From: an uncultured Gammaproteobacteria bacterium | Lineage (GTDB): Bacteria > Patescibacteriota > Microgenomatia > Levybacterales > UBA12049 | Reading direction: 5' to 3' | DNA: 64,000 bases | Assembly (NCBI GenBank): GCA_964564035.1 | Contig: CAZLZN010000005.1 | Span: 1,504-65,503 of the forward strand | Shown here: positions 1 to 64,000 of the stretch, in pieces | Layout of the letters: the number at the start of each line of letters is the position of its first letter | Position numbering within the stretch: position 1 is the stretch's first letter | Translations under genes and position numbers: made by a program | Notes under the pieces: generated by a model | What the model saw: the letters and a program-made list of their open reading frames with translations, nothing else | Told to the model about the DNA's origin: nothing | Databases searched by the model: none

Positions 1-514
1 TGGATAATGCGAGTGAGCTTGCTATGTCTTGCTGTGTAACCGGCGCCTGGATCAAAACCCCTCCGTCAACATCTTTACCAAATCTCTTAGACATAGTAAC
101 CAGCCTGGATGCAACCCTCAAAAACGCATTCATGTGCTCCAGGTCATTTACTCTATTTACGAAAACATCGAGGATAGTATTAGAATATTCCAAGGCCAGA
201 TCAAGAAGCTTGCTGTCCTTATGGAGAAATTCTGTAAATTTGGATTTTTCAGCCTTCCATGCATTTACTTCATTCATAGCCACATAAGTCAGATCACCTT
301 TGATACTGCTGAATGACCAGCGCGCGGGGAAAATTTCACCGGGTTTGTAAATAATATGGACATGCTCATGTCCGCGTTCTGTTAGAGAGAAGGCCTTAAC
401 ATACCCGTCCTCCAGATAATAGATACCGTTTGGGATCTCATTGCAGTCGACAATTATAGCCCCTTTTGCGTATTTGGTTTTGACACCATTGCTTCTGAAA
501 AAAGTATCAAGCAT
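1..514 (-). CDS. Crp/Fnr-family transcriptional regulator (C-terminus runs off the window)
   Basis: Absent from the ORF track because it is truncated. My translation from the ATG at 514 gives MLDTFFRSNGVKTKYAKGAIIVDCNEIPNGIYYLEDGYVKAF...VLIQAPVTQQDIASSLALS. This reads as a cNMP-binding-type barrel followed by the start of an HTH (TQQDIAS.L.LS). Confidence 0.75.
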   Translation of the reverse strand, partial: MLDTFFRSNGVKTKYAKGAIIVDCNEIPNGIYYLEDGYVKAFSLTERGHEHVHIIYKPGEIFPARWSFSSIKGDLTYVAMNEVNAWKAEKSKFTEFLHKDSKLLDLALEYSNTILDVFVNRVNDLEHMNAFLRVASRLVTMSKRFGKDVDGGVLIQAPVTQQDIASSLALS

Positions 515-551
515 AAACTTGTCGCCGTATTATAACAAATTATTTACAATT

Positions 552-557
552 TAATAT
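552..557 (+). promoter_or_regulatory. -10 box TAATAT, 7 nt upstream of the ATG at 565
   Basis: The sequence is TAATAT-atgatct-ATG, with no Shine-Dalgarno between them. Confidence 0.4.
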
Positions 558-564
558 ATGATCT

Positions 565-927
565 ATGTTACAATTAGCTATGATGCAGCTTAACTCTTCT
601 ATAAAACAAAAAAAATGCGTTCCATGTGAAGGCGGCGTGAAGCCATTGACCCCGGGAGAGTACAGTGCTTTTCTCGAGCGCGAACTTACAGGCTGGAGCG
701 CCAGGGATGAAAAATATCTCGAAAAAGAATATAAATTTCAGGACTTCAAAAAAAGCCTTGAATTCATTAACAAAGTTGGCATACTCGCCGAAGAAGAAGG
801 ACACCACCCCGATATCCTGCTGTTTAGCTGGAATCACGTAAAATTAACTTTGTATACCCACGCGATAGGCGGGTTGTCAGAAAATGATTTTATTCTCGCC
901 TCCAAAATTGATTTAATCGAAAAATAA
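565..927 (+). CDS. phhB: Pterin-4-alpha-carbinolamine dehydratase (PCD/DCoH)
   Basis: The segment EGHHPDILLFSWNHVKLTLYTHAIGGLSENDFILASKID is typical of the PCD family. The start could instead be at one of the Met codons 5-6 codons downstream. Confidence 0.85.
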   Translation: MLQLAMMQLNSSIKQKKCVPCEGGVKPLTPGEYSAFLERELTGWSARDEKYLEKEYKFQDFKKSLEFINKVGILAEEEGHHPDILLFSWNHVKLTLYTHAIGGLSENDFILASKIDLIEK

Positions 928-1491
928 ATGGAAATTATTACTGCCATTATCGCCTTTGTAATCTCAAACCTTATTGCTGAACTTCCCCCCGATTTTAAAA
1001 ATCTAAATATCCTGAACGAATTTACAAAACAATATACAGAGCAAGTCCTTGGAGAAAAAAATACAGCGCATTTACCCAAAGTAACCAAGGTTGTTGATGG
1101 CGATACGATTGTTGTGGAAATAAACGGCCAAAAAGAAACAGTCAGACTGCTCGGTATCGACACTCCCGAGAGCGTAGACCCGCGAAAACCTGTTGAGTGT
1201 TTCGCTCTCAATGCCGGCCTCAAAATGAAAGAATTTGTACTTAACAAAGAAATTATACTTGATGATGAAATAGAATCCCAGGGAGACCGCGATCGCTATG
1301 GCCGTCTTTTGCGGTATGTCTATCTGCCGGATTCTACGAAAACATTTGTAAACGGCGAAATGGTCAAGCAAGGCTATGCATTCAGCTTTCGTGAATATCC
1401 GACCGATATACAGGACAAATTCAATGCCTGGGAGCAATACGCCCGCGATAACAACCTCGGCTTGTGGGGAGAATGCAGCTATTCCGATTGA
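928..1491 (+). CDS. Thermonuclease (staphylococcal nuclease/SNase fold) with an N-terminal hydrophobic anchor
   Basis: SNase hallmarks are VVDGDTIVV...VRLLGIDTPE...RDRYGRLLRYVYL...GLW. The ATG directly abuts the phhB stop (TAAATG). Confidence 0.9.
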   Translation: MEIITAIIAFVISNLIAELPPDFKNLNILNEFTKQYTEQVLGEKNTAHLPKVTKVVDGDTIVVEINGQKETVRLLGIDTPESVDPRKPVECFALNAGLKMKEFVLNKEIILDDEIESQGDRDRYGRLLRYVYLPDSTKTFVNGEMVKQGYAFSFREYPTDIQDKFNAWEQYARDNNLGLWGECSYSD

Positions 1492-1498
1492 TGCTCTC

Positions 1499-1921
1499 CT
1501 AATGTAGTTTCATTTCCTTTGGGGGTGTAAATAAATGAACTACGCCTCCGTTCTTTAAATTCAAATTAATCTTCCCTATTCTGGGATCTCTATCTTTATG
1601 TATAGTATCCGCTATTTGATCGTCGATCACAACTATATATTTCTTTCTCCCCCAGATATGCTTAATAGCCTCTACGTCAGTGGCGCGCTCGCCTATTTTG
1701 CCGTAATAATTTAAATCATAAATTGGCCGCCCGTCTTTGGAGGTTTCTTGGGCAGTTGCGTCAATAAAAAATCTTTCCCTGCTTCCTGGGATATATCCGT
1801 AAACCCACATCCTATCATGGTTATCAGTCCTTTTCGCAACGCCATTAATTAATCTAACAGCCTTGATTTTAATATCTAATCGCGTAATCTCCTGATCTAC
1901 AGCACTGTGTTCTTTTTTCAT
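1499..1921 (-). CDS. Hypothetical protein
   Basis: 140-aa ORF with no recognised motif. Its C-terminal tail resembles that of ORF 2273-2722. Confidence 0.5.
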   Translation of the reverse strand: MKKEHSAVDQEITRLDIKIKAVRLINGVAKRTDNHDRMWVYGYIPGSRERFFIDATAQETSKDGRPIYDLNYYGKIGERATDVEAIKHIWGRKKYIVVIDDQIADTIHKDRDPRIGKINLNLKNGGVVHLFTPPKEMKLH

Positions 1922-1934
1922 GCAATATTATATA

Positions 1935-2270
1935 TTACAAACTTTCAATATCAATAAGCGGAAATACATCGATCGCCGCTTCTTCATAGGGATGCACTTT
2001 TTTTATTTGACCGATCACTTTTTTCGCGATCTTTTTTTCACAAATAAACTCAATTCTTTCTTCTTTTACCGTTTCAAAATTGCCTATTTCACCAATAGCC
2101 GGATCTGCTCCTTTCAGCGGTATGAATCTGCCTGTCCCTTTGGTCGAGAAAGAAACATGGCTATAGTTCCCGCTTTTACCGCCGCCCGAATCTCCGATAG
2201 TTTTTCTGATCAGGCCGGCGTGTGTTTCGGGTACAAAAACGGCAATTTTAACTAGTTTTTTGTTAATCAT
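1935..2270 (-). CDS. Stand-alone NIF3/YqfO PII-like insert-domain protein (COG3323-like)
   Basis: KIAVFVPETHAGLIRKTIGDSGGGKSGNYSHVSFSTKGTGRFIPLKGADPAIGEIG..ETVKEERIEF matches my recollection of the YqfO insert domain pattern. Confidence 0.6.
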   Translation of the reverse strand: MINKKLVKIAVFVPETHAGLIRKTIGDSGGGKSGNYSHVSFSTKGTGRFIPLKGADPAIGEIGNFETVKEERIEFICEKKIAKKVIGQIKKVHPYEEAAIDVFPLIDIESL

Positions 2271-2272
2271 AT

Positions 2273-2722
2273 TCAGTGAATTGTAACTGCCATTTTGGGC
2301 ATATATATGTCAATGTGTTTGCCGTTAAGCAATTTATATTTTTCAGAAATTCTGGTAGGCGATCTTTTATTCCCCATAATTTTACTGGCTACCGAATCAT
2401 CAAATAAAATCGGGCAATTATAAGTTTCATAAAGACCCTCCATCAAATCGTTATTTTTCACATCGTCAATTACAAAATCATATTCTGTAATACGTATTTG
2501 CTTTCTATCATCGGTAATTTTATTCATTTTTATACGCGCCACAAATATCTCGTTGCTATCCGCAAGCATCCCGCATGCCAGAATATCATCCGGTAATTCG
2601 GTCAGACTGCTAACAGACTTTACCATTTGTTCTGTTTTTATCTGTATCTGTGCCTCTCTTATCTGTTTGTCTCTGGAGTCGATTAATTCTTCTTTGCTCA
2701 TTATATTAGATTCTATATTCAA
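2273..2722 (-). CDS. Hypothetical protein
   Basis: 149-aa ORF lying 2 nt downstream of the preceding gene in the same orientation. Confidence 0.5.
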   Translation of the reverse strand: MNIESNIMSKEELIDSRDKQIREAQIQIKTEQMVKSVSSLTELPDDILACGMLADSNEIFVARIKMNKITDDRKQIRITEYDFVIDDVKNNDLMEGLYETYNCPILFDDSVASKIMGNKRSPTRISEKYKLLNGKHIDIYMPKMAVTIH

Positions 2723-2785
2723 AGCTGTATAAAGTCAAAACATCATAATAATCTTATTAAATGATGTGTTAAAATAAATTTACTA

Positions 2786-3775
2786 ATGATTTTCCAGTTA
2801 TTTATTTTTATTATTAGTTTATTAGTTATACTAAAAGGAGCTCAGCTTTTGGTCGACGGAGCTTCATCTGTTGCTTACAAACTGAAAGTAGCGCCGATAG
2901 TTATCGGGCTGACGATCGTCGCTTTCGGCACATCGGCCCCCGAGCTGGTCGCGTCTATCGGAGGAGTTCTCAACAACGCGACAGGATTGGCTTTTGGCAA
3001 CGTTGTTGGCTCGAATATTTTCAATATCCTCATAATTCTCGGTATATCCGCGGTTGTAAATCCGCTGAAACTTCACCAAAATACAATCTGGAAAGAGATT
3101 CCCATGTCATTTTTGGGCGCGGTTATGCTTGTTGTTTTGGGATTACAGACGATCATAGATAACGGCGCTATTAACCAGTCAATATTTCAGGGAAATTCCC
3201 GCATAGGAGAAATCACGTTCAGCAATGGTCTCACTCTATTGGCATTTTTCATAATATTTATTTACTACACGTTCGGCATCGCCAAAGTCAATGTAAGTGA
3301 CAAAATAGAGATCAAGCCTTTGTCGAATCTATTAGCAGTAATCTATATTGTCGGCGGCCTGGCCTTTTTAGCACTCGGAAGCAATTTTTTTATCGGAAGC
3401 GCGGTCAATATTGCCAAATTCCTGGGCGTCAGCGATACTTTGATAGGACTTACGATAGTTGCGGCCGGTACCAGTATGCCTGAGCTTGTGACAAGCGTTG
3501 TCGCAGCTTACAAAAAACAATCGGATATTGCTGTCGGAAACATCGTAGGATCAAATATTTTCAATATATTCTTTATTTTAGGTACAGCGTCGCTTTTTGG
3601 CACCATCCCGATTGTCGGAAGCAATATTTTCGATATCCTAGTGCTTTTTGTCGCGACATTTATACTTTTTCTCTCGGCATTTATATTCAAAAAACGCCAA
3701 ATAGGCCGCATCGAAGGCGCATTCATGTTCGGTCTTTATCTGGTATATTTAAGCTATATTATTTGGAGGGGTTAA
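2786..3775 (+). CDS. Ca2+/Na+ antiporter, CaCA (YrbG-type) family
   Basis: Two alpha-repeats are present: GTSAPELVASI..GNVVGSNIFNILIILG and GTSMPELVTSV..GNIVGSNIFNIFFILG. The protein is polytopic. Confidence 0.9.
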   Translation: MIFQLFIFIISLLVILKGAQLLVDGASSVAYKLKVAPIVIGLTIVAFGTSAPELVASIGGVLNNATGLAFGNVVGSNIFNILIILGISAVVNPLKLHQNTIWKEIPMSFLGAVMLVVLGLQTIIDNGAINQSIFQGNSRIGEITFSNGLTLLAFFIIFIYYTFGIAKVNVSDKIEIKPLSNLLAVIYIVGGLAFLALGSNFFIGSAVNIAKFLGVSDTLIGLTIVAAGTSMPELVTSVVAAYKKQSDIAVGNIVGSNIFNIFFILGTASLFGTIPIVGSNIFDILVLFVATFILFLSAFIFKKRQIGRIEGAFMFGLYLVYLSYIIWRG

Positions 3776-4361
3776 TTGGGCGCAATGATTTATCCGGCTC
3801 AGAAGCTTTTAAAAACTTATCATTCTGCAGTCTTACAAGTCCGGCTATTCTTGAATCCTCCTCGCTGGCCGCGATAGGAACCGCTCTCCACAACAAGCTG
3901 TCATTCATAGCATTACCCATTATTTTATCACTGCTCAGAAGGCGGTAGTCAACTCTTAATTGCTCCGCATCTTTGAGGCTAAGAGAGTTTACTTTATTCC
4001 TTATATTAGTGATATTCTCATCTCGTAATTCATCGACAGTGCTGTCTCTCAAGGAGTTATCGTTCTCTGTTTCGCAAATTATTACGCTTCTGACATTCGG
4101 ATTATGAAGATCCGCAATTGTCTTTGCTGCTCTTACCCAAAAATCAAATGCTTTATCCTGAATTCCCAGTGCGCCATCACCTGATTCGGAGACTCCCCCA
4201 AACTCCCCTATTTGCATAGGTGAATTCTCAGTTTTTTCTGCCTTTTTAGGATGCATGACCTGTATCAGTCTATTCAGAGCGCGTCCTGTGTCAAATAGTT
4301 CACCTTCTTTTGGAACACCATAAGTATCCGGGGTTTTAGGATTTGTTTCGCTTTTCGCCAT
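3759..4361 (-). CDS. Hypothetical protein
   Basis: 200-aa ORF with a TATAAT 9 nt upstream of its ATG. No motif recognised. Confidence 0.5.
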   Translation of the reverse strand: MAKSETNPKTPDTYGVPKEGELFDTGRALNRLIQVMHPKKAEKTENSPMQIGEFGGVSESGDGALGIQDKAFDFWVRAAKTIADLHNPNVRSVIICETENDNSLRDSTVDELRDENITNIRNKVNSLSLKDAEQLRVDYRLLSSDKIMGNAMNDSLLWRAVPIAASEEDSRIAGLVRLQNDKFLKASEPDKSLRPINPSK

Positions 4362-4451
4362 AGTCTCATTATTATATACAAAATCCTCCCAAAGTCAACT
4401 ATAGGATATTCATACATGTTTACTGCCGGTCAATCTGGATTTTAATTAGTG

Positions 4452-5633
4452 TTAAGAAGTAAATCTGCGTCTGTCCCTGGGGTATTTACCCATATCAATA
4501 TCCCCATTTACTTTTCGTTCAGTGCGGTTAATTCTCTCAAGCGCGGCAAATGAAGCCGTTGCCAGATTGCGATATCCCGCGATATGATGGTTTCCGAATT
4601 TGCTTGAGTCTGCAATTAAGAATTTCACGCCTGCGCTTTCTGGAAAAAAGTTTTTATACAAGAATTCTTCCCTGTCAGCAACTACTTTATTTCGATTTGA
4701 CGTAGCTGCGGAATGAGTCTCCTGCATTGTGCGCGCGTAATTACGCGCCGCCTCGAGTCCCATTTCAGGCTTGATTACAAAATTAGGATTCGCCATCAGA
4801 TCCGCCTCCCCGTGTATCAAAACAACCGGGCATTTAATGCGTCCCAATGCCTGATTCATGGTTGTCATCTCTTCGCGCAGGTTTCTGATACCGCCTGCTA
4901 CATCCCCTTTTGCTTCATAAACCTGCCTTATAAAATCCGTGAAAAGCTCAGTGTTTAATCGAAGCGCTCTCAGCCATATGTCCCGGTTTTGTATCGGATG
5001 TTTCATTATCTCCGCCCCCGGATCTGTTAATAATCTGGCGAAAAAATTAGATTCATTTTCATTTTGATCCGCGTCTTTCCCGTCTTCAAGTGCTTTGCTA
5101 TAAAAAATCTTATCAAGAATATTAGGCTTAACTCCGCTGACGTCCTTATCTGCATCTGCCGGTCTGTTCGAGTCGCCCAAGCCTTTGGATGCCAATAAAA
5201 TTAACCCGTTTATTCGTATATCGGGATTTTTCTCCTGCAGTAAGTCAACAAGCTCTATAGCGCGTACGCCTCCTTGTGAATTGCCGACGATCGTCACATC
5301 CTTATATCTATTCGATTCAATAAATTTTCTCTCAACCTCCGCTCCTTCTCTTTGTTTGAGCGTTACCGGATTTCCCCGTACTTCAAATGCCGTAGTTCTG
5401 ACTCCGCTGAAATCCGCGAATGTACCGGAAATACTCGATACCGCCTCGCCCCAAATAGGATTTGCCCACCCGGGATGAAAAAATATTCCGGGTTTTTTGT
5501 CTGGTTCAAACCGTAACGCCTCTTTTTTCGGTTCAAAAATTCTATAATTTAATTTTAACTTCCCACTCTCAATCCCGCTATCGCTAACGGATCCATTATT
5601 CTCGTAATCTCTGGCGCCTCTTTCAAAAAACAT
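4452..5633 (-). CDS. Alpha/beta-hydrolase fold protein
   Basis: Nucleophile elbow VTIVGNSQGG (G-x-S-x-G) and a later VVLIHGEADLMANP segment. Confidence 0.6.
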   Translation of the reverse strand: MFFERGARDYENNGSVSDSGIESGKLKLNYRIFEPKKEALRFEPDKKPGIFFHPGWANPIWGEAVSSISGTFADFSGVRTTAFEVRGNPVTLKQREGAEVERKFIESNRYKDVTIVGNSQGGVRAIELVDLLQEKNPDIRINGLILLASKGLGDSNRPADADKDVSGVKPNILDKIFYSKALEDGKDADQNENESNFFARLLTDPGAEIMKHPIQNRDIWLRALRLNTELFTDFIRQVYEAKGDVAGGIRNLREEMTTMNQALGRIKCPVVLIHGEADLMANPNFVIKPEMGLEAARNYARTMQETHSAATSNRNKVVADREEFLYKNFFPESAGVKFLIADSSKFGNHHIAGYRNLATASFAALERINRTERKVNGDIDMGKYPRDRRRFTS

Positions 5634-5809
5634 CTTATAGCAATTATATAATACTTCAGTTGCTTCTACAAATAATTTATTTTCGTAATTTATAAAACAA
5701 CAATCGTCAAAAATTTGTCAGATTATTGTTGCATTATAGTCAAGCTTCACGCCCCAAACTCAAGTATGATCACAATTATCTTACCAAAGTAGAAAGCGGG
5801 GTGATATTT

Positions 5810-6031
5810 ATGAGTGAAACTCCAAAAGGACTTTATGCTGTTTTGCCTACATCATGGTTGATCAAAGCAGAAAAAGCACGAGCTAAGACGGCACATGAAG
5901 CTGATGTAGATACCGCAAAAAGGCTAAACTTAACCGGAAACAAAAGGTCTGATTTCTTTCGCGTTCGTAATTTAGAAGAAGCTGGAAGAATGCTTAGGCT
6001 TCAGGCAGTAATCGCCCGAAGAGGTTTCTGA
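5810..6031 (+). CDS. Small hypothetical protein (73 aa)
   Basis: Internal ATG of track ORF 5726-6031, preceded by GGGGTG. It is the only plus-strand ORF between minus-strand neighbours. Confidence 0.3.
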   Translation: MSETPKGLYAVLPTSWLIKAEKARAKTAHEADVDTAKRLNLTGNKRSDFFRVRNLEEAGRMLRLQAVIARRGF

Positions 6032-6253
6032 TACGCATTTAATAAATTGAAAGTAATACCAGATTATTAATAACCGCTTTACCGGCGCGATATACATTTA
6101 TGCGGGAATTTGATAAGACCTTAGGCCAATTTATCCATATTCTACTTTATTCTTTAATACATATAGAATTAAATTTCTATTCAAGATTTAATTTAACCCA
6201 ACAGAATTTTTTGCTTTAACAAACTGCTTAAGAAATTACAATGCTTGAGGTTG

Positions 6254-7243
6254 CTAATGGCGATGGTATACTGTTCTGACCCCGACTACATGGTGACCGC
6301 TGTCCGGGTATGTAATTGTCCCCCTTATAGCCTCCATATTGGGACTTATAATTCCCAGCGCGACACTCGCTACCTGTGCGCGTGTCGGAAGTTTGCCTCC
6401 GGGGAGTCTTCTTTCTGTCAAATACATCAATTCATCAAACCCGGGTAGTCCCGATGCCGCCCTGGTTGGAGTAGGTCCTGGCGAGATGGCATTTACTCGA
6501 ACACCTGCTCTTCCTACTTTATCATCATTATCAAGAGTTCTGGTCAATGCATTCAAGGCAGCTTTAGCTGGCGCCATAACACCATATCCATCAACATGTT
6601 TTTCTCCTCCTTCATATGTTATTGTCAGAGCATTAGGATCCGGTTTATCTATTAATTTATAGTCTCTTGCCTTTTCTTTTTCTTTTTCTTCCGGCAATAA
6701 ATAAGGCAATGTATGACGAATTAGACGCGGAAAAGATAAAGCGCTCGTATCATAAATTCTAAGCATAACCTCATCATCCATATCCATTAGAGAAGGTTTT
6801 AGCTCTCCCCTCTTATTTACCCCGCCCGCTATACCGTGAATAACAATATCAATTCGTTTATCAAAAATGTCTGTCCCTATTTCATCTACTACTTTTTTAG
6901 CTTTTGCATTGTCTGTGATGTCCAGTTCAGCATGATGCACGCCGGTTCTTGTGAAAAATTCTCCGGCATGTTCTAGATCGCTCGCTCGTTGATAGGTGTA
7001 AGCAATTTTTGCGCCTGCTGCGTAAGCCAATTCACCAATAGCTGCGCCAATACTGTGCGTATTACATACACCTGTTAATAGTATATGCCTGCCGCCTCTG
7101 CCTCTAAGAGGCTTTGTGTCTCCGGCATATTCAATTGCTTTTTTTAGTTCCCTCTCGTCTCGTTCAAAATATTCATCAATATCGAACCTTTTTTTACCTT
7201 TTAATTTTTTTTCGGTTGTTGGTATAGGTTGTGCTTCGCTCAT
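6254..7243 (-). CDS. FabI-type enoyl-ACP reductase-like SDR with an N-terminal extension
   Basis: HILLTGVCNTHSIGAAIGELAYAAGAKIAYTYQ is a FabI-type dinucleotide site. YGVMAPAKAAL gives Tyr-x6-Lys, and VRVNAISPGPTPTRAASG also fits. The start is taken at MSEAQP (ATG at 7243); the track ORF extends to 7324. Confidence 0.7.
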   Translation of the reverse strand: MSEAQPIPTTEKKLKGKKRFDIDEYFERDERELKKAIEYAGDTKPLRGRGGRHILLTGVCNTHSIGAAIGELAYAAGAKIAYTYQRASDLEHAGEFFTRTGVHHAELDITDNAKAKKVVDEIGTDIFDKRIDIVIHGIAGGVNKRGELKPSLMDMDDEVMLRIYDTSALSFPRLIRHTLPYLLPEEKEKEKARDYKLIDKPDPNALTITYEGGEKHVDGYGVMAPAKAALNALTRTLDNDDKVGRAGVRVNAISPGPTPTRAASGLPGFDELMYLTERRLPGGKLPTRAQVASVALGIISPNMEAIRGTITYPDSGHHVVGVRTVYHRH

Positions 7244-7430
7244 ATAACTATAAAAGAGTCTAACATAGGACATTGCAGTTGCGCATGACAGATTGATGAC
7301 AAGACAAAAACAAAAACAAAACAAATTATTGTTAATTTATTAAATAGATCAAAAAAGTCGGTACACACCAGGAGAAATGTAATGAGTTGCTGCGCAGAAA
7401 AACATATGAAGTAACCAAAAATTACTTTTG

Positions 7431-8495
7431 TTATTTATTATTATTCTCGTGGAATGTGTTTACAAAATTGACCAGTGCGTCACTATTTGTGCCTATTTCT
7501 AGAATAAAATTAGCCTTATGCTTTTTGTTATGTTGTAATATATCCAAAAAATATTTATCTATTCTGTTTATAATCACCCCTGCTGCTCCGCGGGCTTGCG
7601 CTACCTCCCTCTTGGAAGCGTGCACAGCTAAAGCCTTGCGCGCTTTATTAACTACATAAATATCTTCAAAGCTTTTGTTAGAATCTGCGCCAAAAGGTGA
7701 TACTCTTTGATATGCAAATTCGTAAAGCATTTCAGTATGGCCGTCTTTGTATTTTATAAAATCTACTAAATACCTCATCGATGCCGGATGGCCCTTATAA
7801 GCGTCCGGTGCATTATCTGCGGGAAGCGGCGGGATAAATTCTTGCCATACGAACTTGGGGTCAACAGCAGGAATCTCTGATTCTAAATGATCAGGCCTCC
7901 CGAAGGCTTTTATTTTTTCACCACGCTTACCAAACACCGGTTTTAAAAGCCAGATTCCGCTCGCTGGAAATGTGTCAGTTTTATCATAATCCCTAACCGC
8001 GGGTCTTAGGCTTTTTGGAACCAAAAAAGCATGATACGCTTTATTATTAATCACTTCTTCCAAATCCAGAGCATTTGGTATTGCTGTAGCCATCAGCGGC
8101 ATTTTGGTATCAATACTTACAGCTCTTATAAAATTATAAAGCAGTGCCAAAAGTTCCAGGTCGTTTGGGTCATAGCCGTCTGATGTATGATTAATTACCT
8201 CCGTTCTACTCTCATTAAGCGCTTCTATTGATTTTATTTTATCGCTCGATATCATTGCGCGTATGCTGGCTAAGGTTTTTTGTGATCTCTCTATATAGGC
8301 ATCAGTTATACTTGCCGCTCCTCTTATACCCGAATTGTGCCCGTTTGTTTCGACGCATGAAATTTTTCTCCTGCCTTGTTTATTTTTATAAAAAATAAAA
8401 TCAAAACCTATCGAAGCGCGAAATCGCTCGTCCTCAGGGGATCTCCTGTTCGGATACCATTTATCCATAGCTACTCTAAATCTGTCAGTTTCCAT
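7431..8495 (-). CDS. Hypothetical protein, possibly ATP-grasp-like
   Basis: GIWLLKPVFGKRGEKI, WQEFIP, MRYLVDF and FILEIGTN loosely resemble ATP-grasp strands. The start is chosen at METDRF (8495) because a TATAAT sits 7 nt upstream. Confidence 0.35.
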   Translation of the reverse strand: METDRFRVAMDKWYPNRRSPEDERFRASIGFDFIFYKNKQGRRKISCVETNGHNSGIRGAASITDAYIERSQKTLASIRAMISSDKIKSIEALNESRTEVINHTSDGYDPNDLELLALLYNFIRAVSIDTKMPLMATAIPNALDLEEVINNKAYHAFLVPKSLRPAVRDYDKTDTFPASGIWLLKPVFGKRGEKIKAFGRPDHLESEIPAVDPKFVWQEFIPPLPADNAPDAYKGHPASMRYLVDFIKYKDGHTEMLYEFAYQRVSPFGADSNKSFEDIYVVNKARKALAVHASKREVAQARGAAGVIINRIDKYFLDILQHNKKHKANFILEIGTNSDALVNFVNTFHENNNK

Positions 8496-8617
8496 TCTTT
8501 TAATTATATACTGCCTTATAGTAAATATCAATTGAACTTTATTCCCTTTTTGAGAAGAACATACCTATTCTATATATAGTATAGGTATATTTTTGTGTGG
8601 ACTAACTATGCAGTCAA

Positions 8618-9217
8618 TTAGCGATTGTAGGGCAATCTTGGACGGAATTCTCCGGGACTACCTGCTACAGGCTCAGGACCTGGTCGATATGCCGGTGGTG
8701 TGAAACGCCCCGCCGGCAATGATGAACTATAAGCAAACAACTCTTCCAATGCTCGAGCGTAGCCTATTTCCCTAACCCTTGTACTACACTCATCAACTCT
8801 ATTCTTAATTTTCATTTGAATTTCATCATCGAGATTATTTGCTAAATCGGTAAGGCTTCTTCTTGTTTTAAGATCTGAAATATCTTTCCAAATAATTTCA
8901 CGCGTTATCTGGCAAGCTTTAAATACCTGTCTTGCAATTTTATTCTGAAAATCCAAATCAGGACTTCTAACTCCGTATATTACGGAAACAGCTATAGATG
9001 TATCTTTCATTTCGGTTAATAGACCCTGCCTTATAAGGCCAAGATCTACTCTTAATCGTCTTTTAGGAGATAGAGATTTATGGGCTTTTAGTTCATCCCC
9101 CTCCGGGTCAGCATATGCAAATGCCGGAATTTGGGCCTCCAAAGCATTAAAGCGATCAGCCCGGGTTCTTAACCTGGGTTCTGCTTTATTTTCCTTGTCA
9201 TGAAATCTTTCTACCAT
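8618..9217 (-). CDS. Hypothetical protein with a Pro-rich C-terminus
   Basis: 199-aa ORF with an extended -10 (TGCTATAAT) 6 nt upstream of its ATG. Confidence 0.5.
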   Translation of the reverse strand: MVERFHDKENKAEPRLRTRADRFNALEAQIPAFAYADPEGDELKAHKSLSPKRRLRVDLGLIRQGLLTEMKDTSIAVSVIYGVRSPDLDFQNKIARQVFKACQITREIIWKDISDLKTRRSLTDLANNLDDEIQMKIKNRVDECSTRVREIGYARALEELFAYSSSLPAGRFTPPAYRPGPEPVAGSPGEFRPRLPYNR

Positions 9218-9232
9218 ACAATTATTATAGCA

Positions 9233-9472
9233 TTATCTACTCAAGATACAAGCATGTGTAAGCGTTACGGACATTTTAGACATTTCATAGTTTGAAATAA
9301 GATAGTCCATCGGTGTGATTTTCCCGAGAGACTTGTGTATCTTCTGCGTTAAATAGAATATCAAGTATTCTAACAGATTATTATTAAACTGTACGGGGTC
9401 ATGGATGATATCAAGTTTGTTGTTTAAAAATTGATCTTGAAGGGTAAAAATACACCCAGGGGGTGTATTAGG
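9233..9472 (-). pseudogene. Remnant of a DDE (rve-type) integrase/transposase, C-terminal about 70 codons only
   Basis: An open frame with no usable start reads ...LQDQFLNNKLDIIHDPVQFNNNLLEYLIFYLTQKIHKSLGKITPMDYLISNYE...*. YLTQKIHKSLGKITP matches the Y-N-x-x-R-P-H-x-x-L-G-x-x-T-P end of rve domains. The frame is interrupted at the REP hairpin. Confidence 0.5.
9451..9467. repeat. REP-like palindrome a: TACACCC-AGG-GGGTGTA
   Basis: 7-bp inverted repeat read directly, lying 59 nt upstream of the RayT gene. Confidence 0.8.
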
Positions 9473-9525
9473 TTAGACACATAGGGAAAATCCTGATAAT
9501 ATTAGTTAAATACTAATTTAAATTT

Positions 9526-10203
9526 ATGCCTGCACGCTTAGAGCCTCTTATAACAGGAGAAATATATCATGTTTGTAATAGAGGAATTAATCACAAGCCA
9601 ACATTTATAAAAATCCGAGAATACAAACGCGCTTTACAGTTGATTAATTACTACCGCTTTCAAAATCCCCCTGTTAGGTTATCTAAATTCCTACTATTGT
9701 CAAAAGACTTACGAGAACAGATTATGAATGAATTGCAAAAATCCGATAATAGGAGTATTGATATCTATTCCTATTGTTTGATGCCCAATCATGTTCATTT
9801 TTTGATAAAACAGCTTCGAGATAATGGAATATCCAAATTTATGGGGCAATTTTTTAATGGTTATGTTAAGTATTTTAATATATTAAATAAAACGGAGGGC
9901 CCGCTCTTTCTTGATCAGTTTAAGGCTGTAAGAATAATTACAGACGAACAGCTCTTGCACGTATCCAGATATATTCATCTAAATCCGTACACAGCATTTA
10001 TAACTAGAAAAATTGAAGATCTTCAATACTATCAATGGTCTTCGTTTCCTGAGTATATAGGGATACAAGATCCTGGAATATGTCAAAAAGATCCAATACT
10101 ATCATTTTTTAAAAATAAAGATGACTATAAAAAATTTATTTTTGATAATGCAGATTACCAAAGAGTAATTGGAAAAATTAAACACCTGACTCTTGAAGAT
10201 TAA
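9526..10203 (+). CDS. REP-associated tyrosine transposase (RayT, IS200-like Y1 HuH transposase)
   Basis: HuH motif MPNHVHFLI and catalytic Tyr region VSRYIHLNPY. The 225-aa length fits, and the gene is flanked by palindromic REP-like hairpins. Confidence 0.85.
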   Translation: MPARLEPLITGEIYHVCNRGINHKPTFIKIREYKRALQLINYYRFQNPPVRLSKFLLLSKDLREQIMNELQKSDNRSIDIYSYCLMPNHVHFLIKQLRDNGISKFMGQFFNGYVKYFNILNKTEGPLFLDQFKAVRIITDEQLLHVSRYIHLNPYTAFITRKIEDLQYYQWSSFPEYIGIQDPGICQKDPILSFFKNKDDYKKFIFDNADYQRVIGKIKHLTLED

Positions 10204-10219
10204 TCCCCGGGCGTCCTAC

Positions 10220-10243
10220 TTAATACACCCCCCGGGTGTACTT
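10220..10243. repeat. REP-like palindrome b: TTAATACACCCCCCGGGTGTACTT
   Basis: Identical over 24 nt to the copy at 11998-12021. It begins 17 nt after the RayT stop. Confidence 0.85.
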
Positions 10244-10439
10244 ACTCTCTCGGCCGTAGTCATAGCGCTAAATTACGACAAAGTCCTGCAATCAAAACTC
10301 CTCGATGCATTCCCGTCTTATGCAGTTTTTATCACAGATCTGGAGAGCAACCCCGCAGTTTTAGATCACCTCCAAAAACTCAAATAAATCTTGAAATACA
10401 CACATCATTGAAGCAAGTTCATATGATATAATTTTTTGA

Positions 10440-10781
10440 ATGATAATTACAAAAACTTCCCCGTTCACCAAAGAAGAAATAGCGATGTTATCCGAGGTGT
10501 TTGAAGTTTACATCAAAACAGTAATTGATATTGAAAAAAGGATTTGTTCTGCAGGCTGTGATAGGCATTTTGAATCGGAAAAAATTTTACTTGAGCAAAA
10601 TTCTGCGCAAAAAGATTTATGGGGCGGTGGAATCGATTTAGAAACGAAAATTATCGATTTTAATTCATTTATAAATATACGCCCAATTGATAATAATACA
10701 AGTAATGAAATTCAAGACGCGATTATTAGGGCAAAATATGAAGATTTAACCAGATATTTTTTTAGAGTACTATATGAATAG
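10440..10781 (+). CDS. Hypothetical protein (113 aa)
   Basis: TATAAT 7 nt upstream of the ATG. The gene overlaps the next ORF by 8 nt. Confidence 0.5.
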   Translation: MIITKTSPFTKEEIAMLSEVFEVYIKTVIDIEKRICSAGCDRHFESEKILLEQNSAQKDLWGGGIDLETKIIDFNSFINIRPIDNNTSNEIQDAIIRAKYEDLTRYFFRVLYE

Positions 10782-11046
10782 CGAAAAAATTATATTATCT
10801 TCACTTGCACTTGATTTGAAGCGGGTTGCGCAAGGGTATGCTCGTGGTTCCAACAATATGGCGGTAAGATTTTTAGACGAAGCATTAAGACGAAAATCTG
10901 AAGCGATGACACTTGACTTAAAGCCATATTTAAAATCCCTTCTTAAAAAAGTCGGGGAATTGAAAAATATAAATGATTTAAATCGCAGAGCAGAAGACGC
11001 ACTGATGTACAGTACGCTTTTCCAAAACGCCTCACTTGTAATATAA
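10774..11046 (+). CDS. Hypothetical protein (90 aa)
   Basis: Translationally coupled to the previous ORF through the ATGAATAG overlap. Confidence 0.45.
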   Translation: MNSEKIILSSLALDLKRVAQGYARGSNNMAVRFLDEALRRKSEAMTLDLKPYLKSLLKKVGELKNINDLNRRAEDALMYSTLFQNASLVI

Positions 11047-11091
11047 GCAAACCAAACACTATATTTTTAATATTTTTTTCTCTTTATCTAT

Positions 11092-11107
11092 TACACCTCC
11101 GGGTGTA
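11092..11107. repeat. REP-like palindrome c: TACACC-TCCG-GGTGTA
   Basis: Read directly, 46 nt after the stop of ORF 10774-11046. Confidence 0.75.
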
Positions 11108-11202
11108 CTCCAACTATATTTTAGGCAACAAGTGTAGATTAATTATTATTTACACTCAAGTAATCGAGGATGAATTCCCCCCAGATTTGAAAGGTTACTG
11201 GC

Positions 11203-11598
11203 TTATGATTTTAAGTCTCTTGAAGGATATTCATTCGGACGAGGCATTCTCGGCATAAAAGGCTCGCTCGGCCTGAAGCACGCTGTATGTATGATAAATT
11301 TGTTATTTCTTTCTTCTCTGAACACAACAACCGGTGCGCCATTGCACTCATCTAGCTTTTTATTTGTAACATAACCAACTTCGCCATTGATATTAGTTCC
11401 ATAATTTCCGATATCCAACCCTTTTTTAAGTCCATATGAACCTGCTGCCACGGCCAGGACTAAACCTAATACACCGACTGTTATCGCGGGATATGGTGAT
11501 ATAACTACCTCCCTTTCACCGGAATTATTATCATTATTATTTCCTGCACCAATCCTTTTACGTTCTACAGATCTCATAACAATATATATTATATACAT
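11203..11598 (-). CDS. Small single-pass membrane protein, hypothetical
   Basis: One hydrophobic helix, AITVGVLGLVLAVAAGSYGL. The start may instead be the Met at 11577. Confidence 0.45.
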   Translation of the reverse strand: MYIIYIVMRSVERKRIGAGNNNDNNSGEREVVISPYPAITVGVLGLVLAVAAGSYGLKKGLDIGNYGTNINGEVGYVTNKKLDECNGAPVVVFREERNNKFIIHTACFRPSEPFMPRMPRPNEYPSRDLKS

Positions 11599-11702
11599 AT
11601 ATTAAATACTGTCAACATTATATGAATGGATAATGCTCATAATAAGGGGGCTAATTATTTGGATACAAGCGTGCGAAGATAAAATCCCCCCCAGGGTGAA
11701 AT

Positions 11703-11882
11703 TTAATTATTGACTATTTCTCTATTTACCTCGACTATTTTACCTTTTTGTTCTTCATGTAACGATAAGCCTTCTTTTAAATGTTTTTCTCTTGCTGACC
11801 TCACAGCATATTGCATAGCTGAGTTTAGTTTAGTAATAAATTCCTTCGATCCAAAATTTTTTATACGCTCTTGGTTCGGCAT
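11703..11882 (-). CDS. Small hypothetical protein (about 59 aa)
   Basis: Internal ATG (MPNQERIKNF...) of track ORF 11703-11936. No motif recognised. Confidence 0.3.
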   Translation of the reverse strand: MPNQERIKNFGSKEFITKLNSAMQYAVRSAREKHLKEGLSLHEEQKGKIVEVNREIVNN

Positions 11883-11997
11883 AATTAATACTCTCTGGTT
11901 GTAATTATAAACTCCGCATCTCATTATACTTGACAAAATACGAACATAATTAATTTGTACGCAACAAGTCAGGTAGCGATATGAATTTACTCTAAGA

Positions 11998-12021
11998 TTA
12001 ATACACCCCCCGGGTGTACTT
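11998..12021. repeat. REP-like palindrome d: TTAATACACCCCCCGGGTGTACTT
   Basis: Identical to 10220-10243. It sits 8 nt from the rarA stop. Confidence 0.85.
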
Positions 12022-12028
12022 TTTTCAC

Positions 12029-13303
12029 CTATCTTAAATACTTCCTCCCATTCAACTTCTCCGGCAAATTTGAAAGTCCTTTTTCGACTCCGACTTCACC
12101 CTCTTTCCAACTATACCCCTTCGCATAGCCTAAATTTTTCATCAGCTTTGTCGGAGCATTTCTTAGATGCATCGGTACCGGCTCGTTCGGAAAATTCAAT
12201 ACATCCTCTCTCGCCCTTGCATACGCATCGTAAGAGCCCCTGTCCTTCTTCGCCTTAGACAAATACACAACCCCATGCGCCAGATTGATAGCGCACTCAG
12301 GATACCCGATCGTCTCCACTGCCCGGAATACCTCATTTGCCACAACCAAAGCGGTCGGTTGAGCCATGCCGATATCCTCAGACGCAAAAATCACCATCCG
12401 CCGCGCGATAAACTTTGGATCTTCCCCTCCTTCAACCATCCTTGCGAGATAATACAACGCAGCATCCGCGTCGGAGGCCCGCATCGACTTTATAAACGCA
12501 CTGATTATATTGTAATGCTCGTCTGCTTTTTTATCATACAGACTTGTAGATTTCGTCTGGAAAATATCAATTATCGTAGTCTCTTGAATTATTTTCTTAC
12601 TTGATTGCTGCGCGGCGATTTCTAGCGCGTTTAGCATGACTCGCGCGTCTCCTCCGGAAAGCCTGATCAAAATCTCCTCCGCCTCAGGTGCGATAGTCTT
12701 CTTTGAAGACCCTAGCCCTCTTTTTTTGTCAGTTAAAGCTATATTGATCACATTTTTCATATGCTCGATACTTAATCCCTGCAGTACAAAAACGCGGCAT
12801 CTCGACAAAAGCGCCCCGATCACCTCAAACGACGGATTCTCGGTCGTTGCGCCGATCAAGGTAATTAATCCGCTCTCGACATAAGGCAGTAGAGCATCTT
12901 GCTGGGCTTTGTTCCATCTGTGAATTTCATCAATAAATAGAATTGTAGGCTTAGGCTTTTGTACTTGTGGCTTATTATTGAGCAGTTTATATTTTTCGGC
13001 TTCTTTAATTACGTTTCTCAGATCATCTTTGCCGCTTGTGACACCCGAAAGTTGGAAAAAATTGGCCTCGGACTCTTTGGCTATAATATGCGCGAGTGTA
13101 GTTTTGCCCGTTCCCGGCGGTCCCCAGAAAATGATCGAAAAAATATTGCCGGACTCGATCATCTGTCTCAGAACCTTCCCCTTCCCCACCAGATGCTCCT
13201 GTCCGATAAACTCATCAATTGTTTGCGGTCTTAGCCGGCTTGCGAGGTTCATATCAGCCCAATTGTAACACAACCCGGTTGGAGTATACTTAGCTTCATT
13301 CAA
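12029..13303 (-). CDS. rarA: Replication-associated recombination protein A (AAA+ ATPase RarA/MgsA)
   Basis: Walker A GPPGTGKTTLA, Walker B ILFIDEIHRWNK, ATTENPSFEV, and a C-terminal MgsA helical domain (ADEHYNIISAFIKSMRASDADAALYYL). Confidence 0.95.
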   Translation of the reverse strand: MNEAKYTPTGLCYNWADMNLASRLRPQTIDEFIGQEHLVGKGKVLRQMIESGNIFSIIFWGPPGTGKTTLAHIIAKESEANFFQLSGVTSGKDDLRNVIKEAEKYKLLNNKPQVQKPKPTILFIDEIHRWNKAQQDALLPYVESGLITLIGATTENPSFEVIGALLSRCRVFVLQGLSIEHMKNVINIALTDKKRGLGSSKKTIAPEAEEILIRLSGGDARVMLNALEIAAQQSSKKIIQETTIIDIFQTKSTSLYDKKADEHYNIISAFIKSMRASDADAALYYLARMVEGGEDPKFIARRMVIFASEDIGMAQPTALVVANEVFRAVETIGYPECAINLAHGVVYLSKAKKDRGSYDAYARAREDVLNFPNEPVPMHLRNAPTKLMKNLGYAKGYSWKEGEVGVEKGLSNLPEKLNGRKYLR

Positions 13304-13511
13304 ACTCTTGCATAATTCTTACGCATACTTAATCTTAACCTAACCACATCAATATATATTCAAATATAACATTATGATAAAAAATAACTATTTAACAAAG
13401 ACACTAAGAATCCTCGCCATTCCCTCGGCAATTATGCTGACTGTTGCTTTTGAATTCGCTGCATTACACTTAATCGGTATTATAAATTCTATATGAAAGG
13501 AGGTGAGTAAT

Positions 13512-13679
13512 TTGAGTAGAGATAGTGGATATGGTTTTTTACTGGGAGTTATTTTACTTATAATTTTTGCAGCCATACTAATTATTTATGGTCTTCCGCT
13601 CTTGCAAAACGCAGGAAGCGCTAATCAGGTAAATATTCCTGACAAGGTCGATGTGAATGTCAATCAGCCTAAACAATAA
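13512..13679 (+). CDS. Unlisted small membrane protein (55 aa, TTG start)
   Basis: A strong SD (GAAAGGAGGTGA) lies 6 nt before the TTG. The translation is [55 protein letters not shown]. Confidence 0.45.
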
Positions 13680-13706
13680 AATACCAAATTCGTACGAGTT
13701 ATGCAG

Positions 13707-14396
13707 TTAGCTTATTAAAAGCAAAGCATTTTCAATTGCAAATCTCGTGTTGATATTCGTATTCTTCAACTGGCTTCGAAGTGACTGGAAAACATTTATT
13801 TTTTCAATCAGTTCGTACCCGGTCTGCCCGGGAATACTCTCGCGAAGAAGCATGTCGCGAAGCTTCAAAATCACACATTCGGCCCATACTGTCGCTCTGT
13901 CCTTGTCTTTTGCCAGATTTTCGGCATATTTCAGCACACCGCTTACAGGCATATCGTCTATCCGCCCCAAAAACTTTTGCGCCTCAATCATGATATCCTC
14001 ATCATATTTTTGAATTTCTTTGTCTAACAAAATCACGCTACATCGCGATGTTATTGTCGGTATAAACACATCACTGCTGTCCGAGCTCAAAATGATAACA
14101 GTCCGGTCCGGCGGCTCCTCGAGTACTTTTAAGAGCGAATTTTGCGCCTGAACAGTCAGCATCTGGGCATCCTCAATTATCACAGCTTTCATCTGGCTCT
14201 TAATAGGCATCAGGAATATTTTTTTCTGAATATTTTTAATATCCTCGATCCCGATACTGTTTACATTTTGTTTTATAGAATTTTCTTTTTCGATAACAGT
14301 TAGATCAAATTTGTCGATATTATACTCCGCGCATATTTTCTCAATAAATTCGCCGCGCTTAATTTTATCCTTGGATACCACTATTTGAGATAACAT
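13707..14396 (-). CDS. holB: DNA polymerase III delta-prime subunit-like protein
   Basis: AQNSLLKVLEEPPDRTVIILSS...IPTITSRC is the clamp-loader sensor/SRC motif region. Confidence 0.8.
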   Translation of the reverse strand: MLSQIVVSKDKIKRGEFIEKICAEYNIDKFDLTVIEKENSIKQNVNSIGIEDIKNIQKKIFLMPIKSQMKAVIIEDAQMLTVQAQNSLLKVLEEPPDRTVIILSSDSSDVFIPTITSRCSVILLDKEIQKYDEDIMIEAQKFLGRIDDMPVSGVLKYAENLAKDKDRATVWAECVILKLRDMLLRESIPGQTGYELIEKINVFQSLRSQLKNTNINTRFAIENALLLIS

Positions 14397-14402
14397 GCGC
14401 TT

Positions 14403-14441
14403 AGTATAAAATATTCATCGGTAATATAAAAGTGCTATAAT
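14403..14441. promoter_or_regulatory. Divergent back-to-back -10 boxes for holB and the ProB-like gene
   Basis: On the minus strand, TATACT (14408-14403) lies 6 nt before ATG 14396. On the plus strand, TGcTATAAT (14433-14441) lies 9 nt before ATG 14451. Confidence 0.5.
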
Positions 14442-14450
14442 ATCAACCCT

Positions 14451-15203
14451 ATGAGAAGCGTAGAGCAAAAACCATGGATGGTAGTCAAAATCGGCAGTCA
14501 TACAATTACCGATGAAAAAAATCAGCTGAACACCGGTTTCATGAACGAAATAGCCCGGCAAGTAGCCGAAAACACAACATGGAGACATGTTATTGTGTCA
14601 TCGGGGGCAGTTGCCGCAGGAATACCATCTGTTGAAAATTTTGATCAGAATGATGTCGTATCTAAACAAATAGCAGTAGCATTCGGACAGCCCCGGCTTA
14701 TGAGAGGGTGGAAAGACGCATTTAGGAATTATGATATACCGGTAGCCCAGTTTTTATTTACAAGAAAAAATTTGGATAGACATATGCCGGTACTTAGAGC
14801 TATTAATAGAGGAATAGTAGTAGCCAACGGCGATGACACGGCATATTCTCCCAAAGAGGAAGAGGATATTCTTATAAAAGATAACGACGATCTTGCCGAA
14901 GAAATTGCGTTAAGGCTTCCCGCTAAAAAAGTACTCTATTTATCGGCAGCCGGGGGCTTAAAGGATAAATATGGGAAAATTATCCCTGAGGTAAATACGG
15001 AGGATGATCTGTCCGGGCAGTTAGTATTTGACGGTAAAACATTAAACGGTACAGGCGGGATGGAATCGAAGCATAATTTTTCTTTTGATATGGCGAGTAA
15101 AGGCATTACGGTATATATTGCCGGAGGGGATGTCTCTGACGTCGTTTTGAAAGCCGCCCGAGGCGAAAACCCCGGAACGCATTACGTCGCAAAAAAACTA
15201 TAA
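14451..15203 (+). CDS. Glutamate 5-kinase-like amino-acid kinase (ProB family, no PUA domain)
   Basis: VVKIGSHTIT, VIVSSGAVAAG, DNDDLAEEIA and GTGGMESK follow the ProB pattern. Confidence 0.7.
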   Translation: MRSVEQKPWMVVKIGSHTITDEKNQLNTGFMNEIARQVAENTTWRHVIVSSGAVAAGIPSVENFDQNDVVSKQIAVAFGQPRLMRGWKDAFRNYDIPVAQFLFTRKNLDRHMPVLRAINRGIVVANGDDTAYSPKEEEDILIKDNDDLAEEIALRLPAKKVLYLSAAGGLKDKYGKIIPEVNTEDDLSGQLVFDGKTLNGTGGMESKHNFSFDMASKGITVYIAGGDVSDVVLKAARGENPGTHYVAKKL

Positions 15204-15240
15204 TACATAAGCATTCATTGTTTATTCTCAAATATTATCT

Positions 15241-15262
15241 GCATACGGCTTATGCGCTTTTT
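15241..15262 (+). terminator. Candidate intrinsic terminator
   Basis: GCATA-cggct-TATGC followed by GCTTTTTG, 38 nt after the stop of the ProB-like gene. Confidence 0.4.
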
Positions 15263-15296
15263 GTCATTGCGGCCCCGTTTAGCGAAGGAAATATTT

Positions 15297-15746
15297 TCAG
15301 TCAAACTTTTTTTCCGGAGTATTGAAGCTGACAATGATTTTCGGCTCGCTTCTTCCCGCATCTGCCAGTTCTGCCTCGCACCAGCCTCCCATTCGTGCAA
15401 TCGGTCTGCCTGCCTTAGCGAAAAAATTATCTTTACTTATCTTTTGACATGTAGTCAATTCAGGTCCGGGCGTAAAACCGCTTGCCAACTGCATCTCAAT
15501 TCTCTTTTCGGCTAGATATTCTCTATTCGCCTCAACATAGCCGTATCCTGATCCAAGAATTGCTGTAAGCGATAGCATCCCCGCTCCTATAGTTTTATAT
15601 AAACCCCTTCGCTCCTTATCTTTTGTTTCTAAAGCCCTGTCCAATTCCGTCCCTAACAAAAGGGCGTCTGAAGCAATCATACGTCTTCTTCTCCACTCTT
15701 TTCTGGTCATTTCTTCAATTGGTATTGTCTTTAATTCTTTTATCAT
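15297..15746 (-). CDS. Hypothetical single-pass membrane protein
   Basis: 149-aa ORF with a central hydrophobic helix, IGAGMLSLTAILGSGYGYV. Confidence 0.45.
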   Translation of the reverse strand: MIKELKTIPIEEMTRKEWRRRRMIASDALLLGTELDRALETKDKERRGLYKTIGAGMLSLTAILGSGYGYVEANREYLAEKRIEMQLASGFTPGPELTTCQKISKDNFFAKAGRPIARMGGWCEAELADAGRSEPKIIVSFNTPEKKFD

Positions 15747-15865
15747 ATAGTACGTTAATTAAACTCTACTATTGGATATAATGCTTGACCTTAATTACAT
15801 AACAAACCGACCGGAATTGGACGAAAACTCAACAATTGGACATAATCCCCACAGCCTTTGATTTC

Positions 15866-15894
15866 TTGACTTAAAACCGGCTTTTTCATACTAT
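15866..15894 (+). promoter_or_regulatory. Sigma70-like promoter of pilB
   Basis: TTGACT, a 17-nt spacer, then TACTAT. The -10 box ends 6 nt before ATG 15901. Confidence 0.55.
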
Positions 15895-15900
15895 AGATAT

Positions 15901-17682
15901 ATGCCCGATATGCCCGTGCCGCTGTCAAACGGTACAATAAATATTTCCAAACCGGAAATAAAACCGGAAACAGAAGAAAACGAGATCAAAACCGTCGCGG
16001 ATCTGCTGTTTAGTGAGAATCTGTTATCCAAAGACCAGTTTGAAGAAATAAAAGTAAAAAGTCTCAGTTCCGGCCAAAACCCAGATATCATTCTCCAGTC
16101 CATGAATTTCGTAAGTGAGGATGTGTACTCACAGGCCAGAGCAAAACTTATAGGCGTACCTTATATCAATCTCAAAAACACTTCATTTTCACCTCAGGCT
16201 CTAAGTTTTCTCTCAAGAATTGTTGTTGAACGCTTTGCCCTTATCCCCTTTTTATATGACGATAAGACCCGGACGCTTTCAATTGCCATGGCCGATCCGG
16301 CGGATTTGGAGGCAATTGCCTTTGTCAGACAGAAAACAGGACTTACTATCAGGACTTTTGCCGCCTCCCCTGCCGATGTACGCGAAGCTATAGGCCAGCA
16401 ATATACACAAGAAATAGTGGGACAAGTGGGTGAGGCCATCAAAGAAACAGAAGAATACTCCAAAAAAAGAGTAGTAGATAGTAAGCAGATCGCCGAGATC
16501 ATAACAGATGCGCCTATCGCCAGAATAGTCACAACTATTTTGGAATACGCCGTCACTTCGCGCTCGTCGGATGTTCATATCGAACCTCAGGAAGATAGAG
16601 TTCGTGTCAGATACAGGATCGACGGAATTTTATACGATAAATTAAGTCTCCCCATCAAGGTAGTTGATTCGCTTATATCCAGGATCAAAATTCTCTCGGA
16701 GCTCAAAATTGATGAACATAGAGCGCCTCAGGATGGAAGATTCAATTTCAAAACCGACAACAAAGAAGTAGATCTTCGTGTTTCAACAATACCGACAACC
16801 AAAGGCGAAAAAGTCGTCATGAGGCTTTTGCGAAAATCCGGCGGTATCCCCTCTCTCGGAGAGCTGGGTCTTCGCGGCACTGCACTCAAAAGCCTTGAAT
16901 CGGCCATTCTGCGTCCTCATGGAATTATCTTAGTTTGCGGTCCGACAGGAAGCGGAAAAACAACCACTCTATATGCTGTTCTTTCCAGGCTGAACACGAC
17001 CAGAGTCAACATAGTATCTCTCGAAGATCCCGTAGAGTACGAGCTCGCGGGGGTTAATCAAGTTCAGATCAATCCCGGAGTAGGCCTGACTTTCGCGTCC
17101 GGACTTCGTTCTTTTTTGCGTCAGGACCCGAACATCATATTAGTCGGTGAGATCAGAGACAAAGAGACAACCGATCTGGCTATTCAAGCCGCGCTTACAG
17201 GGCATTTGGTCTTTTCAACTTTGCATACCTCAAATGCCTCAGGCGCGCTTCCCCGTATGTTGGATCTGGGTGCTGAAAATTTTCTGCTTGCATCGACGGT
17301 GAATGCTATAGTCGGCCAAAGGATCGTACGCAAAATCTGCGAAAACTGCAAAGAAAGCTACAAGCCCCTTCCTCAGTTAGTGTCAGCAATGAGAGACGTG
17401 CTGAATGGTTTATTTCCCGCAAACGAACAGGAGATAAATTTATACAGAGGCAAAGGCTGTCCCGAATGCGGCAACTCCGGCTATCTGGGGAGAGTCGGGA
17501 TTTATGAAGTCCTCCCGTCTACAAATACAATTTCCAAAATGATAGTCGAGCATACCGATACAACGACTATTGAAAAACAAGCTATGGCAGAGGGTATGAT
17601 AACCATGAAGCAGGACGGCTATATGAAGGCGCTTAGCGGAGAGACAACTATAGAAGAGGTACTGCGTGTCGCGCAGGAATGA
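15901..17682 (+). CDS. pilB: Type IV pilus / type II secretion assembly ATPase (PilB/GspE)
   Basis: Walker A GPTGSGKTTT, Asp/His boxes, a tetracysteine motif CENC...CPEC, and an N-terminal T2SSE_N-like region. Confidence 0.95.
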   Translation: MPDMPVPLSNGTINISKPEIKPETEENEIKTVADLLFSENLLSKDQFEEIKVKSLSSGQNPDIILQSMNFVSEDVYSQARAKLIGVPYINLKNTSFSPQALSFLSRIVVERFALIPFLYDDKTRTLSIAMADPADLEAIAFVRQKTGLTIRTFAASPADVREAIGQQYTQEIVGQVGEAIKETEEYSKKRVVDSKQIAEIITDAPIARIVTTILEYAVTSRSSDVHIEPQEDRVRVRYRIDGILYDKLSLPIKVVDSLISRIKILSELKIDEHRAPQDGRFNFKTDNKEVDLRVSTIPTTKGEKVVMRLLRKSGGIPSLGELGLRGTALKSLESAILRPHGIILVCGPTGSGKTTTLYAVLSRLNTTRVNIVSLEDPVEYELAGVNQVQINPGVGLTFASGLRSFLRQDPNIILVGEIRDKETTDLAIQAALTGHLVFSTLHTSNASGALPRMLDLGAENFLLASTVNAIVGQRIVRKICENCKESYKPLPQLVSAMRDVLNGLFPANEQEINLYRGKGCPECGNSGYLGRVGIYEVLPSTNTISKMIVEHTDTTTIEKQAMAEGMITMKQDGYMKALSGETTIEEVLRVAQE

Positions 17683-17831
17683 AGCACCCGATAGTTTACG
17701 CTCGGGGTTTCATATAATGCACATCGTAGGGAGCGAAATCCCTCCGAAGCGGAAATCTTCTTCGCGTTCATCCTCGAGCGTGCGCTTGGGGTTTTTCGCG
17801 AAGGGGGATAAAATAATATATACTTAAATAT

Positions 17832-18896
17832 ATGGAAATTCAGGAATTATTGAGTTTGGCTATTCGTAACAAAGCATCAGATCTTCATTTACTGGTCGAA
17901 GTTCCCCCCACTTTCAGACTTGATGGAGTACTTAGATTCGCGACCAATTATCCCGTCCTCCAAACGTCCGTTATAGAGCAAATGGTTTTTTCGCTTCTGA
18001 CTCCGGAACAAAAAGAACTGCTCCTTGCCAACAAAGAATTGGATTTCTCTCTCGGATTCAAAGGCAAAAACAATGAAGAAGGCCGTTTCCGTATAAATGC
18101 TTATTATGAAAAAGGCAATCTCGCAGTCGCATTCCGTTTTCTCGCGCCCAAAGTTTTTACCGTCGAAGAACTTAGTCTGCCCCCGATAGTCCATGATTTT
18201 TCCAAACTCAAACAGGGATTTGTATTGGTAACCGGTCCTTCAGGACATGGCAAATCAAGCACTCTCGCCTCAATTATCAACGAGATCAATATCGACAGAG
18301 CTTGTCATATTCTCACTATCGAAGACCCGATCGAGTTCGTATATCCCAAAGGAAACAGTATAATCTCACAGCGAGAGATGGGAACAGACACTCACGATTG
18401 GTCAATGGCTCTGCGTTCTGCGCTTCGTGAAGATCCTGATGTTGTTTTGATCGGAGAAATGCGTGACCCCGAGACAATGCAAGCGGCCATGACTCTCGCG
18501 GAAACAGGCCATTTGGTATTTTCAACTCTTCACACCAACTCCGCAGCACAAAGCGTGGATAGAATTGTTGATTCTTTTTCTGCCGATCAGCGCCCGCAGA
18601 TCAGGCTTCAGCTTGCCGCTACGCTCAGAGGCATTGTGTCCCAGAGGCTTTTGCCCAAAATCGGCGGAGGCAGGACCCCGGCCGTTGAAATCCTTATCGG
18701 AAATTCCGCGGTTGCCAACAATATCAGGGACGGCAAAACCCATCTCATAGATACTATACTCCAAACATCCAAAGATTCCGGTATGATAACACTCGACGAA
18801 TCTCTTGCGGATTTGGTCAGAAACGGCGTTATTACACTTGATGAAGCGAAATCCTATACTCTGCGCGAGAGCGAGTTTTTGAGACTGATAGGTTAA
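17832..18896 (+). CDS. pilT: Twitching-motility retraction ATPase PilT
   Basis: ASDLHL, Walker A GPSGHGKSST, GEMRDPET and the 354-aa length are typical of PilT. Confidence 0.9.
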   Translation: MEIQELLSLAIRNKASDLHLLVEVPPTFRLDGVLRFATNYPVLQTSVIEQMVFSLLTPEQKELLLANKELDFSLGFKGKNNEEGRFRINAYYEKGNLAVAFRFLAPKVFTVEELSLPPIVHDFSKLKQGFVLVTGPSGHGKSSTLASIINEINIDRACHILTIEDPIEFVYPKGNSIISQREMGTDTHDWSMALRSALREDPDVVLIGEMRDPETMQAAMTLAETGHLVFSTLHTNSAAQSVDRIVDSFSADQRPQIRLQLAATLRGIVSQRLLPKIGGGRTPAVEILIGNSAVANNIRDGKTHLIDTILQTSKDSGMITLDESLADLVRNGVITLDEAKSYTLRESEFLRLIG

Positions 18897-18899
18897 TTT

Positions 18900-20105
18900 A
18901 TGAAACTATATTACCGAGCGGTAGGAGAAGACGGCAAGGTTATCAGAGGGCTGATAGAAGCAAGGGATGTAAAAGAAGCAGGCTACTATCTCAGAAAGCA
19001 TAATCTCTTGCCGATCGTCATCTCTACCGGCAACAAATTCAGCCTTACCCAATTATTTTCATTCCTAAAAAGGCCGTCCGAAAATGATCTTATCTTTTTC
19101 ACGCGTCAGCTTGCGTCGATGTTAAGCTCCGGCCTAACCCTCATTCAGGCTCTAAGCATTATGAAAGGACAGATCAAAAATCCGGTTCTAAATGAGACAG
19201 TTCAGGGGTTAATAACAAGAGTGGAAAACGGCTCTTCATTTTCAAACGCTCTGGAAAAATATCCCGGTCTTTTTTCCGCAATTTATATCGCGCTTATGCG
19301 TGCCGCGGAGTCGTCCGGTCTGTTGGATAAGGTTCTTCTGCGTTTGTCTGAAAATCTGGAGCGTAGACAAAAACTTAATTCCAGTATAAAAGGAGCACTC
19401 ATTTATCCGGTGATCGTTTTGATCATGATGGTAGGCGTAATAGGTATTATGATGGTCGTTGCCATCCCTCAGCTGACCACTTTTTATCAGACAATGGGAG
19501 TTGAGTTGCCATTATCGACACAGGTAGTTATCGAATTATCCAATTTTACAATAAATTTTTGGTGGCTCGTAATTTCTGTGGTTTTCTTGGTAGCTTATTT
19601 ATTTCGGAAGTGGCGCAAGAAGCCCGAGGGCAAATATATGTCCGACGCTTTGATATTGCGTATTCCGATCGTAGGCAAGCTGGTCTCGCAGTCGCTTATG
19701 GTTGAATTTGCGAGGACCCTGGGGCTTCTCATCGGCACAGGCTCTCTTGTTGTTGATTCTCTATTAAAAAGCGCGGACGTTGTGGATAATTCCGTGTATA
19801 GGCGTGAAATTATACTCATATCAAAACGGGTCGAAAAAGGAATTTCGGTAGGCGATGCTTTAGAAGCCGGCGGCGTTTTTCCGCCGATCATGGTCGAAAT
19901 GGTAAAGATCGGCGAGCAAACAGGCAAACTCGATGAGTCCTTGACTCGCGTCGCGCAGTATTTTGAACGCGAAGTCGAGCAGACTGTAAAAGTCCTGACT
20001 ACAGCCCTCGAGCCGGCTATTATGGTCTTTCTGGGTCTTGGGGTAGGGTTTTTAATTATGGCGGTAATTACTCCGATTTACAAGATCATCTCAACTATAC
20101 AATAG
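18900..20105 (+). CDS. pilC: Type IV pilus platform protein PilC/GspF
   Basis: Two GspF repeats (FTRQLASMLSSGLTL, FARTLGLLIGTGSLV) and three transmembrane segments. The gene starts 4 nt after pilT. Confidence 0.9.
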   Translation: MKLYYRAVGEDGKVIRGLIEARDVKEAGYYLRKHNLLPIVISTGNKFSLTQLFSFLKRPSENDLIFFTRQLASMLSSGLTLIQALSIMKGQIKNPVLNETVQGLITRVENGSSFSNALEKYPGLFSAIYIALMRAAESSGLLDKVLLRLSENLERRQKLNSSIKGALIYPVIVLIMMVGVIGIMMVVAIPQLTTFYQTMGVELPLSTQVVIELSNFTINFWWLVISVVFLVAYLFRKWRKKPEGKYMSDALILRIPIVGKLVSQSLMVEFARTLGLLIGTGSLVVDSLLKSADVVDNSVYRREIILISKRVEKGISVGDALEAGGVFPPIMVEMVKIGEQTGKLDESLTRVAQYFEREVEQTVKVLTTALEPAIMVFLGLGVGFLIMAVITPIYKIISTIQ

Positions 20106-20475
20106 CTTGTTTTCCCACATGCTTTTCAATAGCTTCTAGTAGCTGATCAATATCATATGGTTTAGCCAAAAAGCCGTCAGCTCCGGATTTCGCGACTTGA
20201 TCTTGAATATTGTAACTTGCCGACATGATAATTACCGGTATGTTTTTGATCTCTTTTTTTTGTTTAATTTTTTTAGTTAATGTACACCCGTCATCTCCGG
20301 GCAATAAATAGTCCATCAAGATCAGATCCGGCTTACTGTTTTTAAACGCTTTATCAAGCATTTTCCCGTTTTCATAACTGTCAACAGAGTACCCGCTATC
20401 CTCCAGCACAAAATGAAGGCTTTCAACAATAGCCGGATCGTCATCAACTATGAGGATTCTTTTCGGATTAATCAT
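20095..20475 (-). CDS. Single-domain response regulator (CheY-like receiver)
   Basis: RILIVDDDP...DLILMDYLLPGDDG...PVIIMSA...K. The start is taken at MINPKR (20475), overlapping the kinase stop by 8 nt (ATGATTAA). Confidence 0.85.
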   Translation of the reverse strand: MINPKRILIVDDDPAIVESLHFVLEDSGYSVDSYENGKMLDKAFKNSKPDLILMDYLLPGDDGCTLTKKIKQKKEIKNIPVIIMSASYNIQDQVAKSGADGFLAKPYDIDQLLEAIEKHVGKQAIV

Positions 20476-22045
20476 ATATGTTTTCCTTAAGAGGAAGTGA
20501 AAAATAAAAAGTTGAACCTTTATTCTCCGTACTTTCAAGCCACATTTTACCTTCATGTCTTCTAACTATTTGTGATGAAATATAAAGCCCCAGTCCCAAG
20601 CCGCCGGGCGCACGGTTTTTTATAGTAGTTTCCCCTTTATAAAATCTGGTAAATACCAGATCCTGATCTTTTTTTGGTATACCTATGCCGTGATCCTTAA
20701 TAGACACAACTACCTGTCCCTCTTTCAACTCTTGATGTACAACAATTTCATCTTTATCGGGCGAAAATTTGATTGCGTTAAGCAAGAGGTTAGTTAGTAC
20801 CTGGCCTATTCTGTCGCGGTCCCCGTAAACTTCCGTGTCATTCGTTTTATCGTATAGAATCCTATGCTTACTTGTAGTCAACTGCATATCTTCTATAATT
20901 TCCCTAATCAGTTCACTCAGCAAGAATTTTTCGTCATTGTAATTAATTTTCCCCGAATTGATCTTGGTGATATCCAGAAGATCTGCAATCATGTTTGTCA
21001 TTTTATTTATCTGCTGGTCAATTTTTTCCAGAAAAACTGAACTCTGCCGGTCATCTTTTTCAAGAGCGGTTTTATGTAGAAGCTGAGTAAACGTTTTTAT
21101 ACTGGTCAGCGGGGTTTTTATTTCATGTGATGCAATCCCCAAGAATTCATCCTTTCTTTTGTCTAAGTGATTTCTTACAGCATTTGCCAAGAGTGTCGCA
21201 ATCGATTGCAGAAAACCGATTTCCGTAGCCTGAAATTCTCTTTTATCATCAGCAAAAATATACATAAGTCCGAACGGCATTTCCGTCCCTTTTATGCTGA
21301 CCGCAATACCGCTTCTGGCACTGTTGTCATATAGGAGCTCGCATCCCGAAAATCTCGATTCGTTTGTCAGATCCTTCACATTAACCGGCTGATCGGAATA
21401 CAGGGCAAATCCCGCTAAATTTGAGAATCTTTTTGCCGGCACGAGGGTCTCGCCGGGGGTAGCCTTTCTAAAGCCAACTCCTGCTTCGTATACCAATTCT
21501 TTACCTCCCGGTAATAGTTTCAGTATCGCGACGTTTTCGACCTTCATCGCGCGCTGAATCAGTCTGACTGTCGTTTTAAAAAGCATATGAAGATCTGTAT
21601 TGGCGAGCGCTTCCTGTCCAATGATATTTAGAGTGTTTTGCTGCTTCACGGTTTCCCTCAGCGCTTCTTCGGCCTGCTGTTGTTCGGTAACCAGAAATCG
21701 CACGGAAATATACTTAATTGGCTTACCGGTCTTATCTATAATAGGAGCTATTGAACTATCAACATAATAAATAGAGCCGTCTTTAGCTCTATTTTTTATA
21801 ACTCCCCTCCAAACTCTCCCCCTGCTGATAGTTGACCACATATTCATATAAAAAGATTTGGTATGCTCTCCGGACTTGAGCATTCTGTGATTATTGCCTA
21901 TAAGTTCTTCTCTCGAGTACTTCGAAATTTCAACAAATTTATCGTTGACGTAAGTAATATTGCCTGTAGCATCCGACTCGGAAACTATGGCGGATTTGGA
22001 CAAGGCTGTAAGCATAGCTTGCACATCGGGGTCTTTCTGGTTCAT
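20468..22045 (-). CDS. Cytoplasmic PAS-GAF sensor histidine kinase
   Basis: The PAS region reads ITYVNDKFVEISKYSREELIGNNHRML. The H-box is FLGIASHEIKTPLT, with N and G boxes LLLNAIKFS and DHGIGIP...GGLGLGL. The start is taken at MNQKDP (22045). Confidence 0.85.
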   Translation of the reverse strand: MNQKDPDVQAMLTALSKSAIVSESDATGNITYVNDKFVEISKYSREELIGNNHRMLKSGEHTKSFYMNMWSTISRGRVWRGVIKNRAKDGSIYYVDSSIAPIIDKTGKPIKYISVRFLVTEQQQAEEALRETVKQQNTLNIIGQEALANTDLHMLFKTTVRLIQRAMKVENVAILKLLPGGKELVYEAGVGFRKATPGETLVPAKRFSNLAGFALYSDQPVNVKDLTNESRFSGCELLYDNSARSGIAVSIKGTEMPFGLMYIFADDKREFQATEIGFLQSIATLLANAVRNHLDKRKDEFLGIASHEIKTPLTSIKTFTQLLHKTALEKDDRQSSVFLEKIDQQINKMTNMIADLLDITKINSGKINYNDEKFLLSELIREIIEDMQLTTSKHRILYDKTNDTEVYGDRDRIGQVLTNLLLNAIKFSPDKDEIVVHQELKEGQVVVSIKDHGIGIPKKDQDLVFTRFYKGETTIKNRAPGGLGLGLYISSQIVRRHEGKMWLESTENKGSTFYFSLPLKENIYD

Positions 22046-22196
22046 ATTTTTGGTATATATATTAGAATAATAGTTGAATATTAAAAACGTGTAAGAATTT
22101 TTTGCGTTGTCATATTTATACAACAAATAAATGTATTGGCTTATTGACAATATTCGAAACTGGTGTTAGCATTTACGTCTATAGATTGCTAAAAAT

Positions 22197-23168
22197 ATGG
22201 TAAATTCTTCTTCAGGTTTTATAGACGACAATGAACTGCTTGATGCTTATTCCGGCACGGTAACCAAGATCGTAGATCGCGTAGGCCCGGCGGTTGTAAA
22301 GATTCAAACAAACAAAAACTTGTCTCCTGGGACGGCAATCGGCGAAGGCATTGGATCGGGTGTGATTATAGCACCTGATGGATTTATTTTAACAAATCAC
22401 CACGTTATAAATAACGCAAAAGCTGTAGATGTTGTTTTAACTAACAACAAGAATTACAAAGCCCATATTGTAGGCAATGATCCCGCAACCGATCTGGCGC
22501 TGTTGAGGATTCAGGAAAATGGCCTGCCGTATGCGGAGCTCGGTAACTCGTCGGCATTAAAAGTAGGTCAGCTCGCAATTGCGATCGGCAATCCTTATGG
22601 TTTCCAGAATACAGTCTCGGCAGGCGTCATATCGGCGCTAAATAGAAACATGGCGGCACCTGATGGTAAATATATCGAAAATATTATTCAAACAGATGTA
22701 TCGCTAAATCCCGGCAATTCCGGCGGTCCGCTGGTCGATAGCCGATGTAGAGTGATAGGTATAAATACCGCCATAATCAGGCAGGCGTATGGAATTGGGC
22801 TAGCTGTCCCAAGCAATACAGCAGTTTGGGTAGCCGGCGACCTAATTTCTTTCGGTAGAGTCCGCCGCGGATTTTTAGGAATCAGCGTGAAGACCCAGTC
22901 GATTTCTGTTCAGATACAAACAATACTTAAATTAAATAATCCGACAGTCGTAGAAGTAATCGAAATAAGTAAAAATTCCCCGGCTCAGCAATCAGATCTC
23001 CAAAAAGGCGATTTGATCTACAAGGTAAACGGAGTTCAGCTTTCAGGCGCGGACGAATTAAGCAGGCTTTCTCTACGGCACAAGCCTGGGACAACTTTTG
23101 ACCTAACAGTACTGCGCGGACTAAAAATTTTGAGCGTCAACCTTACTTCACAGGATGCCGGCAGATGA
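22197..23168 (+). CDS. HtrA/DegP-family serine protease with a PDZ domain
   Basis: Catalytic triad context TNHHVI, TDLALL and GNSGGPLVD, with a C-terminal PDZ-like segment (GDLIYKVNGVQL). Confidence 0.9.
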   Translation: MVNSSSGFIDDNELLDAYSGTVTKIVDRVGPAVVKIQTNKNLSPGTAIGEGIGSGVIIAPDGFILTNHHVINNAKAVDVVLTNNKNYKAHIVGNDPATDLALLRIQENGLPYAELGNSSALKVGQLAIAIGNPYGFQNTVSAGVISALNRNMAAPDGKYIENIIQTDVSLNPGNSGGPLVDSRCRVIGINTAIIRQAYGIGLAVPSNTAVWVAGDLISFGRVRRGFLGISVKTQSISVQIQTILKLNNPTVVEVIEISKNSPAQQSDLQKGDLIYKVNGVQLSGADELSRLSLRHKPGTTFDLTVLRGLKILSVNLTSQDAGR

Positions 23169-23245
23169 TCTCCGCGCCGTATTTTTTATCCGAAGTTGAT
23201 AACAGACTCTGGAAATTGCTAATATAAAATATACCCGATTTTCTT

Positions 23246-24190
23246 ATGATCCAGCATCTAATAATATACCTTCTGGCATTTATCGGCATATGGGTAGGGG
23301 CAGGTTTCGCTCTCAAGTCGGTTGAAAATATTTCAAAAACCCTAAAAGCCTCCTCATTTGCAGTATCGTTTCTGATCCTGGGTTTCTTTACCAGCGTAAG
23401 TGAATTTTCTGTCGGACTGAATTCTGTCTTTATGAACGATCCGGAAATTTATGTTGGTAATTTGATTGGCGCCTCAATCGTAATATTTCTCATGATAATC
23501 CCCCTGCTCGCCGTGATAAACAAAGATGTCAGGATAAATGGCGAGTTCCAGGGATTTAATTTAATGCTATCTATAATCGTCATCGCAATGCCGGGAATAT
23601 TGTCGATGGACGGGCACGTTGACAGAATTGACGGATTAATTTCTTTAATTTTATACATTTTTCTTCTAATTTGTATTCAGTCAAAAAAAGGTGTTCTGTC
23701 AAACGCCGCAAGCATTGGGCGTTCCCAAATTTTAAAAATTGTAAAAAATCTACTAAAAATAATTGCCGGTGTCACAATTATATTTTTATCAGGCCGTATT
23801 GTAGTTGATCAGACAATGTATTTTGCTCAAGTACTTAATGTTTCCCCCTTTTTAATAAGCTTATTAGTCATATCAATAGGCACCAACATTCCTGAATTGT
23901 CAATTGTCGCCAGATCTTTTTTTATGAAAAACACGGAAACTGCGTTTGGCGATTATGTAGGCTCGGCGGCATTTAATACGTTTATTTACGGCATATTAAC
24001 TATTTACTACGGAAAAACCATAATATTGACAAATAGCTACTTCATTAGCTTGTTATTTCTGACAGGTGGTCTTTTTGCGTTTTATCTTATGTCCAAAACC
24101 GAACACAAAATCTCCCGCCACGAAGGCTTTTTACTCCTTTTAATTTACGCCGTATTTCTGTCGGTGGAGATTTTTGGCCATTTTGTCTGA
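23246..24190 (+). CDS. CaCA-like cation antiporter membrane protein (divergent)
   Basis: Polytopic protein with GNLIGASIVIF and IGTNIPELSIV resembling the two alpha-repeats. Confidence 0.65.
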   Translation: MIQHLIIYLLAFIGIWVGAGFALKSVENISKTLKASSFAVSFLILGFFTSVSEFSVGLNSVFMNDPEIYVGNLIGASIVIFLMIIPLLAVINKDVRINGEFQGFNLMLSIIVIAMPGILSMDGHVDRIDGLISLILYIFLLICIQSKKGVLSNAASIGRSQILKIVKNLLKIIAGVTIIFLSGRIVVDQTMYFAQVLNVSPFLISLLVISIGTNIPELSIVARSFFMKNTETAFGDYVGSAAFNTFIYGILTIYYGKTIILTNSYFISLLFLTGGLFAFYLMSKTEHKISRHEGFLLLLIYAVFLSVEIFGHFV

Positions 24191-25321
24191 TGAATTTTTG
24201 TGCCCGATTGGAAGTGTGAAATAAAACGAAGCTCCCTTTCCTTCTTCGCTCTCAACCCATATTGCCCCTTTATGTTTACTAATAATTTGACTGCTTATAT
24301 ACAGCCCCAGACCAAAGCCTTTAAAATTTGTCTCGTTATTTCCTGTTACTCTAAAAAATCGATTGAATACCTTATCTTTGAAATCGGATTTGATCCCTAT
24401 ACCAAAATCGGTTACGCTTATTCGCGCATAATTACTTCGCCTTTCCGCTCTAATAATTATCTTTTCCCCATAAGGTGAATATTTAATAGCATTTGATAAT
24501 AAATTAGTTATCACCTGTATAATTCTGTTTTTATCGCAATAAACATCTATATCTCGTTTTATATCAGTAATAATTTCATGATTTATCCTCAGATCCGCGA
24601 TATTATCAATCCCCTCCTGAATGCACTCTCTTATAGAGGTGTTTGAGAAGCTATAGCTGAGTTTTTTTGATTTCAGCTTGGACACATCCATAAGATCGTT
24701 AATAAATTCCGTAAGTGCATTTATCTTATTTTCGATTTTATTTAAATAATTTATATCATCTTCATGTTTATTATTAAGTATATTTTTTTTGAGCAGTTGT
24801 AAATAAGCCTTTTGGCTGGTTATAGGCGACTTTAGTTCATGAGAAGCAACGGACAAAAAATGTTCCAGAATTCTGTTCTGTTGTTCGGCCTGTTTTCTGG
24901 CCAATTTTTCCTTTATGAGCAGTTCTTCCTTTGAGGCTTCCGAGTTCTTCTTGGCTTCGCTTACAATGCTTATAATAAGACCTTCTGTAAAAAAGATAAC
25001 GAAAGTATTTATTATACTAATCAGCTCTTGACTGCTTAGTGTTCCGTTTTGCACAAATATAATAAATATGACCGCTATACTGCCTATTGTCGCAACTAGA
25101 CTCGGTTTAAATCCGCCATGCCACGATACTGCAAGCACAGCAATTCCAAAAATTATATAAATTGCGTTTGTCTGAAGTAATGATCCAAATATTAATTGAA
25201 AAAAGAGAGCCGCAGAGACCGCGAATAATGCAAATAAGTAGGGATTAACAGGATGTTTAGTAACAAAAAGGTTTTTATTATGCAGGCTGTTTTTTAGAGC
25301 CATTTCGAACAGAGTATACAA
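24140..25321 (-). CDS. Membrane sensor histidine kinase (orphan)
   Basis: Four N-terminal transmembrane helices, then H-box FLSVASHELKSPIT, LLSNAIKYS, and DFGIGI...GFGLGLYIS. Confidence 0.85.
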   Translation of the reverse strand: MYTLFEMALKNSLHNKNLFVTKHPVNPYLFALFAVSAALFFQLIFGSLLQTNAIYIIFGIAVLAVSWHGGFKPSLVATIGSIAVIFIIFVQNGTLSSQELISIINTFVIFFTEGLIISIVSEAKKNSEASKEELLIKEKLARKQAEQQNRILEHFLSVASHELKSPITSQKAYLQLLKKNILNNKHEDDINYLNKIENKINALTEFINDLMDVSKLKSKKLSYSFSNTSIRECIQEGIDNIADLRINHEIITDIKRDIDVYCDKNRIIQVITNLLSNAIKYSPYGEKIIIRAERRSNYARISVTDFGIGIKSDFKDKVFNRFFRVTGNNETNFKGFGLGLYISSQIISKHKGAIWVESEEGKGASFYFTLPIGHKNSSDKMAKNLHRQKYGVN

Positions 25322-25355
25322 TTATTTATTTTCAAAAACAATAAGAAAAATATTT

Positions 25356-26120
25356 TCACTCATCTAATTTGTAAGGCAATATGTGTTTGAAAATCTGACC
25401 TTCGATTCTCTCAAGTATCTTCGCGGCATTAGTATATTTACTCACAATTTTCTCATCAGGCGTATTCTTATCAAATTTTAAATACATGACCTCATCCGCT
25501 TCTTTATAACTAAATCCGAATTCACCTTCGTCTGTTTGATTCTCCCAGAGATTAGCAGACGGCGCCTTGTTGATTATAAACTGCGGCACGCCCAATTCTT
25601 CTGCAATTTGATAAACTTGTGTTTTATACAAATGTACAATTGGCTCGATATCCGATGCCGCGTCTCCGAATCTCGTGAAATATCCCAGATAATGCTCCGA
25701 ACGGTTTTCTGTCCCGCATACAATTGCGTCAAATTTTTTAGCCATATCAAATAGATAAATCATCCTGACTCTTGCCATGATATTTCCTAATCTGATTTCG
25801 CTTTTGGCTTTTAAACTTTTACTGAGCGTATCAACGCTTTCTCTGATCGATAAATTGAAGAAGTTCTCAGGCGGTATCCCCGCGCTTTGGGTAAGTATTT
25901 CTGCATCCTTTACAGTTTGATCAAAATAATATAAATGTGTGACCATTATAGACTCGGCAGGCAGAACGCTTTTTAATAAATATAAACTTACCGCGGAATC
26001 TATCCCCCCGGATAATCCCAGAACCACTTTCCCCTTTTTAGTTTTTTCAAATACAGAACGCAAAAAAGATTTTATTTTTTCTACCTCTGCTTTCGCGTCG
26101 ATTTTTAATTCTTTATTCAT
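25356..26120 (-). CDS. nadE: NH3-dependent NAD+ synthetase
   Basis: PP-loop VLGLSGGIDSAV and the 254-aa length. Confidence 0.85.
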   Translation of the reverse strand: MNKELKIDAKAEVEKIKSFLRSVFEKTKKGKVVLGLSGGIDSAVSLYLLKSVLPAESIMVTHLYYFDQTVKDAEILTQSAGIPPENFFNLSIRESVDTLSKSLKAKSEIRLGNIMARVRMIYLFDMAKKFDAIVCGTENRSEHYLGYFTRFGDAASDIEPIVHLYKTQVYQIAEELGVPQFIINKAPSANLWENQTDEGEFGFSYKEADEVMYLKFDKNTPDEKIVSKYTNAAKILERIEGQIFKHILPYKLDE

Positions 26121-26682
26121 ACAGATGAAATTTCTTTATATACTCATGTACTTCAGGTGCTACAAATCTTTCTATGCTCTTGCCATTTTTTATAGCGTTT
26201 CTGACACGCGTCGCGCTGTCGGCGATCGGTATATATTCAGGATCTTTTAGAATTGTACAGTTTTCAGGTAATTTATCAACAGGATGTCCGACCCTTGAAA
26301 CTATTATAAAAGGTATCTCTTTTTCAATTTCCTCCCAATGTGTCCATTTGTGAAAGCTCGGTATCTGATCCGACCCGCATACAAATACAAATTCAAAATC
26401 TGGATTTTCAGATCTCAATTTCCGCAAAACCGTTATCGTCTCAGTTGTGCCCCCGATTTCAATTGCTGTGTTATTTACGCTCATATTATTTACAAGTACT
26501 GATTCTATCATCGCTATTCTATGCGCGGGAGAAGCAATGATCGGATTCCATTGATGCTGATTGTCCGGCACGAACCAAACCTCATCGGCCTGTTTTGCTC
26601 TTAGCACGGCTTTTGCGAGATGAATATGTCCGTTATGCACTGGATCGAACCTTCCTCCGAATATCGCTATCCTCTTTTTCAT
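26113..26682 (-). CDS. nadD: Nicotinate-nucleotide adenylyltransferase
   Basis: IAIFGGRFDPVHNGHIHLA is the (H/T)xGH motif. The gene overlaps nadE by 8 nt. Confidence 0.85.
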   Translation of the reverse strand: MKKRIAIFGGRFDPVHNGHIHLAKAVLRAKQADEVWFVPDNQHQWNPIIASPAHRIAMIESVLVNNMSVNNTAIEIGGTTETITVLRKLRSENPDFEFVFVCGSDQIPSFHKWTHWEEIEKEIPFIIVSRVGHPVDKLPENCTILKDPEYIPIADSATRVRNAIKNGKSIERFVAPEVHEYIKKFHLYE

Positions 26683-26687
26683 ATTAT

Positions 26688-27536
26688 TTAAAAAACACCC
26701 TTACTTTCATCCAAAAAATTATCATACAATTTTATTAATCTCTTAATACTATCACTGATTTCGTTATATCTGTAATCATCAATTTGAATTAGCGGAACAA
26801 TTTTAGAACTCGTGCTTGTTACAAATGCTCCATCATATTTGCTCAAATCAGAATAAGGAATATTTTTCTCCTCTATTTTGTATCCATTTTTTGAAGCACA
26901 ATCAATTACAGTCATCCGGGTTACTCCCTCAAGGACTTTATTCGTTGGCGGCGTAATAACATTATTATCTTTTATAGCAAAAAAATTTGTCCTGGTTCCC
27001 TCGAGTATATTTTTTTCTTTGTCTTTAAAAAGCGCATCATAACATCCGCTGGATTTTGCTTTTGTATAAAACAAATAGCTCGGCAGCATATTTAGCGTCT
27101 TTGCGTTTGGCAAAAACCTTTCATATTCCACAGTCATGACTGTAGCGCCTTTGGAATACAGCTTTCTATCCGGATAAAGCGGTGCGAGTGGCAAAATAAA
27201 AAGCTCCGCGTCCCGGGCTGTTTTCGCGCCCATCAGAAGCATTTTGATATTCGCGCTCTCAATTTTATTCGTTTCAATTAAATCTCTAATATACTTATCA
27301 ATTTTTGGTTTTTCAAATTCATGTTCCAGACTTATAATCTTGGCAGAAAACAGTAGTCTGTCGATATGCTGTTTTACGAAATACAAAATTCCGTTTCTGA
27401 CTTTGAGAGTTTCGTATACCCCGAATCCGTACTGAAAATTTATATTTTCGATCGGCACAACCGCATTATTCATTGATAACACTTTTCCGTTTTTTGAAAA
27501 ATAATTAAAACTCATAATCTTGAAATTATATATCAA
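26688..27536 (-). CDS. Class IV (branched-chain/D-amino-acid) aminotransferase
   Basis: YGFGVYETLKV, ILEGTRTNFFAI and ILEGVTRMTVI fit fold-type IV. The true start is probably a downstream Met. Confidence 0.75.
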   Translation of the reverse strand: MIYNFKIMSFNYFSKNGKVLSMNNAVVPIENINFQYGFGVYETLKVRNGILYFVKQHIDRLLFSAKIISLEHEFEKPKIDKYIRDLIETNKIESANIKMLLMGAKTARDAELFILPLAPLYPDRKLYSKGATVMTVEYERFLPNAKTLNMLPSYLFYTKAKSSGCYDALFKDKEKNILEGTRTNFFAIKDNNVITPPTNKVLEGVTRMTVIDCASKNGYKIEEKNIPYSDLSKYDGAFVTSTSSKIVPLIQIDDYRYNEISDSIKRLIKLYDNFLDESKGVF

Positions 27537-28110
27537 ATAATAATTTTTTCAGCTCGGCCATTTTTTTCTTTTCCAGTATCGCTCTAAAAAGCTTCAAAGA
27601 TATTTCGCTGTCGCGAAAATCCTGGCGCGCGGAAATTTCGATAAACTCTTCGAAGTTGACAAGTAAGATTTCAATTTTTTCACCGGGATCGGGATTTTGG
27701 TCCTGCACAATGCGGCAGTTTTTAGCAATAAAACAATAATTAATCCATTCAATTTTATCTATCGGCTGGTTGGCCTCCCAGAATATTAATTCACTTGCTT
27801 CCATACCTGCCTCTTCCATTAACTCTCGTTTTACTGCCTCCACGGGGTCCTCTCCTTCATCGATTCGGCCGCCAAATAATCCGTAAAAAGGCGCTGTTCC
27901 CGGCTGTTCTTGTTTACTTAAAGCAATTTTACCGTCATTCATAACAGGCAAAACTGCAACAGTATCTGATCTTTTGAGCTTTTCAAATGTTGCGTATTCG
28001 CCGTTATACTGTTTTTGCGGCCATTGATACACGGAAAACATATCCCCGCTAAAAACCATCTTTGCGTTATCGGGTATGGGTTGTTTGGATTTGGGTCTCT
28101 TTATGATCAT
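27526..28110 (-). CDS. NUDIX hydrolase
   Basis: Intact Nudix box GGRIDEGEDPVEAVKRELMEEAG. Confidence 0.85.
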   Translation of the reverse strand: MIIKRPKSKQPIPDNAKMVFSGDMFSVYQWPQKQYNGEYATFEKLKRSDTVAVLPVMNDGKIALSKQEQPGTAPFYGLFGGRIDEGEDPVEAVKRELMEEAGMEASELIFWEANQPIDKIEWINYCFIAKNCRIVQDQNPDPGEKIEILLVNFEEFIEISARQDFRDSEISLKLFRAILEKKKMAELKKLLFDI

Positions 28111-28281
28111 AAGATATCTCTATTTGTCTAAATATATAAAAAATAGTAATTGATTTTGATGTCTTTGTCGGGCTAGTCGATTCAATTGTAAAGTATTTTT
28201 GTCAATATAAAAGTCAAGTTGCTAGCAAATAAATTCAAAATGAATACCTTATTGAAAAACCCTAAATTGTATTTTGCTTTT

Positions 28282-29733
28282 TTAATTTTCCGTCGGAACT
28301 ATACGGACCATTCGTTGATTATCGTCAAATAGCGCGCCAATAACGGCTGTTTTATGTGAATTACGCTGTAACCTGTCTCTGATGATTTTCGAATTATCGG
28401 TAACCTGCTTACTGGATACAGCTAAATATTCTCCCGGGTCAACATCATCTGATCCGGGCTCCGCTCGTCCGGTTACAAATATAATCCTCGTATTTTCCGG
28501 AGTGTATAGGTGCATAATGTCTCTGACTTGTTGATCTGCCAGCGCGCCTTGTGCAGTAACTTCAACTGCGTTTCGCTCACCCGTATTAAATGGATATCCT
28601 TCAGGCCCCGCTCTCACTATAGATGGTCCGCCTGTTATTGCTGATCTCTGCGGCTTAATTCCGAGCCATGTGTTAGCGGTAATGTTATATACCGCTTCAT
28701 AAGCTATGGCTTTTATCGCCCAGTCTGCTTCTTTTTCCTTCAGTTGTTTAGGAATCCAGCCATAATTATTTTTAGACCGCTCAATCTCAGTAACTATTTT
28801 TGCGATTCTCGATGTATTTATAATATTTGCGGCCAAAGTTCTCGAGTCGCGATAATCGTGCGACATTGTCAACATATTCGCTTCGCCGACAGCCAATATT
28901 GTTTTTTTCAGCCTTGGTGCTAAAAATTCGGTCATTAGGATTTTGCCGTCCATATGAAGATCAGTCAGATTTTGCCGTAATGTTTTTTCAGAGTCAAACA
29001 TCTCCGCCCTTCTTGAGTCATATATGCCTTTTAGGCCAAAAATAAGCATTCCTGTTCCGGCATCATAAATAGAACTAATTGTACTGCCCTCTGCTTTACC
29101 TGTTCTTGCGTATTCTCTAAAAGCACTAAATCCTCTATCCAGTTCCTCAAAATGCACGGGAAGACCACCGTGTGTAGGGATTTTTTTGTTTACACTATCT
29201 CTTTTGTCTTTTACTGCTGCTGTTATCATTTGATTACAGCTTTGTTCAGGATTAAACGAATTAATATGTGTACCCGCGAATTCAACAAATCTGGATTCAC
29301 GGCCTGACCTTCTATTATTTCTAATAAATTTATCGACAGTATATGCCAATACGGGATCACTGAGTTTTATTTCTCCGTAAACATTTTCTTTGGTTTTAGT
29401 AAATCCCCCTAGTCTTCTGTGGCTAAGCGTGACATGCGGGATAGCTACGTTTACAGGTAAAATGTCGCTGTGAGAACACGTTTGAAAAATAGTTTTAACT
29501 CCCAAATAATCTTCAATTTCCTTTTGCACTCGCCTATAGCCTTCGGAGGCAAAGTTTGAAGAATTTATTTCCCCGTCAATAATAGTTCTCGCCAAATGGG
29601 GATAGATTAGACTAGGTCCGGATTCACTTTTTGTTCCGGGAAACTGCCTCTTCAATTCCAAATTTCCACTATCAAGGAGAAAGTCTATATGGCGATTAAG
29701 CTCTCCTAGCCGGGAATTTTCCTGTCTGGACAT
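28282..29733 (-). CDS. Hypothetical protein (483 aa)
   Basis: Long intact ORF with no motif I recognise. A TATAAT lies 8 nt upstream of its ATG. Confidence 0.5.
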   Translation of the reverse strand: MSRQENSRLGELNRHIDFLLDSGNLELKRQFPGTKSESGPSLIYPHLARTIIDGEINSSNFASEGYRRVQKEIEDYLGVKTIFQTCSHSDILPVNVAIPHVTLSHRRLGGFTKTKENVYGEIKLSDPVLAYTVDKFIRNNRRSGRESRFVEFAGTHINSFNPEQSCNQMITAAVKDKRDSVNKKIPTHGGLPVHFEELDRGFSAFREYARTGKAEGSTISSIYDAGTGMLIFGLKGIYDSRRAEMFDSEKTLRQNLTDLHMDGKILMTEFLAPRLKKTILAVGEANMLTMSHDYRDSRTLAANIINTSRIAKIVTEIERSKNNYGWIPKQLKEKEADWAIKAIAYEAVYNITANTWLGIKPQRSAITGGPSIVRAGPEGYPFNTGERNAVEVTAQGALADQQVRDIMHLYTPENTRIIFVTGRAEPGSDDVDPGEYLAVSSKQVTDNSKIIRDRLQRNSHKTAVIGALFDDNQRMVRIVPTEN

Positions 29734-29780
29734 AAAAAGCTATTATAACAAAAGAATATGAAATTTTCAGTAATATAGAT

Positions 29781-30296
29781 TTACTTTTTATTTACGCTTT
29801 TTTTATACAAGTAATTATTCATATCACCTTGCATTCTCAAAATAGCTTTTAAGTCTCTTCTATAGCTCGCATCTTTATTCTCTTTTTGATTTTCCTCCAG
29901 CTTATATTGTCCTGCCAGAATATCGTACATAAATACTCCGTGTCTATACTGGTCAGTTCCGGTACGATAAGAATCCATTATTTTTTTAGTAAGCTTCAAC
30001 CTTTCGCCGTTTTCAGCAAATAGAACCGGTGATCCAAGAATTCGATCTATATGCGGCAGAGGGTCGCTTCTTTCTATTTTTACATACATTTCCATTAGCT
30101 TGCATGTAAGAATATCTTCTTTTAATTTATCGCGCAAACCCTCGATCACATTTTCATCAATGTCATCTTGTCCCAGAAAGTTCAACAACATCTTTTTAGC
30201 CCTTCGTTGGAACTTAAGATCCTCATGCGAAATATTATATTGCTCTGCCATAAATATATTATAGGCCTCTAAATTATTAATGTCAATTTCAAACAA
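29781..30296 (-). CDS. Hypothetical protein (171 aa or shorter)
   Basis: ORF with a TTG start in the track. An internal Met (MAEQYN) is an alternative start. Confidence 0.4.
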   Translation of the reverse strand: MFEIDINNLEAYNIFMAEQYNISHEDLKFQRRAKKMLLNFLGQDDIDENVIEGLRDKLKEDILTCKLMEMYVKIERSDPLPHIDRILGSPVLFAENGERLKLTKKIMDSYRTGTDQYRHGVFMYDILAGQYKLEENQKENKDASYRRDLKAILRMQGDMNNYLYKKSVNKK

Positions 30297-30323
30297 AACT
30301 TTATACTGTGTTAAAATAAACCT

Positions 30324-32090
30324 ATGAAGAGATTTCTGATCATAATAGCATTATTGAGCGTTTTTTTTCTGCCTCAAAAAGCCTCAGCCCAAGCAGAATG
30401 GCAAATTGACGAGTTTGATGCACGAATTGAAATCCTCCCCTCGGGTGTTGTCGCTTTTACCGAAACGATAAATGTCGACTTTTTAGATAACGCCAAACAT
30501 GGCATTTTCCGGGATATACCTTTTGTGTATGCAGGTGATACCGGTGAAGTATATACCAAAATAACCATACATAACGTCTTGCAGAATAGTCAACCGGTAA
30601 AATACCAAAAAACCCAAAACGGCAATTTTATAAATCTCAAAATCGGCGACCCGGACAAAACAATAACAGGCTCCAATACCTATACTATAAATTACACGGC
30701 AGAGGGCATTCTTAAAGGCTTTGATGAATATGACGAGTTGTACTGGAACGTAACAGGAAACAATTGGGACGTAAACATCTTATCAGCAAAAGCACAGATC
30801 ACGCTCCCCTCGGAAATATTACTCAAAAGCGTTTGCTACCAGGGGTATTCCGGCTCAAATGAAAATTGCATGTCTACTACGGTAGATAGCAAAAAAGTAA
30901 ACTTCGCGTCAACCCGGGCATTGGGACCCAATGAAGGGTTTACGGTTGCAGTTGGGTATGAAAAAGGTGTTGTTCCTATCCTGACAGTCGAAAGACCCCC
31001 GAGTCTCTGGGAGAAATTTATTTCATGGCCTTCGCAGATGACTTTGCTAGCAGTAGTCTTAGCAGGTGTCGGAACAGTTTTATTTTTATGGTATCGATAC
31101 GGCAGGGATTATTGGTTTGCAGCGAATTTATTCGGGAACAAAACCGATCAGGGCGTCGTAAAGCCCATCGCCGCTCATGAAACAATTAGCGTTGAATTTA
31201 CTCCTCCCGACAATCTCCGCCCTGCTGAGATTGGTGTAATTGCCGATGAATATGCTCACACCAATGACATCACATCGACTATTATTGATCTCGCGTCTCG
31301 AGGGTTTTTGAAGATCAGAGAAATCCCCAAAAAATGGCTTTTCGGAAGTGTTGATTACGAACTTTCAAAAACAACAAAAACTTATAACGGTCTTATAAAT
31401 TACGAAAAAATGCTTTTAGAGAAAATATTCTATCAGCGTGACACGGTCAAAATTTCGGACCTCAAAACAACTTTTTATGAAGAATTGAAGGAAATAAAAA
31501 AATCCCTTTATGAAGATATTTTAGACAAAAAATATTTCCCCTCGAATCCTGATCAAGTAAGAATTAAATATCTGGTAATCGCTTTTATGATTATTATCTT
31601 CGGCTTTTTTGCAGGCTTTTTCAGTTTGAGCATAGAGAATATTTTCGCGGCGGACCTGAGTCTGGGCGCAATAATAAGCGGCGTAATCTTAGCTGGCGTC
31701 TCACGATTTATGCCCAGAAGAACAGCTTACGGCCGGGAAACATACCGCAAGATACTGGGATATAAAATGTTTATAAATAGTGCGGAAAAATACAGACAGC
31801 AATTTTTCGAAAAACAAAATTTATTTAATGAGGTACTTCCCTACGCGATAGTTTTCGGACTTACCGAGAAATTCGCCAAAGCCATGAAGGATATCGGTTT
31901 GGAAACCAAAAAGCCCGTCTGGTATACCGGAGCGCATACATTTAATACTCACGCGTTTGCATCCAATATGAACAGCTTTTCGTCCTCCATGTCAGGTGCG
32001 ATAGCTTCAGCGCCCAAAAGCAGCGGCTTCTCTGGAGGAGGCGGATATTCGGGCGGAGGATTTGGCGGAGGAGGCGGCGGAAGCTGGTAG
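30324..32090 (+). CDS. DUF2207-type membrane protein with a Gly-rich C-terminal tail
   Basis: Signal peptide, a beta-rich N-domain, transmembrane segments and a terminal SGGGGYSGGGFGGGGGGSW, an architecture I associate with DUF2207. Confidence 0.7.
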   Translation: MKRFLIIIALLSVFFLPQKASAQAEWQIDEFDARIEILPSGVVAFTETINVDFLDNAKHGIFRDIPFVYAGDTGEVYTKITIHNVLQNSQPVKYQKTQNGNFINLKIGDPDKTITGSNTYTINYTAEGILKGFDEYDELYWNVTGNNWDVNILSAKAQITLPSEILLKSVCYQGYSGSNENCMSTTVDSKKVNFASTRALGPNEGFTVAVGYEKGVVPILTVERPPSLWEKFISWPSQMTLLAVVLAGVGTVLFLWYRYGRDYWFAANLFGNKTDQGVVKPIAAHETISVEFTPPDNLRPAEIGVIADEYAHTNDITSTIIDLASRGFLKIREIPKKWLFGSVDYELSKTTKTYNGLINYEKMLLEKIFYQRDTVKISDLKTTFYEELKEIKKSLYEDILDKKYFPSNPDQVRIKYLVIAFMIIIFGFFAGFFSLSIENIFAADLSLGAIISGVILAGVSRFMPRRTAYGRETYRKILGYKMFINSAEKYRQQFFEKQNLFNEVLPYAIVFGLTEKFAKAMKDIGLETKKPVWYTGAHTFNTHAFASNMNSFSSSMSGAIASAPKSSGFSGGGGYSGGGFGGGGGGSW

Positions 32091-32165
32091 AATATTTTAA
32101 AACTGAAAACTAAAAATATAGAATAAAAGCAGTTTTGTGACCCCGGCAACTAATTAGAAAAAAGA

Positions 32166-32606
32166 TTAATTTTTACCATAAAAACCAATTAACTCCGCTG
32201 ACGCGAGTATTGATCCTCCCATTTGTATCAAAACACTCTCTTTATCCCTCGATTTATCAATCTCCAGCATTTTATTTAGCGCATATAGCTTGAAAAAATA
32301 CCTATGCGTCCCGCCCGGCGGACATGGACCGCCATAACCCGGTTTGCCGAATGTTGTATTTGCCTCCATTCCGCCATCAGGAACGCTGTTTTCTTTTATT
32401 TCCGTAATGTCCGGATTAATATTAATCACGACCCAATGCACCCACGTCCCCATCGGCGCATCCGGATCATCAACGATTAACAACAGGCTCTTCGTGTTTT
32501 CCGGAACGTCAGCTATCTCAAGCGGCGGATTTATATTTTCACCGTTGCACGTATATTTTGAGGGAATCCGTCCATTATTCTCAAAAGCACTGCTGATGAT
32601 TTTCAT
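32166..32606 (-). CDS. YbhB/YbcL-family PEBP (Raf-kinase-inhibitor-like) protein
   Basis: VDDPDAPMGTWVHWVV and GYGGPCPPGGTHRYFFKLYAL. Confidence 0.9.
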   Translation of the reverse strand: MKIISSAFENNGRIPSKYTCNGENINPPLEIADVPENTKSLLLIVDDPDAPMGTWVHWVVININPDITEIKENSVPDGGMEANTTFGKPGYGGPCPPGGTHRYFFKLYALNKMLEIDKSRDKESVLIQMGGSILASAELIGFYGKN

Positions 32607-32639
32607 TTATTTATTGTAACACTTACAACTTAATAATTT

Positions 32640-33431
32640 TTATTCAAGGTATATTGAATCGCTTAATTCATATTCTCCTACTTTCGTCCGCAAAATATCA
32701 ATAGCGATCGCTCCTGTCCCTAGTTCTAGGCCCATTTTATGAGCCAGGCTCCTCACATACGTACCGCTTGAACATTTCACTCTGAATTTTGCAGTCATAT
32801 ATTTATCAGTATTACTTCCAGTCAAAACTTTAATCCAAGTATTTAAAATACAATCCTGTCTGAAATCTCCACTGACTAAATTAATTTTGTTTTTAATTAG
32901 ATTTAAAAGCGTTTTATTTTCTACCACTTCAGAGGATAAAAATTCAAACTCATATATCGCTACCTTTTTTGTCGGTATTATTATTTCATCCAATTTATTT
33001 TCCCGGCTATACTCGAATAACGGCTTCCCGTTTACGGCTTTAGATGAATACGGAGGATATACTTGATTGATTATTTTAGGATATTCTTTGCAAAAGCGCT
33101 TAAGTTTATCTTCAAAGCCCGGCTCTTCAATCGATGCATTTTTTTTATATTCAGCAACTCCAAGTAAATCATAAGTATCTGTATCGAATCCGAATAACAC
33201 CTCGAAAACATATTCCTTATCAAGACCCAGATATTTATCGCGCTCTTGGGTTGCATCTCCGATCATGAGCAGCATTACTCCTCTCGCCATCGGATCAAGC
33301 CGCCCGGCGTAGCCTATTTTAATATCTTTGTATTCGGGAAGAACTTCTCGAAGTTTATTTATTAGCTGAAGAGGAGTAAGTCCTGCAGGTTTGTAAATAT
33401 TTAATAATTTTTTCACGATATTGTTTTGCAA
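32640..33431 (-). CDS. truB: tRNA pseudouridine-55 synthase
   Basis: GYAGRLDPMARGVMLLMIG contains the catalytic Asp. The start codon is uncertain (TTG in the track). Confidence 0.85.
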   Translation of the reverse strand: MQNNIVKKLLNIYKPAGLTPLQLINKLREVLPEYKDIKIGYAGRLDPMARGVMLLMIGDATQERDKYLGLDKEYVFEVLFGFDTDTYDLLGVAEYKKNASIEEPGFEDKLKRFCKEYPKIINQVYPPYSSKAVNGKPLFEYSRENKLDEIIIPTKKVAIYEFEFLSSEVVENKTLLNLIKNKINLVSGDFRQDCILNTWIKVLTGSNTDKYMTAKFRVKCSSGTYVRSLAHKMGLELGTGAIAIDILRTKVGEYELSDSIYLE

Positions 33432-33579
33432 AAATAATACAATTGATTTATCAGCCGGTTATAGCTCGATAATACTTGATCTATGTCATAAATTTCGCAT
33501 TTTTCTGTGGACATAGTATAACATTAATATTGACGAATATTTATACCCATTTCCGCCGCCTTGTGATATAATATGTAAG

Positions 33580-34008
33580 ATGCATAAAAAATTTTATGCA
33601 AGCGGATTTATTTATCACGAGCCGACCGGACAAATTCTCTTGCAAAAACCTCAACTATCAGAAACATCGTCCAAATGGACAATGATTGGTGCATTTTATG
33701 AAGAATCCGAAAAGCCCGAAGAGGCATTTATTCAAGCCGTAAAAGAATTATTAGGTATTCAAATCGATACTCCGTATTTCGTTTATACTTATTTTGATGA
33801 CAAAGAAAACACTGACAGGCATATTTTCTATGCCATTATCAATGAAAAAAGCGATTATCCCCCAAAAAATGATCAATCGTTTCAATGGTTTACCTTCAAA
33901 GAAATCCTCAAAATCCAAGCCTCTCAACAAGTCAAGCATGATGTCGTCGTAGGTCAGCGGGTAATAGAGGCTCAGCTTCGCAAAGATCGCGGTGAGCAAA
34001 GTTTATAG
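33580..34008 (+). CDS. NUDIX-fold protein with a degenerate Nudix box
   Basis: GAFYEESEKPEEAFIQAVKELLGI aligns to GX5EX7REUXEEXGU, but RE..EE is replaced by KE..LL. A TATAAT lies 7 nt upstream of the ATG. Confidence 0.45.
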   Translation: MHKKFYASGFIYHEPTGQILLQKPQLSETSSKWTMIGAFYEESEKPEEAFIQAVKELLGIQIDTPYFVYTYFDDKENTDRHIFYAIINEKSDYPPKNDQSFQWFTFKEILKIQASQQVKHDVVVGQRVIEAQLRKDRGEQSL

Positions 34009-34013
34009 ACTAG

Positions 34014-35231
34014 TTACTCCACAAAAGTCAAAGCAATTCCCCTCTTTCCGGCGCGGCCTGTCCTGCCAATGCGGTGAGTATAATCTTCATAGGTCTCCGG
34101 CGCGTCATAATTTATAACATGAGTTACATCACTGACATCAATTCCTCTGGACGCAACATCGGTCGCGAGCAATACGCTTAATTTATTTTCTTTAAATTCA
34201 CGAAGCGCTCTCTCCCGCTGACTTTGAGATTTATTTCCGTGGAGGACCGCACTTCGGATCCCTTTGTTTTGCAGGGCGTATGCAAGTTTATTAATCCCCC
34301 ACTTGGTCCTGCCGAAAACTATTACTTTTTGAAATTCTGACTGAACCAACAGTTCGTATAATACGTCTGTTTTAGATTTATGTCCGTTAATATGTATGAC
34401 TTTCTGTTCAATATTCTCAGCTTGAGATTGCTGTTTAACGCTTATGGATACAGGGTTACTGACAAAGCTATGAAGAATCTCCTCTGTTTTTCTGTCAACC
34501 GTTGCCGAAAAAAATAGAGACTGCCTTATTTTGGGAAGAAGAGAGATCAGCATTTTTATTTCATTTATAAATCCTATATCAACCATTCTGTCTACTTCAT
34601 CAAGAACAACGTTTTGGAACATAAATAATTTCAAAACTTTTCGGCCGATCATATCTTTTATCCTGCCCGGCGTACCGATCACAAAATGCGGATTGTGACT
34701 TAGTGAATAGATCTGCCTTTTCATATTTGCGCCGCCAACCAGAAGCGCGCTGTTTAGATCCGTTCCTCTGGCAAATATCTTGAACTCACTGGCTATTTGA
34801 ACCGCCAATTCTCTCGTCGGAACTACGATCAGCACTCTTTGATTTCGGTCCAGAAACGCCTTGTTTATCAGCGATATCAAAAAAGCAGCAGTTTTCCCGG
34901 TTCCCGTATTTGCCCGTCCAATAACATCACGCCCCGCTAGTATTTCAGGAATTGCTTTGGATTGTATCTCTGTCGCGGTTATGTATCCATGATCAGCTAT
35001 ATTGCGTTTCAGTTTTTCGACAATATTATATTGCGAGAAATCCACAGAACTTAAATTATTTACCGGATCTGTATTTTGCTCTGTTTTATATTCACTAATT
35101 TTATTAATGAACATTCTCGGGTCAAGCTTTTTTATTCTGCGCCCGAAACCGCCGCGCGGTTTTGATGTCGCTCCGGAATTCCTAAATCCGCTCTTATATC
35201 TATTATTATGTGAATAACTGCTTTTATACAT
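34014..35231 (-). CDS. DEAD-box ATP-dependent RNA helicase
   Basis: Q-motif region, GTGKTAAF, DEVD (DEAD variant), SAT and HRIGRTGRAG, plus an N-terminal RG-rich tail. Confidence 0.9.
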   Translation of the reverse strand: MYKSSYSHNNRYKSGFRNSGATSKPRGGFGRRIKKLDPRMFINKISEYKTEQNTDPVNNLSSVDFSQYNIVEKLKRNIADHGYITATEIQSKAIPEILAGRDVIGRANTGTGKTAAFLISLINKAFLDRNQRVLIVVPTRELAVQIASEFKIFARGTDLNSALLVGGANMKRQIYSLSHNPHFVIGTPGRIKDMIGRKVLKLFMFQNVVLDEVDRMVDIGFINEIKMLISLLPKIRQSLFFSATVDRKTEEILHSFVSNPVSISVKQQSQAENIEQKVIHINGHKSKTDVLYELLVQSEFQKVIVFGRTKWGINKLAYALQNKGIRSAVLHGNKSQSQRERALREFKENKLSVLLATDVASRGIDVSDVTHVINYDAPETYEDYTHRIGRTGRAGKRGIALTFVE

Positions 35232-35470
35232 ATAATTTTCTCCTTTTTTCTCTAAATACTCAAATAACTCTGCTCAAATATGAATTACAAAAAGTTTCAA
35301 GAAGATACTGTTGATTTGATATATGAGGTATCTTTATCCTTATAAAAACTTGTTCAAAATGTAAGCAGATGTACTTGGGTATTTCGATACGAATAACGAA
35401 GTAACAAAAGTTAACACCAATTATAGCACAATTAAGCTTTTTTTGCCAATTTCACAAAAAATGTATTGAA

Positions 35471-36187
35471 TTAAGAGTTTTTTTGCTCACCTCTACCGCT
35501 GGAGTACACTTCATAGAGATAATTTGATCTTTGTATTTCTGTAACAATTTTATTCTGTTCGCTCTTAGCTATATTCCGGCTTTCCATGTAATCTATAAAA
35601 TTATCAACAGGTAAATCAATATCGGCGTTATAATTATGAATAGTATCGATATAATACTCCCCGCCGTCTCTGCCAACAATAAAATTTGCCTTAATTGAAT
35701 CATCAATAACCAGTGGTATATCGAATTTGCGGCAATCCCTTTCAACTTCGCTAAATGGGTATTTAACTTGAAAAATATGAACTCCTTTATGAAATGTGAC
35801 TAATCTCCTTTCCAATAAGTTGTTTAAATTAAACTTATCTTTAAATATCCGATCCTTGATTGTCATTGAAGGCATCGTTTTGTCTATGGACCCGGCTGTC
35901 GCGCAGGGCTTAGGAAAATTATAAGGCCATAATTTACTATAAATCCTATGAGTATAATATATTGCTTTAACTAATTCCGGCGTCTTTGGGCTAAAATCAG
36001 CCGATGCTATTTTCGATGGGTCATTTGGAAGTTCTACCACATATTTTTCCGCGCCATACCCTACTATCTTCATGTTGTGCTTTTCTGCAATGCCGTATAT
36101 ATAGCTTCGGGCTTGCGGTTTTTTTCGCCTTGATGCTTCACCTACTTCGGTAAAAAAATCCATTCTTGGTATTTCTAAGCCTAACAT
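35471..36187 (-). CDS. Hypothetical protein, possibly of protein-kinase-like fold
   Basis: Gly-rich VGYGAEKYVV, a catalytic-loop-like DDSIKANFIV (D-x4-N), then YYIDTIH (a metal-binding Asp position). Confidence 0.35.
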   Translation of the reverse strand: MLGLEIPRMDFFTEVGEASRRKKPQARSYIYGIAEKHNMKIVGYGAEKYVVELPNDPSKIASADFSPKTPELVKAIYYTHRIYSKLWPYNFPKPCATAGSIDKTMPSMTIKDRIFKDKFNLNNLLERRLVTFHKGVHIFQVKYPFSEVERDCRKFDIPLVIDDSIKANFIVGRDGGEYYIDTIHNYNADIDLPVDNFIDYMESRNIAKSEQNKIVTEIQRSNYLYEVYSSGRGEQKNS

Positions 36188-36287
36188 ATGCTTTATTATA
36201 TACCTTAATCATATAATAGTAAAGCCTATAATATTATATATTTTGGAATATTAAATTAATATATTATGTCTTTGTTATAATCAAATC

Positions 36288-37175
36288 ATGCTCTACGGTT
36301 TACTGGTGCTTTTTATTGCTCAACTGCTCGGCAATACTGTTGTCCCGATTGGCACAAAAATCGCGGCCCCTGTGACAGGTGAAATCACCTTTATGTTCTT
36401 CCGTTTTTTAATCACCGCTTTAGTTTTATATTTTATTTTGGTCTCTACCCGCACATCAATTTTCAAAAAAAATAATTACAGACAATATGCACTTCTTGGT
36501 TTTATGGTTGGTACAAATATTTTTTTATTTACATATGGCATACATTACACAACGATAATCATGGGTTCACTTATATATGCGATCACGCCGATATTTGTTG
36601 GTATTGCGGGGCATTTTTTTCTGCGTGAACGATTGGATGCATCCAAAATACTTGGTTTAATTTTGTCTCTTATTGGTTTATTTATATTAATTGGAAGATC
36701 ATTGTCCGGAATAAATGATAACGCATACGGTCAGCCGCTCGGAAATATTCTGATATTTATTGCTATGGTCTCATATGCTTATTATATTTTTTATTCCAGA
36801 AAAGTATTAAAAACTGAAAATACCAGCGCGATCCATACGACATTTTGGACATTTATTTTCGTAACTGTTTATATGTTACTCATATTTTCTACAGGACTTT
36901 TGTCAGGATATGTAGCGCTCTCCTCTATTCCGGCTTTTGGCATGTGGGGTTTTATTATAGTAGGAGTTGGATCTGCTCTGCAGTATTATTTGCTTCATTT
37001 AGGTATCAAACATACAACTGCATTCATTTCATCAATTTTCCAGTACATCGGGCCTCTGATAGCGGCCTCGGTCAGCATCCCTCTCCTCAGCGAACAATTA
37101 ACCCCCCAGCTGATTATCGGAGGTATACTCATCCTCACCGGCGTTTTCTTAAGCACGACAAATAAAAAGATCTAA
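36288..37175 (+). CDS. EamA/DMT-family transporter
   Basis: Ten predicted helices in two EamA-like halves. A TATAAT lies 6 nt upstream of the ATG. Confidence 0.75.
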   Translation: MLYGLLVLFIAQLLGNTVVPIGTKIAAPVTGEITFMFFRFLITALVLYFILVSTRTSIFKKNNYRQYALLGFMVGTNIFLFTYGIHYTTIIMGSLIYAITPIFVGIAGHFFLRERLDASKILGLILSLIGLFILIGRSLSGINDNAYGQPLGNILIFIAMVSYAYYIFYSRKVLKTENTSAIHTTFWTFIFVTVYMLLIFSTGLLSGYVALSSIPAFGMWGFIIVGVGSALQYYLLHLGIKHTTAFISSIFQYIGPLIAASVSIPLLSEQLTPQLIIGGILILTGVFLSTTNKKI

Positions 37176-37204
37176 TAAATATTAACATTTTAATAAATTG
37201 ATTT

Positions 37205-38230
37205 ATGAAAATTGTTTTCCCGCCAAATCTGAATAAAATATATATACCAAATCTTGAAGCGCCGGTATTGCTGGAGTATTTTTTGATTTCCGCTTTTTCC
37301 TCATTACTTATAATAAGATTTTATTTAACCGTTACCGGTTTTCCGCAAATCGGCGCAGGAGGATTGCATATAGCGCATATGTTATGGGGAGGACTGCTAA
37401 TGCTTACATCAATTGGTCTATTATTAAGTTTTATAAACTCAGAAATAAAAATAACAGCATCAGTTATAGGGGGCATTGGATTCGGTGCATTTATTGACGA
37501 ATTGGGCAAATTTATTACAAGTGACAATAATTATTTTTACCAGCCGACAATCGCCATAATTTATGTTATCTTTATTTTCCTATATTTTGTGGTTAGGCAT
37601 TTTTCCAGCAGAACAACATATTCTAAAAAAGTATACACTGTAAACGCTATAGAAAGCATAAAAGAAATCATCATTGATGATTTAAATTTTGATGAAAAAG
37701 AGAAAGCTGTTTCCTATTTAGAAAAAGCAGATAAACGAAGCGAACTAATAAAAGCATTAAGAAAAGCATTACATAAAGCGGATACAAAAAAGAAAAAGTT
37801 TTCCTTATATAGTTATGTAAAAATAATATTTTTATCATGGTATTTTCAAGCATTGAATGTAAAACTTTTTGCCAAAATAATTGTAGGCATATTCATAATT
37901 TTTACGGCCATATCATTTATATTTTCCTTAATTGCCCTCCCCTATTCATTTTACGCAAAAACCTCAATTACTGATTATGGGCATATAGCGTCGACGATAA
38001 TATCTGGAATATTCACGCTTATCGGAGCAGTATACTTTTTTAAAAAAATATATATCAAATCATACAACGCGCTTTTAAAAGCAACAGTTGTTTCAATACT
38101 TCTTTCGCAGTTTTTCCTTTTTTTACGAAACGAATTTGTAGCACTTATTAATCTAATTTTTTTTCTGACAGTATATACAGTTTTAAAATTTACTATAAAA
38201 GCTGAGAAAAAAAGACTTGCTATAGAATAA
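37205..38230 (+). CDS. Polytopic membrane protein, hypothetical
   Basis: 341-aa ORF with multiple hydrophobic helices and a central charged region. Confidence 0.5.
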   Translation: MKIVFPPNLNKIYIPNLEAPVLLEYFLISAFSSLLIIRFYLTVTGFPQIGAGGLHIAHMLWGGLLMLTSIGLLLSFINSEIKITASVIGGIGFGAFIDELGKFITSDNNYFYQPTIAIIYVIFIFLYFVVRHFSSRTTYSKKVYTVNAIESIKEIIIDDLNFDEKEKAVSYLEKADKRSELIKALRKALHKADTKKKKFSLYSYVKIIFLSWYFQALNVKLFAKIIVGIFIIFTAISFIFSLIALPYSFYAKTSITDYGHIASTIISGIFTLIGAVYFFKKIYIKSYNALLKATVVSILLSQFFLFLRNEFVALINLIFFLTVYTVLKFTIKAEKKRLAIE

Positions 38231-38374
38231 AATTGCCCTCACGGCGCTTTTTACCTGGTTTGATCTTAAGCATGCGACTTGCCTCGGCTATTAACCTCTT
38301 AATACCTTAAAAACAAGATAAATGTATTCAAGGAATTCATCATTCTTAAGAAAAAGCTCGATTTCAAACTCGAA

Positions 38375-39091
38375 CTATGTTTGAATAGATGTTATTTTTG
38401 CCCTGCCGATGTGGACATAATCACCATAACCCGGCGGAGTATTATCGGGCCAAGTCTTAATAGTCTTTACTTCATCCAGATATTTCTCAAGTATCGGTAA
38501 GCGTTTTTCAAACGATGGTTTAAACTCATGCATAAGAACGTCGTTGTGAAGAATATCAACTGTCCATTCGGTTACACGGTCGGTACCTCCATTTTCGATG
38601 GTGGCGCGAATATATTCATATCCGAGTTTTGCCGCCGCTAATCTTCTATCTCTTTCACTGGAGTAATTATCAATATAGCTGTCGGAAATAATAACCAGTC
38701 CATTTGGTTTTGTCATAGATGCGATATTCGCAATTGCATGTTCTTGTAGTTCATAAGGAATGTGGTGAACAGATCCGGTGCAAACTACAGCATCAAATTT
38801 ATCCTTAGGCTGCCAAGATAGCACGTCTCCTCTTTCAAAAATTATTCCGCTTTGGTTTCGAAGTCCATGCGAAACATAGCGCTCATCAATATCAACTCCA
38901 TATAGTTTAAGATCCGGCCGCCGTTCCTTGATTTTGCCAAGCAGATATCCGGGACCGCTCATGACATCAATTAGTTTCGCGCCCGGCGCAGCACTGTCGC
39001 TGATGTGAGTGATCACAGTTTGCAGCGATTTTTTATAAGGCCAATATTCAAGCCCCTCTTCATATGTCTCAGGCGCTGGTAGTTCTTTCAT
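38375..39091 (-). CDS. Class I SAM-dependent methyltransferase
   Basis: Motif I-like LIDVMSGPGYL, then LYGVDIDERYV, FDAVVCTGSVHHIP and KPNGLVIISD. Confidence 0.8.
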   Translation of the reverse strand: MKELPAPETYEEGLEYWPYKKSLQTVITHISDSAAPGAKLIDVMSGPGYLLGKIKERRPDLKLYGVDIDERYVSHGLRNQSGIIFERGDVLSWQPKDKFDAVVCTGSVHHIPYELQEHAIANIASMTKPNGLVIISDSYIDNYSSERDRRLAAAKLGYEYIRATIENGGTDRVTEWTVDILHNDVLMHEFKPSFEKRLPILEKYLDEVKTIKTWPDNTPPGYGDYVHIGRAKITSIQT

Positions 39092-39191
39092 ATGCCAAAT
39101 TTATTATTATAAAGACATACATTATATCACCTCTGGAAGATTAGCCTTGCACGGTATTGCATATTATAGCGTCTTATAGTATAATTATTAA

Positions 39192-40178
39192 ATGGAAAAT
39201 GGCAGTCGAATAAATTTTAGATTAGAGTGTCCTGAGGATTTTCTTGATTCTCAATACCGAAGCAGAATTGCATTTTTAAATGATATGAGTCCTTCGTTCG
39301 TAGAGTCTGGGGAAGTACGTTTTCTTGCCCATGCTCATAGGCATTTTAGTGCGACCGAACCTAATCTGTTCAGGAAATATATTGGTGAAGATACACCGGA
39401 AAATGAACAAATGATACATCAGTTTGGTTTGCTGTCCGAAGGTTTATCCCGCAAGGACTCAGAATTATTAACATACGGATTACATGGGGCAAGTTATTTA
39501 CTGGGGTTATACAAATATTCTGCCGGCCTGGGCGAAGATCATAGTCCAAAAAAATCTCTCCTGGCAGGAGCCATGACCACTGCGACTATAAATGAATATA
39601 CAGCAATTACAGATCATGTTTTTCCCGGTTCCGAACATCATGTTCTTGACATTGACACTCGAAGTATCAGGCAGGTATGTAAAAGCGGTGCGGCCAGATT
39701 GACAGAAGGAGATTGTTTTCAAATGCCATATATAGATTCAAGTTTTGATATTGTTCAGTCTGATCATCTGATAAGTTATATATCTGATTCATCTCGAAAT
39801 AAAAGTTATGATGAAATATGTTCATCTTATTTTAAAAATGCAAATAGAGTACTAAAGCCTGGGGGAGCTTTAATAATGGTTGACAGGATAATGCCCGATA
39901 AATATTTACTCGAATATGAGATGGAATTAATTGAAGATGCTATTATGCATAATAAAGTAAGCAGAGGTGTTGCAAAAGTAACGAATGATTATCTGGATTG
40001 GTTTAAAGGTCGATTGGCGGGCGCCGGTTTTGAACAGGTTCAGTTCAGGCCCGGTTATATATTTCGATCAAGAAGAGACTTAGACCGTGCAATAATGCTG
40101 GGAAATACCTGGGATATAAATTCAAAAAATACACTCCAGACGGGGAATACATTTTTAACCCTGGCGAGGAAGATATAA
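39192..40178 (+). CDS. Methyltransferase-like protein with an unknown N-terminal domain and a degenerate motif I
   Basis: HVLDIDTRS lacks the GxG signature. FDIVQSDHLISYI and LKPGGALIMVD follow. A TATAAT lies 6 nt upstream of the ATG. Confidence 0.5.
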   Translation: MENGSRINFRLECPEDFLDSQYRSRIAFLNDMSPSFVESGEVRFLAHAHRHFSATEPNLFRKYIGEDTPENEQMIHQFGLLSEGLSRKDSELLTYGLHGASYLLGLYKYSAGLGEDHSPKKSLLAGAMTTATINEYTAITDHVFPGSEHHVLDIDTRSIRQVCKSGAARLTEGDCFQMPYIDSSFDIVQSDHLISYISDSSRNKSYDEICSSYFKNANRVLKPGGALIMVDRIMPDKYLLEYEMELIEDAIMHNKVSRGVAKVTNDYLDWFKGRLAGAGFEQVQFRPGYIFRSRRDLDRAIMLGNTWDINSKNTLQTGNTFLTLARKI

Positions 40179-40359
40179 ACTATTTAATACCTGTATAACT
40201 TCTCCTCCCGGGCGTGAAATCATTCTCGCATCCCCGCTCTCATACTATATGAATATCATAATTAAATACTTTTGCTAGATGCAGCGCTCAAGGCATTCTT
40301 GTATAAGCTCGAATGAGGTGATCATCTGGCGCCCCCGCCTTATCCGGCTCTTCTATTTT

Positions 40360-41352
40360 TTATAATTCAGGATTTTGGTCAGGATTGCCCAGAGCCTTTT
40401 GACAATCGATAACTGAATTTCTTAACTCACTTATCGATCTCGCTTCCATAATTACCTCCCTATATTTCCCCGCATCCGGAAAATTATTGATATAAATTTT
40501 GCAAAATTTTTTCAGGTTCGCGAAATTCTTATCTTTCCCCCAGGTTTTTTCAAACAGATCTATTTGCTCCAAATAAGTATCAATGCGTTCTTTGACACCG
40601 ATAATTTCTACCTTAAGTTCTCTATTAAAAATCCACGGGTTAGCAAAAATTCCTCGCCCTACCATAAAACCATCACATTTATATTTATTATATTTTTCCT
40701 CAATTTCGCTCCGCGATAAAATATCCCCATTTCCGACTATAAAAGTATGCGGCGCGATACTGTCTCTTAATTTAATTATTTCAGGCATTACTTCCCAGTG
40801 CGCCGGAACTTTCGATTTTTCAGCGACTGTTCGGAGGTGTATGCTTAGCGCGGCAATATCCTGCTCCAGCAAAAACCCCAGCCATTCACCTATCGTTTCT
40901 TTTTCAAATCCTATTCTTGTCTTAACACTGACAGGGAGTCCTTCCGAGCCCGACTTAACAGCTCTGATTATCTCACCGGCTAGTTTCATATTCTTTATCA
41001 GTTTCCCGCAACTGCCAATTTTGAGGACCGCACGGTCCGGACAGCCCATATTTATGTCTATTCCAGCAAATCCCAATTTTTTGATAAGCTTTGCTGATTT
41101 ATAATAATTTTCAGGATTAATTCCCCATATTTGCGCGACAATCGGATGTTCATTGACGTTGAATTTCAGGCTTGCCACGAGAGGCCCACGTCCGGCCGAT
41201 TGCAACCCCTCAACTGACGTAAATTCGGTAAAAAGCACATCCGGTTTGCCGATTTTTGTAATTATTTGTCTGAAAACAAAATCCGTCACCCCATCCATGG
41301 GAGCAAGCGCTGTAAATGGTTTCGGAAGTTCTTCCCAAAAAGATCTATTCAT
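40360..41352 (-). CDS. dus: tRNA-dihydrouridine synthase
   Basis: ALAPMDGVTDFVFRQI and GIDINMGCP. The start is taken at MNRSFWEEL (41352). The 38 upstream codons of the track ORF are read through a hairpin repeat. Confidence 0.85.
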   Translation of the reverse strand: MNRSFWEELPKPFTALAPMDGVTDFVFRQIITKIGKPDVLFTEFTSVEGLQSAGRGPLVASLKFNVNEHPIVAQIWGINPENYYKSAKLIKKLGFAGIDINMGCPDRAVLKIGSCGKLIKNMKLAGEIIRAVKSGSEGLPVSVKTRIGFEKETIGEWLGFLLEQDIAALSIHLRTVAEKSKVPAHWEVMPEIIKLRDSIAPHTFIVGNGDILSRSEIEEKYNKYKCDGFMVGRGIFANPWIFNRELKVEIIGVKERIDTYLEQIDLFEKTWGKDKNFANLKKFCKIYINNFPDAGKYREVIMEARSISELRNSVIDCQKALGNPDQNPEL

Positions 41353-41388
41353 GCCTCGATTATAACAAATACGACTAATGCATTTTTT

Positions 41389-41444
41389 GTCATCCTGAAC
41401 TTGTTTCAGGATCTTTTGAGATGCTGAAATGAATTCAGCATGAC
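41389..41444. repeat. Twin-hairpin element
   Basis: ATCCTGAA-cttgt-TTCAGGAT (41392-41412) and ATGCTGAA-atgaa-TTCAGCAT (41421-41441), bracketed by GTCAT...ATGAC. Confidence 0.7.
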
Positions 41445-41517
41445 ACTTTTTGCGTAACTCGTACAAATACGCTATTCCTCACGCCTTGAAAAATTCTAAT
41501 TATCTTAGATACGCGGT

Positions 41518-42171
41518 TCAATTCTTTTCAATATATTCGATTATTTTGGGGAAAGATTTTGTAAAATAATCAACTTCAACCGACTCAAAATCTGATTCTT
41601 TTCTTAGCCCGTTTTCCAGATAGGCTATAAAATGCAGTCCCGCTCCTTTGGCGCTAATCGCATCGCTAAGTGAATCCCCCACATATACAGATTCCCGCGG
41701 ATCAGTTTTAAATTCTGCTAAGATTTTATCAAAAACACGGGGATCAGGTTTCAAAAAATCCGAATTGTCGGCGTGATAAATCTTTTCAATATACTTATTC
41801 ACGTGGTGCTCCTCATTAAGCAAATGCTCAGCTTCCTGAAGTAATCTCGACGTTAAAATCGCCATTCTCAGCCCGTCTCTTTTTAGCGTCTTGAGAGTTT
41901 GGATTTTTTCATCAGTTATATGGTCAACCACTTTGTCTTTTACCAAATCAGGCATAAGTTCTTGATGTAGTCTCATAAATTCATCAGGATCAATGCCCGG
42001 TATTCTCTCCAGGATGGCCTTTTTAACCGGCTGTCCCCAATTTTTCTGGTGCGCTCTCCGGCTCATCGGCGCAAATCCCATTTTCTCGGCAATCTGATTT
42101 TCAACCCTGAAAAAAATCTCCTCCGTCATCGACAACGTATCATCAAAATCAAAAATTACAAGTTTTATCAT
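41518..42171 (-). CDS. HAD-superfamily hydrolase (phosphatase)
   Basis: Motif I VIFDFDDTL, motif II LTSR and motif IV YVGDSLSDAISAKGAGL. Confidence 0.85.
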   Translation of the reverse strand: MIKLVIFDFDDTLSMTEEIFFRVENQIAEKMGFAPMSRRAHQKNWGQPVKKAILERIPGIDPDEFMRLHQELMPDLVKDKVVDHITDEKIQTLKTLKRDGLRMAILTSRLLQEAEHLLNEEHHVNKYIEKIYHADNSDFLKPDPRVFDKILAEFKTDPRESVYVGDSLSDAISAKGAGLHFIAYLENGLRKESDFESVEVDYFTKSFPKIIEYIEKN

Positions 42172-42254
42172 AGCTTACATCTCCTATTATACCAATTAAT
42201 CGGTATTTTACTGCTTACAATTTAAGGATGATTTAGCTAGGCTTATAGGGTAAA

Positions 42255-42746
42255 TTAATAGTTTTCTACTGCCCCTTTTTTAACAGGTTTTGTCCTGCGG
42301 AGTAAAATTTCTTCCAAATATCTCGCTCTAACATTATCCTGTAAGTTGTCTTTGATTTCTATGCCCGCTTTACTAGCATCTTTAGCCCTGTCAATAATAG
42401 TCGCATAAGTTCGCAACGCGTACATTGTAGGCAAAAGCGATGATCCGTAAGATCCGGAAACAAACTGCTCGCGATAGCCTGGAAGCTTTAGTATAGTTTC
42501 TCGATAGCTGATCGCTCCATGCCCGTTATTAGTATGGTAAACTATTTCAATCGCTTGATACCCAGTCTGATGCCGTCCTGCATGAGTGCGGTTTTCTTCA
42601 GATCGGTCCGGTTTAAAAGATTCACTTACGCCGACTGATATGGTCTTCGCGCCAATTTTTTTCGCATCAGCTAAGAAGCTATCATAAGAAGTTCCTTCTG
42701 GATATTCATGGTTTAATCTTATTGAATGCAATTCTTTTGCTCTCAT
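42255..42746 (-). CDS. Hypothetical protein (163 aa)
   Basis: Intact ORF with no motif recognised. Confidence 0.45.
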   Translation of the reverse strand: MRAKELHSIRLNHEYPEGTSYDSFLADAKKIGAKTISVGVSESFKPDRSEENRTHAGRHQTGYQAIEIVYHTNNGHGAISYRETILKLPGYREQFVSGSYGSSLLPTMYALRTYATIIDRAKDASKAGIEIKDNLQDNVRARYLEEILLRRTKPVKKGAVENY

Positions 42747-43000
42747 AAAGAAAAATTATATCATGAATCTAGCAAAATACAATTGCTAGAGATTTAAGTA
42801 GCTTAATTGATGCGCGTTCCGGGGTTAAATCTTAATGAGCATGTTAGAGAATACTTATTGTTTTTGAAAATATAACTACGATCTTCTTTCTTCCCGAGTG
42901 CATGCTATGGTGAGTTCGATAAATTTAAATGTTACTATTAATTACACTTCAAAAAAGACATAAAGCTCGCTACGAGGAATCTTACTTATTTAATTATAGC

Positions 43001-43026
43001 TAAAAAGCCCGTCCCGCAAGACGGGA
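43001..43026 (-). terminator. Intrinsic terminator closing the tRNA-Gln transcription unit
   Basis: On the minus strand, CCCGTC-ttgcgg-GACGGG is followed by CTTTTT. Confidence 0.65.
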
Positions 43027-43058
43027 TAAAAATTGTGCTACTATACCTCGCTTGCAGG

Positions 43059-43245
43059 GCATTAGCCGAATTTTGTATCTACGGCTGGGAAGCTTGGATT
43101 CGAAGGATGTCAAACGTCCCGGGTCTGAACCTGCCTGCCGGCAAACAAACTTGTCTCCGCCAATGGCGGACAGGCAAAGTCCGTTTTCTCATTACCGGAG
43201 GCGAGACTGCGCCCTCGGCGCTGGCTACCATTATACGACTAATGC
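43059..43245 (-). other. GC-rich structured element derived from a tRNA-Gln copy (candidate ncRNA or decayed, insert-laden tRNA)
   Basis: It contains three ordered blocks near-identical to the adjacent tRNA-Gln: the D arm, the 5-prime half of the anticodon arm, and the T loop with 3-prime acceptor. Two GC-rich inserts separate them. The element is closed by GCATTAG/CTAATGC. Confidence 0.35.
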
Positions 43246-43249
43246 ATAC

Positions 43250-43322
43250 GGCTGGGAAGCCTGGATTCGAACCAGAATAAACGGATCCAAAGTCCGTTGT
43301 CCTACCATTAGACGACTTCCCA
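43250..43322 (-). tRNA. tRNA-Gln (anticodon UUG)
   Basis: Manual cloverleaf: TGGGAAG TC GTCT AATGGTA GGAC A ACGGA CTTTGGA TCCGT TTAT TCTGG TTCGAAT CCAGG CTTCCCA G CC. The U1-A72/G73 end resembles other bacterial tRNA-Gln. Confidence 0.85.
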
Positions 43323-43486
43323 GCCCTATGCACAATTTAAATGCTTAAATATTAAACCAATAATTAAATATTAAAAATACGTAACCGAACGAAAAAAACT
43401 TTAAACCTGAAAATATGAAATCACACCTGCCTTATTTTACTAAAATTGAAGCCAAATTCCAATAAGAGGAAAAACGAAGAAAAAAA

Positions 43487-44269
43487 TTACAGATCAAAAA
43501 AATCCCTGTACATCCTCACAAGCTCTCTCACAATCGCCCTCCCGTCACGCCTCGCTCCGTTCAGCATCTGATCCGCGCTTCTGACCTCGGCCCGCGCGTT
43601 CTCTAACGCAGTATCATCCGCCGCCTCATTTACCGGCCTCAAATTAAGCAAAGTGTTCTCAACAGCATTTATCCTGTTTCTGGCATCATCTATTTTTGCC
43701 CTCATATCCCGAAGCGTAGCCTCAAAACCCGTCACATTCTGTCCGCGTGCACGCGCCTCATTTATTGCCCTGTCAATGCGTTCCGCGCCCGTCTCAAGTT
43801 CCCTGATTTCCTCGCGAAGCTCATTTATATTTTCGAGCTGTCTGACAACACCGCTATACAAATCCTTTGCGTTCTCCTCGATATCATCTATTCTGTCCTC
43901 CAGCTCTTCAATTGTCGCCAGATCTCCCGCTCCCCTGATATCTCCCTCCAGAGCTCTGATTCTCGCGCTTTCGGCCTGAATATTTGCAATAAGTCTCCTT
44001 TTTTGCTCATCCGTCAGATCGGGATTGGTTGATATTTTATTAATAAGACTATTTAGATTAGTTTGGGTTTTGTTAATCCTTAAAAGCGCCCTTTGACGTC
44101 TGTCTTCAAGTCTTCGGCGTTCGCGGTCGACTTGGCGCTGTTCTGAGGAGATTGTCGGCGTTACCGATCTGGCCGGTGTAGGATTTGGTGTCGCTGTCTG
44201 TCCCGATACCGGAACTACAGATATATAAAATACAAATAATACTGACGCGATAATGTAGAAAATTTTCAT
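43487..44269 (-). CDS. Secreted coiled-coil protein, hypothetical
   Basis: Signal peptide MKIFYIIASVLFVFYISVVPVSG, then about 200 aa of heptad-rich R/E/L sequence. Confidence 0.5.
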   Translation of the reverse strand: MKIFYIIASVLFVFYISVVPVSGQTATPNPTPARSVTPTISSEQRQVDRERRRLEDRRQRALLRINKTQTNLNSLINKISTNPDLTDEQKRRLIANIQAESARIRALEGDIRGAGDLATIEELEDRIDDIEENAKDLYSGVVRQLENINELREEIRELETGAERIDRAINEARARGQNVTGFEATLRDMRAKIDDARNRINAVENTLLNLRPVNEAADDTALENARAEVRSADQMLNGARRDGRAIVRELVRMYRDFFDL

Positions 44270-44361
44270 ATAAATATTTAAACCGGGGCAGAAAAATGAT
44301 GAGCTAATATATAAATATAAATTTAAAATATAATATAACGAATGAAGCTTATTGTCAAGTT

Positions 44362-44748
44362 TTAACTTCCCTGAAGCTCCTGGAGATCCTGCTCAACAGG
44401 CTGAAAATCAGTGTCTATTGATTCATCAATATCTACGCTGTTTACTTCCTGTTCTTCAGGAGAGGACGTGACCGGTGTTGTCGGCGAAACCGCGGTATTT
44501 ATGGTGGCTGTCGGACTGATCTGGATATTTGCCTGATTGTTAGCCTGATTAAGAGGCAGACCCAGCAGTTCCTTATTTTGAATTACAAATATTGCTGCCC
44601 CAAATATAATTATCAAACCAATAATCAGAAACAAAAAGAATGGCGGTTTGCTTTTGGGCGCCGGTTGCTGCGATGCCTGTTGAGCTGCAGGGGTATTATC
44701 TGCTGTCTGCGGTGTTGGAATTGGCTGGTTGGGTTGAGTATTTTCCAT
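44362..44748 (-). CDS. Single-pass membrane protein with a Pro/Gln-rich N-terminus, hypothetical
   Basis: Transmembrane helix PFFLFLIIGLIIIFGAAIFVI and low-complexity flanks. The gene lies 2 nt downstream of 44751-45503. Confidence 0.45.
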   Translation of the reverse strand: MENTQPNQPIPTPQTADNTPAAQQASQQPAPKSKPPFFLFLIIGLIIIFGAAIFVIQNKELLGLPLNQANNQANIQISPTATINTAVSPTTPVTSSPEEQEVNSVDIDESIDTDFQPVEQDLQELQGS

Positions 44749-44750
44749 AA

Positions 44751-45503
44751 TTATTCTTTAGTTGCGGCATCTCTCCTCACGCCCGCATATGTTTTTGCAA
44801 CTTCCCTGACACTTTCCCTCGCCTCTTTAACTATTTCGGTAACAGCCTTTAGATCCTCGCGCAGTTTCTTGGTTGTTTCGGAGATTATTTTACCGGCTGT
44901 CTCCTCATCAGTAATCTGAGCCGTATATTCGCGCGCGGCCTGCTCCGCGATCTTGTCGCTGGCATCCGATATCGCCGTCTGAGCTTTATCAATTGCTGTC
45001 TCAATACTTGAAGTATTTACATTTTCCGTTTTCAGTGCCGCCGTCCTGGATGAATATTTATCCAACAGTTCACTAAGCCTCTCAAGAGATTTAGTTAATT
45101 GCTCTGTCCGTCTGTCATTTATCTTTTCCAGCCTCTCATCAACCCTCTGTGCGGCCAGTTTTTTTCTTTCACTTTTAAAAGCCTCCACTTTTGCTTTAAA
45201 TTCTTCTTTATTCCCCTCTACTTCTGTTCTATATTCCTGTTTTTGTACCTGTATCTTATTCCGCAGTTCCTCTACTTTTTGCTTATAAGCTTCTTTTTCA
45301 GCCTCTAATTTCTTTTTCATAGTCTCTGTTTGTTCCTGAAAATCTTTCTTTTTTTCCATCATAAGCTTTTTGGTTTCCTCAGTGTTTTGCGTACCTGTTA
45401 TTGAATTGGATTCTGAAGTCGTTACAGCAGTTTCCGCTGAGGCACTAAAAGGAACCAAAAAGAACGAAAATAATATTGCAGCTGCGATTGCGGTGTTTTT
45501 CAT
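44751..45503 (-). CDS. Secreted Lys/Glu-rich coiled-coil protein, hypothetical
   Basis: Signal peptide MKNTAIAAAILFSFFLVPFSASA, then a long charged helical sequence. Confidence 0.5.
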   Translation of the reverse strand: MKNTAIAAAILFSFFLVPFSASAETAVTTSESNSITGTQNTEETKKLMMEKKKDFQEQTETMKKKLEAEKEAYKQKVEELRNKIQVQKQEYRTEVEGNKEEFKAKVEAFKSERKKLAAQRVDERLEKINDRRTEQLTKSLERLSELLDKYSSRTAALKTENVNTSSIETAIDKAQTAISDASDKIAEQAAREYTAQITDEETAGKIISETTKKLREDLKAVTEIVKEARESVREVAKTYAGVRRDAATKE

Positions 45504-45565
45504 GGCAGTATAAATATTAAAACATTAATCGTACAAAATTGTCAAGCAACGGCTGTATTGTAGCT

Positions 45566-46234
45566 TTATTTAGTCAGGCCAAGAGCTCCAAGCGCTTGTT
45601 CTGCGGCTTTTTCCTCTGCCTCCTGTTTTGAGTGGCCTGTCCCCTCACCCATTTGTTTATTTTCTATAAATACTCCGATCGTAAAGATTTTAGCGTGAGC
45701 AGGTCCTTCTTCGTGTAGCACTTTATACTGCGGAGAATTTTGTTTTTTGGATTGTACATTTTCCTGGAGTAGGCTTTTCGGATCTTTAAAAACTTTTCTA
45801 TCGACATATTCTTTAATAAGAGGGATGATTGTTTTATTTAACATATCTTTTGCCGCGTCTATACCTTGATCGATAAATACCGCTCCCAAATAAGCCTCAA
45901 ATGTATTCGCAAGAATCGAGTCATTCTCCCGGCCGTTTGATTCCAGTTCGCCTTTGGAGAGTAGTAGATGTTGACCAAAGCCAAGTTTTCTGGCCTGCCT
46001 TGCAAGGCTTTTGGTATTCACGACAAGTGACCTGAGATTGGTCAATATCCCTTCATTAAAATCCGGATAGGTGTGGTAAATATAATCGGAAATTACAAAA
46101 GAAAGTACGCTGTCGCCCAGAAACTCCAGGCGCTCGTTTGATTCGATGGGTTTTTTGGACTCATTGAGATAAGAGCGGTGTGTAAAAGCCTGAACAAAGA
46201 GTTTTTGATTTTTAAGTTTAGGAAGGTTTTCCAT
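45566..46234 (-). CDS. rnc: Ribonuclease III
   Basis: RNase III signature ERLEFLGDSVL and a C-terminal dsRBD (GPAHAKIFTIGV...GTGHSKQEAEEKAA). The start is at MENLPK (46234). Confidence 0.9.
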   Translation of the reverse strand: MENLPKLKNQKLFVQAFTHRSYLNESKKPIESNERLEFLGDSVLSFVISDYIYHTYPDFNEGILTNLRSLVVNTKSLARQARKLGFGQHLLLSKGELESNGRENDSILANTFEAYLGAVFIDQGIDAAKDMLNKTIIPLIKEYVDRKVFKDPKSLLQENVQSKKQNSPQYKVLHEEGPAHAKIFTIGVFIENKQMGEGTGHSKQEAEEKAAEQALGALGLTK

Positions 46235-46577
46235 ATGAAACGATTTTACCAAGCACACCGTTAACAAAGCCTGCGCTTGTTTCACTCCCGTACTCCTTTG
46301 CAAGCTCTACCGCTTCATCGATCAGTACATTTTGCGGTTCTTTTTTAAAATACATTATTTCATATACGGCAAGTCTCAATATCGCCAGATCAATTCTGTT
46401 TATTTTGTCTACCGGGAAATCCGGTGCGGCTTTTTGAATCAGCTCGTCAATTTCGGATTTACGGGTTATGACTTCTTTGGCAATATCTGATACTTTCTGG
46501 TTATGAAACTGAAGACTGAACAACTCTGAAATTATACGCTGTCTTTTTTTATGTCTCGGATCTTCGCGAGTCTTCAT
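46218..46577 (-). CDS. nusB: Transcription antitermination factor NusB
   Basis: LAILRLAVYEIMY...VLIDEAVELAKEYGSETSAGFVNGVLGKI. Confidence 0.85.
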   Translation of the reverse strand: MKTREDPRHKKRQRIISELFSLQFHNQKVSDIAKEVITRKSEIDELIQKAAPDFPVDKINRIDLAILRLAVYEIMYFKKEPQNVLIDEAVELAKEYGSETSAGFVNGVLGKIVSYGKPS

Positions 46578-46774
46578 GCTTGCGCTGCTTTTGTTTGTTT
46601 TGGTGCTTTGATCTGTACTCCTCTATAAAATCCGCATTTTGCGCAAATACTGTGAGGATATCGTCTGTTTCCGCAATTTTTACAAAGCACCATCTGGATA
46701 GCCGCTAATTTAATGGCTGCCCTTCTTTTGCCTTGCCTCGCTCTGGAATGTCTTTTTTTCGGTTCGTGCGGCAT
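46574..46774 (-). CDS. rpmF: 50S ribosomal protein L32
   Basis: MPHEPKKRHSRARQGKRRA plus a CxxC...CxxC zinc ribbon. The gene overlaps nusB by 4 nt. Confidence 0.85.
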   Translation of the reverse strand: MPHEPKKRHSRARQGKRRAAIKLAAIQMVLCKNCGNRRYPHSICAKCGFYRGVQIKAPKQTKAAQA

Positions 46775-46839
46775 ATGTAATTATGTATTTTACTAAATTC
46801 CGGCAGTTTACGCAACAAACTAAATTGTTGATTAAAAAT

Positions 46840-48945
46840 TTAATCCGGAGATATATTTTTTAGATTCACAGATTTAATTTTCTCCTCGAGCGCTGGATAC
46901 TTTTTAAGCTCAGGATAGGTCTTCTTAGCGGACTCCCCCGCGATTTGAATTATGTGACTATCGGAAAAAGACGCAACTCTCAGCTTCGGGATTCCGTGTT
47001 GTGCGGTCCCGTAAATATCCCCCGGCCCCCGTAGTTTCAGATCTATCTCGGCAAGCTCCGCGCCGGAATGTGTTCTTTCCAGAGCCTTTAGTCTTTGGGT
47101 TGTTTTATCGGTCTGTGAATCCGAATATAGCAGGCAGTATGATTGCTTATCTCCTCGCCCTACTCTGCCGCGCAACTGATGAAGCTGTGCCAACCCGAAC
47201 CTGTCTGCAGCCTCGATCATTATAATAGTGGCATTGGTGACATCAATACCCACCTCTACAACCGGTGTAGCGACCAGGATATCGAACTTTTTATTTTTAA
47301 AATCCTGCATGACAGTTTCTTTCTCGGCCGATTTCATTTTGCCGTGCAGTAAGCCGAGATTGAGGTTAGGAAACACTTCCGTTCTAAGTCTCTCATGTTC
47401 TTTTGCGGCCGCCTTCACAGTCATCATGCTCTCAGATTGTTCAATAAACGGACAGATTATAAAAACCTGAGAATTGGTTTGCTTGATCTGTTCCTCGATC
47501 CATCTATAACCCGCCTCTCTTTTCTCGGGCGGCACAAGCCAGGTTTTGATCTTCTGCCGTCCAACCGGCATTTCATCGAGGTACGAAAGATCAAGATCCC
47601 CATACATTGTTAAGGCAACAGTTCTGGGGATCGGAGTCGCGGTCATCGTCAATAGATGCGTACTCTCCCCTTTTTGTCTTATAAGCGATCTCTGCTCGAC
47701 GCCGAACCTTTGCTGTTCATCGATCACAACCAGAGCAAGCTTATCAAGCTTAATTTTTTCATTCAAAAGCGCATGCGTCCCAACAATTATATCTGTATTA
47801 TGTAGAATGTATTTTGTATTATGTAGCAATTTATTTTTATCTTTATTCTTAATACTTAATACTGGATACTTAATACTCTTCCTGCTTCCCGTCACCAAAT
47901 CAACCGTAATTCCAAACGGCTCAAGCAGTCTCTTTATCGTCGAGTAGTGTTGTTGTGCCAATATTTCTGTCGGCGCTAGCAGTATCGATTGAAAACCGTT
48001 TAAATATACTGCATACATTGCCGCCGCCGCGACTACGGTTTTGCCGCTCCCGACATCGCCCTGAAGGAGCCGGTTCATAGATTTATCGCTCTCCAGATCT
48101 TTCAAAATTTCACCAACCGCTTTCTTTTGAGCGCCGGTCAGCATAAAAGGCAGAGACTTATAAAAATTATTTATGTCATTCTCGTAAGCATTTATTTTTA
48201 GCGGCTTAGCAACTTTTACCTGTCTCCACTCGGCGCGTCTTTTCAGACTGGCTAACTGCAATAGGAATATTTCATCAAAACTAAGCCTTAGTCTTGCTTT
48301 TTCAGCGTCGTCCAGATTTTTGGGATAGTGTGCCTCCTGTATGGCATACGCTAGCGGTAGGAGTTTATGAGCGCTAATAATCTGGTGCGGCAAAAACTCA
48401 ACCAGTTCATTTTTATAGTCCTGTAAAATCCGAAATATCTGCCGTCTCAGCCATTTTGATGAAATGCCTTTGGTTTCGGGATAGACCGGCACCAGTCTTC
48501 CGGTATGAACAGATTCCTGTCCCTCGGGAAGTATTTCAAAAACAGGTGACTGTAATTTGAGCTTAGTTCCCGCGCCTTCGACGCGTCCGGATGCGGATAT
48601 TCTGCTCCCGGCGGCCAGCGATTTTATTATAAATGGCTGATTGAACCAGGTAAGCTCAATATTGCCTGTCTCATCATAGATGACCGCTTTTTGTATTGTT
48701 TTTATACGCGAACTTCTTAGATATTGATTTTTGGCTTCAACAACTTCTCCTTGTATCGTGACAACCTCTCCCGGCTGGATGTTTCCTATTTTTGAAATAA
48801 CCGAAAAGTCTTCATACCGGCTCGGGAGGTGATACAAAAAATCCTCAACCGTATAAATCCCCAGTTTCTCCAGCCTCTTGGCATAATTTCTCAGCATCCT
48901 GCTTTCGGCTTTAGCCAATATTATATTGAGGGCCATATGTGTCAC
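46840..48945 (-). CDS. recG: ATP-dependent DNA helicase RecG
   Basis: Wedge/OB N-domain, GDVGSGKT, DEQQRFG, TATPIPRT and QLRGRVGRG. Confidence 0.95.
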   Translation of the reverse strand: MTHMALNIILAKAESRMLRNYAKRLEKLGIYTVEDFLYHLPSRYEDFSVISKIGNIQPGEVVTIQGEVVEAKNQYLRSSRIKTIQKAVIYDETGNIELTWFNQPFIIKSLAAGSRISASGRVEGAGTKLKLQSPVFEILPEGQESVHTGRLVPVYPETKGISSKWLRRQIFRILQDYKNELVEFLPHQIISAHKLLPLAYAIQEAHYPKNLDDAEKARLRLSFDEIFLLQLASLKRRAEWRQVKVAKPLKINAYENDINNFYKSLPFMLTGAQKKAVGEILKDLESDKSMNRLLQGDVGSGKTVVAAAAMYAVYLNGFQSILLAPTEILAQQHYSTIKRLLEPFGITVDLVTGSRKSIKYPVLSIKNKDKNKLLHNTKYILHNTDIIVGTHALLNEKIKLDKLALVVIDEQQRFGVEQRSLIRQKGESTHLLTMTATPIPRTVALTMYGDLDLSYLDEMPVGRQKIKTWLVPPEKREAGYRWIEEQIKQTNSQVFIICPFIEQSESMMTVKAAAKEHERLRTEVFPNLNLGLLHGKMKSAEKETVMQDFKNKKFDILVATPVVEVGIDVTNATIIMIEAADRFGLAQLHQLRGRVGRGDKQSYCLLYSDSQTDKTTQRLKALERTHSGAELAEIDLKLRGPGDIYGTAQHGIPKLRVASFSDSHIIQIAGESAKKTYPELKKYPALEEKIKSVNLKNISPD
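47850..47877. repeat. Four tandem heptamers (TAATACT x2, GGATACT, TAATACT) inside recG
   Basis: Read directly. They encode KSIKYPVLSIK on the minus strand. An adjacent 21-nt in-frame duplication places TGTATTATGTAG at 47794 and 47815. Confidence 0.8.
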
Positions 48946-48960
48946 GAATTATATCACTAT

Positions 48961-49065
48961 TTATAGTAATGTCAGGAATGGAAGTATAGAGGACGCGACC
49001 AGCGCGAGGCCGGCTATGATAATTATTATTTTCCCAAACATCTGATGCTTCCTAAAAAAATCCAT
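48961..49065 (-). CDS. Unlisted small membrane ORF (34 aa)
   Basis: MDFFRKHQMFGKIIIIIAGLALVASSILPFLTLL* lies between tyrS and recG. Confidence 0.25.
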   Translation of the reverse strand: MDFFRKHQMFGKIIIIIAGLALVASSILPFLTLL

Positions 49066-49073
49066 AACTGAAA

Positions 49074-49108
49074 TAGTATAAAGTATCGAGTATTAAGTAT
49101 CAAGTATT
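49074..49108. repeat. Five tandem heptamers (RAGTATN on the plus strand) at the tyrS stop
   Basis: tagtata aagtatc gagtatt aagtatc aagtatt. This is the same ATACT-core unit as in recG, in the opposite orientation. Confidence 0.75.
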
Positions 49109-50302
49109 TTCATCAACAATTCTTCTGAATACATGTTTACCCTTTTGTATTAGCAATTCATTATTTTTTAGAAAATCTTTGATTGGTTTTTGCGGGTCCT
49201 TGAGTATTTCACCGTTTATTTTTATTCCCTCTTGATCGCTTAATCTTTTTACTTCAGACTTACTTGACGCTAGATTTAAACCAATAATCACATCAGAAGC
49301 GCTTGGATTATCATTCAGTGAATATCTAACTTCTAAAATCTCCTCCGGAGCTTCCTTTTTCTGTACTGTTTTCTCAAAATTGTCAGCAGCCTCTTTTGCC
49401 GACTCGGCATCATGAAGCTCCTTAGTTATTCTCAAAGCCAGCTTTTTCTTCACATTCATCGGATGCTCACCGGTTTCAAGAGCTTTCTTAATTTCCTCAA
49501 TTTCCGAAAGCTCTGCGCTAGTTGCCAGCGTATAATATTGAACAATCAGATCATCCGTAATCGCCATCACTTTCGCATACATATCATTAGGATTATCATC
49601 AAGCCATATCGCGTTCCCCCATGATTTACTCATCTTCCGCCCGTCGGTGCCCTCCAGAATCACGTTTGTAATTACAAAAGACTGTTTATTCCTTAGATCT
49701 TTCTGCAAAGTCCTCCCGGCCTGCATATTAAACGTCTGATCCGTGCCTCCTATCTGAATATCCGTGTCCAAAAAATAACTGTCATAACCCTGCATCACGG
49801 GATACAAAAACTCATGAAGACCGACTCTTTTATTTTCGCTTAGCCTTTTACGTATAAGTTCCCGTCCTACAAAATCTCCTACAGAGAAATGTTTTGTCAG
49901 TTTTACAATATCTTCAAATGAAAGTTTCTTAAGCCATTCGCTATTATATTTAACTGTTACTTTTGAAAAATCCACAATTTTCTCGGCTTGTTTTTTGTAA
50001 GTCTGGAAATTTTTCTCAATTTCCTCAGAAGTCAGATTCGGCCGTTCGGTATCTTTATCGGACGTGTCACCAATCAATGAAGTAAAGTCGCCAATCAAAA
50101 AAGTTACATTATGTCCCATTTCAGCAAAAGCTTGCATTTTACGAAGCGGCACGGCATGGCCTAGATGAATTTTCGTACTTGTCGGATCGATCCCCAGATA
50201 TATATTTAGCTTTTTATCTGAACTTATCACTTTACCAAGCTCTTCTTTCCCCGGTATAATATTTGCTACTCCGCGCGTCAAAATCTCTTCGATCTTATCC
50301 AT
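49100..50302 (-). CDS. tyrS: Tyrosyl-tRNA synthetase
   Basis: HIGH-type HLGH, KMSKS and a C-terminal S4-like domain. The start is at MDKIEE (50302), with TATACT 6 nt upstream. Confidence 0.9.
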   Translation of the reverse strand: MDKIEEILTRGVANIIPGKEELGKVISSDKKLNIYLGIDPTSTKIHLGHAVPLRKMQAFAEMGHNVTFLIGDFTSLIGDTSDKDTERPNLTSEEIEKNFQTYKKQAEKIVDFSKVTVKYNSEWLKKLSFEDIVKLTKHFSVGDFVGRELIRKRLSENKRVGLHEFLYPVMQGYDSYFLDTDIQIGGTDQTFNMQAGRTLQKDLRNKQSFVITNVILEGTDGRKMSKSWGNAIWLDDNPNDMYAKVMAITDDLIVQYYTLATSAELSEIEEIKKALETGEHPMNVKKKLALRITKELHDAESAKEAADNFEKTVQKKEAPEEILEVRYSLNDNPSASDVIIGLNLASSKSEVKRLSDQEGIKINGEILKDPQKPIKDFLKNNELLIQKGKHVFRRIVDENT

Positions 50303-50495
50303 AAAGCGAGTATAGCACATTGTTTTTAAAAATTTGATATACGCTTCTGCTTTCAAAATATAATTTGTATAATAACCTCGTAGTAATCTTCTAAGATTTC
50401 AATCCCGCTCTCTTCATTCTATCTATAAACAACCGCATAAATTTACCAAACTTTGCAAAAAGATTGCGAAGTGGTATATAATACAAAAACTTCAT

Positions 50496-52853
50496 ATGGA
50501 CTTCAAACCTGCCGGTAAAAGAAGAAGAAACTTTTTAAATTCCCCACGACGCCGAGGCAGTTCTTTCAAAAGCGGCAAGTGGCTTTTCTTACTAAGCCGC
50601 GGCATGATCGTCTTATTTATCGCTGTAATTATTGGCGTAGTCAGTATGCCGTTATTATTTCTTTGGTTCAGCAGGGACCTGCCGACTCCCGGTAAGCTCA
50701 TCGAGTCCAAATACAAAGACGCGACCAGGATCTATGACCGCAAAGGTGAACTTCTTTATTCTGTGTATCAGGATGAGAACAGAACCTACGTCAAGCTCAC
50801 TGAAATCCCAAAAACCCTTCAGCAGGCGACAATCGCTATTGAAGACGAGGATTTTTATGAAAACCAGGGCTTCTCCCCGATTGCCTATCTTCGCGTAGTC
50901 AAGAATTATATCGAAGGCAAGGGATTGGCAGGCGGATCAACCATAAGCCAGCAGTTAGTCAAAAATGTACTATTATCGTCCGAAAGGAGTCTTCCCAGAA
51001 AAATCAAAGAACTGATTTTATCGATCCAGATAAATCAAAAATATAGTAAAGATGAAATTCTCGAAATGTATTTGAACAACATTCCTTATGGCGGTACCGC
51101 TGTCGGAGTTGAGGCGGCAAGCGAAATGTATTTTGGCAAAAAAGCCGGCAAGCTGAATCTGGCGGAATCTGCGTTTCTGGCCGGTCTCCCGCAGAGTCCG
51201 AGTATATACTCTCCGTTTACCGGAAATAATTATTATATAGGACGGTCCGAAGCTGTGCTTAAGCAAATGGTCTCCAATAGTTATATAACCCCTCAGGAAT
51301 CCGAGCGCGCTCTCAAGCAAATTAAAAATTTCAAATTTTCTCAAAAATATTCTTCTATCAAAGCCCCTCATTTCGTTATGTACGTCAAAGACAAACTGGA
51401 AGAACAATTCGGTTCGCAGGCCGTAATCAGCGGAGGACTTCAGGTCAAAACCACTCTGGATTACAAGATACAGCAGGAGGCTGAAAAAATAGTACAAGAA
51501 GAAATTGACAAGTTGGAAGATTATGATGTAAACAATGCCGCCGCTATGGTTGCGGATCCCAAAACAGGCGAGATACTCGCGATGGTTGGAAGCAAAGATT
51601 ATTTTGATGAAGATATTGACGGCAATTTCAATGTCGCGACGTCCAACAATCGCAACCCCGGTTCTTCATTGAAGCCGATCATTTACGCCGCCGCGCTTGA
51701 AAAAGGTTATACCGCCTCAACTATGCTCATGGATGTGCGCACCGAGTTCCCGAGCAATGATCCGAACAAGCCATATGTTCCGGAAAATTACGATCGCAAA
51801 TACCGCGGGCCGGTACAAGTCCGGTTCGCTCTGGGAAATTCTCTAAATATTCCGGCAGTGAAGCTTATGGCAATGATAGGAATAGATGCAGGCATGAAAA
51901 AAGCCTACGATATGGGCATCAGGAATTGGGAGCCGACAACTGAGAATAAATCCCAGGTTGGATTATCTCTGGTATTGGGAGGCCGCGGGGCGTCCCTTAT
52001 GGATGAAATCACTGCTTACGGCGTCCTGGCCAACAAGGGCATCAAAAACGATCCAATCACAATTCTGGAAGTATCCGACAACCAGGGAGAAAAACTCTTC
52101 GAATACCGCAAAAAAGATGGTAAAAAAGTCCTGTCAGAAGAAATTGCCTTTATTATTTCTCATATTTTACTTGATAATAACGCCAGGTCCGCTGCTTTCG
52201 GCTCCTCATCACTCCTCAATATTGCCGGCAAGACAGTAGCCGTCAAAACAGGTACGACCGACGAAAAAAGAGATAACTGGACGATCGGTTATACGCCCTC
52301 ATATGTGGCTGGCGTATGGGTCGGCAACAGTGACAATTCGCCTATGGACGAATCTATAGCATCAGGCGTAACAGGAGCTTCCCCGATATGGAATAAGATC
52401 ATGAAATATGTATTAAAAAACAAATCCGACGAACAATTCGAAAAGCCTGAGAGTGTTATCGCGCTTCAGATAGACTCCTTAAGCGGCGGTTTGCCTCATG
52501 GAGGCGAGCCGACGCGCTCGGAATATTTCATCAAAGGTACAGAGCCTACTATGGAATCGGCAATTTACAAAAGCAAAGACGGCCAGAATTATTTAGTTTT
52601 TCGGGAAGAAGACCCGGTTTCGACCGACGGTCAGAACAGATGGCAAAAAGGCATAGATGAATGGGTGCAGTCAGCGCACAAGGACGATAAATTGTATAAC
52701 CCTCCAGATGATGTCAAGAATGAAAACAGATCTGAAGACTCGGCATCTTCCTCTGAAAATAAAGATCAGAATAGTCCGACCAATGTGCAGGGCCTCGCGG
52801 TTACATCTCTTCCATTGCCTTCCCCGACCGGCTCGCCGTCACCGGCCCCTTAG
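50496..52853 (+). CDS. Class A penicillin-binding protein (PBP1A; glycosyltransferase plus transpeptidase)
   Basis: The GT51 motifs are EDEDFYENQG, GGSTISQQ and RKIKE. The transpeptidase motifs are SSLKP, SLN and KTGT. There is an N-terminal transmembrane anchor. Confidence 0.95.
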   Translation: MDFKPAGKRRRNFLNSPRRRGSSFKSGKWLFLLSRGMIVLFIAVIIGVVSMPLLFLWFSRDLPTPGKLIESKYKDATRIYDRKGELLYSVYQDENRTYVKLTEIPKTLQQATIAIEDEDFYENQGFSPIAYLRVVKNYIEGKGLAGGSTISQQLVKNVLLSSERSLPRKIKELILSIQINQKYSKDEILEMYLNNIPYGGTAVGVEAASEMYFGKKAGKLNLAESAFLAGLPQSPSIYSPFTGNNYYIGRSEAVLKQMVSNSYITPQESERALKQIKNFKFSQKYSSIKAPHFVMYVKDKLEEQFGSQAVISGGLQVKTTLDYKIQQEAEKIVQEEIDKLEDYDVNNAAAMVADPKTGEILAMVGSKDYFDEDIDGNFNVATSNNRNPGSSLKPIIYAAALEKGYTASTMLMDVRTEFPSNDPNKPYVPENYDRKYRGPVQVRFALGNSLNIPAVKLMAMIGIDAGMKKAYDMGIRNWEPTTENKSQVGLSLVLGGRGASLMDEITAYGVLANKGIKNDPITILEVSDNQGEKLFEYRKKDGKKVLSEEIAFIISHILLDNNARSAAFGSSSLLNIAGKTVAVKTGTTDEKRDNWTIGYTPSYVAGVWVGNSDNSPMDESIASGVTGASPIWNKIMKYVLKNKSDEQFEKPESVIALQIDSLSGGLPHGGEPTRSEYFIKGTEPTMESAIYKSKDGQNYLVFREEDPVSTDGQNRWQKGIDEWVQSAHKDDKLYNPPDDVKNENRSEDSASSSENKDQNSPTNVQGLAVTSLPLPSPTGSPSPAP

Positions 52854-54796
52854 GATTTTAGAAGCGCACCATATTTTTGCCGTAATGTCGAAATAAGCCT
52901 TGTATTTATTTGCAAAATTTCTTCTTTTGTCAGATTTCTGTCCATGCTTTGGTATTCAATATGAAATGTTCTCGATTTCTCGAATTTATCAAGCAAAGCA
53001 ACACTGCTGATCAGACTGCTTTGTTTTTTGATTTCTTTTATGATGTCCCCTGTTTTATACTTAAAATCAATTATCAACGAAATGTCTTCTACTACTGCCG
53101 GATATTTTGAAGCCGGCTTATATACTTTTTTATCTGTTGCGTACTTTGTGAGCAGTTCAAAATTCAGCTCAAACACGACTGTATCATTCCCCAATATATT
53201 TATAAAACCCGCAATCCTACTGCCGATAAAAATATCCGCTGTGACCTGTTTGCCGTTTTTGAAATCCGCGTCTGTTATTCCAAGCTCAACAAATATTTGC
53301 TCAACAATTCCCTTGGCATCAAAAAAGTCTGACCCCTTGCCCTTTATAAGACAGCAAAGAGTTTTGATCTCATCCGGCAGCGCGACCGGCTTTTTGATAT
53401 ATACATTCGCTATCTCAAATATTCGTGCATGTTCTCGACTCGTGTTTACGCCGGCCACCTCAACCAGGCTAGGCACAATGCTGGTTCTCATAAAAACATG
53501 ATCTTCATCAAGCGGGTTTTTTATTTTGACCATGTCCGTCTCTTTTTCTCCGGCTGACCGCCCGCTTACCATTGAGTATGTATAGCACTCCGTAAAGCCC
53601 CAAAATTTCAGTGCGTCTTTAGTCCTATTTTCCCAATAAAACGCGTCTCGTAAATCACTGATTGCTGTATTGTTCACAGGAGGCATAATGCTTGGCAAAT
53701 TATGATATCCGTAAATTCTCGCTATCTCCTCGATCAGATCTTCGGCTATTTCAATGTCATTGTTTCTGAAAGACGGCGGGATTACTTTCAAAACTTTTTG
53801 CTCCATTTTAATTTCAAACCCCAGAGATTCTAATATTTGCGCCGATTCATTTAGCGGTATATCGGCTCCGATAACAGAGTTTATTTTTTCCTCGGAAATT
53901 TCAATTTCTTTAGTTTTAATTTTGTTCGGATATATGTCAATTAGCTCGGATACTACTTTTCCCTCAGCCATTTCTTCAAAAAGTTTGATTCCATATAAAA
54001 ACGCGCTCCAGGCAAGCTCCGGGTCTGTACTTTTTTCGTTTAAAATAACCGCCTCTGTCCTGATTCCCAGCTCCATCGATGTTCTGCGCATTCTGACAGG
54101 ATCGTTATTGTTCAAAAAGAATAAAATTTTCTTTGTATTATTTGTCACAACGCTATTTTCAAGTCCCATTATTCCGAGTAGATCAACTATTCTCCCCCTA
54201 TCATCGATAGCGACAATATCCCCGCCTGAGAGCGTATACGTTTTTTTATCTAGAGTAACTATTTTGTCCCCCGGTTTTGACTGCGTCACAATAAGCTTTT
54301 CGGTGTCTAATCTGTCAAAATCAAATACATGAGATGAATGCCCGATTGTCCTTGTAATATAATTTGTAATATCTATCAGATTATTCAAACTCCGCATGCC
54401 GCCGGCTTCCAGACGCTCTTTTATTTTTTCGGATGATGGTTTTACTTTTACTTCTAAAACAGCAGCGCAAATTCTGTTTACCAGCGTCTGATCACTTTTT
54501 ATCTCAATTTTTTCGGTAATTTTATCGATTTTGGGTATGGATGTATTTGGCGGGATGTATTCCGCGTCAATTTTGTTCTGTCTAAGAACGGCTGCGCTTT
54601 CGCGCGCGAGACCTGTAACAGACATCAGGTCGGGGCGGTTTGTTGTTACCTCAATATCATAAGAAAAATCATTTTTAAATTTTTCCAGACGCTCAACTGA
54701 CACGCTTGCGAGCGATAATTTTTCGGCAATTATTTTCGGCTGGGCTTTGGTTTTCAAATAATCTCTCAGCCAACTGTCAAGAATCTTTATGTTCAT
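52850..54796 (-). CDS. pheT: Phenylalanyl-tRNA synthetase beta subunit (short form)
   Basis: B3/4 and B5 regions, and a C-terminal FDX-ACB-like end. The gene lies downstream of pheS in the same orientation. Confidence 0.85.
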   Translation of the reverse strand: MNIKILDSWLRDYLKTKAQPKIIAEKLSLASVSVERLEKFKNDFSYDIEVTTNRPDLMSVTGLARESAAVLRQNKIDAEYIPPNTSIPKIDKITEKIEIKSDQTLVNRICAAVLEVKVKPSSEKIKERLEAGGMRSLNNLIDITNYITRTIGHSSHVFDFDRLDTEKLIVTQSKPGDKIVTLDKKTYTLSGGDIVAIDDRGRIVDLLGIMGLENSVVTNNTKKILFFLNNNDPVRMRRTSMELGIRTEAVILNEKSTDPELAWSAFLYGIKLFEEMAEGKVVSELIDIYPNKIKTKEIEISEEKINSVIGADIPLNESAQILESLGFEIKMEQKVLKVIPPSFRNNDIEIAEDLIEEIARIYGYHNLPSIMPPVNNTAISDLRDAFYWENRTKDALKFWGFTECYTYSMVSGRSAGEKETDMVKIKNPLDEDHVFMRTSIVPSLVEVAGVNTSREHARIFEIANVYIKKPVALPDEIKTLCCLIKGKGSDFFDAKGIVEQIFVELGITDADFKNGKQVTADIFIGSRIAGFINILGNDTVVFELNFELLTKYATDKKVYKPASKYPAVVEDISLIIDFKYKTGDIIKEIKKQSSLISSVALLDKFEKSRTFHIEYQSMDRNLTKEEILQINTRLISTLRQKYGALLKS

Positions 54797-54839
54797 ATTA
54801 TAGTTACTAAACCCTAAGCACTAAAACCTAACCACTAGT

Positions 54840-55922
54840 CTAAAATTGTTCAAGGAAATCTAATTTGTTCGAATACAATAAACGTAAATCGTCAATCACA
54901 AGTCCTTCTTTCATCATCAGTACACGCTCAATGCCCCATCCGAACGCAAATCCCGTATATTCTTTCGAATCAATCCCTCCGAATCTCATTGCATTCGGAT
55001 GTACCATGCCTGCGCCGCCAAGTTCCAGCCACCCTTCTTTGCACAGCCTGCACGGCTCGTTATTCTTGAGCTTTCCACTGCCCTCACATATCCCGCAGCT
55101 GACATCAACCTCAAATGACGGCTCGGTAAACTGAAAATGATACGGCCTGATTCTGGATATCCTCTTATCTCCAAAATATGATTTTACAAAATAATCAAGC
55201 ACGCCCTTTAGATGAGTTATTGCTATATCACGCCCCACAACCAATCCTTCAAATTGATGGAACATTTGCGTATGAGACACATCCGATTGCCGTCTGTAGC
55301 ACTTTGCAATATTTAACATTTTAATTTCAATTTCTTTTCGTTTTTCATTTTGCATTTTTAGTTTTCTTTCCATCTCCCTCACCTGTCCCGACGAAGTATG
55401 AGGCGTTAAAACAACAGATCCGTATTTACTGTCCGGTTTTTGATCGATAAAAAAAGTCTCCCAGTCGTCTCTGGCCGGGTGATTATCCGGAAAATTCAAG
55501 GCCGTAAACGCATAGTAATCCCATTCGACTTCGGGATGCGCGACTCTCGTGAATCCGATTTTTTCGAATATAGCCGTTATTTCCCGGATAGCCTGTGTAA
55601 CGAGATGCAGGTGGCCAAGCGCCGGTCGAACTCCCGGTTCGGTTACATCAATTTCGCTCGAGGATCTTGCCTCTTGATTTTTGATTCTTGATTCTTTGTC
55701 TGCTATCGCGTTTTCAACAATGCTTTTTACTTCATTTATCACTCTTCCGGCATCAGGTTTTTCCTCATTCGGCAGACTTACAATTTCTTTAAGCAGGTTG
55801 CTCAGGGAGCCGTTTCTACCCAGATATTGTATGCGGAGTTGTTCAAGTTCTTTCACGTCTTGAGCGGACAAAATAAGCGAAATAGCCTCATTTTTTATAT
55901 TCAAAAGTTTATCCTTCATCAC
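54840..55922 (-). CDS. pheS: Phenylalanyl-tRNA synthetase alpha subunit
   Basis: Class II motifs include FRPYHFQFTEPSFEVD and GFAFGWGIERV. TGCTATAAT lies 5-8 nt upstream of the GTG/ATG start. Confidence 0.9.
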   Translation of the reverse strand: MMKDKLLNIKNEAISLILSAQDVKELEQLRIQYLGRNGSLSNLLKEIVSLPNEEKPDAGRVINEVKSIVENAIADKESRIKNQEARSSSEIDVTEPGVRPALGHLHLVTQAIREITAIFEKIGFTRVAHPEVEWDYYAFTALNFPDNHPARDDWETFFIDQKPDSKYGSVVLTPHTSSGQVREMERKLKMQNEKRKEIEIKMLNIAKCYRRQSDVSHTQMFHQFEGLVVGRDIAITHLKGVLDYFVKSYFGDKRISRIRPYHFQFTEPSFEVDVSCGICEGSGKLKNNEPCRLCKEGWLELGGAGMVHPNAMRFGGIDSKEYTGFAFGWGIERVLMMKEGLVIDDLRLLYSNKLDFLEQF

Positions 55923-56200
55923 CTAAGATTATAGCACAGGTAACCGGTCAAAAATTTATAGATACCTGACGAACACTATGTGCACTTCAGGCATAGTATC
56001 CTCACTGATGGGAGATTTCTGCGGTTAAGAATAGCAGTCCGGGTTTTGATATTAGTTTATCCCGAAATTGTTTGGGATCGATTTATATGAAGGCAAAGAT
56101 GCAGAAATAAATCCGGCGTGTTCAAATTATTATTTACGGATTTATATACCCGTCGCAAATTCATTTATATGCGGCTTATTCCGGGCAATCGTGTTGTTTT

Positions 56201-56737
56201 TTATTTGCGCCTTACAAAAGTGTAATACCTGTTCATTGGTTTTTCTTGAACTTCTGTAAAGCCTATTTTCGCCGGTACTTCAAAATCCTTTTCGGAAATA
56301 TATTTTTCTTCGCATCTGAGATTGGGTCTTCTGACATTAAAAAATTCTTCAAGACCGTTATAAGCTACAGGCATTTTATTGGCTCCTAATACTCTGCCGT
56401 TATGCTCTATCCATTCGTGTATATATCCTGGCGTCGCCTTTGTGCCGTTTATTATACTGTGAACTGAATAACCGTTTCCAAGATAGTCGTTTCTGCGGGC
56501 CATCATATTATGTCCTTCTGTGCGTGTATAATAATGTGTTCTGATATTTTGGTTTGGTTCTGTTCTATATACACATTGCCGACTAAAAACTTTTTCTCCA
56601 CCCTCGGGTATGATCTGGCCTGCGGCGACCGCTCCTATTCCCAGAGCCAGGACTGAGGCGAATTTGTGTTTATTGATGTATTTTTCCGCTCCTGCTATAC
56701 TCGGTCTGAATTCCATATTGCAGGCATATTGTATCAC
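56201..56737 (-). CDS. Hypothetical single-pass membrane protein
   Basis: 178-aa ORF with the N-proximal helix FASVLALGIGAVAAGQII. Confidence 0.45.
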   Translation of the reverse strand: MIQYACNMEFRPSIAGAEKYINKHKFASVLALGIGAVAAGQIIPEGGEKVFSRQCVYRTEPNQNIRTHYYTRTEGHNMMARRNDYLGNGYSVHSIINGTKATPGYIHEWIEHNGRVLGANKMPVAYNGLEEFFNVRRPNLRCEEKYISEKDFEVPAKIGFTEVQEKPMNRYYTFVRRK

Positions 56738-56910
56738 TATTATAGGCCTATGTCAAGTAATATGAGTTATTGTACAGTTCACGTTCACAACGCGATTTCG
56801 TTATAGTCGGTACGGCAATTTTTTATGAATCGTCACAGCTATTGAATAGCCATTTGATAACAGTTTTAGCTAGGACTATAAAAGGATGCTTGTTTTAATT
56901 TGGCTCTGTT

Positions 56911-57261
56911 TTATACTGATTTTGCGGTTTGGACGATTTGGGAGAAGGTCTGCGGATCCTCTACTATAAGCTTTGAAAGCATCTTGCGGTCAATTTCGAT
57001 ATTAGCTTTCTTGAGTTTATTTATAAACACGCTGTAAGAAAGATCCTGCTGTTTAACAGCCTCTCCGATCCTGGTAATCCACAGTGATCTGAAATCGCGC
57101 TTTTTAAGCTTACGCCCGTGGAAAGAATATTGGTCGGCATGAAGTGAAGCTTCTTTCGCGGCCTTAATCAAGCGGCTTTTTGTGCCTCTATAACCTTTGT
57201 TTCTTTCCAAAAGCTTCTTGTGTTTTCTTCTTGATACAATTCCTCTTTTTACTCTAGCCAT
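56911..57261 (-). CDS. rplT: 50S ribosomal protein L20
   Basis: MARVKRGIVSRRKHKKLLERNKGYRG. Confidence 0.95.
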   Translation of the reverse strand: MARVKRGIVSRRKHKKLLERNKGYRGTKSRLIKAAKEASLHADQYSFHGRKLKKRDFRSLWITRIGEAVKQQDLSYSVFINKLKKANIEIDRKMLSKLIVEDPQTFSQIVQTAKSV

Positions 57262-57351
57262 AATCGCTCCTTTCAGTCGCTAAATTGAAAACTAAAATAT
57301 AAAAATTTAAAACTTATATATTTTAAGTTTTTCGTTTTCAGTTTTACGTTT

Positions 57352-57555
57352 TTACGCGTATCCAAACATTTTCCTTATCTTTTTAGCCATTGGTTTTGCC
57401 GCGACCCCCGGTTCGCTTTGTCTCCTGATCCTTCGTTGTGACTTTTTCATCTTATGGTGGCGTCCCATTTGGTGCACAAACATCACCTTGCCGGTTTTTG
57501 TGATCTTGAATCTTTTCTTAAGACTATTTTTTGTTTTTCTTTTTACTTTTGCCAT
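57352..57555 (-). CDS. rpmI: 50S ribosomal protein L35
   Basis: KRFKITKTGKVMFVHQMGRHHKMKKS. Confidence 0.9.
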   Translation of the reverse strand: MAKVKRKTKNSLKKRFKITKTGKVMFVHQMGRHHKMKKSQRRIRRQSEPGVAAKPMAKKIRKMFGYA

Positions 57556-57556
57556 A

Positions 57557-58180
57557 TTATACTTTTTTTTGAACTGCCGACACAGTTTCCTTTACTGTTT
57601 CGGCTTGTTCAGTATCCTCTTTGTCGCTCGTATTCTTTTTACCTTTTTCAACTGACAAAATAGAGATCATCTGTCTGCCCTCAAAATGAGGCGGCCTGTC
57701 CACTTTTGATATGTCGCTTAAAGCCTCAATTACGCTTCCTATTACTTTGTGACCGAATTCAGGATGAGTAATTTGTCTCCCCTTGAATTTTACGACGAGC
57801 CTTATTTTGTCACCGTTTTCTATAAACTCCCGGCCTCTTCTGATCATGACCTGAAGGTCATTGTCAGACATAAAAGGCCCGAGCCTTATCTCTTTTGTTT
57901 GAGATACTTTCGCTTTTTTCTTTTCTTCTTTTTTCTTTTTCTCCTGCTGGTATAAGAACTTCTTAAAGTTAATGATCTTTGCAACCGGAGGCTTTGCCAT
58001 TGGCGCAATCTCAACAAGATCCATCTCCTGATCTTGAGCCATTTTTAGAGCCTCGTGTCTTTGTAATACTCCGATCTGTTGACCTTGAGCATCCAGCACT
58101 CTAAGCTCCACAGCATTGATCCGCTGATTGATCTTATAAAATTTTTGCCTCTGCTGTTCTTGTCTACCTCTTCTTATCAA
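57557..58180 (-). CDS. infC: Translation initiation factor IF-3 (non-ATG start likely)
   Basis: INQRINAVELRVLDAQGQQIGV...PVAKIINFKKFLY...KEIRLGPFMSDNDL. The track ORF (to 58273) runs 110 nt into thrS. TTG at 58180 or ATA at 58177 are the plausible starts. Confidence 0.85.
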   Translation of the reverse strand: MIRRGRQEQQRQKFYKINQRINAVELRVLDAQGQQIGVLQRHEALKMAQDQEMDLVEIAPMAKPPVAKIINFKKFLYQQEKKKKEEKKKAKVSQTKEIRLGPFMSDNDLQVMIRRGREFIENGDKIRLVVKFKGRQITHPEFGHKVIGSVIEALSDISKVDRPPHFEGRQMISILSVEKGKKNTSDKEDTEQAETVKETVSAVQKKV

Positions 58181-59915
58181 TGTTTTCTTTAAGTTGGCGT
58201 ATAAACTCTGAAACTTTGGTTTTACCCAAATCTTCGCCTGTTCTTGTACGCACGGAAATTGCCTCCTCGGCAATTTCTTTGTCCCCTATTATACCCAGAA
58301 AAGGCACCTTTTGTAAAGTAGCGCTGCGTATCTTCGCCTGAAGCCTCTCAGCGCGCATATCGATCTCGCATCTGATGCCAGCGTCAACCATACTTTTTTT
58401 GACTTTTTCCGCGAACTCATTGTGTCTGTCGGCTATTGGAAGCAGTAATACCTGCTCGGGAGAGAGCCACAGCGGAAACGCTCCGGCATAATGTTCAATC
58501 AGAAATGCCATAACCCGTTCAATCGCACCTATGGAAGATCTATGGATTACGATTGGCTGCTCCGGTTGGCCTTGCTCGTTGATATAGCTAAGTTCAAATC
58601 TTTTTGGCATTACAAAATCATACTGCACGGTAAAAGCCGTGTCTTCTTTGCCATTCACATTTTTCATTTGTACATCGATCTTTGGACCATAAAAAGCCGC
58701 CTCGGCTTCCGCTTCCACAAAATGAGACTTGCGGGCTGTAAGCACATTTCTAAGCACGTTTTCTGCAAAATCCCAGGACGCATCATCTTTGAAATATTTT
58801 TTTTCATCTTTCCTATCACCCAAAGAAAGTCGATAATGATAGTCTTTGCCTGCTTCGAGGGAAAATTTTCCGGCGACAAATTCTATTAGATCAAGTACTC
58901 CGTTTATTTCCGCATCTGCCTGATCAGGCCTGGCGATTATATGCGCGTCTGCGAGAGTAAATACTCTCACTCTTTGGAGTCCTGCTAATTCCCCCGATTG
59001 TTCGTAGCGGTATAGCTTCGCAAGTTCCGCGATACGAAGCGGCAGGTCCCGGTAACTGTGTTGTGAAGCTAGATACAGCTCAAAATGGTGAGGACACGAC
59101 ATTGGTCTCAGCATAAATTGTTCTTCATCTATTGTTATCGGCGAGTACATTGAGTCTTTATAATAAGGATAATGACCCGATTTTTTATAGAGCTCGAGAC
59201 TTGCGATGTCGGGCGTATAGACATGTTTATATCCTCGTTTTATTTCTTCATCGACTATAAAACGCTCAAGTTCGCGCCTTATCACCGAACCTCTTTCGGT
59301 AAGCAGAGGAAGGCCTTTTCCGATGGTGTCTGAAAATACAAATAGCCCAAGTTCTCGCCCCAACTTCTTATGATCTCTCTTTTTTGCTTCCTCCTGCTGT
59401 TGCAGATATTCGTCCAGTTGTTTTTGTGTGTGAAATGCGGTCCCGTAGATCCTGGTCAGCATCTTATTTTTTTCACTACCCCTCCAGTAAGCACCTGCAA
59501 TGCTAAGTAGTTTAAACGCGCCGATCTCTTTAATTGGATTTTCGCTATGACCTCCACGGCACAAATCCTCAAAACTGCCTGATTTATACAATGTAATTTT
59601 TTCTCCCTTTGCGGTAATTTCATCGATCAGCTCCAATTTATAAGGATTGTGATTATAATATTCCCTGGCTTCTTTTTCGCTAACTTCCCGGCGGGTAAAT
59701 TTATCCCATGATTTTAGGATATCATTCATTTTATTTTCTATTTTCGGTAAATCTTCGTCGCTTAAGGGTGATTTGAAATCAAAATCATAGTAGAATCCGT
59801 TTTCGATCGCAGGACCGATAGTTAATTTCGTATTAGGATGTAGATCCAAGACGGCCGCCGCCAGCAGATGAGCGCAGGAATGCCGTAGATTTTGTAAATT
59901 TTCTTCAGGAGTCAT
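58164..59915 (-). CDS. thrS: Threonyl-tRNA synthetase (lacks the N-terminal TGS domain)
   Basis: Second-additional-domain motif HSCAHLLA, class II core (FRPMSCPHH-type MLRPMSCPHH) and a C-terminal anticodon-binding domain. Confidence 0.95.
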   Translation of the reverse strand: MTPEENLQNLRHSCAHLLAAAVLDLHPNTKLTIGPAIENGFYYDFDFKSPLSDEDLPKIENKMNDILKSWDKFTRREVSEKEAREYYNHNPYKLELIDEITAKGEKITLYKSGSFEDLCRGGHSENPIKEIGAFKLLSIAGAYWRGSEKNKMLTRIYGTAFHTQKQLDEYLQQQEEAKKRDHKKLGRELGLFVFSDTIGKGLPLLTERGSVIRRELERFIVDEEIKRGYKHVYTPDIASLELYKKSGHYPYYKDSMYSPITIDEEQFMLRPMSCPHHFELYLASQHSYRDLPLRIAELAKLYRYEQSGELAGLQRVRVFTLADAHIIARPDQADAEINGVLDLIEFVAGKFSLEAGKDYHYRLSLGDRKDEKKYFKDDASWDFAENVLRNVLTARKSHFVEAEAEAAFYGPKIDVQMKNVNGKEDTAFTVQYDFVMPKRFELSYINEQGQPEQPIVIHRSSIGAIERVMAFLIEHYAGAFPLWLSPEQVLLLPIADRHNEFAEKVKKSMVDAGIRCEIDMRAERLQAKIRSATLQKVPFLGIIGDKEIAEEAISVRTRTGEDLGKTKVSEFIRQLKENIDKKR

Positions 59916-60001
59916 CCGTTTACTATATCAAATAATCAAATTTTAATAAAGAGGTTGAATATATCTCTGACCTATCAATTTTTGAACCTACTGTGTAATT
60001 T

Positions 60002-60020
60002 TAATACTTAATACTTAATC
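60002..60020. repeat. Tandem heptamers TAATACT TAATACT TAATC
   Basis: Read directly. The last partial unit (TAATC) overlaps the stop codon of ORF 60019-60309 by 2 nt, so the repeat begins at that stop. Confidence 0.7.
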
Positions 60021-60309
60021 AAAGATTTGGATTATTGGTAAGCACAAAATCAATCACATCCGAGGCGAAGCCTCCAATTACAGGTACCAGATCAATTTGC
60101 CGGCCCACCAGGTTGAGGATCGTAAATACAAACGACAATCCGACAGTAGCGCCAAGCGCCCAGGAAATCCCGCCGAGAAAATTATTGAAAATAATCTCTT
60201 TTTTCGAAAGCTTTCTGACAGTTTTTTCAAATGGTTGTGAATCCTGAGCCATAGAATTTATGAATCCCTTAGTAATATTTCTAATATTTAAAAGTTTACC
60301 AGCTTTCAC
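60019..60309 (-). CDS. Small two-helix membrane protein, hypothetical
   Basis: NNFLGGISWALGATVGLSFVFTILNLVG...VPVIGGFASDVIDFV. Confidence 0.45.
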   Translation of the reverse strand: MKAGKLLNIRNITKGFINSMAQDSQPFEKTVRKLSKKEIIFNNFLGGISWALGATVGLSFVFTILNLVGRQIDLVPVIGGFASDVIDFVLTNNPNL

Positions 60310-60481
60310 CCTATACTATAATTTAGCACGAACAGTCCTATTCAACAAGTTAGTATTGAAAAAGGCGCATATCGTTCGGCTTTCCACCCACAATAACAAG
60401 ATTTTTACTCAATCGTCTATTGAAATGAATAAATCGGCGTTTACTTCCGAACTGAAAATTCTATTCACAACGTGCTAGCAC

Positions 60482-62836
60482 TCAATTATCGTTACCGGGG
60501 GAAGTTGAGGTTAGGCCGTCGTTTTTAATCACGCTCTCTGCCGGTTCGCCGTTTCTTATTCTGTCTTTTTCTTCTTCAGTCAACTCCCTGCCTGCGAGAA
60601 GCTTAGCTTGACCAAGCTGTTTATCGATATCTTCCTGGCTTGGCTTCGTTTTCTGTTCCGGCTCGTCCGTTTTCACGTCTCTCCCGGTTTCTCCTTCAGT
60701 GGGCTGAGCACTGCCTGCTGGCTCATTCGCTTCCTTTTGCGCGGGCTGTGCCTGTTCGGGTTGCGGCTGATCGCTCCCGCTCTTATCGGCATCTTTTTGG
60801 ACGTTATCCCCGGCATGTACCGGTTTTACCTGTTCAGCCTGTGCGGGTTCGGCTGGCTTTTGTTCCGATCCCTCAGCCTGAGTTGATTCTACTGCTTCAG
60901 CTTGTGTCTGCCTTTTTACCCCATATCTTACTCGAGGTTTTCTGATTACTTCATCTCCCATAGCAAAACCCCTTCTAAAGTGCACTTTGGTAATCCGATT
61001 AACATCCTCGTCATTGTCTACTACGTCTCGGGAAGAAACATCCATTTTATCCGGATCATAGGTTTCGCCAATATTCACCGTTATTGGTTTTATATTTTTA
61101 TCCGCCAGCAGTTTTATAAACTCGGCCTCTTTTTCTTCGATTAAAGCGCTGTCTTTAGGAGCTAGATCCTTCCGAGTTGCCTTGTCCAAGCTTAACATAT
61201 CCAAATAATTTATTAATAGCAATGCTTGATCTTTCTCGGACTTGTCTGATGCCATTTCGACAGATTTAACAGTAGTTAATAAATGCTGAGTAGTAAGTCG
61301 ATACAGTTCATCGCTAAAATCCGCAGGCTTTTGTTCATATGATTTAAGAACAGGCAGAAAATGTTTAATAAATTCATTATTGCCGTTACCTATTCTCTCG
61401 CTAAGCTCTTTTATATTTCTGGAAATCTCTTCAGTTGACGCATTGACCGGCTCAACTTCAACCTGTCCTGTTCTGTCTGTCTTCTTTTTCTTAAGCGTAT
61501 ATTCAGGCTCGCGGATGACATTACCATTTCTAGTATACCCTCCAAGTGCTAATGCATAGCCCTCCTCTTCATTCTCCTTTGCCTCAACTTCTGTTATTTT
61601 CGCCTTCTCCTTCTTTTCTTCCAGATATTTTTGAGGATCAATTGGTCTTACGCCCTTTTCCGCTAGCTTTTGCGCCACATCTGACTGTGTTTTTTTATAA
61701 AATTCTTTTTCCGGATCTGATAATTTGTCGAAGTCGGTATTTTGTAGAGTATCCAAAATAGATATGATAGTTAATAATTGACTTTCATCGCTTTTCGAAG
61801 TCATACTTTCGGCTTTGGTAAATGCCTCGACAACAGCCCGGGCATTATTTACAAATACTTCATCGCTAATGCCGTCTGGTTTGGTCTTGTACGATTCAAG
61901 TATTGGCTTAAAATGTTTCATAATTTCTGTACCTGTATTATCCAGTCTGTCATAAATTTCTGTAGCTCTTTTAGTCAACCCTTCAACAGAGTTGTTTTTT
62001 GCTTCTTCCTCGGCTTTTTTCCGCGCCTCTTCCCGTTTCCGTTTTTCCTCGTCCAGCCTGGCCTTTTCTCTCTTATCCCATTCTTGATAATTGCTGTTAA
62101 TAGCTTCCAGATATGCCTTATCGTCATCGCTGAGATTATTTATCTGTAATCCGGCAGCCTTCTTGAATTCCTCCTCATTGTTTTTGAGATTAAACATTCC
62201 CTCTGTGACAAGACGCGCAATTTCTGTCGAATTTTTCCCGTAGAAACTGCCGAGAGCTTCCAAAAGCGAAATTTCTTTTGTACTTATTGAGCCGTCCGGA
62301 TTAGTCTCGGAAATAGTTAGTGATTTTTTCTGCGCACTGCTGAGATCTTCTTCGCTGAAGGACTCGGCGATCCGCTTGCCAAAGAATCCGAGATTGCCTT
62401 TGCCTTCGACAAAAAACTCATCATAAAAATCTTTGGCGCTTTTACCTTGATCATAACCAAGTTTAACAAGTAAGCCTTTTTGTTCGGGATTGCCTCTGAA
62501 CGCGTTAAAAATCTGGTCGGCATTTGCAGTCCATTCGGTTTTTTTGTCATCAAACGCAATTTCACGGCCGGCTTTTTTTTCTTTATCCTTCCAATAATTA
62601 TCCCTTTCAAACTTGGAACTTTTTGTAATTTTTTCGAGATTCGGAGATTCACTGCTTGCCTTTATCGTGGTCAGAGCTTTAATTGTATTTTCGGAAGTGT
62701 CTTTTTTACCATCCATCAGCAGTGCCGCTTGCAAGCCGGCTTTTTCCTTATTAAAAAGCTCTTTTGTTTTTTCGGCTTCCTGCTGTACGGGAGCCGGTGC
62801 TTCCGGATTTATACCATTTGGTTGATTTTCAGCCAT
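60482..62836 (-). CDS. Large acidic protein with two tandem GrpE-like modules
   Basis: Residues about 575-640 read LLADKNIKPITVNIGETYDPDKMDV...VNRITKVHFRRGFAMGDEVIRKPRVRYGV. They follow the GrpE C-terminal pattern G.e.I...G..FDP..H.A...V......GY....r..RpA.V.V. A weaker copy lies at residues about 390-447. Confidence 0.5.
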   Translation of the reverse strand: MAENQPNGINPEAPAPVQQEAEKTKELFNKEKAGLQAALLMDGKKDTSENTIKALTTIKASSESPNLEKITKSSKFERDNYWKDKEKKAGREIAFDDKKTEWTANADQIFNAFRGNPEQKGLLVKLGYDQGKSAKDFYDEFFVEGKGNLGFFGKRIAESFSEEDLSSAQKKSLTISETNPDGSISTKEISLLEALGSFYGKNSTEIARLVTEGMFNLKNNEEEFKKAAGLQINNLSDDDKAYLEAINSNYQEWDKREKARLDEEKRKREEARKKAEEEAKNNSVEGLTKRATEIYDRLDNTGTEIMKHFKPILESYKTKPDGISDEVFVNNARAVVEAFTKAESMTSKSDESQLLTIISILDTLQNTDFDKLSDPEKEFYKKTQSDVAQKLAEKGVRPIDPQKYLEEKKEKAKITEVEAKENEEEGYALALGGYTRNGNVIREPEYTLKKKKTDRTGQVEVEPVNASTEEISRNIKELSERIGNGNNEFIKHFLPVLKSYEQKPADFSDELYRLTTQHLLTTVKSVEMASDKSEKDQALLLINYLDMLSLDKATRKDLAPKDSALIEEKEAEFIKLLADKNIKPITVNIGETYDPDKMDVSSRDVVDNDEDVNRITKVHFRRGFAMGDEVIRKPRVRYGVKRQTQAEAVESTQAEGSEQKPAEPAQAEQVKPVHAGDNVQKDADKSGSDQPQPEQAQPAQKEANEPAGSAQPTEGETGRDVKTDEPEQKTKPSQEDIDKQLGQAKLLAGRELTEEEKDRIRNGEPAESVIKNDGLTSTSPGNDN

Positions 62837-63225
62837 ATATTTTTATTGAATCTATTTAAAATTCTATGTCAAATTTTATTGTACAGTACCCAAAAAAACT
62901 TTACAAGAACCTTTTATATTCATAACAAATTATAGCTTAACCCCCCCGCTCTGATCATATTCTCATAAATTAAACTAATGCACGAGAAAATTAAATATAT
63001 TACACTCAAATTGTTCCGTTGTCTAGACAACAGTACAATAAATAAAATCACAAATTAAAAATGTTCAGCGCAGTAATTTCTTAAAAATTTGTCCACATTC
63101 GCTGAAATTCCTGAGCGTTCTTCGGCATGTTCAGGATAGTGAGCGTAAGCGCACCTTAGGCTCGAGTAAGATTCATTGAAGTATTCTTATATTCACGCGG
63201 CATTTAGATCGCACATTTCACGTTG

Positions 63226-63299
63226 TGGAGCTGACAGGACTTGAACCTGTGACCTTTTCAATGTCAATGAAACGCTCTAGCCAGCTGAGCTACAGCTCC
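63226..63299 (-). tRNA. tRNA-Val (anticodon GAC)
   Basis: Manual cloverleaf: GGAGCTG TA GCTC AGCTGGCTA GAGC G TTTCA TTGACAT TGAAA AGGTC ACAGG TTCAAGT CCTGT CAGCTCC A. Confidence 0.9.
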
Positions 63300-63470
63300 G
63301 ATTGCGCGCGTAGCGCAAGCCTAAAACTTAGAACAAAAGAAGATCTAAGAATTTTATTTTAACAAAAGGAGGTTTGGATTACAATGAGGCCAATATAAAT
63401 ATATTTTCCTTAATTCATGACCTGCCTTGCCGGCAAGCAGGTTCTAGATTATTGATTCTAAATATAACGC

Positions 63471-64000
63471 TTATCCTGTAGAAGTGGCAACATTTCTTTC
63501 ATTATTCTGCGTAAACGATGTGCCCTGTTTTTTGGCCATGCCCCAATACCCTTTTTTCTGTGATTTTCCCTTGATAGTATCAAGCCAGGCCTTGGAATCT
63601 TCTACTTTCTGTCTGGCCTGCTTGATCATGATTAGCATCCATTCAAAGAAATTCACATAGTACGTTCCCGGATTGACAGGTGTCTGGTCGACGCTGACTT
63701 GTCCGAATTCTCTCTGAAGCTCCTTCATTGAACTGGCAAGTTTTCTTATTTCGGACATAATTTGTTCAGCCCTCCTGCTGTGCTCTGTGGATTCTTTTCT
63801 GGACAGCCTCTCGCTGGATCGCAAAATTTCACTGCGGTAATCGATCCCGGCTTCTGCGTTTCTCCTGTTGGATCTCTCGCCTGATTTTTCGCCGCCGCTC
63901 AGCAGAATGGATTTTTCACTTAACAACTGCGCTGCAAAATCAAAAATAACTCCTTTTTTAGAAGGTTTTGCCTTCTCTTTGGATGCAGGATTGTTAGTAT
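63471..64000 (-). CDS. Hypothetical protein (N-terminus off the window)
   Basis: The track ORF 63471-63926 has a TTG start, but the frame stays open to position 64000 (...KPSKKGVIFDFAAQLLSEKS...). Confidence 0.5.
   Translation of the reverse strand, partial: TNNPASKEKAKPSKKGVIFDFAAQLLSEKSILLSGGEKSGERSNRRNAEAGIDYRSEILRSSERLSRKESTEHSRRAEQIMSEIRKLASSMKELQREFGQVSVDQTPVNPGTYYVNFFEWMLIMIKQARQKVEDSKAWLDTIKGKSQKKGYWGMAKKQGTSFTQNNERNVATSTG

Follow-up and report, generated by a model that had tools for sequence, protein, structure and literature searches.

A RayT-like HUH/Y1 endonuclease gene between hairpin-bearing terminal inverted repeats in a Levybacterales (Patescibacteriota) contig

What kind of unit is formed by a compact Y1 transposase gene and the four short palindromes that surround it in a Patescibacteriota genome? 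The gene and its palindromes lie in the window, by which we mean the whole stretch of 64,000 nt that was analysed (contig CAZLZN010000005.1 of assembly GCA_964564035.1, positions 1,504–65,503, forward strand). GTDB assigns the source genome to the lineage Patescibacteriota; Microgenomatia; Levybacterales; UBA12049, and GenBank lists it as an uncultured Gammaproteobacteria bacterium. The original prediction described a RayT transposase lying among REP-like hairpins in the classic RayT/REP arrangement. We conclude that the locus is probably a unit of the REPtron/TIRtron type, organised around a domesticated, RayT-like single-stranded DNA endonuclease of the HUH/Y1 type (TnpAY1 class 2). Hundreds of related genomes share the combination of gene and hairpins, so the locus, though real, is largely the kind of relative that the known RayT/REP and TIRYT systems would lead one to expect.

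The features of the locus, with the evidence that defines each of them, are as follows (TIR, terminal inverted repeat; R1, covariance model of the repeat; L numbers denote related loci).

9233–9473, minus strand: open frame similar to the C-terminal end of rve (DDE) transposases (rve_3, E = 0.041; rve_2, E = 0.084; both sub-threshold)
9447–9492, plus strand: left repeat, TIR-L (R1, 59.8 bits; alignment with TIR-R and the L012 and L014 TIRs)
9474–9502, plus strand: promoter-like site of the Y1 gene (consensus scan)
9526–10203, plus strand: intact RayT-like HUH/Y1 gene, 225 aa (Pfam, NCBIfam, homolog alignment, AF2/Foldseek)
10199–10244, minus strand: right repeat, TIR-R (R1, 58.7 bits; TIR alignment)
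10241–12001, no strand: interval bounded by copies 2 and 4 as direct repeats, with four small ORFs (ORF list and Pfam)
10440–10781, plus strand: DUF5674 ORF (ORF list and Pfam)
10774–11046, plus strand: 90-aa ORF (ORF list)
11092–11107, no strand: solo hairpin copy 3, TACACC-TCCG-GGTGTA, TACACCTCCGGGTGTA (pattern match)
11203–11598, minus strand: 124/131-aa ORF (ORF list)
11685–11698, no strand: doubtful relic TCCCCCCCAGGGTGA (sequence present; fold z = -1.1)
11703–11936, minus strand: 77-aa ORF (ORF list)
11977–12022, core 12002–12018, minus strand: solo hairpin copy 4, TACACCCCCCGGGTGTA (R1, 43 bits; TIR alignment)

Hairpin copies and terminal inverted repeats

The four palindromes were found exactly where they had been predicted, all of them intergenic and within 2.6 kb, with copies 3 and 4 downstream of the Y1 gene. 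Since shuffled sequence yields only 0.00–0.02 matches to the TACACC...GGTGTA family, the four observed copies are far above chance. The claim that the other 61 kb contain no complete copy was confirmed by pattern, hairpin, mismatch and covariance-model searches. Across the whole window, perfect hairpins with a stem of at least 7 bp included no further member and no other hairpin family, and a search allowing three mismatches added two matches, both at chance level. R1 recovered copies 1, 2 and 4 (60, 59 and 43 bits), a weak copy 3 and otherwise nothing, and Rfam returned no match.

Although all four REP-like hairpins are present, copies 1 and 2 turned out to be the ends of terminal inverted repeats of about 40 nt, computed from the window, between which the Y1 gene occupies the space. 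Each repeat is made up of a 7–9-bp hairpin and, across a spacer, a GACACNYAGGG box that repeats the left arm and loop of the hairpin; in TIR-L, one pattern matches both the box and the arm plus loop. In TIR-L, the hairpin AATACACCC-AGG-GGGTGTATT (9449–9469), which includes copy 1 (9451–9467, TACACCCAGGGGGTGTA), is followed by the spacer AGGTTA and the box GACACATAGGG (9476–9486), with a DNA fold of -8.2 kcal/mol (z = -2.3). In TIR-R, the box complement CCCCGGGCGTC (10204–10214) begins immediately 3' of the Y1 stop codon and is followed by the spacer CTACTTAA and the hairpin TACACCC-CCC-GGGTGTA (10224–10240), which is copy 2, TACACCCCCCGGGTGTA. The hairpins of copies 1 and 2 are located 57 nt 5' of the Y1 ATG and 21 nt 3' of the stop codon, respectively.

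Copy 1 is oriented opposite to copies 2 and 4, R1 matching the plus strand at the former and the minus strand at the latter two. Copy 4, situated 10 nt past the MgsA stop codon, has the orientation of TIR-R and shares with copy 2 the identical 24-mer TTAATACACCCCCCGGGTGTACTT, and its box part is not conserved. The inversion of copy 1, the extension of copies 1 and 2 to TIRs of about 40 nt and the 24-mer common to copies 2 and 4 had passed unnoticed in the original prediction. Copy 3, between convergent ORFs, has a 6-bp stem without a flanking box (DNA fold -4.5 kcal/mol, z = -3.2) and is the weakest member, because R1 gives it only 9.6 bits. The degenerate half-copy proposed at 11685–11698 is there in the sequence and lacks statistical support; neither the mismatch nor the R1 search recovered it, its letters come closer to the box complement CCCYRGGTGWC than to a hairpin, and it is at best a decayed relic. 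Next to the window copies stand AAAA/TTAA and CTT, with no GT[AG]G foot.

The candidate promoter of the Y1 gene comprises a -35 element TAGACA, which falls inside the TIR-L box, a 17-nt spacer and a TG-extended -10 element TAATAT. An alignment of 18 upstream regions preserves the order hairpin, TTGACA box, 17 nt and TAnnnT, and the site at 9474–9502 probably acts as the Y1 promoter.

On the other side of TIR-L, the rve-like frame ends against the repeat, and Logan contigs from other samples stop inside this frame, at approximately 9284–9286 and 9353–9388.

The Y1 protein

The ORF at 9526–10203 includes the segments ...CLMPNHVHFLI... and ...SRYIHLNPY..., which contain the predicted HuH motif (PNHVHFLI) and catalytic tyrosine region (YIHLNPY). 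In an alignment of 30 homologs, H89 and H91 of the HuH motif (NHVH in the window protein, NHFH in the family consensus), Y149 of YIHLNP and the WSS at residues 171–173 are invariant. The suggested search with the Y1_Tnp profile (Pfam PF01797) gave 31.2 bits over residues 72–151, against a gathering cut-off of 23.

The expectation that the protein would side with RayT and not with ordinary IS200/IS605 TnpA was borne out by the NCBIfam profiles, with E = 7e-12 for REP_Tyr_transpos versus E = 0.13 for transpos_IS200. The former profile, the RayT equivalog NF047646, scored the window protein at 45.4 bits, below its cut-off of 80; all 30 aligned homologs matched it (best E = 2.9e-15) and none reached 80 bits. 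The IS200 profile gave 12.5 bits for the window protein, below its cut-off of 55, and a best E of 0.0016 across the 30 homologs. The Y---Q signature is absent, the catalytic motif YIHLNP having the Y---NP form that constitutes the class-2 signature (Quentin et al. 2018, PMC6006769).

The AF2 model of the protein (pLDDT 89) found as its top PDB match in Foldseek 4ER8_A, the E. coli TnpA-REP with a REP hairpin (E = 1.9e-7; target-normalised TM 0.66), well ahead of the IS608 and ISDra2 TnpA proteins (E of about 3e-4); the IS200 TnpA structure was also matched. Identity to 4ER8 in the structural alignment is about 14%, and by sequence the family profile did not reach 4ER8. Taken together, profile scores and Foldseek support grouping the protein with RayT/TnpA-REP and not with IS200/IS605 TnpA. 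In the AF2 model and the alignment, the C-terminal 70 or so residues are helical and conserved among homologs; Pfam detected no C-terminal HTH there (Bac_DnaA_C, HTH_23, HTH_28), yielding Y1_Tnp alone at E <= 0.01.

Related loci and alternative readings

The predicted clustering of the hairpins with their putative cognate enzyme extends to the relatives, where matching flanking hairpins accompany 46 of 76 Y1 loci (61%) versus 11 of 394 control ORFs. The inner stems take 26 different forms among these 46 loci; an independent alignment of 18 upstream regions puts pairing of the inner 5 bp at 98.9%, with compensatory changes at three of the five pairs. As the survey took perfect stems, the percentage paired is inflated, and the contrast with control ORFs is unaffected. 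Across loci, changes in the hairpin stems covary with changes in the protein; of two paralogs sharing 45% identity, each has a hairpin variant of its own. GT[AG]G occurs at either foot of only 2 of the 92 flanking hairpins of the family.

Applied to 729 kb of related loci, R1 gave 16 matches in seven loci, on the plus strand in front of the Y1 gene or on the minus strand behind it; two of the 16 are extra downstream copies, on the minus strand, in L012 and L017. Matches reach both sides of the gene in L012, L014, L015, L017, L110 and L118, upstream plus and downstream minus in each, and the TIR of about 40 nt is present in the window, L012 and L014 according to the alignment and in the other four according to R1. 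The L012 equivalent of copy 4 (13240–13285) is a complete TIR. Because L013 retains the inverted repeat with a decayed hairpin, the hairpin may not be the sole feature recognised. Most relatives have the flanking pair alone within 10 kb on either side; L071 has six copies, and L054 at least 19 within 16 kb. The comparison of related loci that had been called for thus reveals a recurrent layout: gene and matching hairpins occur together in a large clade of CPR (Microgenomates-type) homologs, and these data support a specific tie of the hairpins to the Y1 gene, in the window and across the family.

The Y1 gene is present once in the 64-kb window, and the exact window protein has one context on the 10 of 16 contigs listed; the exact proteins P0072 and P0079 likewise show one context each among the matches listed (from 11 and 7 contigs, respectively). 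MgsA-holB-proB synteny is kept with L012 and L013, in which the Y1 proteins are 76% and 61% identical to that of the window, MgsA 67–71% and holB 46–48%, and of 33 relatives, 7 have holB within about 6 kb of the Y1 gene. Homolog identities grade smoothly from 50 to 76%, with no near-identical Y1 copies elsewhere among the homologs found, and a search of 2.9 M viral contigs turned up no Y1 relative. The neighbourhood of the gene (MgsA-holB) is retained over deep divergence, and one copy here together with MgsA-holB synteny in relatives is the behaviour of a domesticated gene, as opposed to an active IS.

Ends with hairpins enclose the gene closely, 57 nt ahead of the ATG and immediately behind the stop codon, as is also seen in IS200, and the locus could be read as an ordinary autonomous IS200-type element: a peel-and-paste unit of about 800 bp (9447–10244) with subterminal hairpins, whose additional hairpin copies would be scars or solo ends. 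Distant homologs in unrelated contexts (murG/ftsW in L014; beside ruvC in L110 and L118) agree with such mobility, as do the transposase-like remnant adjoining TIR-L and the assembly breaks nearby. We nevertheless regard this as unlikely, given the low IS200 profile score, the Y---NP motif, a fold closer to TnpA-REP and ends that are inverted repeats instead of same-strand LE/RE; the single copy with one listed context, the place kept beside MgsA-holB where holB itself is only 46–48% identical, and the graded identities without near-identical or viral copies point the same way. It is still less probable, indeed very doubtful, that the palindromes are regulatory or termination signals (operator, insulator, intrinsic terminator) common to neighbouring units, with Y1 catalysis irrelevant. 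Every copy is intergenic, a T-run called terminator-like follows copy 4, the TIR-L box overlaps the -35 element, and Di Nocera et al. (2013, PMC3733652) describe REPs of other bacteria that also act on transcripts. However, the other 61 kb of this gene-dense stretch lack the motif, neither copy 2 nor copy 3 has a T-run, and copy 1 lies upstream of the gene's own promoter and is therefore not transcribed from it. Further points against such signals are that the same 40-nt sequence stands inverted on both sides of the gene, that the repeat varies together with the protein from locus to locus and from paralog to paralog, and that Rfam has no match.

The content of the Y1-MgsA interval differs in the syntenic relatives, L012 having a cellulase and a lactamase_B gene there and L013 four other genes. 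A further proposal assigns the hairpin repeats the role of recombination sites where gene modules are captured or exchanged by the Y1 enzyme, the interval being a cassette-like hotspot and an HUH analogue of an integron. Right-end direct repeats do bracket unrelated cargo between Y1 and MgsA, namely copies 2 and 4 with their identical 24-mer in the window and two 41-nt copies around the cellulase and lactamase_B genes in L012; extra copies in L017, L040 and L050 are likewise downstream and in direct orientation, and in L054 hairpins stand between successive VapBC-like pairs. Yet the DUF5674 and 90-aa module is highly conserved and has other contexts in other genomes without such hairpins, REPs elsewhere also accumulate behind genes without moving them, and the loci with a third copy are few and partly non-independent, so we judge cassette exchange improbable. 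If true, the repeats would be recombination sites in single-stranded form, and the Y1-MgsA interval (10241–12001) and L054-like arrays would be HUH-driven cassette platforms with a different enzyme class than integrons, retained in reduced CPR genomes for accessory-gene exchange just downstream of the Y1 gene.

For the preferred REPtron/TIRtron-type unit, a mechanism can be proposed by analogy with E. coli TnpA-REP and the IS608 and ISDra2 TnpA proteins. The Y1 protein would recognise the hairpin in single-stranded DNA, for example on the lagging-strand template, and would cut and rejoin beside it by means of an HUH-bound metal and Tyr149; such binding, cleavage and copying would keep protein and repeat co-evolving. 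New repeat copies would arise occasionally, in most cases a few kb downstream and seldom many at once. Binding to TIR-L may also autoregulate the Y1 gene, as the left box contains a -35 element.

Comparison with known systems

The resemblance to integron attC arrays is a functional analogy only. In both, folded single-stranded hairpin sites separate small gene modules (toxin-antitoxin pairs in L054) and adjoin a gene for a DNA-breaking and rejoining enzyme. Unlike in integrons, that enzyme is an HUH/Y1 protein and not a tyrosine recombinase, the sites measure 17–40 nt versus 57–141 nt for attC, and no evidence of cassettes moving was seen; one test was negative, DUF5674 and the 90-aa module occurring elsewhere without hairpins. 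With the IS200/IS605 TnpA proteins (IS608, ISDra2, IS200) the locus shares the HUH/Y1 core fold, a compact gene with short subterminal hairpins and, by analogy, presumably the same chemistry on single-stranded DNA. It differs from them in having Y---NP instead of Y---Q, a C-terminal extension of about 70 aa, no tnpB partner and a single-copy, syntenically stable gene; moreover, the IS608 LE and RE hairpins lie on one strand, whereas those of the window are mutually inverted.

E. coli TnpA-REP/RayT (4ER8) is the best structural match and likewise combines Y---NP with a single-copy gene. As in the E. coli REPtron, inverted cognate hairpins flank the gene, extra copies lie nearby, and protein and hairpin co-evolve. 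The differences are the identity of about 14% to 4ER8, the missed NCBIfam RayT cut-off and hairpins that are short and perfect, with neither the bulge nor the 5' GT[AG]G guide of REP-BIME. As to the hundreds of dispersed REP-BIME copies, the searches covered the window, whose other 61 kb gave no further copy, and a dispersed population in this genome is hypothetical. The label of a classic RayT/REP arrangement therefore holds for inverted hairpins flanking a single-copy gene and fails for the equivalog score (45 versus 80 bits) and the GT[AG]G foot. It also fails for the RayT subclass: RayT/TnpA-REP sensu stricto corresponds to NF047646 and to subclasses 2.2 and 2.5 of Quentin et al., and the motifs fit subclass 2.1/TIRYT, not the subclasses of the E. 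coli or Pseudomonas RayT proteins (PMC6006769, table 1).

Subclass 2.1 is equivalent to Group-1 RAYT (Bertels et al. 2017, PMC5581495) and to TIRYT/TIRtron (Di Nocera et al., PMC3733652). Its key motifs are NHVH or NH[YF]H, Y[IV]HLNP and, in the proximal tail, SS; proteins of the subclass have a median of about 238 aa (PMC6006769, table 1). Judged by motifs, subclass 2.1 appears nearest to the Y1 protein, the motif comparison giving NH[VF]H, Y[IV]HLNP, SS after the catalytic helix and about 225–238 aa in common. Low copy number and a gene between terminal inverted repeats are further likenesses to TIRYT, some of whose TIRs show partial self-complementarity and now and then give rise to small repeat families, as here; of the GGGGWSAS TIR motif of that system, only 6 of 8 positions are matched in the window (GGGGTGTA). 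Unlike TIRYT/subclass 2.1, the window protein has no C-terminal HTH detected by Pfam. Quentin et al. found non-IS tnpAY1 genes mainly in larger genomes, in a complete-genome sample without small-genome CPR bacteria (PMC6006769), whereas the hosts here are CPR bacteria with small genomes. Furthermore, those authors found no REP-like sequences around subclass 2.1 genes (PMC6006769), whereas here covarying hairpins stand at 61% of the loci and reach at least 19 copies in L054.

Hairpins and terminal inverted repeats around the Y1 gene

All four TACACC...GGTGTA palindromes of the original prediction were recovered by pattern match at the positions it had given, and the translation of ORF 9526-10203, encoding the 225-aa HUH/Y1 protein (hereafter the Y1 gene), contains the expected motifs (...CLMPNHVHFLI... 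and ...SRYIHLNPY...). The claimed local clustering holds, with four copies within 2.6 kb and none in the other 61 kb, and dinucleotide-preserving shuffles yield an expectation of 0.00-0.02 matches versus the four observed.

Features of the Y1 locus in the window
9233-9473, minus strand: 80-codon open frame ending ...HKSLGKITPMDYL..., which stops against TIR-L
9447-9492, plus strand: left terminal inverted repeat (TIR-L), from the alignment
9451-9467: palindrome copy 1, TACACCCAGGGGGTGTA
9526-10203, plus strand: Y1 gene
10199-10244, minus strand: right terminal inverted repeat (TIR-R), from the alignment, beginning at the Y1 stop codon
10224-10240: palindrome copy 2, TACACCCCCCGGGTGTA
10440-11046, plus strand: two-gene module of DUF5674 (113 aa) and an overlapping 90-aa ORF
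11092-11107: palindrome copy 3, TACACCTCCGGGTGTA
12002-12018: palindrome copy 4, TACACCCCCCGGGTGTA

The degenerate half-copy also described at 11685-11698 is present as a sequence, but fold, mismatch and model searches give it no support. Enumerating every perfect hairpin with a stem of at least 7 revealed no second hairpin family or fifth member in the window, and a palindrome search of the window allowing up to three mismatches returned two further matches, both at chance level. R1, a covariance model of the repeat, scored copies 1, 2 and 4 at 60, 59 and 43 bits and copy 3 at 9.6 bits, with no match beyond these four in the whole 64 kb. A search of 8500-13000 against Rfam gave no match to RNA families, and the 20-mer TAATACACCCCCYGGGTGTA had one chance match among GTDB species-representative genomes, in a Cytophagales MAG. 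The G+C content at 8001-12000 is 0.345-0.363, below the window average of about 0.40, and GC skew is negative throughout the window.

When copies 2 and 4 were reverse-complemented and aligned with copy 1 and the equivalents from two relatives, a terminal inverted repeat of about 40 nt emerged that comprises the hairpin, a spacer (TATYAGGTTG) and a box (GACACCYAGGG). Copies 1 and 2 form the cores of TIR-L and TIR-R; copy 4, oriented as copy 2 and having an identical 24-mer in common with it, is reduced to the hairpin with a few bases on its sides, and copy 3 is a bare hairpin with a 6-bp stem. The left arm and loop of the hairpin recur in the box, at a distance of about 25 nt (TACACCCAGGG and GACACATAGGG; window 9451-9486). 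The related locus L013 has a decayed hairpin but retains the inverted repeat, inside which TACGTAGGG still occurs twice as a direct repeat (about 7995-8030); the same locus has a miniature gene-less inverted-repeat pair about 150 nt downstream of its Y1 gene.

A promoter scan placed a -35-like hexamer inside the TIR-L box (TAGACA-17-TAATAT, with TG before the -10), and the hairpin/TTGACA/17 nt/TAnnnT layout is kept across 18 aligned upstream regions. Because the left box overlaps the -35 element, the arrangement suggests that the Y1 gene may be autoregulated. The TIR-L hairpin lies upstream of this putative promoter and is therefore unlikely to be part of, or to act within, the gene's own transcript. 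In most relatives among the 18 aligned loci, the ATG follows the -10-like box at a distance of only about 8-12 nt, and a Shine-Dalgarno sequence is not visible in most of their Y1 upstream regions; these two features suggest that Y1 family mRNAs are leaderless or near-leaderless. A perfect σ70 consensus (TTGACA-16-TATAAT) precedes the 131-aa ORF of the window at 11588-11615 (minus strand). Since its -10 lies past the first ATG, translation probably begins at the Met seven codons later, giving the 124-aa product annotated on contigs L002-L004; this again implies a leaderless start.

The 80-codon frame on the left weakly matches the C-terminal end of the integrase-core domains rve_3 (E = 0.04) and rve_2 (E = 0.08). 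Y1-bearing Logan contigs from other samples start exactly at 9353 in 10 of the 10 listed, and contigs with the left-hand neighbour end at about 9285 or about 9385, so that the breaks fall at about 9284-9286 and 9353-9388. We considered the break at 9353 as a mobile-element boundary and rejected this reading, given that it coincides with the rve-like remnant, some 100 nt to the left of TIR-L, and that a second break lies at about 9285. Rather than the end of the Y1 unit, the break most likely reflects a repeated IS fragment; the 9233-9473 region is probably such a fragment, or a junction varying between strains.

Affinities of the Y1 protein and covariation with its hairpins

In the profile search proposed with the original prediction, the Y1 protein passed the Pfam Y1_Tnp model (31.2 bits versus a cut-off of 23). 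Its sole NCBIfam match at E <= 0.01 was REP_Tyr_transpos (7.4e-12), whose 45.4 bits miss the equivalog cut-off of 80. All aligned homologs (30/30) match this model, at best with 2.9e-15, and the IS200 model at best with 0.0016; they are conserved over their full length, H89, H91, Y149 and W171-S172-S173 being invariant. The AlphaFold model of the protein (pLDDT 89.3) found its best fold match in E. coli TnpA-REP with bound REP hairpin (4ER8; E 1.9e-7, TM 0.66 on target), followed by IS200/IS605 TnpAs at about 3e-4, with 2VJV and 2XM3 among the structural neighbours. A PDB sequence search with the single protein returned nothing relevant, and one with the family profile gave marginal ISDra2 matches only (E = 0.02) without reaching 4ER8; as sequence barely reaches the PDB, the link to TnpA-REP rests on the NCBIfam profile and the fold comparison. 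The protein clearly fails the IS200 tests and is unlikely to be an ordinary IS200/IS605 TnpA, the alternative raised with the original prediction.

Compared with table 1 of Quentin et al. 2018 (PMC6006769), the NHVH/NHFH, YIHLNP and SS motifs and the length of 225 aa fit TnpAY1 subclass 2.1, which these authors equate with Bertels' Group-1 RAYTs and probably also with Di Nocera's TIRYTs. The C-terminal HTH typical of the subclass was not detected in the Y1 protein by Pfam, and a GT[AG]G guide occurs at the feet of 2 of 92 family hairpins. By its motifs and inverted repeats the system appears closest to TIRYT/subclass 2.1, a class assignment drawn from motifs. Overall, the observation behind the original prediction is confirmed, and its interpretation as a classic RayT/REP arrangement is supported in part only: the RayT-like enzyme and the cognate hairpins stand, whereas the system falls short of a strict RayT in its NCBIfam score and its hairpin feet and, within the 64 kb covered, shows no dispersed copies.

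More than 2,600 homologs share 50-76% identity with the Y1 protein. The best 120 of them are nearly all 222-227 aa long, and the few that are named, among the matches listed, belong to Levy-, Gottesman-, Roizman- and Blackburnbacteria. A library clustered at 50% holds 1,100 clusters at E <= 1e-30 and 13,047 at E <= 1e-10. In our family sample (80 metagenomic loci and further contigs), matching short hairpins flank 46 of 76 testable Y1 genes versus 11 of 394 other ORFs in the same loci, with median distances, in those 46 genes, of 45 nt from the upstream hairpin to the ATG and 33 nt from the stop to the downstream one. The stems present 26 distinct inner 5-mers among loci, and L014, for example, has the hairpin CCACCT-GGG-AGGTGG; in independently aligned upstream regions, from loci chosen for having hairpins, pairing across the inner five pairs reaches 98.9%, with compensatory changes at three of the five. 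Across 729 kb of related loci, R1 had 16 matches in seven loci, on the plus strand before the Y1 gene or on the minus strand behind it, two being extra downstream copies (minus strand). Furthermore, two Y1 paralogs of L047, 45% identical and 3 kb apart (7434-8072, plus strand; 10946-11590, minus strand), have their own hairpin variants, CACCT-TAA-AGGTG around one and CACCT-TCC-AGGTG around the other. MgsA lies about 1 kb beyond them.

Repeat copy number, inheritance and the variable interval

Within ±10 kb, most loci have the two flanking copies only. Third copies, where present, are right-end-type repeats in direct orientation downstream of the Y1 gene (+1.8 kb in the window, +2.5 kb in L012, +9.6 kb in L017, +1 kb in L050 and +79 nt in L040). 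Locus L071 has six copies within 9.4 kb, and L054, with a Y1 protein of 40% identity, carries TTCCAC-TTCGTAG-GTGGAA at least 19 times over 1-16044, in one orientation throughout, some copies forming 44-nt-spaced doublets and with longer duplicated segments too. The L054 copies sit between genes for PIN toxins and their small partner ORFs upstream, which resemble VapBC pairs; two of the partners match DUF2281 or RHH. Since these relatives, L054 and L071 among them, carry multiplied copies, REP-like amplification occurs in the Y1 family; for the window's organism, the copies recovered are the four in the 64 kb covered.

The window holds one copy of the Y1 gene. On contigs from different sequencing runs that encode the identical protein, its surroundings are unchanged in the 10 listed of 16, and for the homologous proteins P0072 and P0079, too, the contigs listed (of 11 and 7) show a single context per protein. 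Samples that contain the strain include SRR31850043. The order Y1 ... MgsA(-) holB(-) is kept in L012 (Y1 76% identical) and L013 (61%), the latter additionally retaining proB(+), with neighbour identities of 67-71% for MgsA and 46-48% for holB; holB lies at most about 6 kb from the Y1 gene in 7 of 33 relatives with enough flank. Carriage by phage was rejected, as no relatives of the Y1 protein were found in 2.9 million viral contigs (IMG/VR). Single copy and stable inheritance are the pattern of RAYTs, unlike ISs (PMC5581495), and the Y1 gene is inherited vertically in this RAYT-like rather than IS-like manner. More distant homologs occupy other contexts, e.g. between murG and ftsW in L014, and the gene may therefore have moved over long time scales.

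The Y1 gene is repeatedly found near replication/recombination genes (window 12029-15203; L012, L013, L017, L024, L025, L036, L037, L047, L110, L118), including MgsA/RarA in three relatives and RuvC, adjacent or two genes off, in two further lineages. This proximity may simply reflect inherited synteny, or it may hint at a role linked to the replication fork. We rejected the idea that L110 and L118 carry the Y1 unit at one site in inverted orientations: the two 120-aa neighbours are unrelated, and proximity to RuvC is all that the loci have in common.

Both sides of the Y1-MgsA interval are syntenic among the window, L012 and L013, yet its content is wholly different.

Content of the Y1-MgsA interval
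Window: DUF5674, 90-aa ORF, 124/131-aa ORF, 77-aa ORF
L012: cellulase, lactamase_B
L013: four other genes

In the window and L012, right-end repeats in direct orientation stand on either side of this interval, which suggested the capture of cassettes at the hairpins. The DUF5674/90-aa module is found at 73-83% identity in more than 3,000 CPR proteins (named matches include Daviesbacteria), exceeding the conservation of MgsA. The direct test of cassette capture was negative: in L105, L107 and L109 the pair is intact in three different contexts, with neither such hairpins nor Y1, and the window's four cargo genes occur in none of the more than 80 Y1 loci. Hairpin repeats serving as capture sites is thus an improbable reading.

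Proposed mechanism and relation to known RayT/REP systems

The locus consists of an intact RayT-like HUH/Y1 enzyme and cognate, covarying, hairpin-bearing inverted repeats, with local extra copies and occasional amplification. The biochemistry of TnpA-REP and of the IS608/ISDra2 TnpAs is established and serves as the model for its mechanism. By analogy with these enzymes, the Y1 protein would bind the hairpin extruded on single-stranded DNA and would cleave and rejoin DNA near it through the HUH-bound metal and Tyr149, which could keep protein and repeats matched and seed new copies.

RayT/REP is the best-known case of a domesticated transposase maintaining its own population of short DNA repeats, and to our knowledge work on it is almost confined to Proteobacteria with large genomes. 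Very small CPR-type genomes usually lose non-essential genes. A large clade (about 1,100 clusters at 50% identity, E <= 1e-30) appears to run RayT/REP logic in such genomes, reduced at its simplest to a single gene with a pair of 40-nt repeats and a few additional hairpins. With protein and hairpin clearly covarying over hundreds of loci, this is a compact system in which to ask which features subclass-2.1/TIRYT enzymes recognise, if they cleave DNA and why genomes keep them. Our limited literature search found no publication tying TIRYT/RAYT, or the Y1 clade, to CPR, though one may exist.

The Y1 system would work in the manner of a REPtron. Non-IS tnpAY1 genes are found mainly in larger genomes, and in complete genomes REP-like sequences were not reported for subclass 2.1 (Quentin et al., PMC6006769); here, in contrast, hairpin repeats do accompany a 2.1-like clade.

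Follow-up and report, generated by a model that had tools for sequence, protein, structure and literature searches.

The bacterial Y-RNA-like YrlA, the tRNA-like domain of tmRNA and mascRNA are tRNA-like noncoding RNAs, each conserved in many genomes, whose acceptor/T-arm mimic RNase P and modification enzymes recognise. At the level of the genes, a review on prokaryotes has described tRNA gene fragments and pseudo-tRNAs that lie by intact genes and that result from element integration or duplication (PMC9897764). In Patescibacteria, the introns of tRNA genes are full group I ribozymes, mostly placed at 35/36 in tRNA-Asn and tRNA-Asp, and the exons are intact (PMC13011429).

The locus analysed here is part of a 64-kb stretch of DNA (the window, 64,000 nucleotides) and comprises, on the minus strand, a working tRNA-Gln gene and, 3′ of it, a 187-nt GC-rich element which an earlier reading, made from the sequence only, had described as built on a second tRNA-Gln scaffold. 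Alignments combined with shuffled controls confirm the tRNA-derived blocks and support this description. With a probability of roughly 0.6, the element represents the remains of extra tRNA-Gln copies that were stacked behind the working gene and are passively carried: it would then be a curiosity and is probably not a new RNA gene. The site is most likely a hypervariable place, prone to recombination, in a chromosome of the Patescibacteria (Microgenomates/Levybacteria-like).

The intact gene is indeed canonical, as had been proposed, with agreement between ARAGORN and Rfam, whose tRNA calls are confined to positions 43250-43322. It has a U1-A72 pair and G73, and CCA is not encoded. The tRNA-Gln of a relative, genome L022, aligns to it with zero differences (98.8% identity over 82 nt including flanks). 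Further upstream, the promoter stretch TTGG...TTTTAGTAAAAT(A/T)AGGC is kept in five genomes, among them L021, whose RNase III is only 77% identical. The acceptor stem is lengthened by a leader/trailer helix in which TGCATAGGGC (43332-43323) pairs with GCCGTATGCA (43252-43243) with one G.G mismatch: counting the acceptor stem, the corresponding inverted repeat I2 amounts to 17 nt with 94% complementarity, and the helix is present in the MFE structure of the whole transcript. At the same position the L022 locus sequence reads as a helix of different sequence, CGTAATTAGGGC / GCCATAATTACG.

Table 1. Features of the tRNA-Gln locus, in window coordinates.
Feature	Position	Strand	Basis and remarks
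Promoter-like site TTGGAA-17-TAAAAT	43434..43462	-	Consensus scan; likely start of the tRNA-Gln transcription unit
Leader/trailer helix lengthening the acceptor stem	43243..43332	-	Inverted repeat I2; MFE of whole transcript
tRNA-Gln(UUG), functional	43250..43322	-	ARAGORN; Rfam RF00005, 63.6 bits
GC-rich element, 187 nt	43059..43245	-	Mosaic of tRNA-Gln-derived fragments and GC-rich hairpins; bounds as in the sequence-only reading
D-arm block AGTCGTATAATGGTAG	43225..43240	-	15/16 positions as in the tRNA
Insert 1, 39 nt	43186..43224	-	Contains hairpin GCGCC-GAG-GGCGC (43221-43209), seen in fold
Anticodon block GAAAACGGACTTTG	43188-43175	-	13/14 positions as in the tRNA (direct repeat D5)
Core common to L022	43130..43185	-	nhmmer E = 1e-6 to 1.6e-7 against L022 6716-6803; alignments
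Insert 2, 70 nt	43105-43174	-	Between anticodon and T-loop blocks
TTCAGAC and second 3′ tRNA fragment	43080..43129	-	Alignments; direct repeat D1
T-loop block TTCGAATCCAAGCTTCCCAGCCGTA	43104-43080	-	24/25 positions as in the tRNA; 0/100 shuffles
Closing helix, 3′ strand CGGCTAATGC	43059..43068	-	Partner 43245-43236; inverted repeat I4 and fold
Probable third, weaker tRNA-Gln fragment CTGCAAGCGAGGTATAGTAGCACAA, with terminator	43001..43057	-	Terminator scan; alignment to L022 copy 3

The element has a GC content of 54.5%, compared with 39.9% for the window, and its identity to the working tRNA is patchy, being high in three blocks (15/16, 13/14 and 24/25) and unrecognisable outside them. The blocks are colinear with the tRNA, which confirms the order given in the sequence-only reading. 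In the D-arm block a C-to-A change creates TATAAT, and the scan returns here a promoter-like TTCCCA-17-TATAAT (43258-43230), a match to the consensus only. The T-loop block ends with the working gene's own trailer, CCGTA, and establishes a 25-nt direct repeat from T loop through trailer (43271-43247 versus 43104-43080, 24/25). The two GC-rich inserts between the blocks are present as had been stated, the estimates of ~35 and ~65 nt being slightly short of the actual 39 and 70 nt, and both hairpins proposed for them, GCGCC-GAG-GGCGC and TCCGCC-ATT-GGCGGA, are found.

Part of this material has a counterpart in L022, in a tRNA-Gln pseudogene termed copy 3. The 3′ part of insert 1, GTCTCGCCTCCGG, is a decayed homologue of the copy 3 hairpin TTTATCCCGCCTTGCGGG (score 92, 0/500 shuffles), and in the core AACGGACTTTG, the 5′ strand of the anticodon arm with the UUG, precedes hairpin H2 (CCTGTCCGCC-ATT-GGCGGAGA, 43174-43154), the 3′ anticodon strand in a degenerate form, CAAGT, and what is left of hairpin H3 (TTTGCCGGCAGGCAGG, 43145-43130). 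From the alignments, the stretch that follows may be decomposed into two fragments: TTCAGAC, a match to the L022-type unit at the 3′ strand of its T stem and the start of its acceptor, and a second 3′ tRNA fragment, consisting of a decayed GGGACGTTTGACATCC and then the near-perfect TTCGAATCCAAGCTTCCCAGCCGTA.

Sequence and alignment indicate that the acceptor, D and T stems are unable to form in the element. Its 5′ acceptor strand is GCATTAG, versus TGGGAAG in the tRNA, and pairing fails for the 3′ strands of the D stem and of the anticodon stem (CAAGT) and for the 5′ strand of the T stem (CATCC); the T stem and the original acceptor pairing had already been reported as destroyed, and the strands concerned are in fact missing or mutated. 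This bears on the suggestion of an insert-bearing or intron-containing tRNA-Gln, spliced or processed to a second functional tRNA. The insertions do fall at loop or junction positions (26/27, 36/37 and the variable loop), 36/37 is a known group I intron site in bacterial tRNAs, and Patescibacteria tRNA genes often hold group I introns (PMC13011429). However, removal of the inserts leaves no cloverleaf, since the 5′ acceptor, 3′ D-stem, 3′ anticodon and 5′ T-stem strands are missing or mutated. The inserts, of 39 and 70 nt here and 19 and 21 nt in L022, are far below the size of a group I core (P1-P9, typically at least 200 nt), and the base before the 36/37 insert is G36, whereas a group I 5′ splice site needs U. 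Over the locus, Rfam gives zero matches to Intron_gpI or ribozymes at E ≤ 10 and ARAGORN makes no call for such a tRNA. With no acceptor, D or T stem and no ARAGORN or Rfam match, this option is refuted by the sequence and we give it practically no credence.

The searches with ARAGORN and Rfam that had been recommended recover the tRNA-Gln and assign the element to no known family. As a tRNA it is matched neither by ARAGORN nor by Rfam, even at E ≤ 10 in a 551-nt search, and a tmRNA is not called by ARAGORN anywhere in the window. The Rfam families, with gathering thresholds as well as with E ≤ 10, yield on the locus only tRNA matches and noise (miRNA, opuB, SmY), as is also the case for the loci of L022 and of a further relative, L019. 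The ORFs overlapping the element have no Pfam match. A hammerhead or other small ribozyme in insert 1 (UAAUGAGAAAAC) was considered and discarded, as no core is seen by eye and Rfam gives no match.

An assembly artefact can be discounted, as the entire intergenic region is covered at 100% identity by four contigs, each from another sequencing run. Among the runs in which the strain occurs are SRR32841056, SRR31850039, SRR27422804 and SRR32942134. A fifth contig (L047), with a 99%-identical variant of the neighbour protein, shows no difference in the element on visual comparison. Inside its tRNA this contig is probably a chimera, given that the 5′ acceptor TGCGGGA is unpaired with CTTCCCA and that the upstream gene differs. 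The 163-aa downstream neighbour is an orphan whose sole match is its own 99% variant, and it was dropped as a synteny anchor.

For the element itself, the comparison with homologues is a comparison with one genome, L022, which has 75% nucleotide identity to the window in flanking, mostly coding DNA. The closest relative by flanking DNA is L019 (81% nucleotide identity, with a 260-aa neighbour protein 91% identical). In L022 the same tRNA-Gln is followed by a DUF6650 gene, bounded by AGGCTTCCCAGCCATAATTACGAA and AGGCTTCCCAGTCGTAATTACGAA, then by a decayed copy 2 with the same trailer and by copy 3. The latter lies ~700 nt further downstream, behind the inserted gene, and reads ACGGACTTTG[19-nt hairpin]GATCCGTTTA[21-nt hairpin]CTCTGGTTCGAATTCAGACTTCCCAG, its hairpins being inserted precisely behind G36 and within the variable loop. 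On the alignment score of 92 (0/500 shuffles) and an nhmmer E of ~1e-6 to 1e-7, copy 3 is homologous to the window core. Perfect blocks are ACGGACTTTGCCTGTCCGCC (20/20), GGCGGAGA (8/8) and CGGCAGGCAGG (11/11): H2 and the GGCAGGCAGG block are perfectly kept, and within H2 only the loop differs. In L022 the anticodon stem and the T arm are intact, and one-sided changes in the T stem keep the pairing. The window core is more decayed, with CAAGT in place of TCCGT and with loss of the H3 loop and of the 5′ T-stem strand. Copy 3 also has another arrangement: there is no closing stem, no D-arm block and no counterpart of the insert-1 hairpin GCGCC, and a 5′ acceptor partner is missing from the unit.

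In L019 and L021 the tRNA-Gln stands behind the same conserved promoter and element-like sequence was not found. L022 and L019 both lose synteny with the window at 43416, ~18 nt downstream of the promoter and upstream of the tRNA; the DNA downstream of the tRNA-Gln is different in all three genomes, and that of L022 and L019 was found nowhere in the window. In the distant relatives L020 and L044-L046 there is no tRNA-Gln near RNase III and synteny differs. Taken together, the absence from L019 and L021, the rearrangement in L022 and the break at 43416 indicate that the element is a mosaic at a recombination hot spot. The sequence-only reading had maintained that a copy which gained GC-rich helices and a new closing stem is not a dead one, and the relatives lend this no support: the insert-2 hairpins come from an earlier unit and have decayed further in the window. 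For the closing stem and the insert helices no covariation is seen: the stem is absent from L022 and no helix of the unit has compensatory changes, those shared with this one homologue being identical or decayed.

The closing helix GCATTAG/CTAATGC is nevertheless real as a pairing, and reaches 10 bp with one G-U (GCAUUAGUCG / CGGCUAAUGC). It is only marginally unusual: an equally long helix arises in about 3-5% of shuffled 3′ flanks (p ~0.03-0.055). It is out-competed in the MFE structure of the whole transcript, from which it is missing, and 43059..43068 also resembles a D arm and the L022 tRNA leader AATTCGGCT. Beyond it, the scan confirms the hairpin and T-run terminator that had been assigned after the element (hairpin 43025-43008 plus T run). 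The predicted intrinsic terminator, 43025-43001, has a 7-bp stem with five G-C pairs, a 4-nt loop and CTTTTT, and the scan found no terminator between tRNA-Gln and element. The segment 43001..43057 probably starts with a third, weaker tRNA-Gln fragment, which has the same hairpin insertion as copy 3 (TTTTTATCCCGTCTTGCGGGA) and then CGGGCTTTTT; it aligns to copy 3 with a score of 53.5 (0/500 shuffles), and its 5′ part has a weak similarity to the tRNA (24/500 shuffles).

The element folds with an MFE of -69.3 kcal/mol (z = -3.5 versus shuffles) and the L022 unit with z = -3.2. Both thus fold better than shuffles, which goes against a pseudogene, as does the perfect conservation of H2 and GGCAGGCAGG at 75% flanking identity, which uniform neutral decay would not predict. 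The same observations favour a functional tRNA-derived small RNA, made with tRNA-Gln, freed by RNase P/Z-type cuts and active through its structure, for instance as a decoy for proteins or a 3′ module that confers stability. The variable H2 loop, the L022 hairpins placed exactly in the anticodon and variable loops of a unit with intact anticodon stem and T arm, the pairing kept by one-sided T-stem changes, a GC-rich sequence in a 40% GC genome and a terminator-free path from tRNA to element also speak for it. Against it, only the window has the closing stem, the D-arm block and the hairpin of insert 1, the L022 unit is devoid of a 5′ acceptor partner, the anticodon and T stems are destroyed in the window, compensatory changes are seen in no helix, no Rfam family matches, and the unit is absent from L021 and from L019, the closest genome by flanking DNA. 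Moreover, the unit is 6 nt from the tRNA in the window versus ~700 nt, behind a gene, in L022, and further examples were not found in three large collections. The viral contigs contain 0 matches for the H2 junction and 0 for a tRNA-Gln with an insertion after the anticodon; the genome contigs, which do not include the window's genome, have 16 matches to an H2-like hairpin, 0 of them beside tRNA-Gln; and the single metagenome match to an insert-bearing tRNA-Gln was judged to be chance. We thus regard a functional RNA as rather improbable.

About as doubtful is a broader version, in which the unit (5′ anticodon strand, H2, H3 and T arm) is a selected module of a small Microgenomates clade, being either a co-transcribed tRNA-derived RNA or, at the DNA level, a site of recombination in a hypervariable, cassette-like locus downstream of a conserved promoter. 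The perfect H2 and GGCAGGCAGG conservation would be explained by either form. A likeness to integron cassettes, with a conserved promoter followed by variable cargo, stays speculation because no integrase is nearby.

An unlikely origin, though one with precedent, is that mobile elements carrying a partial tRNA-Gln duplicated the 3′ part of the gene (attL/attR), the islands being later lost or reduced and the direct repeats left as scars. The 25-nt repeat from T loop through trailer (24/25) lies in the classic crossover place and the L022 DUF6650 gene is flanked by AGGCTTCCCAGCCATAATTACGAA and AGGCTTCCCAGTCGTAATTACGAA, so that direct repeats of the tRNA 3′ part bound inserted DNA as at att sites; in addition, the DNA 3′ of the tRNA-Gln differs in three genomes, and tRNA gene fragments from integrated elements are well documented (PMC9897764). 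However, 5′ parts of the tRNA (D arm and 5′ anticodon strand) are duplicated too, which 3′-end integration does not give, and the variable region starts at 43416, upstream of the tRNA and not within it. The window repeats are just 142 nt apart, with neither island nor integrase: the 8 flanking ORFs scanned (38375-45503) have no match to integrase, recombinase or transposase families. That the copies lack a nearby integrase or transposase to explain their origin is also an observation against the pseudogene reading.

A further possibility concerns the hairpins only, namely that REP- or MITE-like palindromes inserted into a dead tRNA duplicate. Dispersed hairpins do occur: the window has a small repeat of different sequence, GTACACCC(N)GGGGGTGTA, in three copies, H2-like TTTGCCTGTCCGCC-N3-8-GGCGGAG is found 16 times in other phyla, with three cases in a dispersed repeat of one Chlorobiales MAG, and L044 has a Y1 transposase close to its RNase III gene. 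However, the matches in other phyla are partly coding chance matches in GC-rich genomes and do not lie beside tRNA-Gln (one has a tRNA-Ala ~130 nt off), the different hairpins have no sequence in common, and the 64-kb window contains no further copy of the insert sequences, the best match, to the hairpin at 63420 previously taken as repeat evidence, being of 17/18 nt with E = 0.11 and hence at chance level. Perfect GC-rich hairpins with a stem of at least 6 bp number three in the window versus a shuffle mean of 2.5. Two of the three are at the tRNA-Gln locus, which counts against a pseudogene. We consider insertion of such repeats very unlikely. Among the three explanations originally offered, only the pseudo-tRNA one fits, its clause on palindromic repeats finding no support in the window.

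Considering the element as decaying tRNA-Gln copies, the mosaic would consist of the D-arm block, of a core that goes back to an earlier tRNA-Gln pseudogene with hairpins (anticodon-arm 5′ strand, H2, H3 remnant and TTCAGAC block, better preserved, and elsewhere, in L022) and of a second 3′ fragment, comprising T loop, 3′ acceptor strand and trailer CCGTA, which barely differs from the working gene. The copies may have arisen by tandem duplication, microhomology or fold-back repair, gene conversion from the working gene or integration scars. Transcription would proceed from the 43462-43434 promoter through tRNA-Gln and fragments to the 43025-43001 terminator, the element probably being a passive passenger that forms the 3′ trailer of pre-tRNA-Gln. 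RNase P would trim the 5′ leader and, since CCA is not encoded, an RNase Z-type cut after G73 would free a trailer of ~250 nt, later degraded. The hairpin and U run of the third, weaker fragment would serve as terminator, likely the sole part with a role.

If this ordinary reading is correct, the locus is a worked example of how tRNA genes of reduced Patescibacteria gather broken copies at recombination hot spots, part of the wreckage being reusable as a terminator. Such wreckage, being GC-rich and giving a favourable folding z-score, can pass for a structured RNA, a warning for noncoding RNA screens that use GC content and folding energy in AT-rich genomes. If, on the other hand, selection acts on the hairpins, the locus would suggest a tRNA-derived module of a new type or, in the Candidate Phyla Radiation (CPR), a site at which cassettes are exchanged downstream of an invariant promoter.

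In respect to the known systems, YrlA, the tmRNA domain and mascRNA share with the element a tRNA-derived scaffold with extra helices that adjoins a tRNA gene and could be freed by tRNA-processing enzymes; judged by Rfam and ARAGORN only, the element differs in having no acceptor/T-arm mimic and no wide conservation. With the Patescibacteria group I introns (PMC13011429) it has in common the phylum and an extra sequence in or by the anticodon loop that defeats standard tRNA finders, whereas here the insertions are hairpins of 19-70 nt with no Intron_gpI match and the "exons" make no tRNA. The tRNA gene fragments (PMC9897764) are likewise partial, non-functional copies directly adjoining an intact gene, with a direct repeat from T loop to 3′ end and trailer, a synteny break and a cargo that differs per relative, the L022 gene being placed between intact tRNA and decayed copy. 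Distinct here are the duplication of 5′ tRNA parts, the lack of an integrase, the distance of ~140 nt between repeats and the precise GC-rich hairpin insertions, two of which are common to two genomes. Finally, as in intrinsic (Rho-independent) terminators, a GC-rich hairpin and T run end the unit (43025-43001); unlike in these, the 3′ strand and T run align with the L022 tRNA-like block ACGGACTTTG, and the terminator therefore looks recycled from, or microhomology-fused to, a tRNA fragment.

The working tRNA-Gln(UUG) gene is a single call on which ARAGORN and Rfam (63.6 bits) agree, and it is followed, from 6 bases past its end, by the 187-nt element, whose GC content is 54.5% against 39.9% for the window. 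As the sequence-only reading had proposed, three blocks of the tRNA recur within the element in the order they have in the tRNA itself, and the match of the third was equalled in 0 of 100 shuffles. The two inserts between them are indeed present, but measure 39 nt and 70 nt and not roughly 35 and 65 nt; they carry the hairpins first read by eye, GCGCC-GAG-GGCGC and TCCGCC-ATT-GGCGGA, the latter being H2 of insert 2. The helix closing the element, initially described as GCATTAG/CTAATGC, exists but extends to 10 bp (GCAUUAGUCG / CGGCUAAUGC), and a hairpin with a T run lies at the end of the tRNA-Gln/element unit, again as read. The element is no assembly artefact, because four contigs from different sequencing runs are 100% identical across the whole intergenic region and a fifth, compared by eye, reads identically over the element. 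Separately, a C-to-A change in its D-loop block yields a perfect TATAAT 17 nt past a TTCCCA located within the 3' acceptor strand of tRNA-Gln; a transcript from this pair, a consensus match only, would be without the 5' strand of the closing helix.

Coordinates of the features discussed, in the window
Feature	Position	Strand	Remark
Promoter-like TTGGAA-17-TAAAAT	43434-43462	-	conserved in five genomes
Leader/trailer helix	43332-43323 / 43252-43243	-	TGCATAGGGC / GCCGTATGCA
tRNA-Gln(UUG)	43250-43322	-	
TTCCCA-17-TATAAT	43230-43258	-	
Element	43245-43059	-	
Block 1, AGTCGTATAATGGTAG	43240-43225	-	15/16 identical to tRNA-Gln
Block 2, GAAAACGGACTTTG	43188-43175	-	13/14 identical to tRNA-Gln
Block 3, TTCGAATCCAAGCTTCCCAGCCGTA	43104-43080	-	24/25 identical to tRNA-Gln
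Hairpin H2	43174-43154	-	
H3 remnant	43145-43130	-	
Candidate piece 1	part of element		D arm, core and TTCAGAC
Candidate piece 2			second 3' fragment, with the working gene's own trailer CCGTA
Candidate piece 3	43057-43001	-	5' fragment with terminator hairpin
Terminator (hairpin and T run)	43025-43001	-	
Double-hairpin sequence	41390-41466	-	
Second copy of ATGCATTAGTCGTAT	41369-41383	-	
Hairpin (A)GTACACCC(N)GGGGGTGTATTA	9443-9470; 10217-10244; 11995-12022	+; -; -	three copies
Palindrome CCTGCTTGCCGGCAAGGCAGG	63417-63444	-	~120 nt upstream of tRNA-Val
Hairpin TTGCGC-TACGC-GCGCAA	63300-63320	-	directly precedes tRNA-Val

ARAGORN made no call on the element, a 551-nt Rfam search (E <= 10) returned only noise for it, and the ORFs that overlap it have no Pfam match; the miRNA 'hits' of the Rfam search reflect merely the long helix surrounding the real tRNA-Gln. 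An unusual insert-bearing tRNA, one of the options raised at the outset, was rejected: excising the inserts does not restore a cloverleaf, because the 5' acceptor, 3' D-stem, 3' anticodon and 5' T-stem strands are all absent or mutated. Group I introns are common in tRNA genes of Patescibacteria (PMC13011429), but the element is not one of them, the inserts being much too short and the base preceding the anticodon-loop insert being G, not U.

The isolated element folds at -69.3 kcal/mol (z = -3.5), and its counterpart in the related locus L022 has z = -3.2; local GC-rich hairpins account for most of both z-scores. Shuffling the flanks produces an equally long closing helix in about 3-5% of cases, and the helix itself is lost in the whole-transcript fold, where its 5' strand does not pair with CGGCUAAUGC and the adjacent UAUGCA is recruited into the leader/trailer helix of tRNA-Gln. 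No further copy of the insert sequences occurs in the 64-kb window, whose perfect GC-rich hairpins are not commoner than in shuffled sequence (3 versus a mean of 2.5, two of the three at this locus) and in which stable hairpins in general are dispersed throughout. The leader/trailer helix extends the tRNA-Gln acceptor stem by ~10 bp, with a G.G mismatch at -4/76. At the equivalent place (5872-5890 / 5958-5976) L022 has a helix of different sequence, CGTAATTAGGGC / GCCATAATTACG, related to that of the window by three consecutive double compensatory changes, the mismatch position being unchanged; none was seen in the loci L019 and L021 or at the window's tRNA-Val. This helix, 2 kb downstream of the RNase III gene, may direct processing, or its strands may be inverted repeats that remain from an exchange of cassettes.

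Orthologous loci were collected by way of two anchors, RNase III and the upstream protein of 260 aa. Both L019 (260-aa protein 91% identical, 81% nucleotide identity) and L021 (RNase III 77% identical) have a tRNA-Gln behind the same promoter-like sequence as the window, and nothing resembling the element. In L022 (260-aa protein 88% identical, 75% nucleotide identity) the tRNA-Gln does not differ from the window's over the aligned sequence (alignment A1), and is followed by a DUF6650 gene, a decayed tRNA copy with a trailer as in tRNA-Gln (AGGCTTCCCAGTCGTAATTACGAA vs AGGCTTCCCAGCCATAATTACGAA) and a third unit, GGGGACAA[TTTATCCCGCCTTGCGGGA]CGGACTTTG[CCTGTCCGCCTATGGCGGA]GATCCGTTTA[CCTGCCTAAGCGGCAGGCAGG]CTCTGGTTCGAATTCAGACTTCCCAG. 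In the latter, hairpins interrupt a tRNA-Gln body precisely at three places (26/27, after G36, the variable loop); the anticodon stem and T arm of this body can still pair. Judged by alignment (score 92, 0 of 500 shuffles; nhmmer E about 1e-6 to 1e-7), the third unit is homologous to the window element, with which it has ACGGACTTTG, H2 and GGCAGGCAGG in common, and insert 1 retains a degraded vestige of the 26/27 hairpin. The same unit aligns to the sequence after the element (score 53.5, 0 of 500 shuffles), where the 26/27 hairpin is intact and, with CGGGCTTTTT, makes the terminator. From these two alignments, at least three tRNA-Gln-derived pieces would lie behind the working gene; the putative tRNA origin of piece 3 is the weakest claim, as its score against tRNA-Gln itself was reached by 24 of 500 shuffles.

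Stems intact in the L022 unit are broken in the window element, and this decay, together with the homology, bears out the earlier pseudo-tRNA reading. Missing from L022 are all three features to which the sequence-only reading gave most weight (closing stem, D-arm block, GCGCC hairpin), so that function argued from gained structure is not supported. A functional module, constrained at the RNA or DNA level, appears rather improbable to us; in its favour, window and L022 are identical at 18/18 positions of H2 outside the loop (ATT vs TAT), throughout the adjoining ACGGACTTTG block and at 11/11 positions of GGCAGGCAGG, despite flanking coding DNA that is 75% identical in these two genomes. A unit younger than the genome split, or gene conversion, could also have left this pattern.

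The locus is hypervariable, and comparison of the genomes gives it the look of interchangeable cargo behind a constant promoter. The window alignment ends at the identical base, 43416, for L022 and L019 alike, about 18 nt past the promoter-like sequence; leader and tRNA flanks vary between genomes, as does every downstream gene, and the DNA 3' of tRNA-Gln in L022, L019 and L021 is found nowhere in the 64-kb window. L026 is more distant overall (76% nucleotide identity), yet has the same leader as the window. In L019, a small nuclease gene of GIY-YIG (URI) type with an apparent frameshift occupies 8850-9102, separating the promoter from a tRNA-Gln whose acceptor stem is TGCCGAG (TGGGAAG in the window); a nuclease may thus drive the turnover of the tRNA cassette. 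The mosaic pattern fits repeated recombination or exchange at the site. Among Logan contigs of the window strain (L001-L018, L047), most short-read ones break within tRNA or element; the junction in L047 of the element with another upstream gene probably reflects chimeric assembly within the conserved body of the tRNA, because the acceptor strands of the intervening tRNA do not pair. In L019, the ~200 nt 3' of tRNA-Gln and 5' of a DUF6157 gene (9178-9377) look structured by eye, e.g. GATGGGGCTTGCTAAAAGCCCCATC, and could be an undescribed leader; Rfam gave nothing above noise there, the sole sub-threshold match being SpF41 over the tRNA (9101-9210; 35.6 bits, gathering threshold 52).

The genes around tRNA-Gln are all read from the minus strand: RecG, L32, NusB, RNase III (best named relatives in Patescibacteria/Levybacteria) and three small proteins with no significant Pfam assignment precede it, and an orphan 163-aa ORF, a HAD hydrolase and Dus come after it. 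No integrase or transposase occurs among these neighbours. The 15-mer ATGCATTAGTCGTAT at the element's 5' edge has an exact second copy upstream of Dus (expected ~0.2 with two mismatches allowed; local BLAST E = 0.027 for the exact 15-mer), directly preceding TTGTTATAAT and the likely Dus start. This copy comes after a double-hairpin sequence that adds 38 codons to the Dus ORF as listed mechanically, compared with the proposed start, 41352, and whose spurious translation, ...HAEFISASQKILKQVQDDK, resembles a repeat-derived peptide pattern found in other MAG annotations.

Scanning the genome collection for TTTGCCTGTCCGCC-N3-8-GGCGGAG gave 16 matches in many phyla, none adjoining tRNA-Gln. Some fall by chance in coding sequence of GC-rich genomes, three (L027, L036, L039) belong to copies of a dispersed repeat of one Chlorobiales MAG (JACMJS01), ...GGCCACGCTTTGCCTGTCCGCCTCTGGCGGAGGGGCGGGAATGAC..., which contains the H2 hairpin, and single copies occur in WOR-3, Doudnabacteria, Komeilibacteria and Saccharibacteria MAGs. 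A metagenome scan for tRNA-Gln interrupted after its anticodon yielded one match, by chance, and the viral collection none; close relatives of the host were present in the Logan and NCBI sources only. The 16 nt said to be shared by an insert and a hairpin at 63420 do correspond to a match (17/18 nt, to the H3 remnant), though one no better than chance (E = 0.11). That hairpin is the palindrome CCTGCTTGCCGGCAAGGCAGG; it and TTGCGC-TACGC-GCGCAA lie upstream of tRNA-Val (table). The hairpin (A)GTACACCC(N)GGGGGTGTATTA, within an AT-rich stretch (34-35% GC), resembles a small repeat family, REP-like or terminator-like; its sequence is not related to the element's hairpins.

We thus favour, with a probability of about 0.6, the view that the element is a mosaic of tRNA-Gln copies in decay, interrupted by hairpins and carried passively at a recombination hot spot. 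Transcription would run from the conserved promoter through tRNA-Gln and element to the terminator, the sole part with a likely role; an RNase Z-type cut after G73, expected because no CCA is encoded, would sever the element, which would then be degraded. The copies look like integration scars in that a 25-nt repeat spans T loop to trailer (compare PMC9897764) and the L022 DUF6650 gene is flanked by repeats, but duplication of 5' tRNA parts as well and the lack of an integrase count against this origin, and the patchy identity would be better explained by tandem duplication with microhomology or fold-back repair, and by gene conversion from the working gene. The element is a further example of the tRNA gene fragments and pseudogenes known beside tRNA genes. 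Unusual at this locus are hairpins inserted into loops, a terminator apparently reused from a piece of tRNA, and a leader/trailer helix that covaries and encloses the real tRNA.

Follow-up and report, generated by a model that had tools for sequence, protein, structure and literature searches.

A 784-residue Levybacteria protein with two tandem GrpE-like modules behind a conserved N-terminal domain

The window analysed here, a 64-kb stretch of DNA (64,000 nucleotides) from a Levybacteria member of the candidate phyla radiation (CPR), encodes on its reverse strand a 784-amino-acid protein in which both of two internal repeats are homologues of GrpE, by which bacteria reset their Hsp70 chaperone, DnaK. 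The modules follow one another in a single chain, behind an N-terminal domain that relatives join to quite different partners; this combination of N-domain and tandem GrpE has not been described for GrpE before. As to function, we infer an accessory, lineage-specific DnaK nucleotide-exchange co-chaperone built unlike any described GrpE, a reading for which we see the case as evenly balanced.

Layout of the protein

The features of the gene and its immediate surroundings, all on the (-) strand, are as follows:

60482..62836, (-): complete open reading frame, 784 amino acids (aa), ATG start
62878..62906, (-): candidate promoter, TTGTAA-17-TACAAT (consensus scan alone)
62129..62836, (-): N-domain core, aa 1–236, mostly helical with one beta-hairpin
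61988..62128, (-): charged E/K/R-rich spacer helix, aa 237–283 (full-length model)
61481..61987, (-): GrpE-like module A, aa 284–452 (HMM envelope, hhalign, model)
61481..61792, (-): GrpE-derived core of module A, aa 349–452 (alignment, hhalign)
61436..61480, (-): disordered inter-module linker, aa 453–467 (pLDDT <50 at aa 455–464)
60908..61435, (-): GrpE-like module B, aa 468–643 (phmmer, hhalign, profile, AlphaFold2/Foldseek)
60908..61240, (-): GrpE-derived core of module B, aa 533–643 (alignment, hhalign)
60644..60907, (-): acidic Glu/Gln/Pro/Ala-rich disordered region, aa 644–731 (pLDDT 31–45)
60482..60643, (-): C-terminal helical motif, aa 732–784, plus stop codon (invariant columns of alignment A1, model)
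63225..63299, (-): tRNA-Val(GAC), next gene upstream and a conserved landmark (ARAGORN)
60019..60309, (-): small DUF5665 gene, downstream (Pfam PF18910, E=2.4e-10)

The open reading frame, its length and the acidity claimed for its product by an earlier sequence-only reading all hold (pI 5.03, net charge -30, E 12.4%, D 7.3%); the identical protein is present on 15 contigs from several samples, on which basis we count the gene as real and stable. The promoter-like site lies ~40 nt 5' of the ATG, inside the 388-nt intergenic region that follows tRNA-Val. A scan of the protein sequence found no signal peptide, hydrophobic N-terminus or transmembrane segment, and the product is thus likely cytosolic. 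In the full-length AlphaFold model the arrangement of the domains relative to each other is uncertain (pTM 0.55).

Following the chain from its N-terminus, we see that the N-domain is modelled with confidence (pLDDT >90 over aa 30–281) and is the protein's most conserved part (dN/dS 0.09–0.13). It is common to ~43 of the 45 cluster representatives matched among 1.84 billion representatives; R78 and G147 are invariant, with S74, W82, W102, Y138, G200 and N216 nearly so. Searches of Pfam, PDB sequences, PDB folds and BFVD folds gave no match to this domain. A resemblance to clostridial glucosyltransferase toxins was judged not significant (E>=0.26, probability <=0.35). Going by the model, we take the ~280-aa N-domain to be a new, structurally confident and hitherto unannotated domain family of Patescibacteria. 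The spacer that follows is modelled as helices 237–281 and 284–301, thus running into the first helix of module A, and is poorly conserved (42–46% between clade members).

Beyond the modules, the two halves of the tail have little in common. The region of aa 644–731 is 55% E+Q+P+A, with a net charge of -10, predicted disorder and a dN/dS of 0.6–1.0. The last 53 aa form a conserved helical motif, ...LLAGRELTEEEKxRIxxGExAxxVIK..., with invariant columns in alignment A1, modelled at pLDDT 91–94 over aa 734–769 and 100% identical between the proteins of two near-isogenic strains, P0003 and P0004. A tail HMM matches P0001–P0004 only, so the motif is restricted to the clade with two modules. The earlier description of a 290-aa N-terminal region is sound (aa 1–283), whilst that of a 140-aa Glu/Gln/Pro-rich tail applies to its first part and not to the motif at its end, which is not of low complexity.

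Both repeats are GrpE homologues

Compared by BLASTP, aa 281–470 and aa 471–660 align over 187 columns at 25% identity (57 bits, pairwise E=3e-15). Scored without composition correction, the repeat reaches 70.1 bits, whereas 500 shuffles of module B never exceed 32.0 (mean 10.9, sd 8.5), a result at odds with low complexity as its source. HMM envelopes place the repeats at aa 282–452 and aa 466–643; they had been recognised from the sequence at about 300–447 and 486–640, with starts some 20 aa too late.

A direct search with the 784-aa protein gives no match to Pfam GrpE (PF01025; gathering threshold 25.8 bits) even at E<=10, and no GrpE match in NCBIfam or by single-sequence phmmer against the PDB. 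When the protein is searched by phmmer against 1.84 billion representatives, however, it reaches, by way of module B, two canonical GrpEs of ~190 aa, P0043 (1.5e-5) and P0046 (1.2e-4), which themselves match Pfam GrpE at 4e-37 and 8.5e-46. Profile–profile comparison (hhalign) relates module B to canonical GrpE at 97.4% (E=1.4e-11) and module A at 90% (E=1.7e-6), the latter over the second bundle helix and the beta-domain; module A also aligns with single-module relatives at 99.7% (E=4e-26). Against PDB sequences, a profile built from 17 modules recovers 4ani (3.9e-8), 1dkg (5.3e-6) and 3a6m (1e-4), the GrpE proteins of G. kaustophilus, E. coli and T. thermophilus, respectively. Detection took a profile of this breadth, together with an alignment of a few GrpEs: a profile of 8 modules missed GrpE in the PDB, giving weak matches to Swi6 and Sin3-PAH through the KHFLPvLesY motif of the head, and hhalign against the single E. 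coli GrpE sequence found the correct register with a probability of 4.8%.

As modelled by AlphaFold2 (pLDDT 92.5, pTM 0.82), module B has helices at 67–87 and 93–111 (model numbering) followed by six strands. In Foldseek searches of the PDB, with this model as with the full-length one, the top 11 matches are all GrpE (probability 0.92–1.0), after which comes noise; the weak secondary matches of module B are to four- or five-helix bundles of ~110 residues (2rld, 2gsc, 4dwl, 9lki, 1x90). Throughout, similarity is confined to the bundle helices and beta-domain, and does not extend to coiled coil, low-complexity sequence or the stalk. Taken together, phmmer, hhalign, the module profile and the AlphaFold/Foldseek comparison establish both repeats as GrpE homologues; the GrpE-like character first proposed for them is thereby upheld, by profile–profile and fold comparison rather than by a direct Pfam match.

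Anatomy of the modules

Each module, ~175 aa long, resembles GrpE over its final ~110 aa only, which hold a pair of bundle helices and the beta-domain. The first ~60 aa instead form a new helical ‘head’, at the place where canonical GrpE has its dimerising stalk and, in our alignment, without counterpart there; it is modelled as four helices, the first of 16 residues, the next two short and the last of 20 residues. The head of module A spans aa 284–348 and bears a KHFkPiLesY motif, that of module B aa 468–532.

In GrpE a signature loop, G-x-x-F-D-P-x-x-H-x-A, precedes the beta-domain, and it can be seen in P0043, P0046, 4ani and 1dkg. Module B retains LLxxLD, G-E-T-Y-D-P-D-K-M and G-F-x4-V-I-R-x3-V; its loop reads G-E-T-Y-D-P-D-K-M-D-V, with Met for the His of FDPxxH as in all adaptor-linked modules, and Glu occupies the site equivalent to E. 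coli R183, which is variable in P0043 and P0046 too. Module A is degenerate: the G-x-x-FDP-x-x-H loop is gone and PIDPQKYLEEKKEK stands there. The GrpE-type C-terminal beta-domain pattern that had been noticed in the sequence fits module B, whereas module A has the C-terminal signature without the G-x-x-FDP loop. Three GrpE signature positions persist in every module, namely Asp in LLxxLD, Gly in G-[FY] and Arg in [IL]-R-x3-V, and both G-[FY]-x(4-5)-[VIL]-[IL]-R-x(3)-V and the Asp of LLPxxD are invariant, or nearly so, in all 8 and in all 17 aligned modules. Module A is modelled at pLDDT >90 in the full-length model, with the same secondary-structure pattern as module B.

A family built on a shared N-domain

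Elsewhere the N-domain is joined to GrpE-like modules (~12 representatives), to PP2C (P0009, P0017, P0021), to a Metallophos/NinI-like, PP1-like phosphatase (P0011) and to a Zn-peptidase, Peptidase_Mx1 (P0040); one locus, L084, encodes tandem N-domain paralogues with differing effector domains. These varied partners all act on proteins; from its fusions, we read the N-domain as a shared adaptor.

Several single-module relatives exceed the Pfam GrpE threshold (P0024, 47.4 bits; P0005, 36.8; P0006, 34.3; P0012, 31.4), and proteins composed of the N-domain and one module range in size from P0005 (490 aa) through P0024 (691 aa) to P0012 (806 aa). P0005 occupies the same slot as the window gene, in the order trigger factor, DUF5660, tRNA-Val, gene, DUF5665; with its one module and its Pfam GrpE match, it indicates that one module is enough. 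Only one clade of Levybacteria, and a rare one, has the two-module form (P0001–P0004). The tandem arrangement, unfamiliar to the sequence-only reading, does not stand alone: it represents a duplication specific to this clade, inside a broader family of proteins with the N-domain and one module.

The gene is found neither in the closest Levybacteria nor in any GTDB species representative, from which it follows that it is dispensable. Locus searches with alignment A1 likewise returned nothing from GTDB genomes or JGI metagenomes, nor did a hand-made degenerate pattern for GKGNLGFFGK.

A variable slot and an exchanged cassette

The gene sits between tRNA-Val and DUF5665 amongst the neighbours DUF5660, thrS, infC, pheST, a PBP, tyrS and recG. 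DUF5665 marks the right edge of a variable slot, its position being kept in L001, L002, L083, L089–L093 and relatives without the gene; in the latter (L006, L008, L009) the tRNA adjoins DUF5665, and the slot holds other cargo in relatives. Extra small ORFs without Pfam match occur in L002 (141 aa) and L083 (83 aa). Other contigs with the identical protein show trigger factor encoded two genes upstream, past the point where the window ends. The 151-aa DUF5660 ORF is not a shortened gene, but one that runs past the window end.

As had been stated, no hrcA, dnaK or dnaJ is adjacent: Pfam finds no chaperone gene amongst the ten flanking genes, and a tblastn search of all 64 kb detects neither dnaK nor grpE. 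One weak tblastn match, between E. coli GrpE and the C-terminal end of the ORF at 28282..29733, was dismissed as chance.

Comparison of P0003 and P0004 reveals flanks that are 99–100% identical (dS ~0.01) around a sharp-edged block, corresponding to exactly the two modules, in which dS is saturated and the exchanged cassettes are merely 27–38% identical to each other; DUF5665 is identical in the two although the cassettes differ. Between these near-isogenic strains, recombination has substituted one two-module block for another. Hypervariation of the DGR type was considered and rejected, the divergent block being ~1 kb long and affecting all codon positions with dS saturated. The modules are under purifying selection where this is measurable (dN/dS 0.18–0.27, for module B), and the protein as a whole evolves much faster than its neighbours (55% identity vs 92% for ThrRS).

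Discussion

Canonical GrpE is a single-domain protein of ~180–220 aa that forms a homodimer via a long N-terminal stalk, its gene usually being linked to dnaK, dnaJ or hrcA (PMC4753570). With it (PF01025; 1DKG, 4ANI, 3A6M) the modules share the C-terminal ~110 residues, with two helices of the kind that build GrpE's four-helix bundle and a six-stranded beta-domain, as well as the motifs LLxxLD and G-[FY]-x4-5-[VIL]-[IL]-R-x3-V, whilst G-x-x-[FY]-D is kept in B and its loop absent from A; unlike it, they occur twice per chain in a 784-aa multidomain protein, have a short helical head and no stalk, and are encoded by an accessory, recombining gene outside any chaperone operon. The single-module CPR proteins are alike in N-domain, spacer and ‘head + GrpE core’ module, to which the window protein adds a second module (one copy being degenerate), the disordered region and the conserved C-terminal motif that they do not have. 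Specialised or dispensable GrpE-type factors beside a housekeeping one are already known in M. xanthus GrpS and mitochondrial GrpEL1/GrpEL2 (PMC10313047, PMC4753570), but these retain the standard single-domain, dimeric architecture. ‘GrpE-like’ labels that rest on coiled coil alone also exist, as for a region of Pseudomonas phage tail fibres that is a trimeric coiled coil and a recombination hotspot (PMC12625404); it matches the GrpE stalk only, without the beta-domain, and is unrelated to the modules described here.

Were the protein a co-chaperone, the head helices would pack on the two bundle helices, making each GrpE-like module monomeric and self-contained. In canonical GrpE it is the beta-domain that enters the nucleotide cleft of DnaK. 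The beta-domain of module B, and perhaps that of A too, would then open the DnaK nucleotide-binding domain and cause ADP release, whilst the N-domain would dock the protein at a particular partner or site and so speed up DnaK cycling locally, following the logic of eukaryotic BAG proteins (for the mode of action of GrpE and the BAG analogy, see PMC4753570). The tail may regulate the modules or touch the DnaK substrate-binding domain, like GrpE's flexible N-terminus. The likeness to BAG, a three-helix bundle, would be one of analogy, the two folds being unrelated and showing no homology. In favour of the co-chaperone reading are the GrpE homology itself, the signature positions that are kept and the purifying selection on the modules; the pTM of the isolated module (0.82) and its secondary matches to helix bundles speak for a compact, self-contained unit. 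Against it stand the lack of a linked dnaK or dnaJ and of a Pfam GrpE match to this protein, the loss of the FDPxxH His (Met in B, the entire loop missing in A), the Glu at the R183-equivalent of B, the uncertain arrangement of the domains (pTM 0.55) and the dispensability of the gene; fast evolution and cassette swapping are likewise unexpected if the target is the cell's own, highly conserved DnaK.

This last point invites the alternative, unlikely in our view, of a polymorphic effector or host-interaction protein, with an N-domain that delivers or anchors the chain and a GrpE-like cassette aimed at foreign Hsp70—for instance the DnaK of a presumed CPR host, or that of a phage or competitor—so that swapping would track partner diversity. 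The episymbiotic life of this organism is here assumed from CPR bacteria in general. As in polymorphic toxins, a conserved N-terminal region is combined with unrelated, swappable C-terminal domains, some of them enzymatic, and a cassette is replaced between strains; the paralogues of L084, the sharp limits of the replaced block, the protein's fast evolution relative to its neighbours, the tRNA-Val-adjacent slot with its changing cargo and a patchy, rare distribution all fit. Polymorphic toxins, however, have a secretion signal or known trafficking domain and a linked secretion system, and here Pfam, PADLOC and PHROG reveal no recognisable secretion or trafficking domain (PADLOC is blank for eight family members), there is neither signal peptide nor transmembrane segment, and close by lie housekeeping genes rather than a secretion system or obvious immunity gene. 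Directly downstream, where such systems have a cognate immunity gene that varies with the toxin domain, lies the conserved DUF5665, although L002 and L083 have their extra small ORFs. Phosphatases and GrpE would moreover be atypical toxin domains, and dN/dS inside the modules is far under 1.

It is also doubtful that the modules, though derived from GrpE, now serve in protein binding or scaffolding rather than acting on Hsp70, or that module A is merely a structural partner, with activity residing in the N-domain and C-terminal motif. Such repurposing would suit a protein whose N-domain and tail, not its modules, are best conserved, that has lost the stalk and altered or lost the FDPxxH loop, escapes Pfam GrpE, is unlinked to chaperone genes and tolerates apparently interchangeable cassettes of 27–38% identity. 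Yet the beta-domain, bundle helices and signature residues are kept in all modules across a deeply diverged family, under purifying selection, and several single-module relatives exceed the Pfam gathering threshold; nor do we know of any alternative function for the GrpE fold.

A housekeeping role, as a fused and duplicated replacement of a lost canonical grpE, we regard as very improbable. CPR genomes are reduced, the 64-kb window holds no canonical grpE, and a tandem duplication could in principle replace the GrpE homodimer; but a gene missing from the nearest Levybacteria and all GTDB species representatives cannot serve its lineage as the essential NEF, P0046 (the nearest of the canonical GrpEs) is encoded in an ordinary groES-groEL-dnaJ-grpE cluster, the single-module P0005, an orthologue occupying this very slot, shows duplication to be unnecessary, and rapid evolution with cassette exchange is unlike an essential housekeeping factor. 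Finally, the notion that the resemblance reflects coiled coil or composition, prompted by an E/K-rich protein with a charged helix and no Pfam GrpE match, is refuted by matches that fall on the bundle helices and beta-domain and never on the stalk, by a repeat score of 70 bits where shuffled sequences give <=32, and by a confident beta-domain fold that resembles GrpE structures exclusively.

GrpE is regarded as the sole, invariant NEF of bacterial Hsp70, a small homodimer whose stalk doubles as thermosensor. The GrpE core described here departs from this picture in three ways: it is apparently a self-contained module without stalk, it is duplicated in tandem in one chain, and it is joined to an adaptor domain that elsewhere bears phosphatases or a peptidase. 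Should the modules have kept their action on DnaK, targeted NEFs, to our knowledge so far deemed a eukaryotic innovation (the BAG proteins), would exist in bacteria. One would not expect a factor serving a highly conserved chaperone to have its GrpE cassette exchanged wholesale among near-identical strains, and this exchange raises the possibility that the partner is other than the cell's own DnaK. More speculatively still, and improbable as we judge it, a CPR adaptor domain may present interchangeable protein-acting heads (monomerised GrpE modules, Ser/Thr phosphatases or a peptidase), the GrpE cassette, single or tandem, being exchanged between strains because it is matched to a variable Hsp70, possibly the host's DnaK; if so, this would be the first GrpE-type exchange factor serving as a polymorphic inter-cellular effector, or at the least the first parallel in bacteria to targeted NEFs of the BAG type.

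Overall architecture of the protein

The target gene is a real open reading frame, and its product is acidic (pI 5.03, net charge -30), as the sequence-only reading had described:

60482..62836, minus strand, ATG-initiated ORF of 784 aa
62906-62878, sigma-70-like promoter match, directly upstream of the ORF

Fifteen contigs, drawn from several independent sequencing runs, carry the identical protein, and its whole architecture is common to three full-length homologues (45-54% identity). Hydrophobic segments are absent: Kyte-Doolittle hydropathy, averaged over 19 residues, peaks at 0.58. The tandem internal repeat claimed from the sequence is genuine: BLASTP aligns its two halves over 187 columns (57 bits, 25% identity, pairwise E=3e-15), with the module A/B pair scoring 70.1 bits in a shuffle control against a maximum of 32.0 for 500 shuffles. 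Working from the N-terminus, the protein comprises:

aa ~30-236, helical N-domain (full-length model, pLDDT above 90)
aa 237-283, charged spacer helix (full-length model, pLDDT above 90)
aa 282-452, module A (HMM envelope)
aa 453-467, inter-module linker, disordered in the full-length model
aa 466-643, module B (HMM envelope)
aa 644-731, acidic E/Q/P/A-rich region, disordered in the full-length model
aa 732-784, conserved C-terminal motif, three short helices (pLDDT 91-94), present only in the four two-module proteins

Both modules are derived from GrpE

Single-sequence searches of Pfam, NCBIfam and the PDB (phmmer) gave no GrpE match, even at E<=10, so that a direct Pfam match to the target did not materialise; the proposal that the modules are GrpE-like is nevertheless upheld, as four independent routes converge on GrpE. 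When 1.84 billion cluster representatives were searched exhaustively with phmmer, module B alone led to two ~190-aa proteins, P0043 (E=1.5e-5) and P0046 (1.2e-4), both canonical GrpEs (Pfam PF01025, E=4e-37 and 8.5e-46, respectively), the latter encoded in a clpB...groES-groEL-dnaJ-grpE cluster. Four relatives that carry the N-domain and one module all score above 25.8 bits, the gathering threshold of Pfam GrpE (P0024, 47.4; P0005, 36.8; P0006, 34.3; P0012, 31.4). In profile comparisons, hhalign matches the module B copies (97.4%, E=1.4e-11, 112 columns) and, at a lower level, the module A copies (90%, E=1.7e-6, 73 columns) to three canonical GrpEs, and module A to the single-module relatives (99.7%, E=4e-26); a 17-module profile retrieves the sequences of solved GrpEs (4ani, 3.9e-8; 1dkg, 5.3e-6; 3a6m, 1e-4). 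Lastly, for an AlphaFold2 model of module B built from an 8-copy alignment (pLDDT 92.5, pTM 0.82), the best 11 Foldseek matches in the PDB are all GrpE (probability 0.92-1.0, with noise below), including those of E. coli, T. thermophilus, Geobacillus and human GrpEL1; the full-length model gives the same outcome. Homology and fold are thus both directly supported.

The matches fall on the two bundle helices and the beta-domain, coiled coil not being involved, and shuffled sequences reach at most 32.0 bits; the likeness therefore does not reduce to low-complexity coiled coil, an explanation we regard as refuted. A phage tail-fibre region labelled ‘GrpE-like’ is, by comparison, a coiled-coil match only, and is unrelated to the modules described here (PMC12625404).

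Anatomy of the modules

Each module (~175 aa) consists of a ~60-aa head, which has no counterpart in canonical GrpE, and a ~110-aa GrpE core. In the head, a short helix precedes the motif [IV]-K-x-F-x-P-[VI]-L-x-x-[YFL] and another helix follows it; in the target the motif reads [IV]-K-H-F-[LK]-P-[VI]-L-x-S-Y, at aa 306-316 (window about 61889-61921) and aa 489-499 (about 61340-61372). Weak profile matches of the head to the N-terminal domain of yeast Swi6 (2xfv, E=0.002-0.011) and to a Sin3 PAH domain (6xaw) probably reflect chance similarity of a helix motif. The core runs from a first bundle helix containing LLxxLD, through a second, to a six-stranded beta-domain.

Canonical GrpE combines an alpha-helical dimerisation domain with a beta-domain, one copy of which enters the nucleotide cleft of DnaK (Bracher and Verghese review, PMC4753570). 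The GrpE stalk is missing from the target's modules, and three observations suggest that the head helices may instead complete the bundle within one chain, so that the unit would be GrpE-like but monomeric: the model treats the isolated module as a single rigid body (pTM 0.82), the weaker fold matches below GrpE are all ~110-residue four-/five-helix bundles, and single-module relatives exist. The canonical loop G-x-x-F-D-P-x-x-H becomes G-x-x-[FY]-D-x-x-x-M in module B and all single-module relatives and is lost from module A; both modules retain G-[FY]-x4-5-[VIL]-[IL]-R-x3-V.

The N-domain defines a modular family

At E<=1e-3 the phmmer search yielded 45 representatives, about 43 of which share the N-domain (aa 1-236 core, window 62129-62836). 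R78 and G147 are invariant, S74, W82, W102, Y138, G200 and N216 nearly so; the motifs of the domain are K-I-T-x-x-S-x-x-E-R-D-x-Y-W, G-K-G-[DN]-x-G-[FY]-F and F-Y-G-x-x-S. Searches of Pfam, of PDB sequences and folds, and of BFVD give the domain zero matches, and PADLOC gives none for the family; helical, ~280 aa long, confidently folded and uncharacterised, the domain defines a CPR protein family (relatives P0005-P0047). About a dozen representatives join it to one GrpE-like module, others to a PP2C phosphatase (P0009, P0017, P0021), a calcineurin (Metallophos)/NinI-like phosphatase (P0011) or a Peptidase_Mx1 metallopeptidase (P0040), and several have no recognisable C-terminal domain; the N-domain behaves as a shared adaptor for protein-acting domains. 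One locus (L084, 1845-8581) encodes tandem N-domain paralogues, an 836-aa Metallophos and a 928-aa PP2C protein. Directly after them comes an AAA+ protein of 338 aa that has a ClpB_D2-small domain, and this may tie the family to proteostasis machinery a second time.

An accessory gene in a variable slot

The ThrRS of the window is 72-77% identical to those of Candidatus Levybacteria/Levyibacteriota MAGs; Levybacteria are Microgenomates within the Patescibacteria/CPR. Many GTDB MAG records with 65-77% identical ThrRS (L003, L005, L007 and others) are titled ‘uncultured Gammaproteobacteria’ or ‘Pseudomonadales’, titles that seem to be placeholders or taxonomic errors made on submission. The gene order is trigger factor - DUF5660 - tRNA-Val(GAC) - target - DUF5665 - thrS - infC - rplT - pheST, the slot being bounded by:

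63225-63299, tRNA-Val(GAC), upstream landmark
60019-60309, DUF5665, downstream landmark

The target gene is absent from all 80 of 80 GTDB thrS loci, nearest relatives included; GTDB species representatives encode no relatives of the protein, and none were found in the JGI metagenome collection. Three loci (L006, L008, L009) have an empty slot, tRNA-Val abutting DUF5665, and in L005 (2532-5675) HD-domain genes are the cargo; the target gene is thus accessory cargo in a tRNA-adjacent variable slot of Levybacteria. Single-module P0005 occupies the same slot, and the tandem form therefore represents an internal duplication in one rare clade. On the P0005 contig (L083, 1-4699), the tRNA-Leu - trigger factor - DUF5660 block is immediately preceded by mobile-element genes, among them those for ArdC, RadC, a serine recombinase, a TraG/TrwB-like ATPase and a relaxase-like protein. 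Separately, the mechanical infC ORF (57557-58273), which begins with TTG and spans 238 aa, shares 110 nt with thrS, and gene callers give a 180-aa IF-3 in related contigs; translation probably begins at an internal or non-canonical start, as known for infC in other bacteria.

Exchange of the module cassette

Between the window and locus L002 the target protein is 55% identical and ThrRS 92%, the target overall changing far more quickly than the products of adjacent genes. The two-module proteins P0003 and P0004, from different samples, differ very unevenly.

Identity between P0003 and P0004, by region
N-core: 99%
spacer helix: 95%
head of module A: 75%
core of module A: 38%
head of module B: 27%
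core of module B: 30%
disordered region: 88%
C-terminal tail: 100%

In nucleotide sequence their contigs are 98-100% identical (DUF5665 and thrS included) outside a sharp-edged ~1.05-kb block (aa ~315-665; L093 1100-2184 against L001) where identity falls to 43-66%, so that exactly the two GrpE-like modules are replaced. Since dS in the modules is 1.6 or saturated, as against 0.014 for the N-core and 0 for the tail, the block was imported by recombination from a distant allele; the same contrast rules out rapid evolution in place. The dN/dS of the modules is 0.18-0.27 where measurable, both thus being maintained by purifying selection; values for the N-core and disordered region are 0.09-0.13 and 0.6-1.0.

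Discussion

The best-supported reading, in which we place roughly even confidence, is that the protein would act on DnaK as a nucleotide-exchange co-chaperone of the GrpE type, stalk-less and tethered to an adaptor. The modules would bind DnaK and the N-domain would provide targeting, by analogy with the extra domains of BAG proteins for eukaryotic Hsp70 (PMC4753570); the tail may also contribute a role.

Cassette swapping between strains, swappable partner domains on the N-domain and location in a variable slot would suit a protein of the polymorphic-effector or host-interaction kind, its GrpE cassette being directed at a foreign Hsp70, but the housekeeping gene context, together with the lack of a secretion signal, secretion system or immunity-like gene, makes this unlikely. 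We consider it similarly improbable that the GrpE fold has been repurposed with no link to Hsp70. That the protein is a replacement, serving as the organism's sole GrpE, is very doubtful, as close relatives lack the gene.

The architecture was unfamiliar to the sequence-only reading, and full-text literature searches brought up no account of GrpE proteins that are multidomain or in tandem. Known extra GrpE paralogues, such as M. xanthus GrpS and mitochondrial GrpEL1/2 (PMC4753570 for the latter), keep the standard architecture; what is new here is the placing of GrpE-derived modules in a new architecture, together with their unusual population-genetic behaviour.
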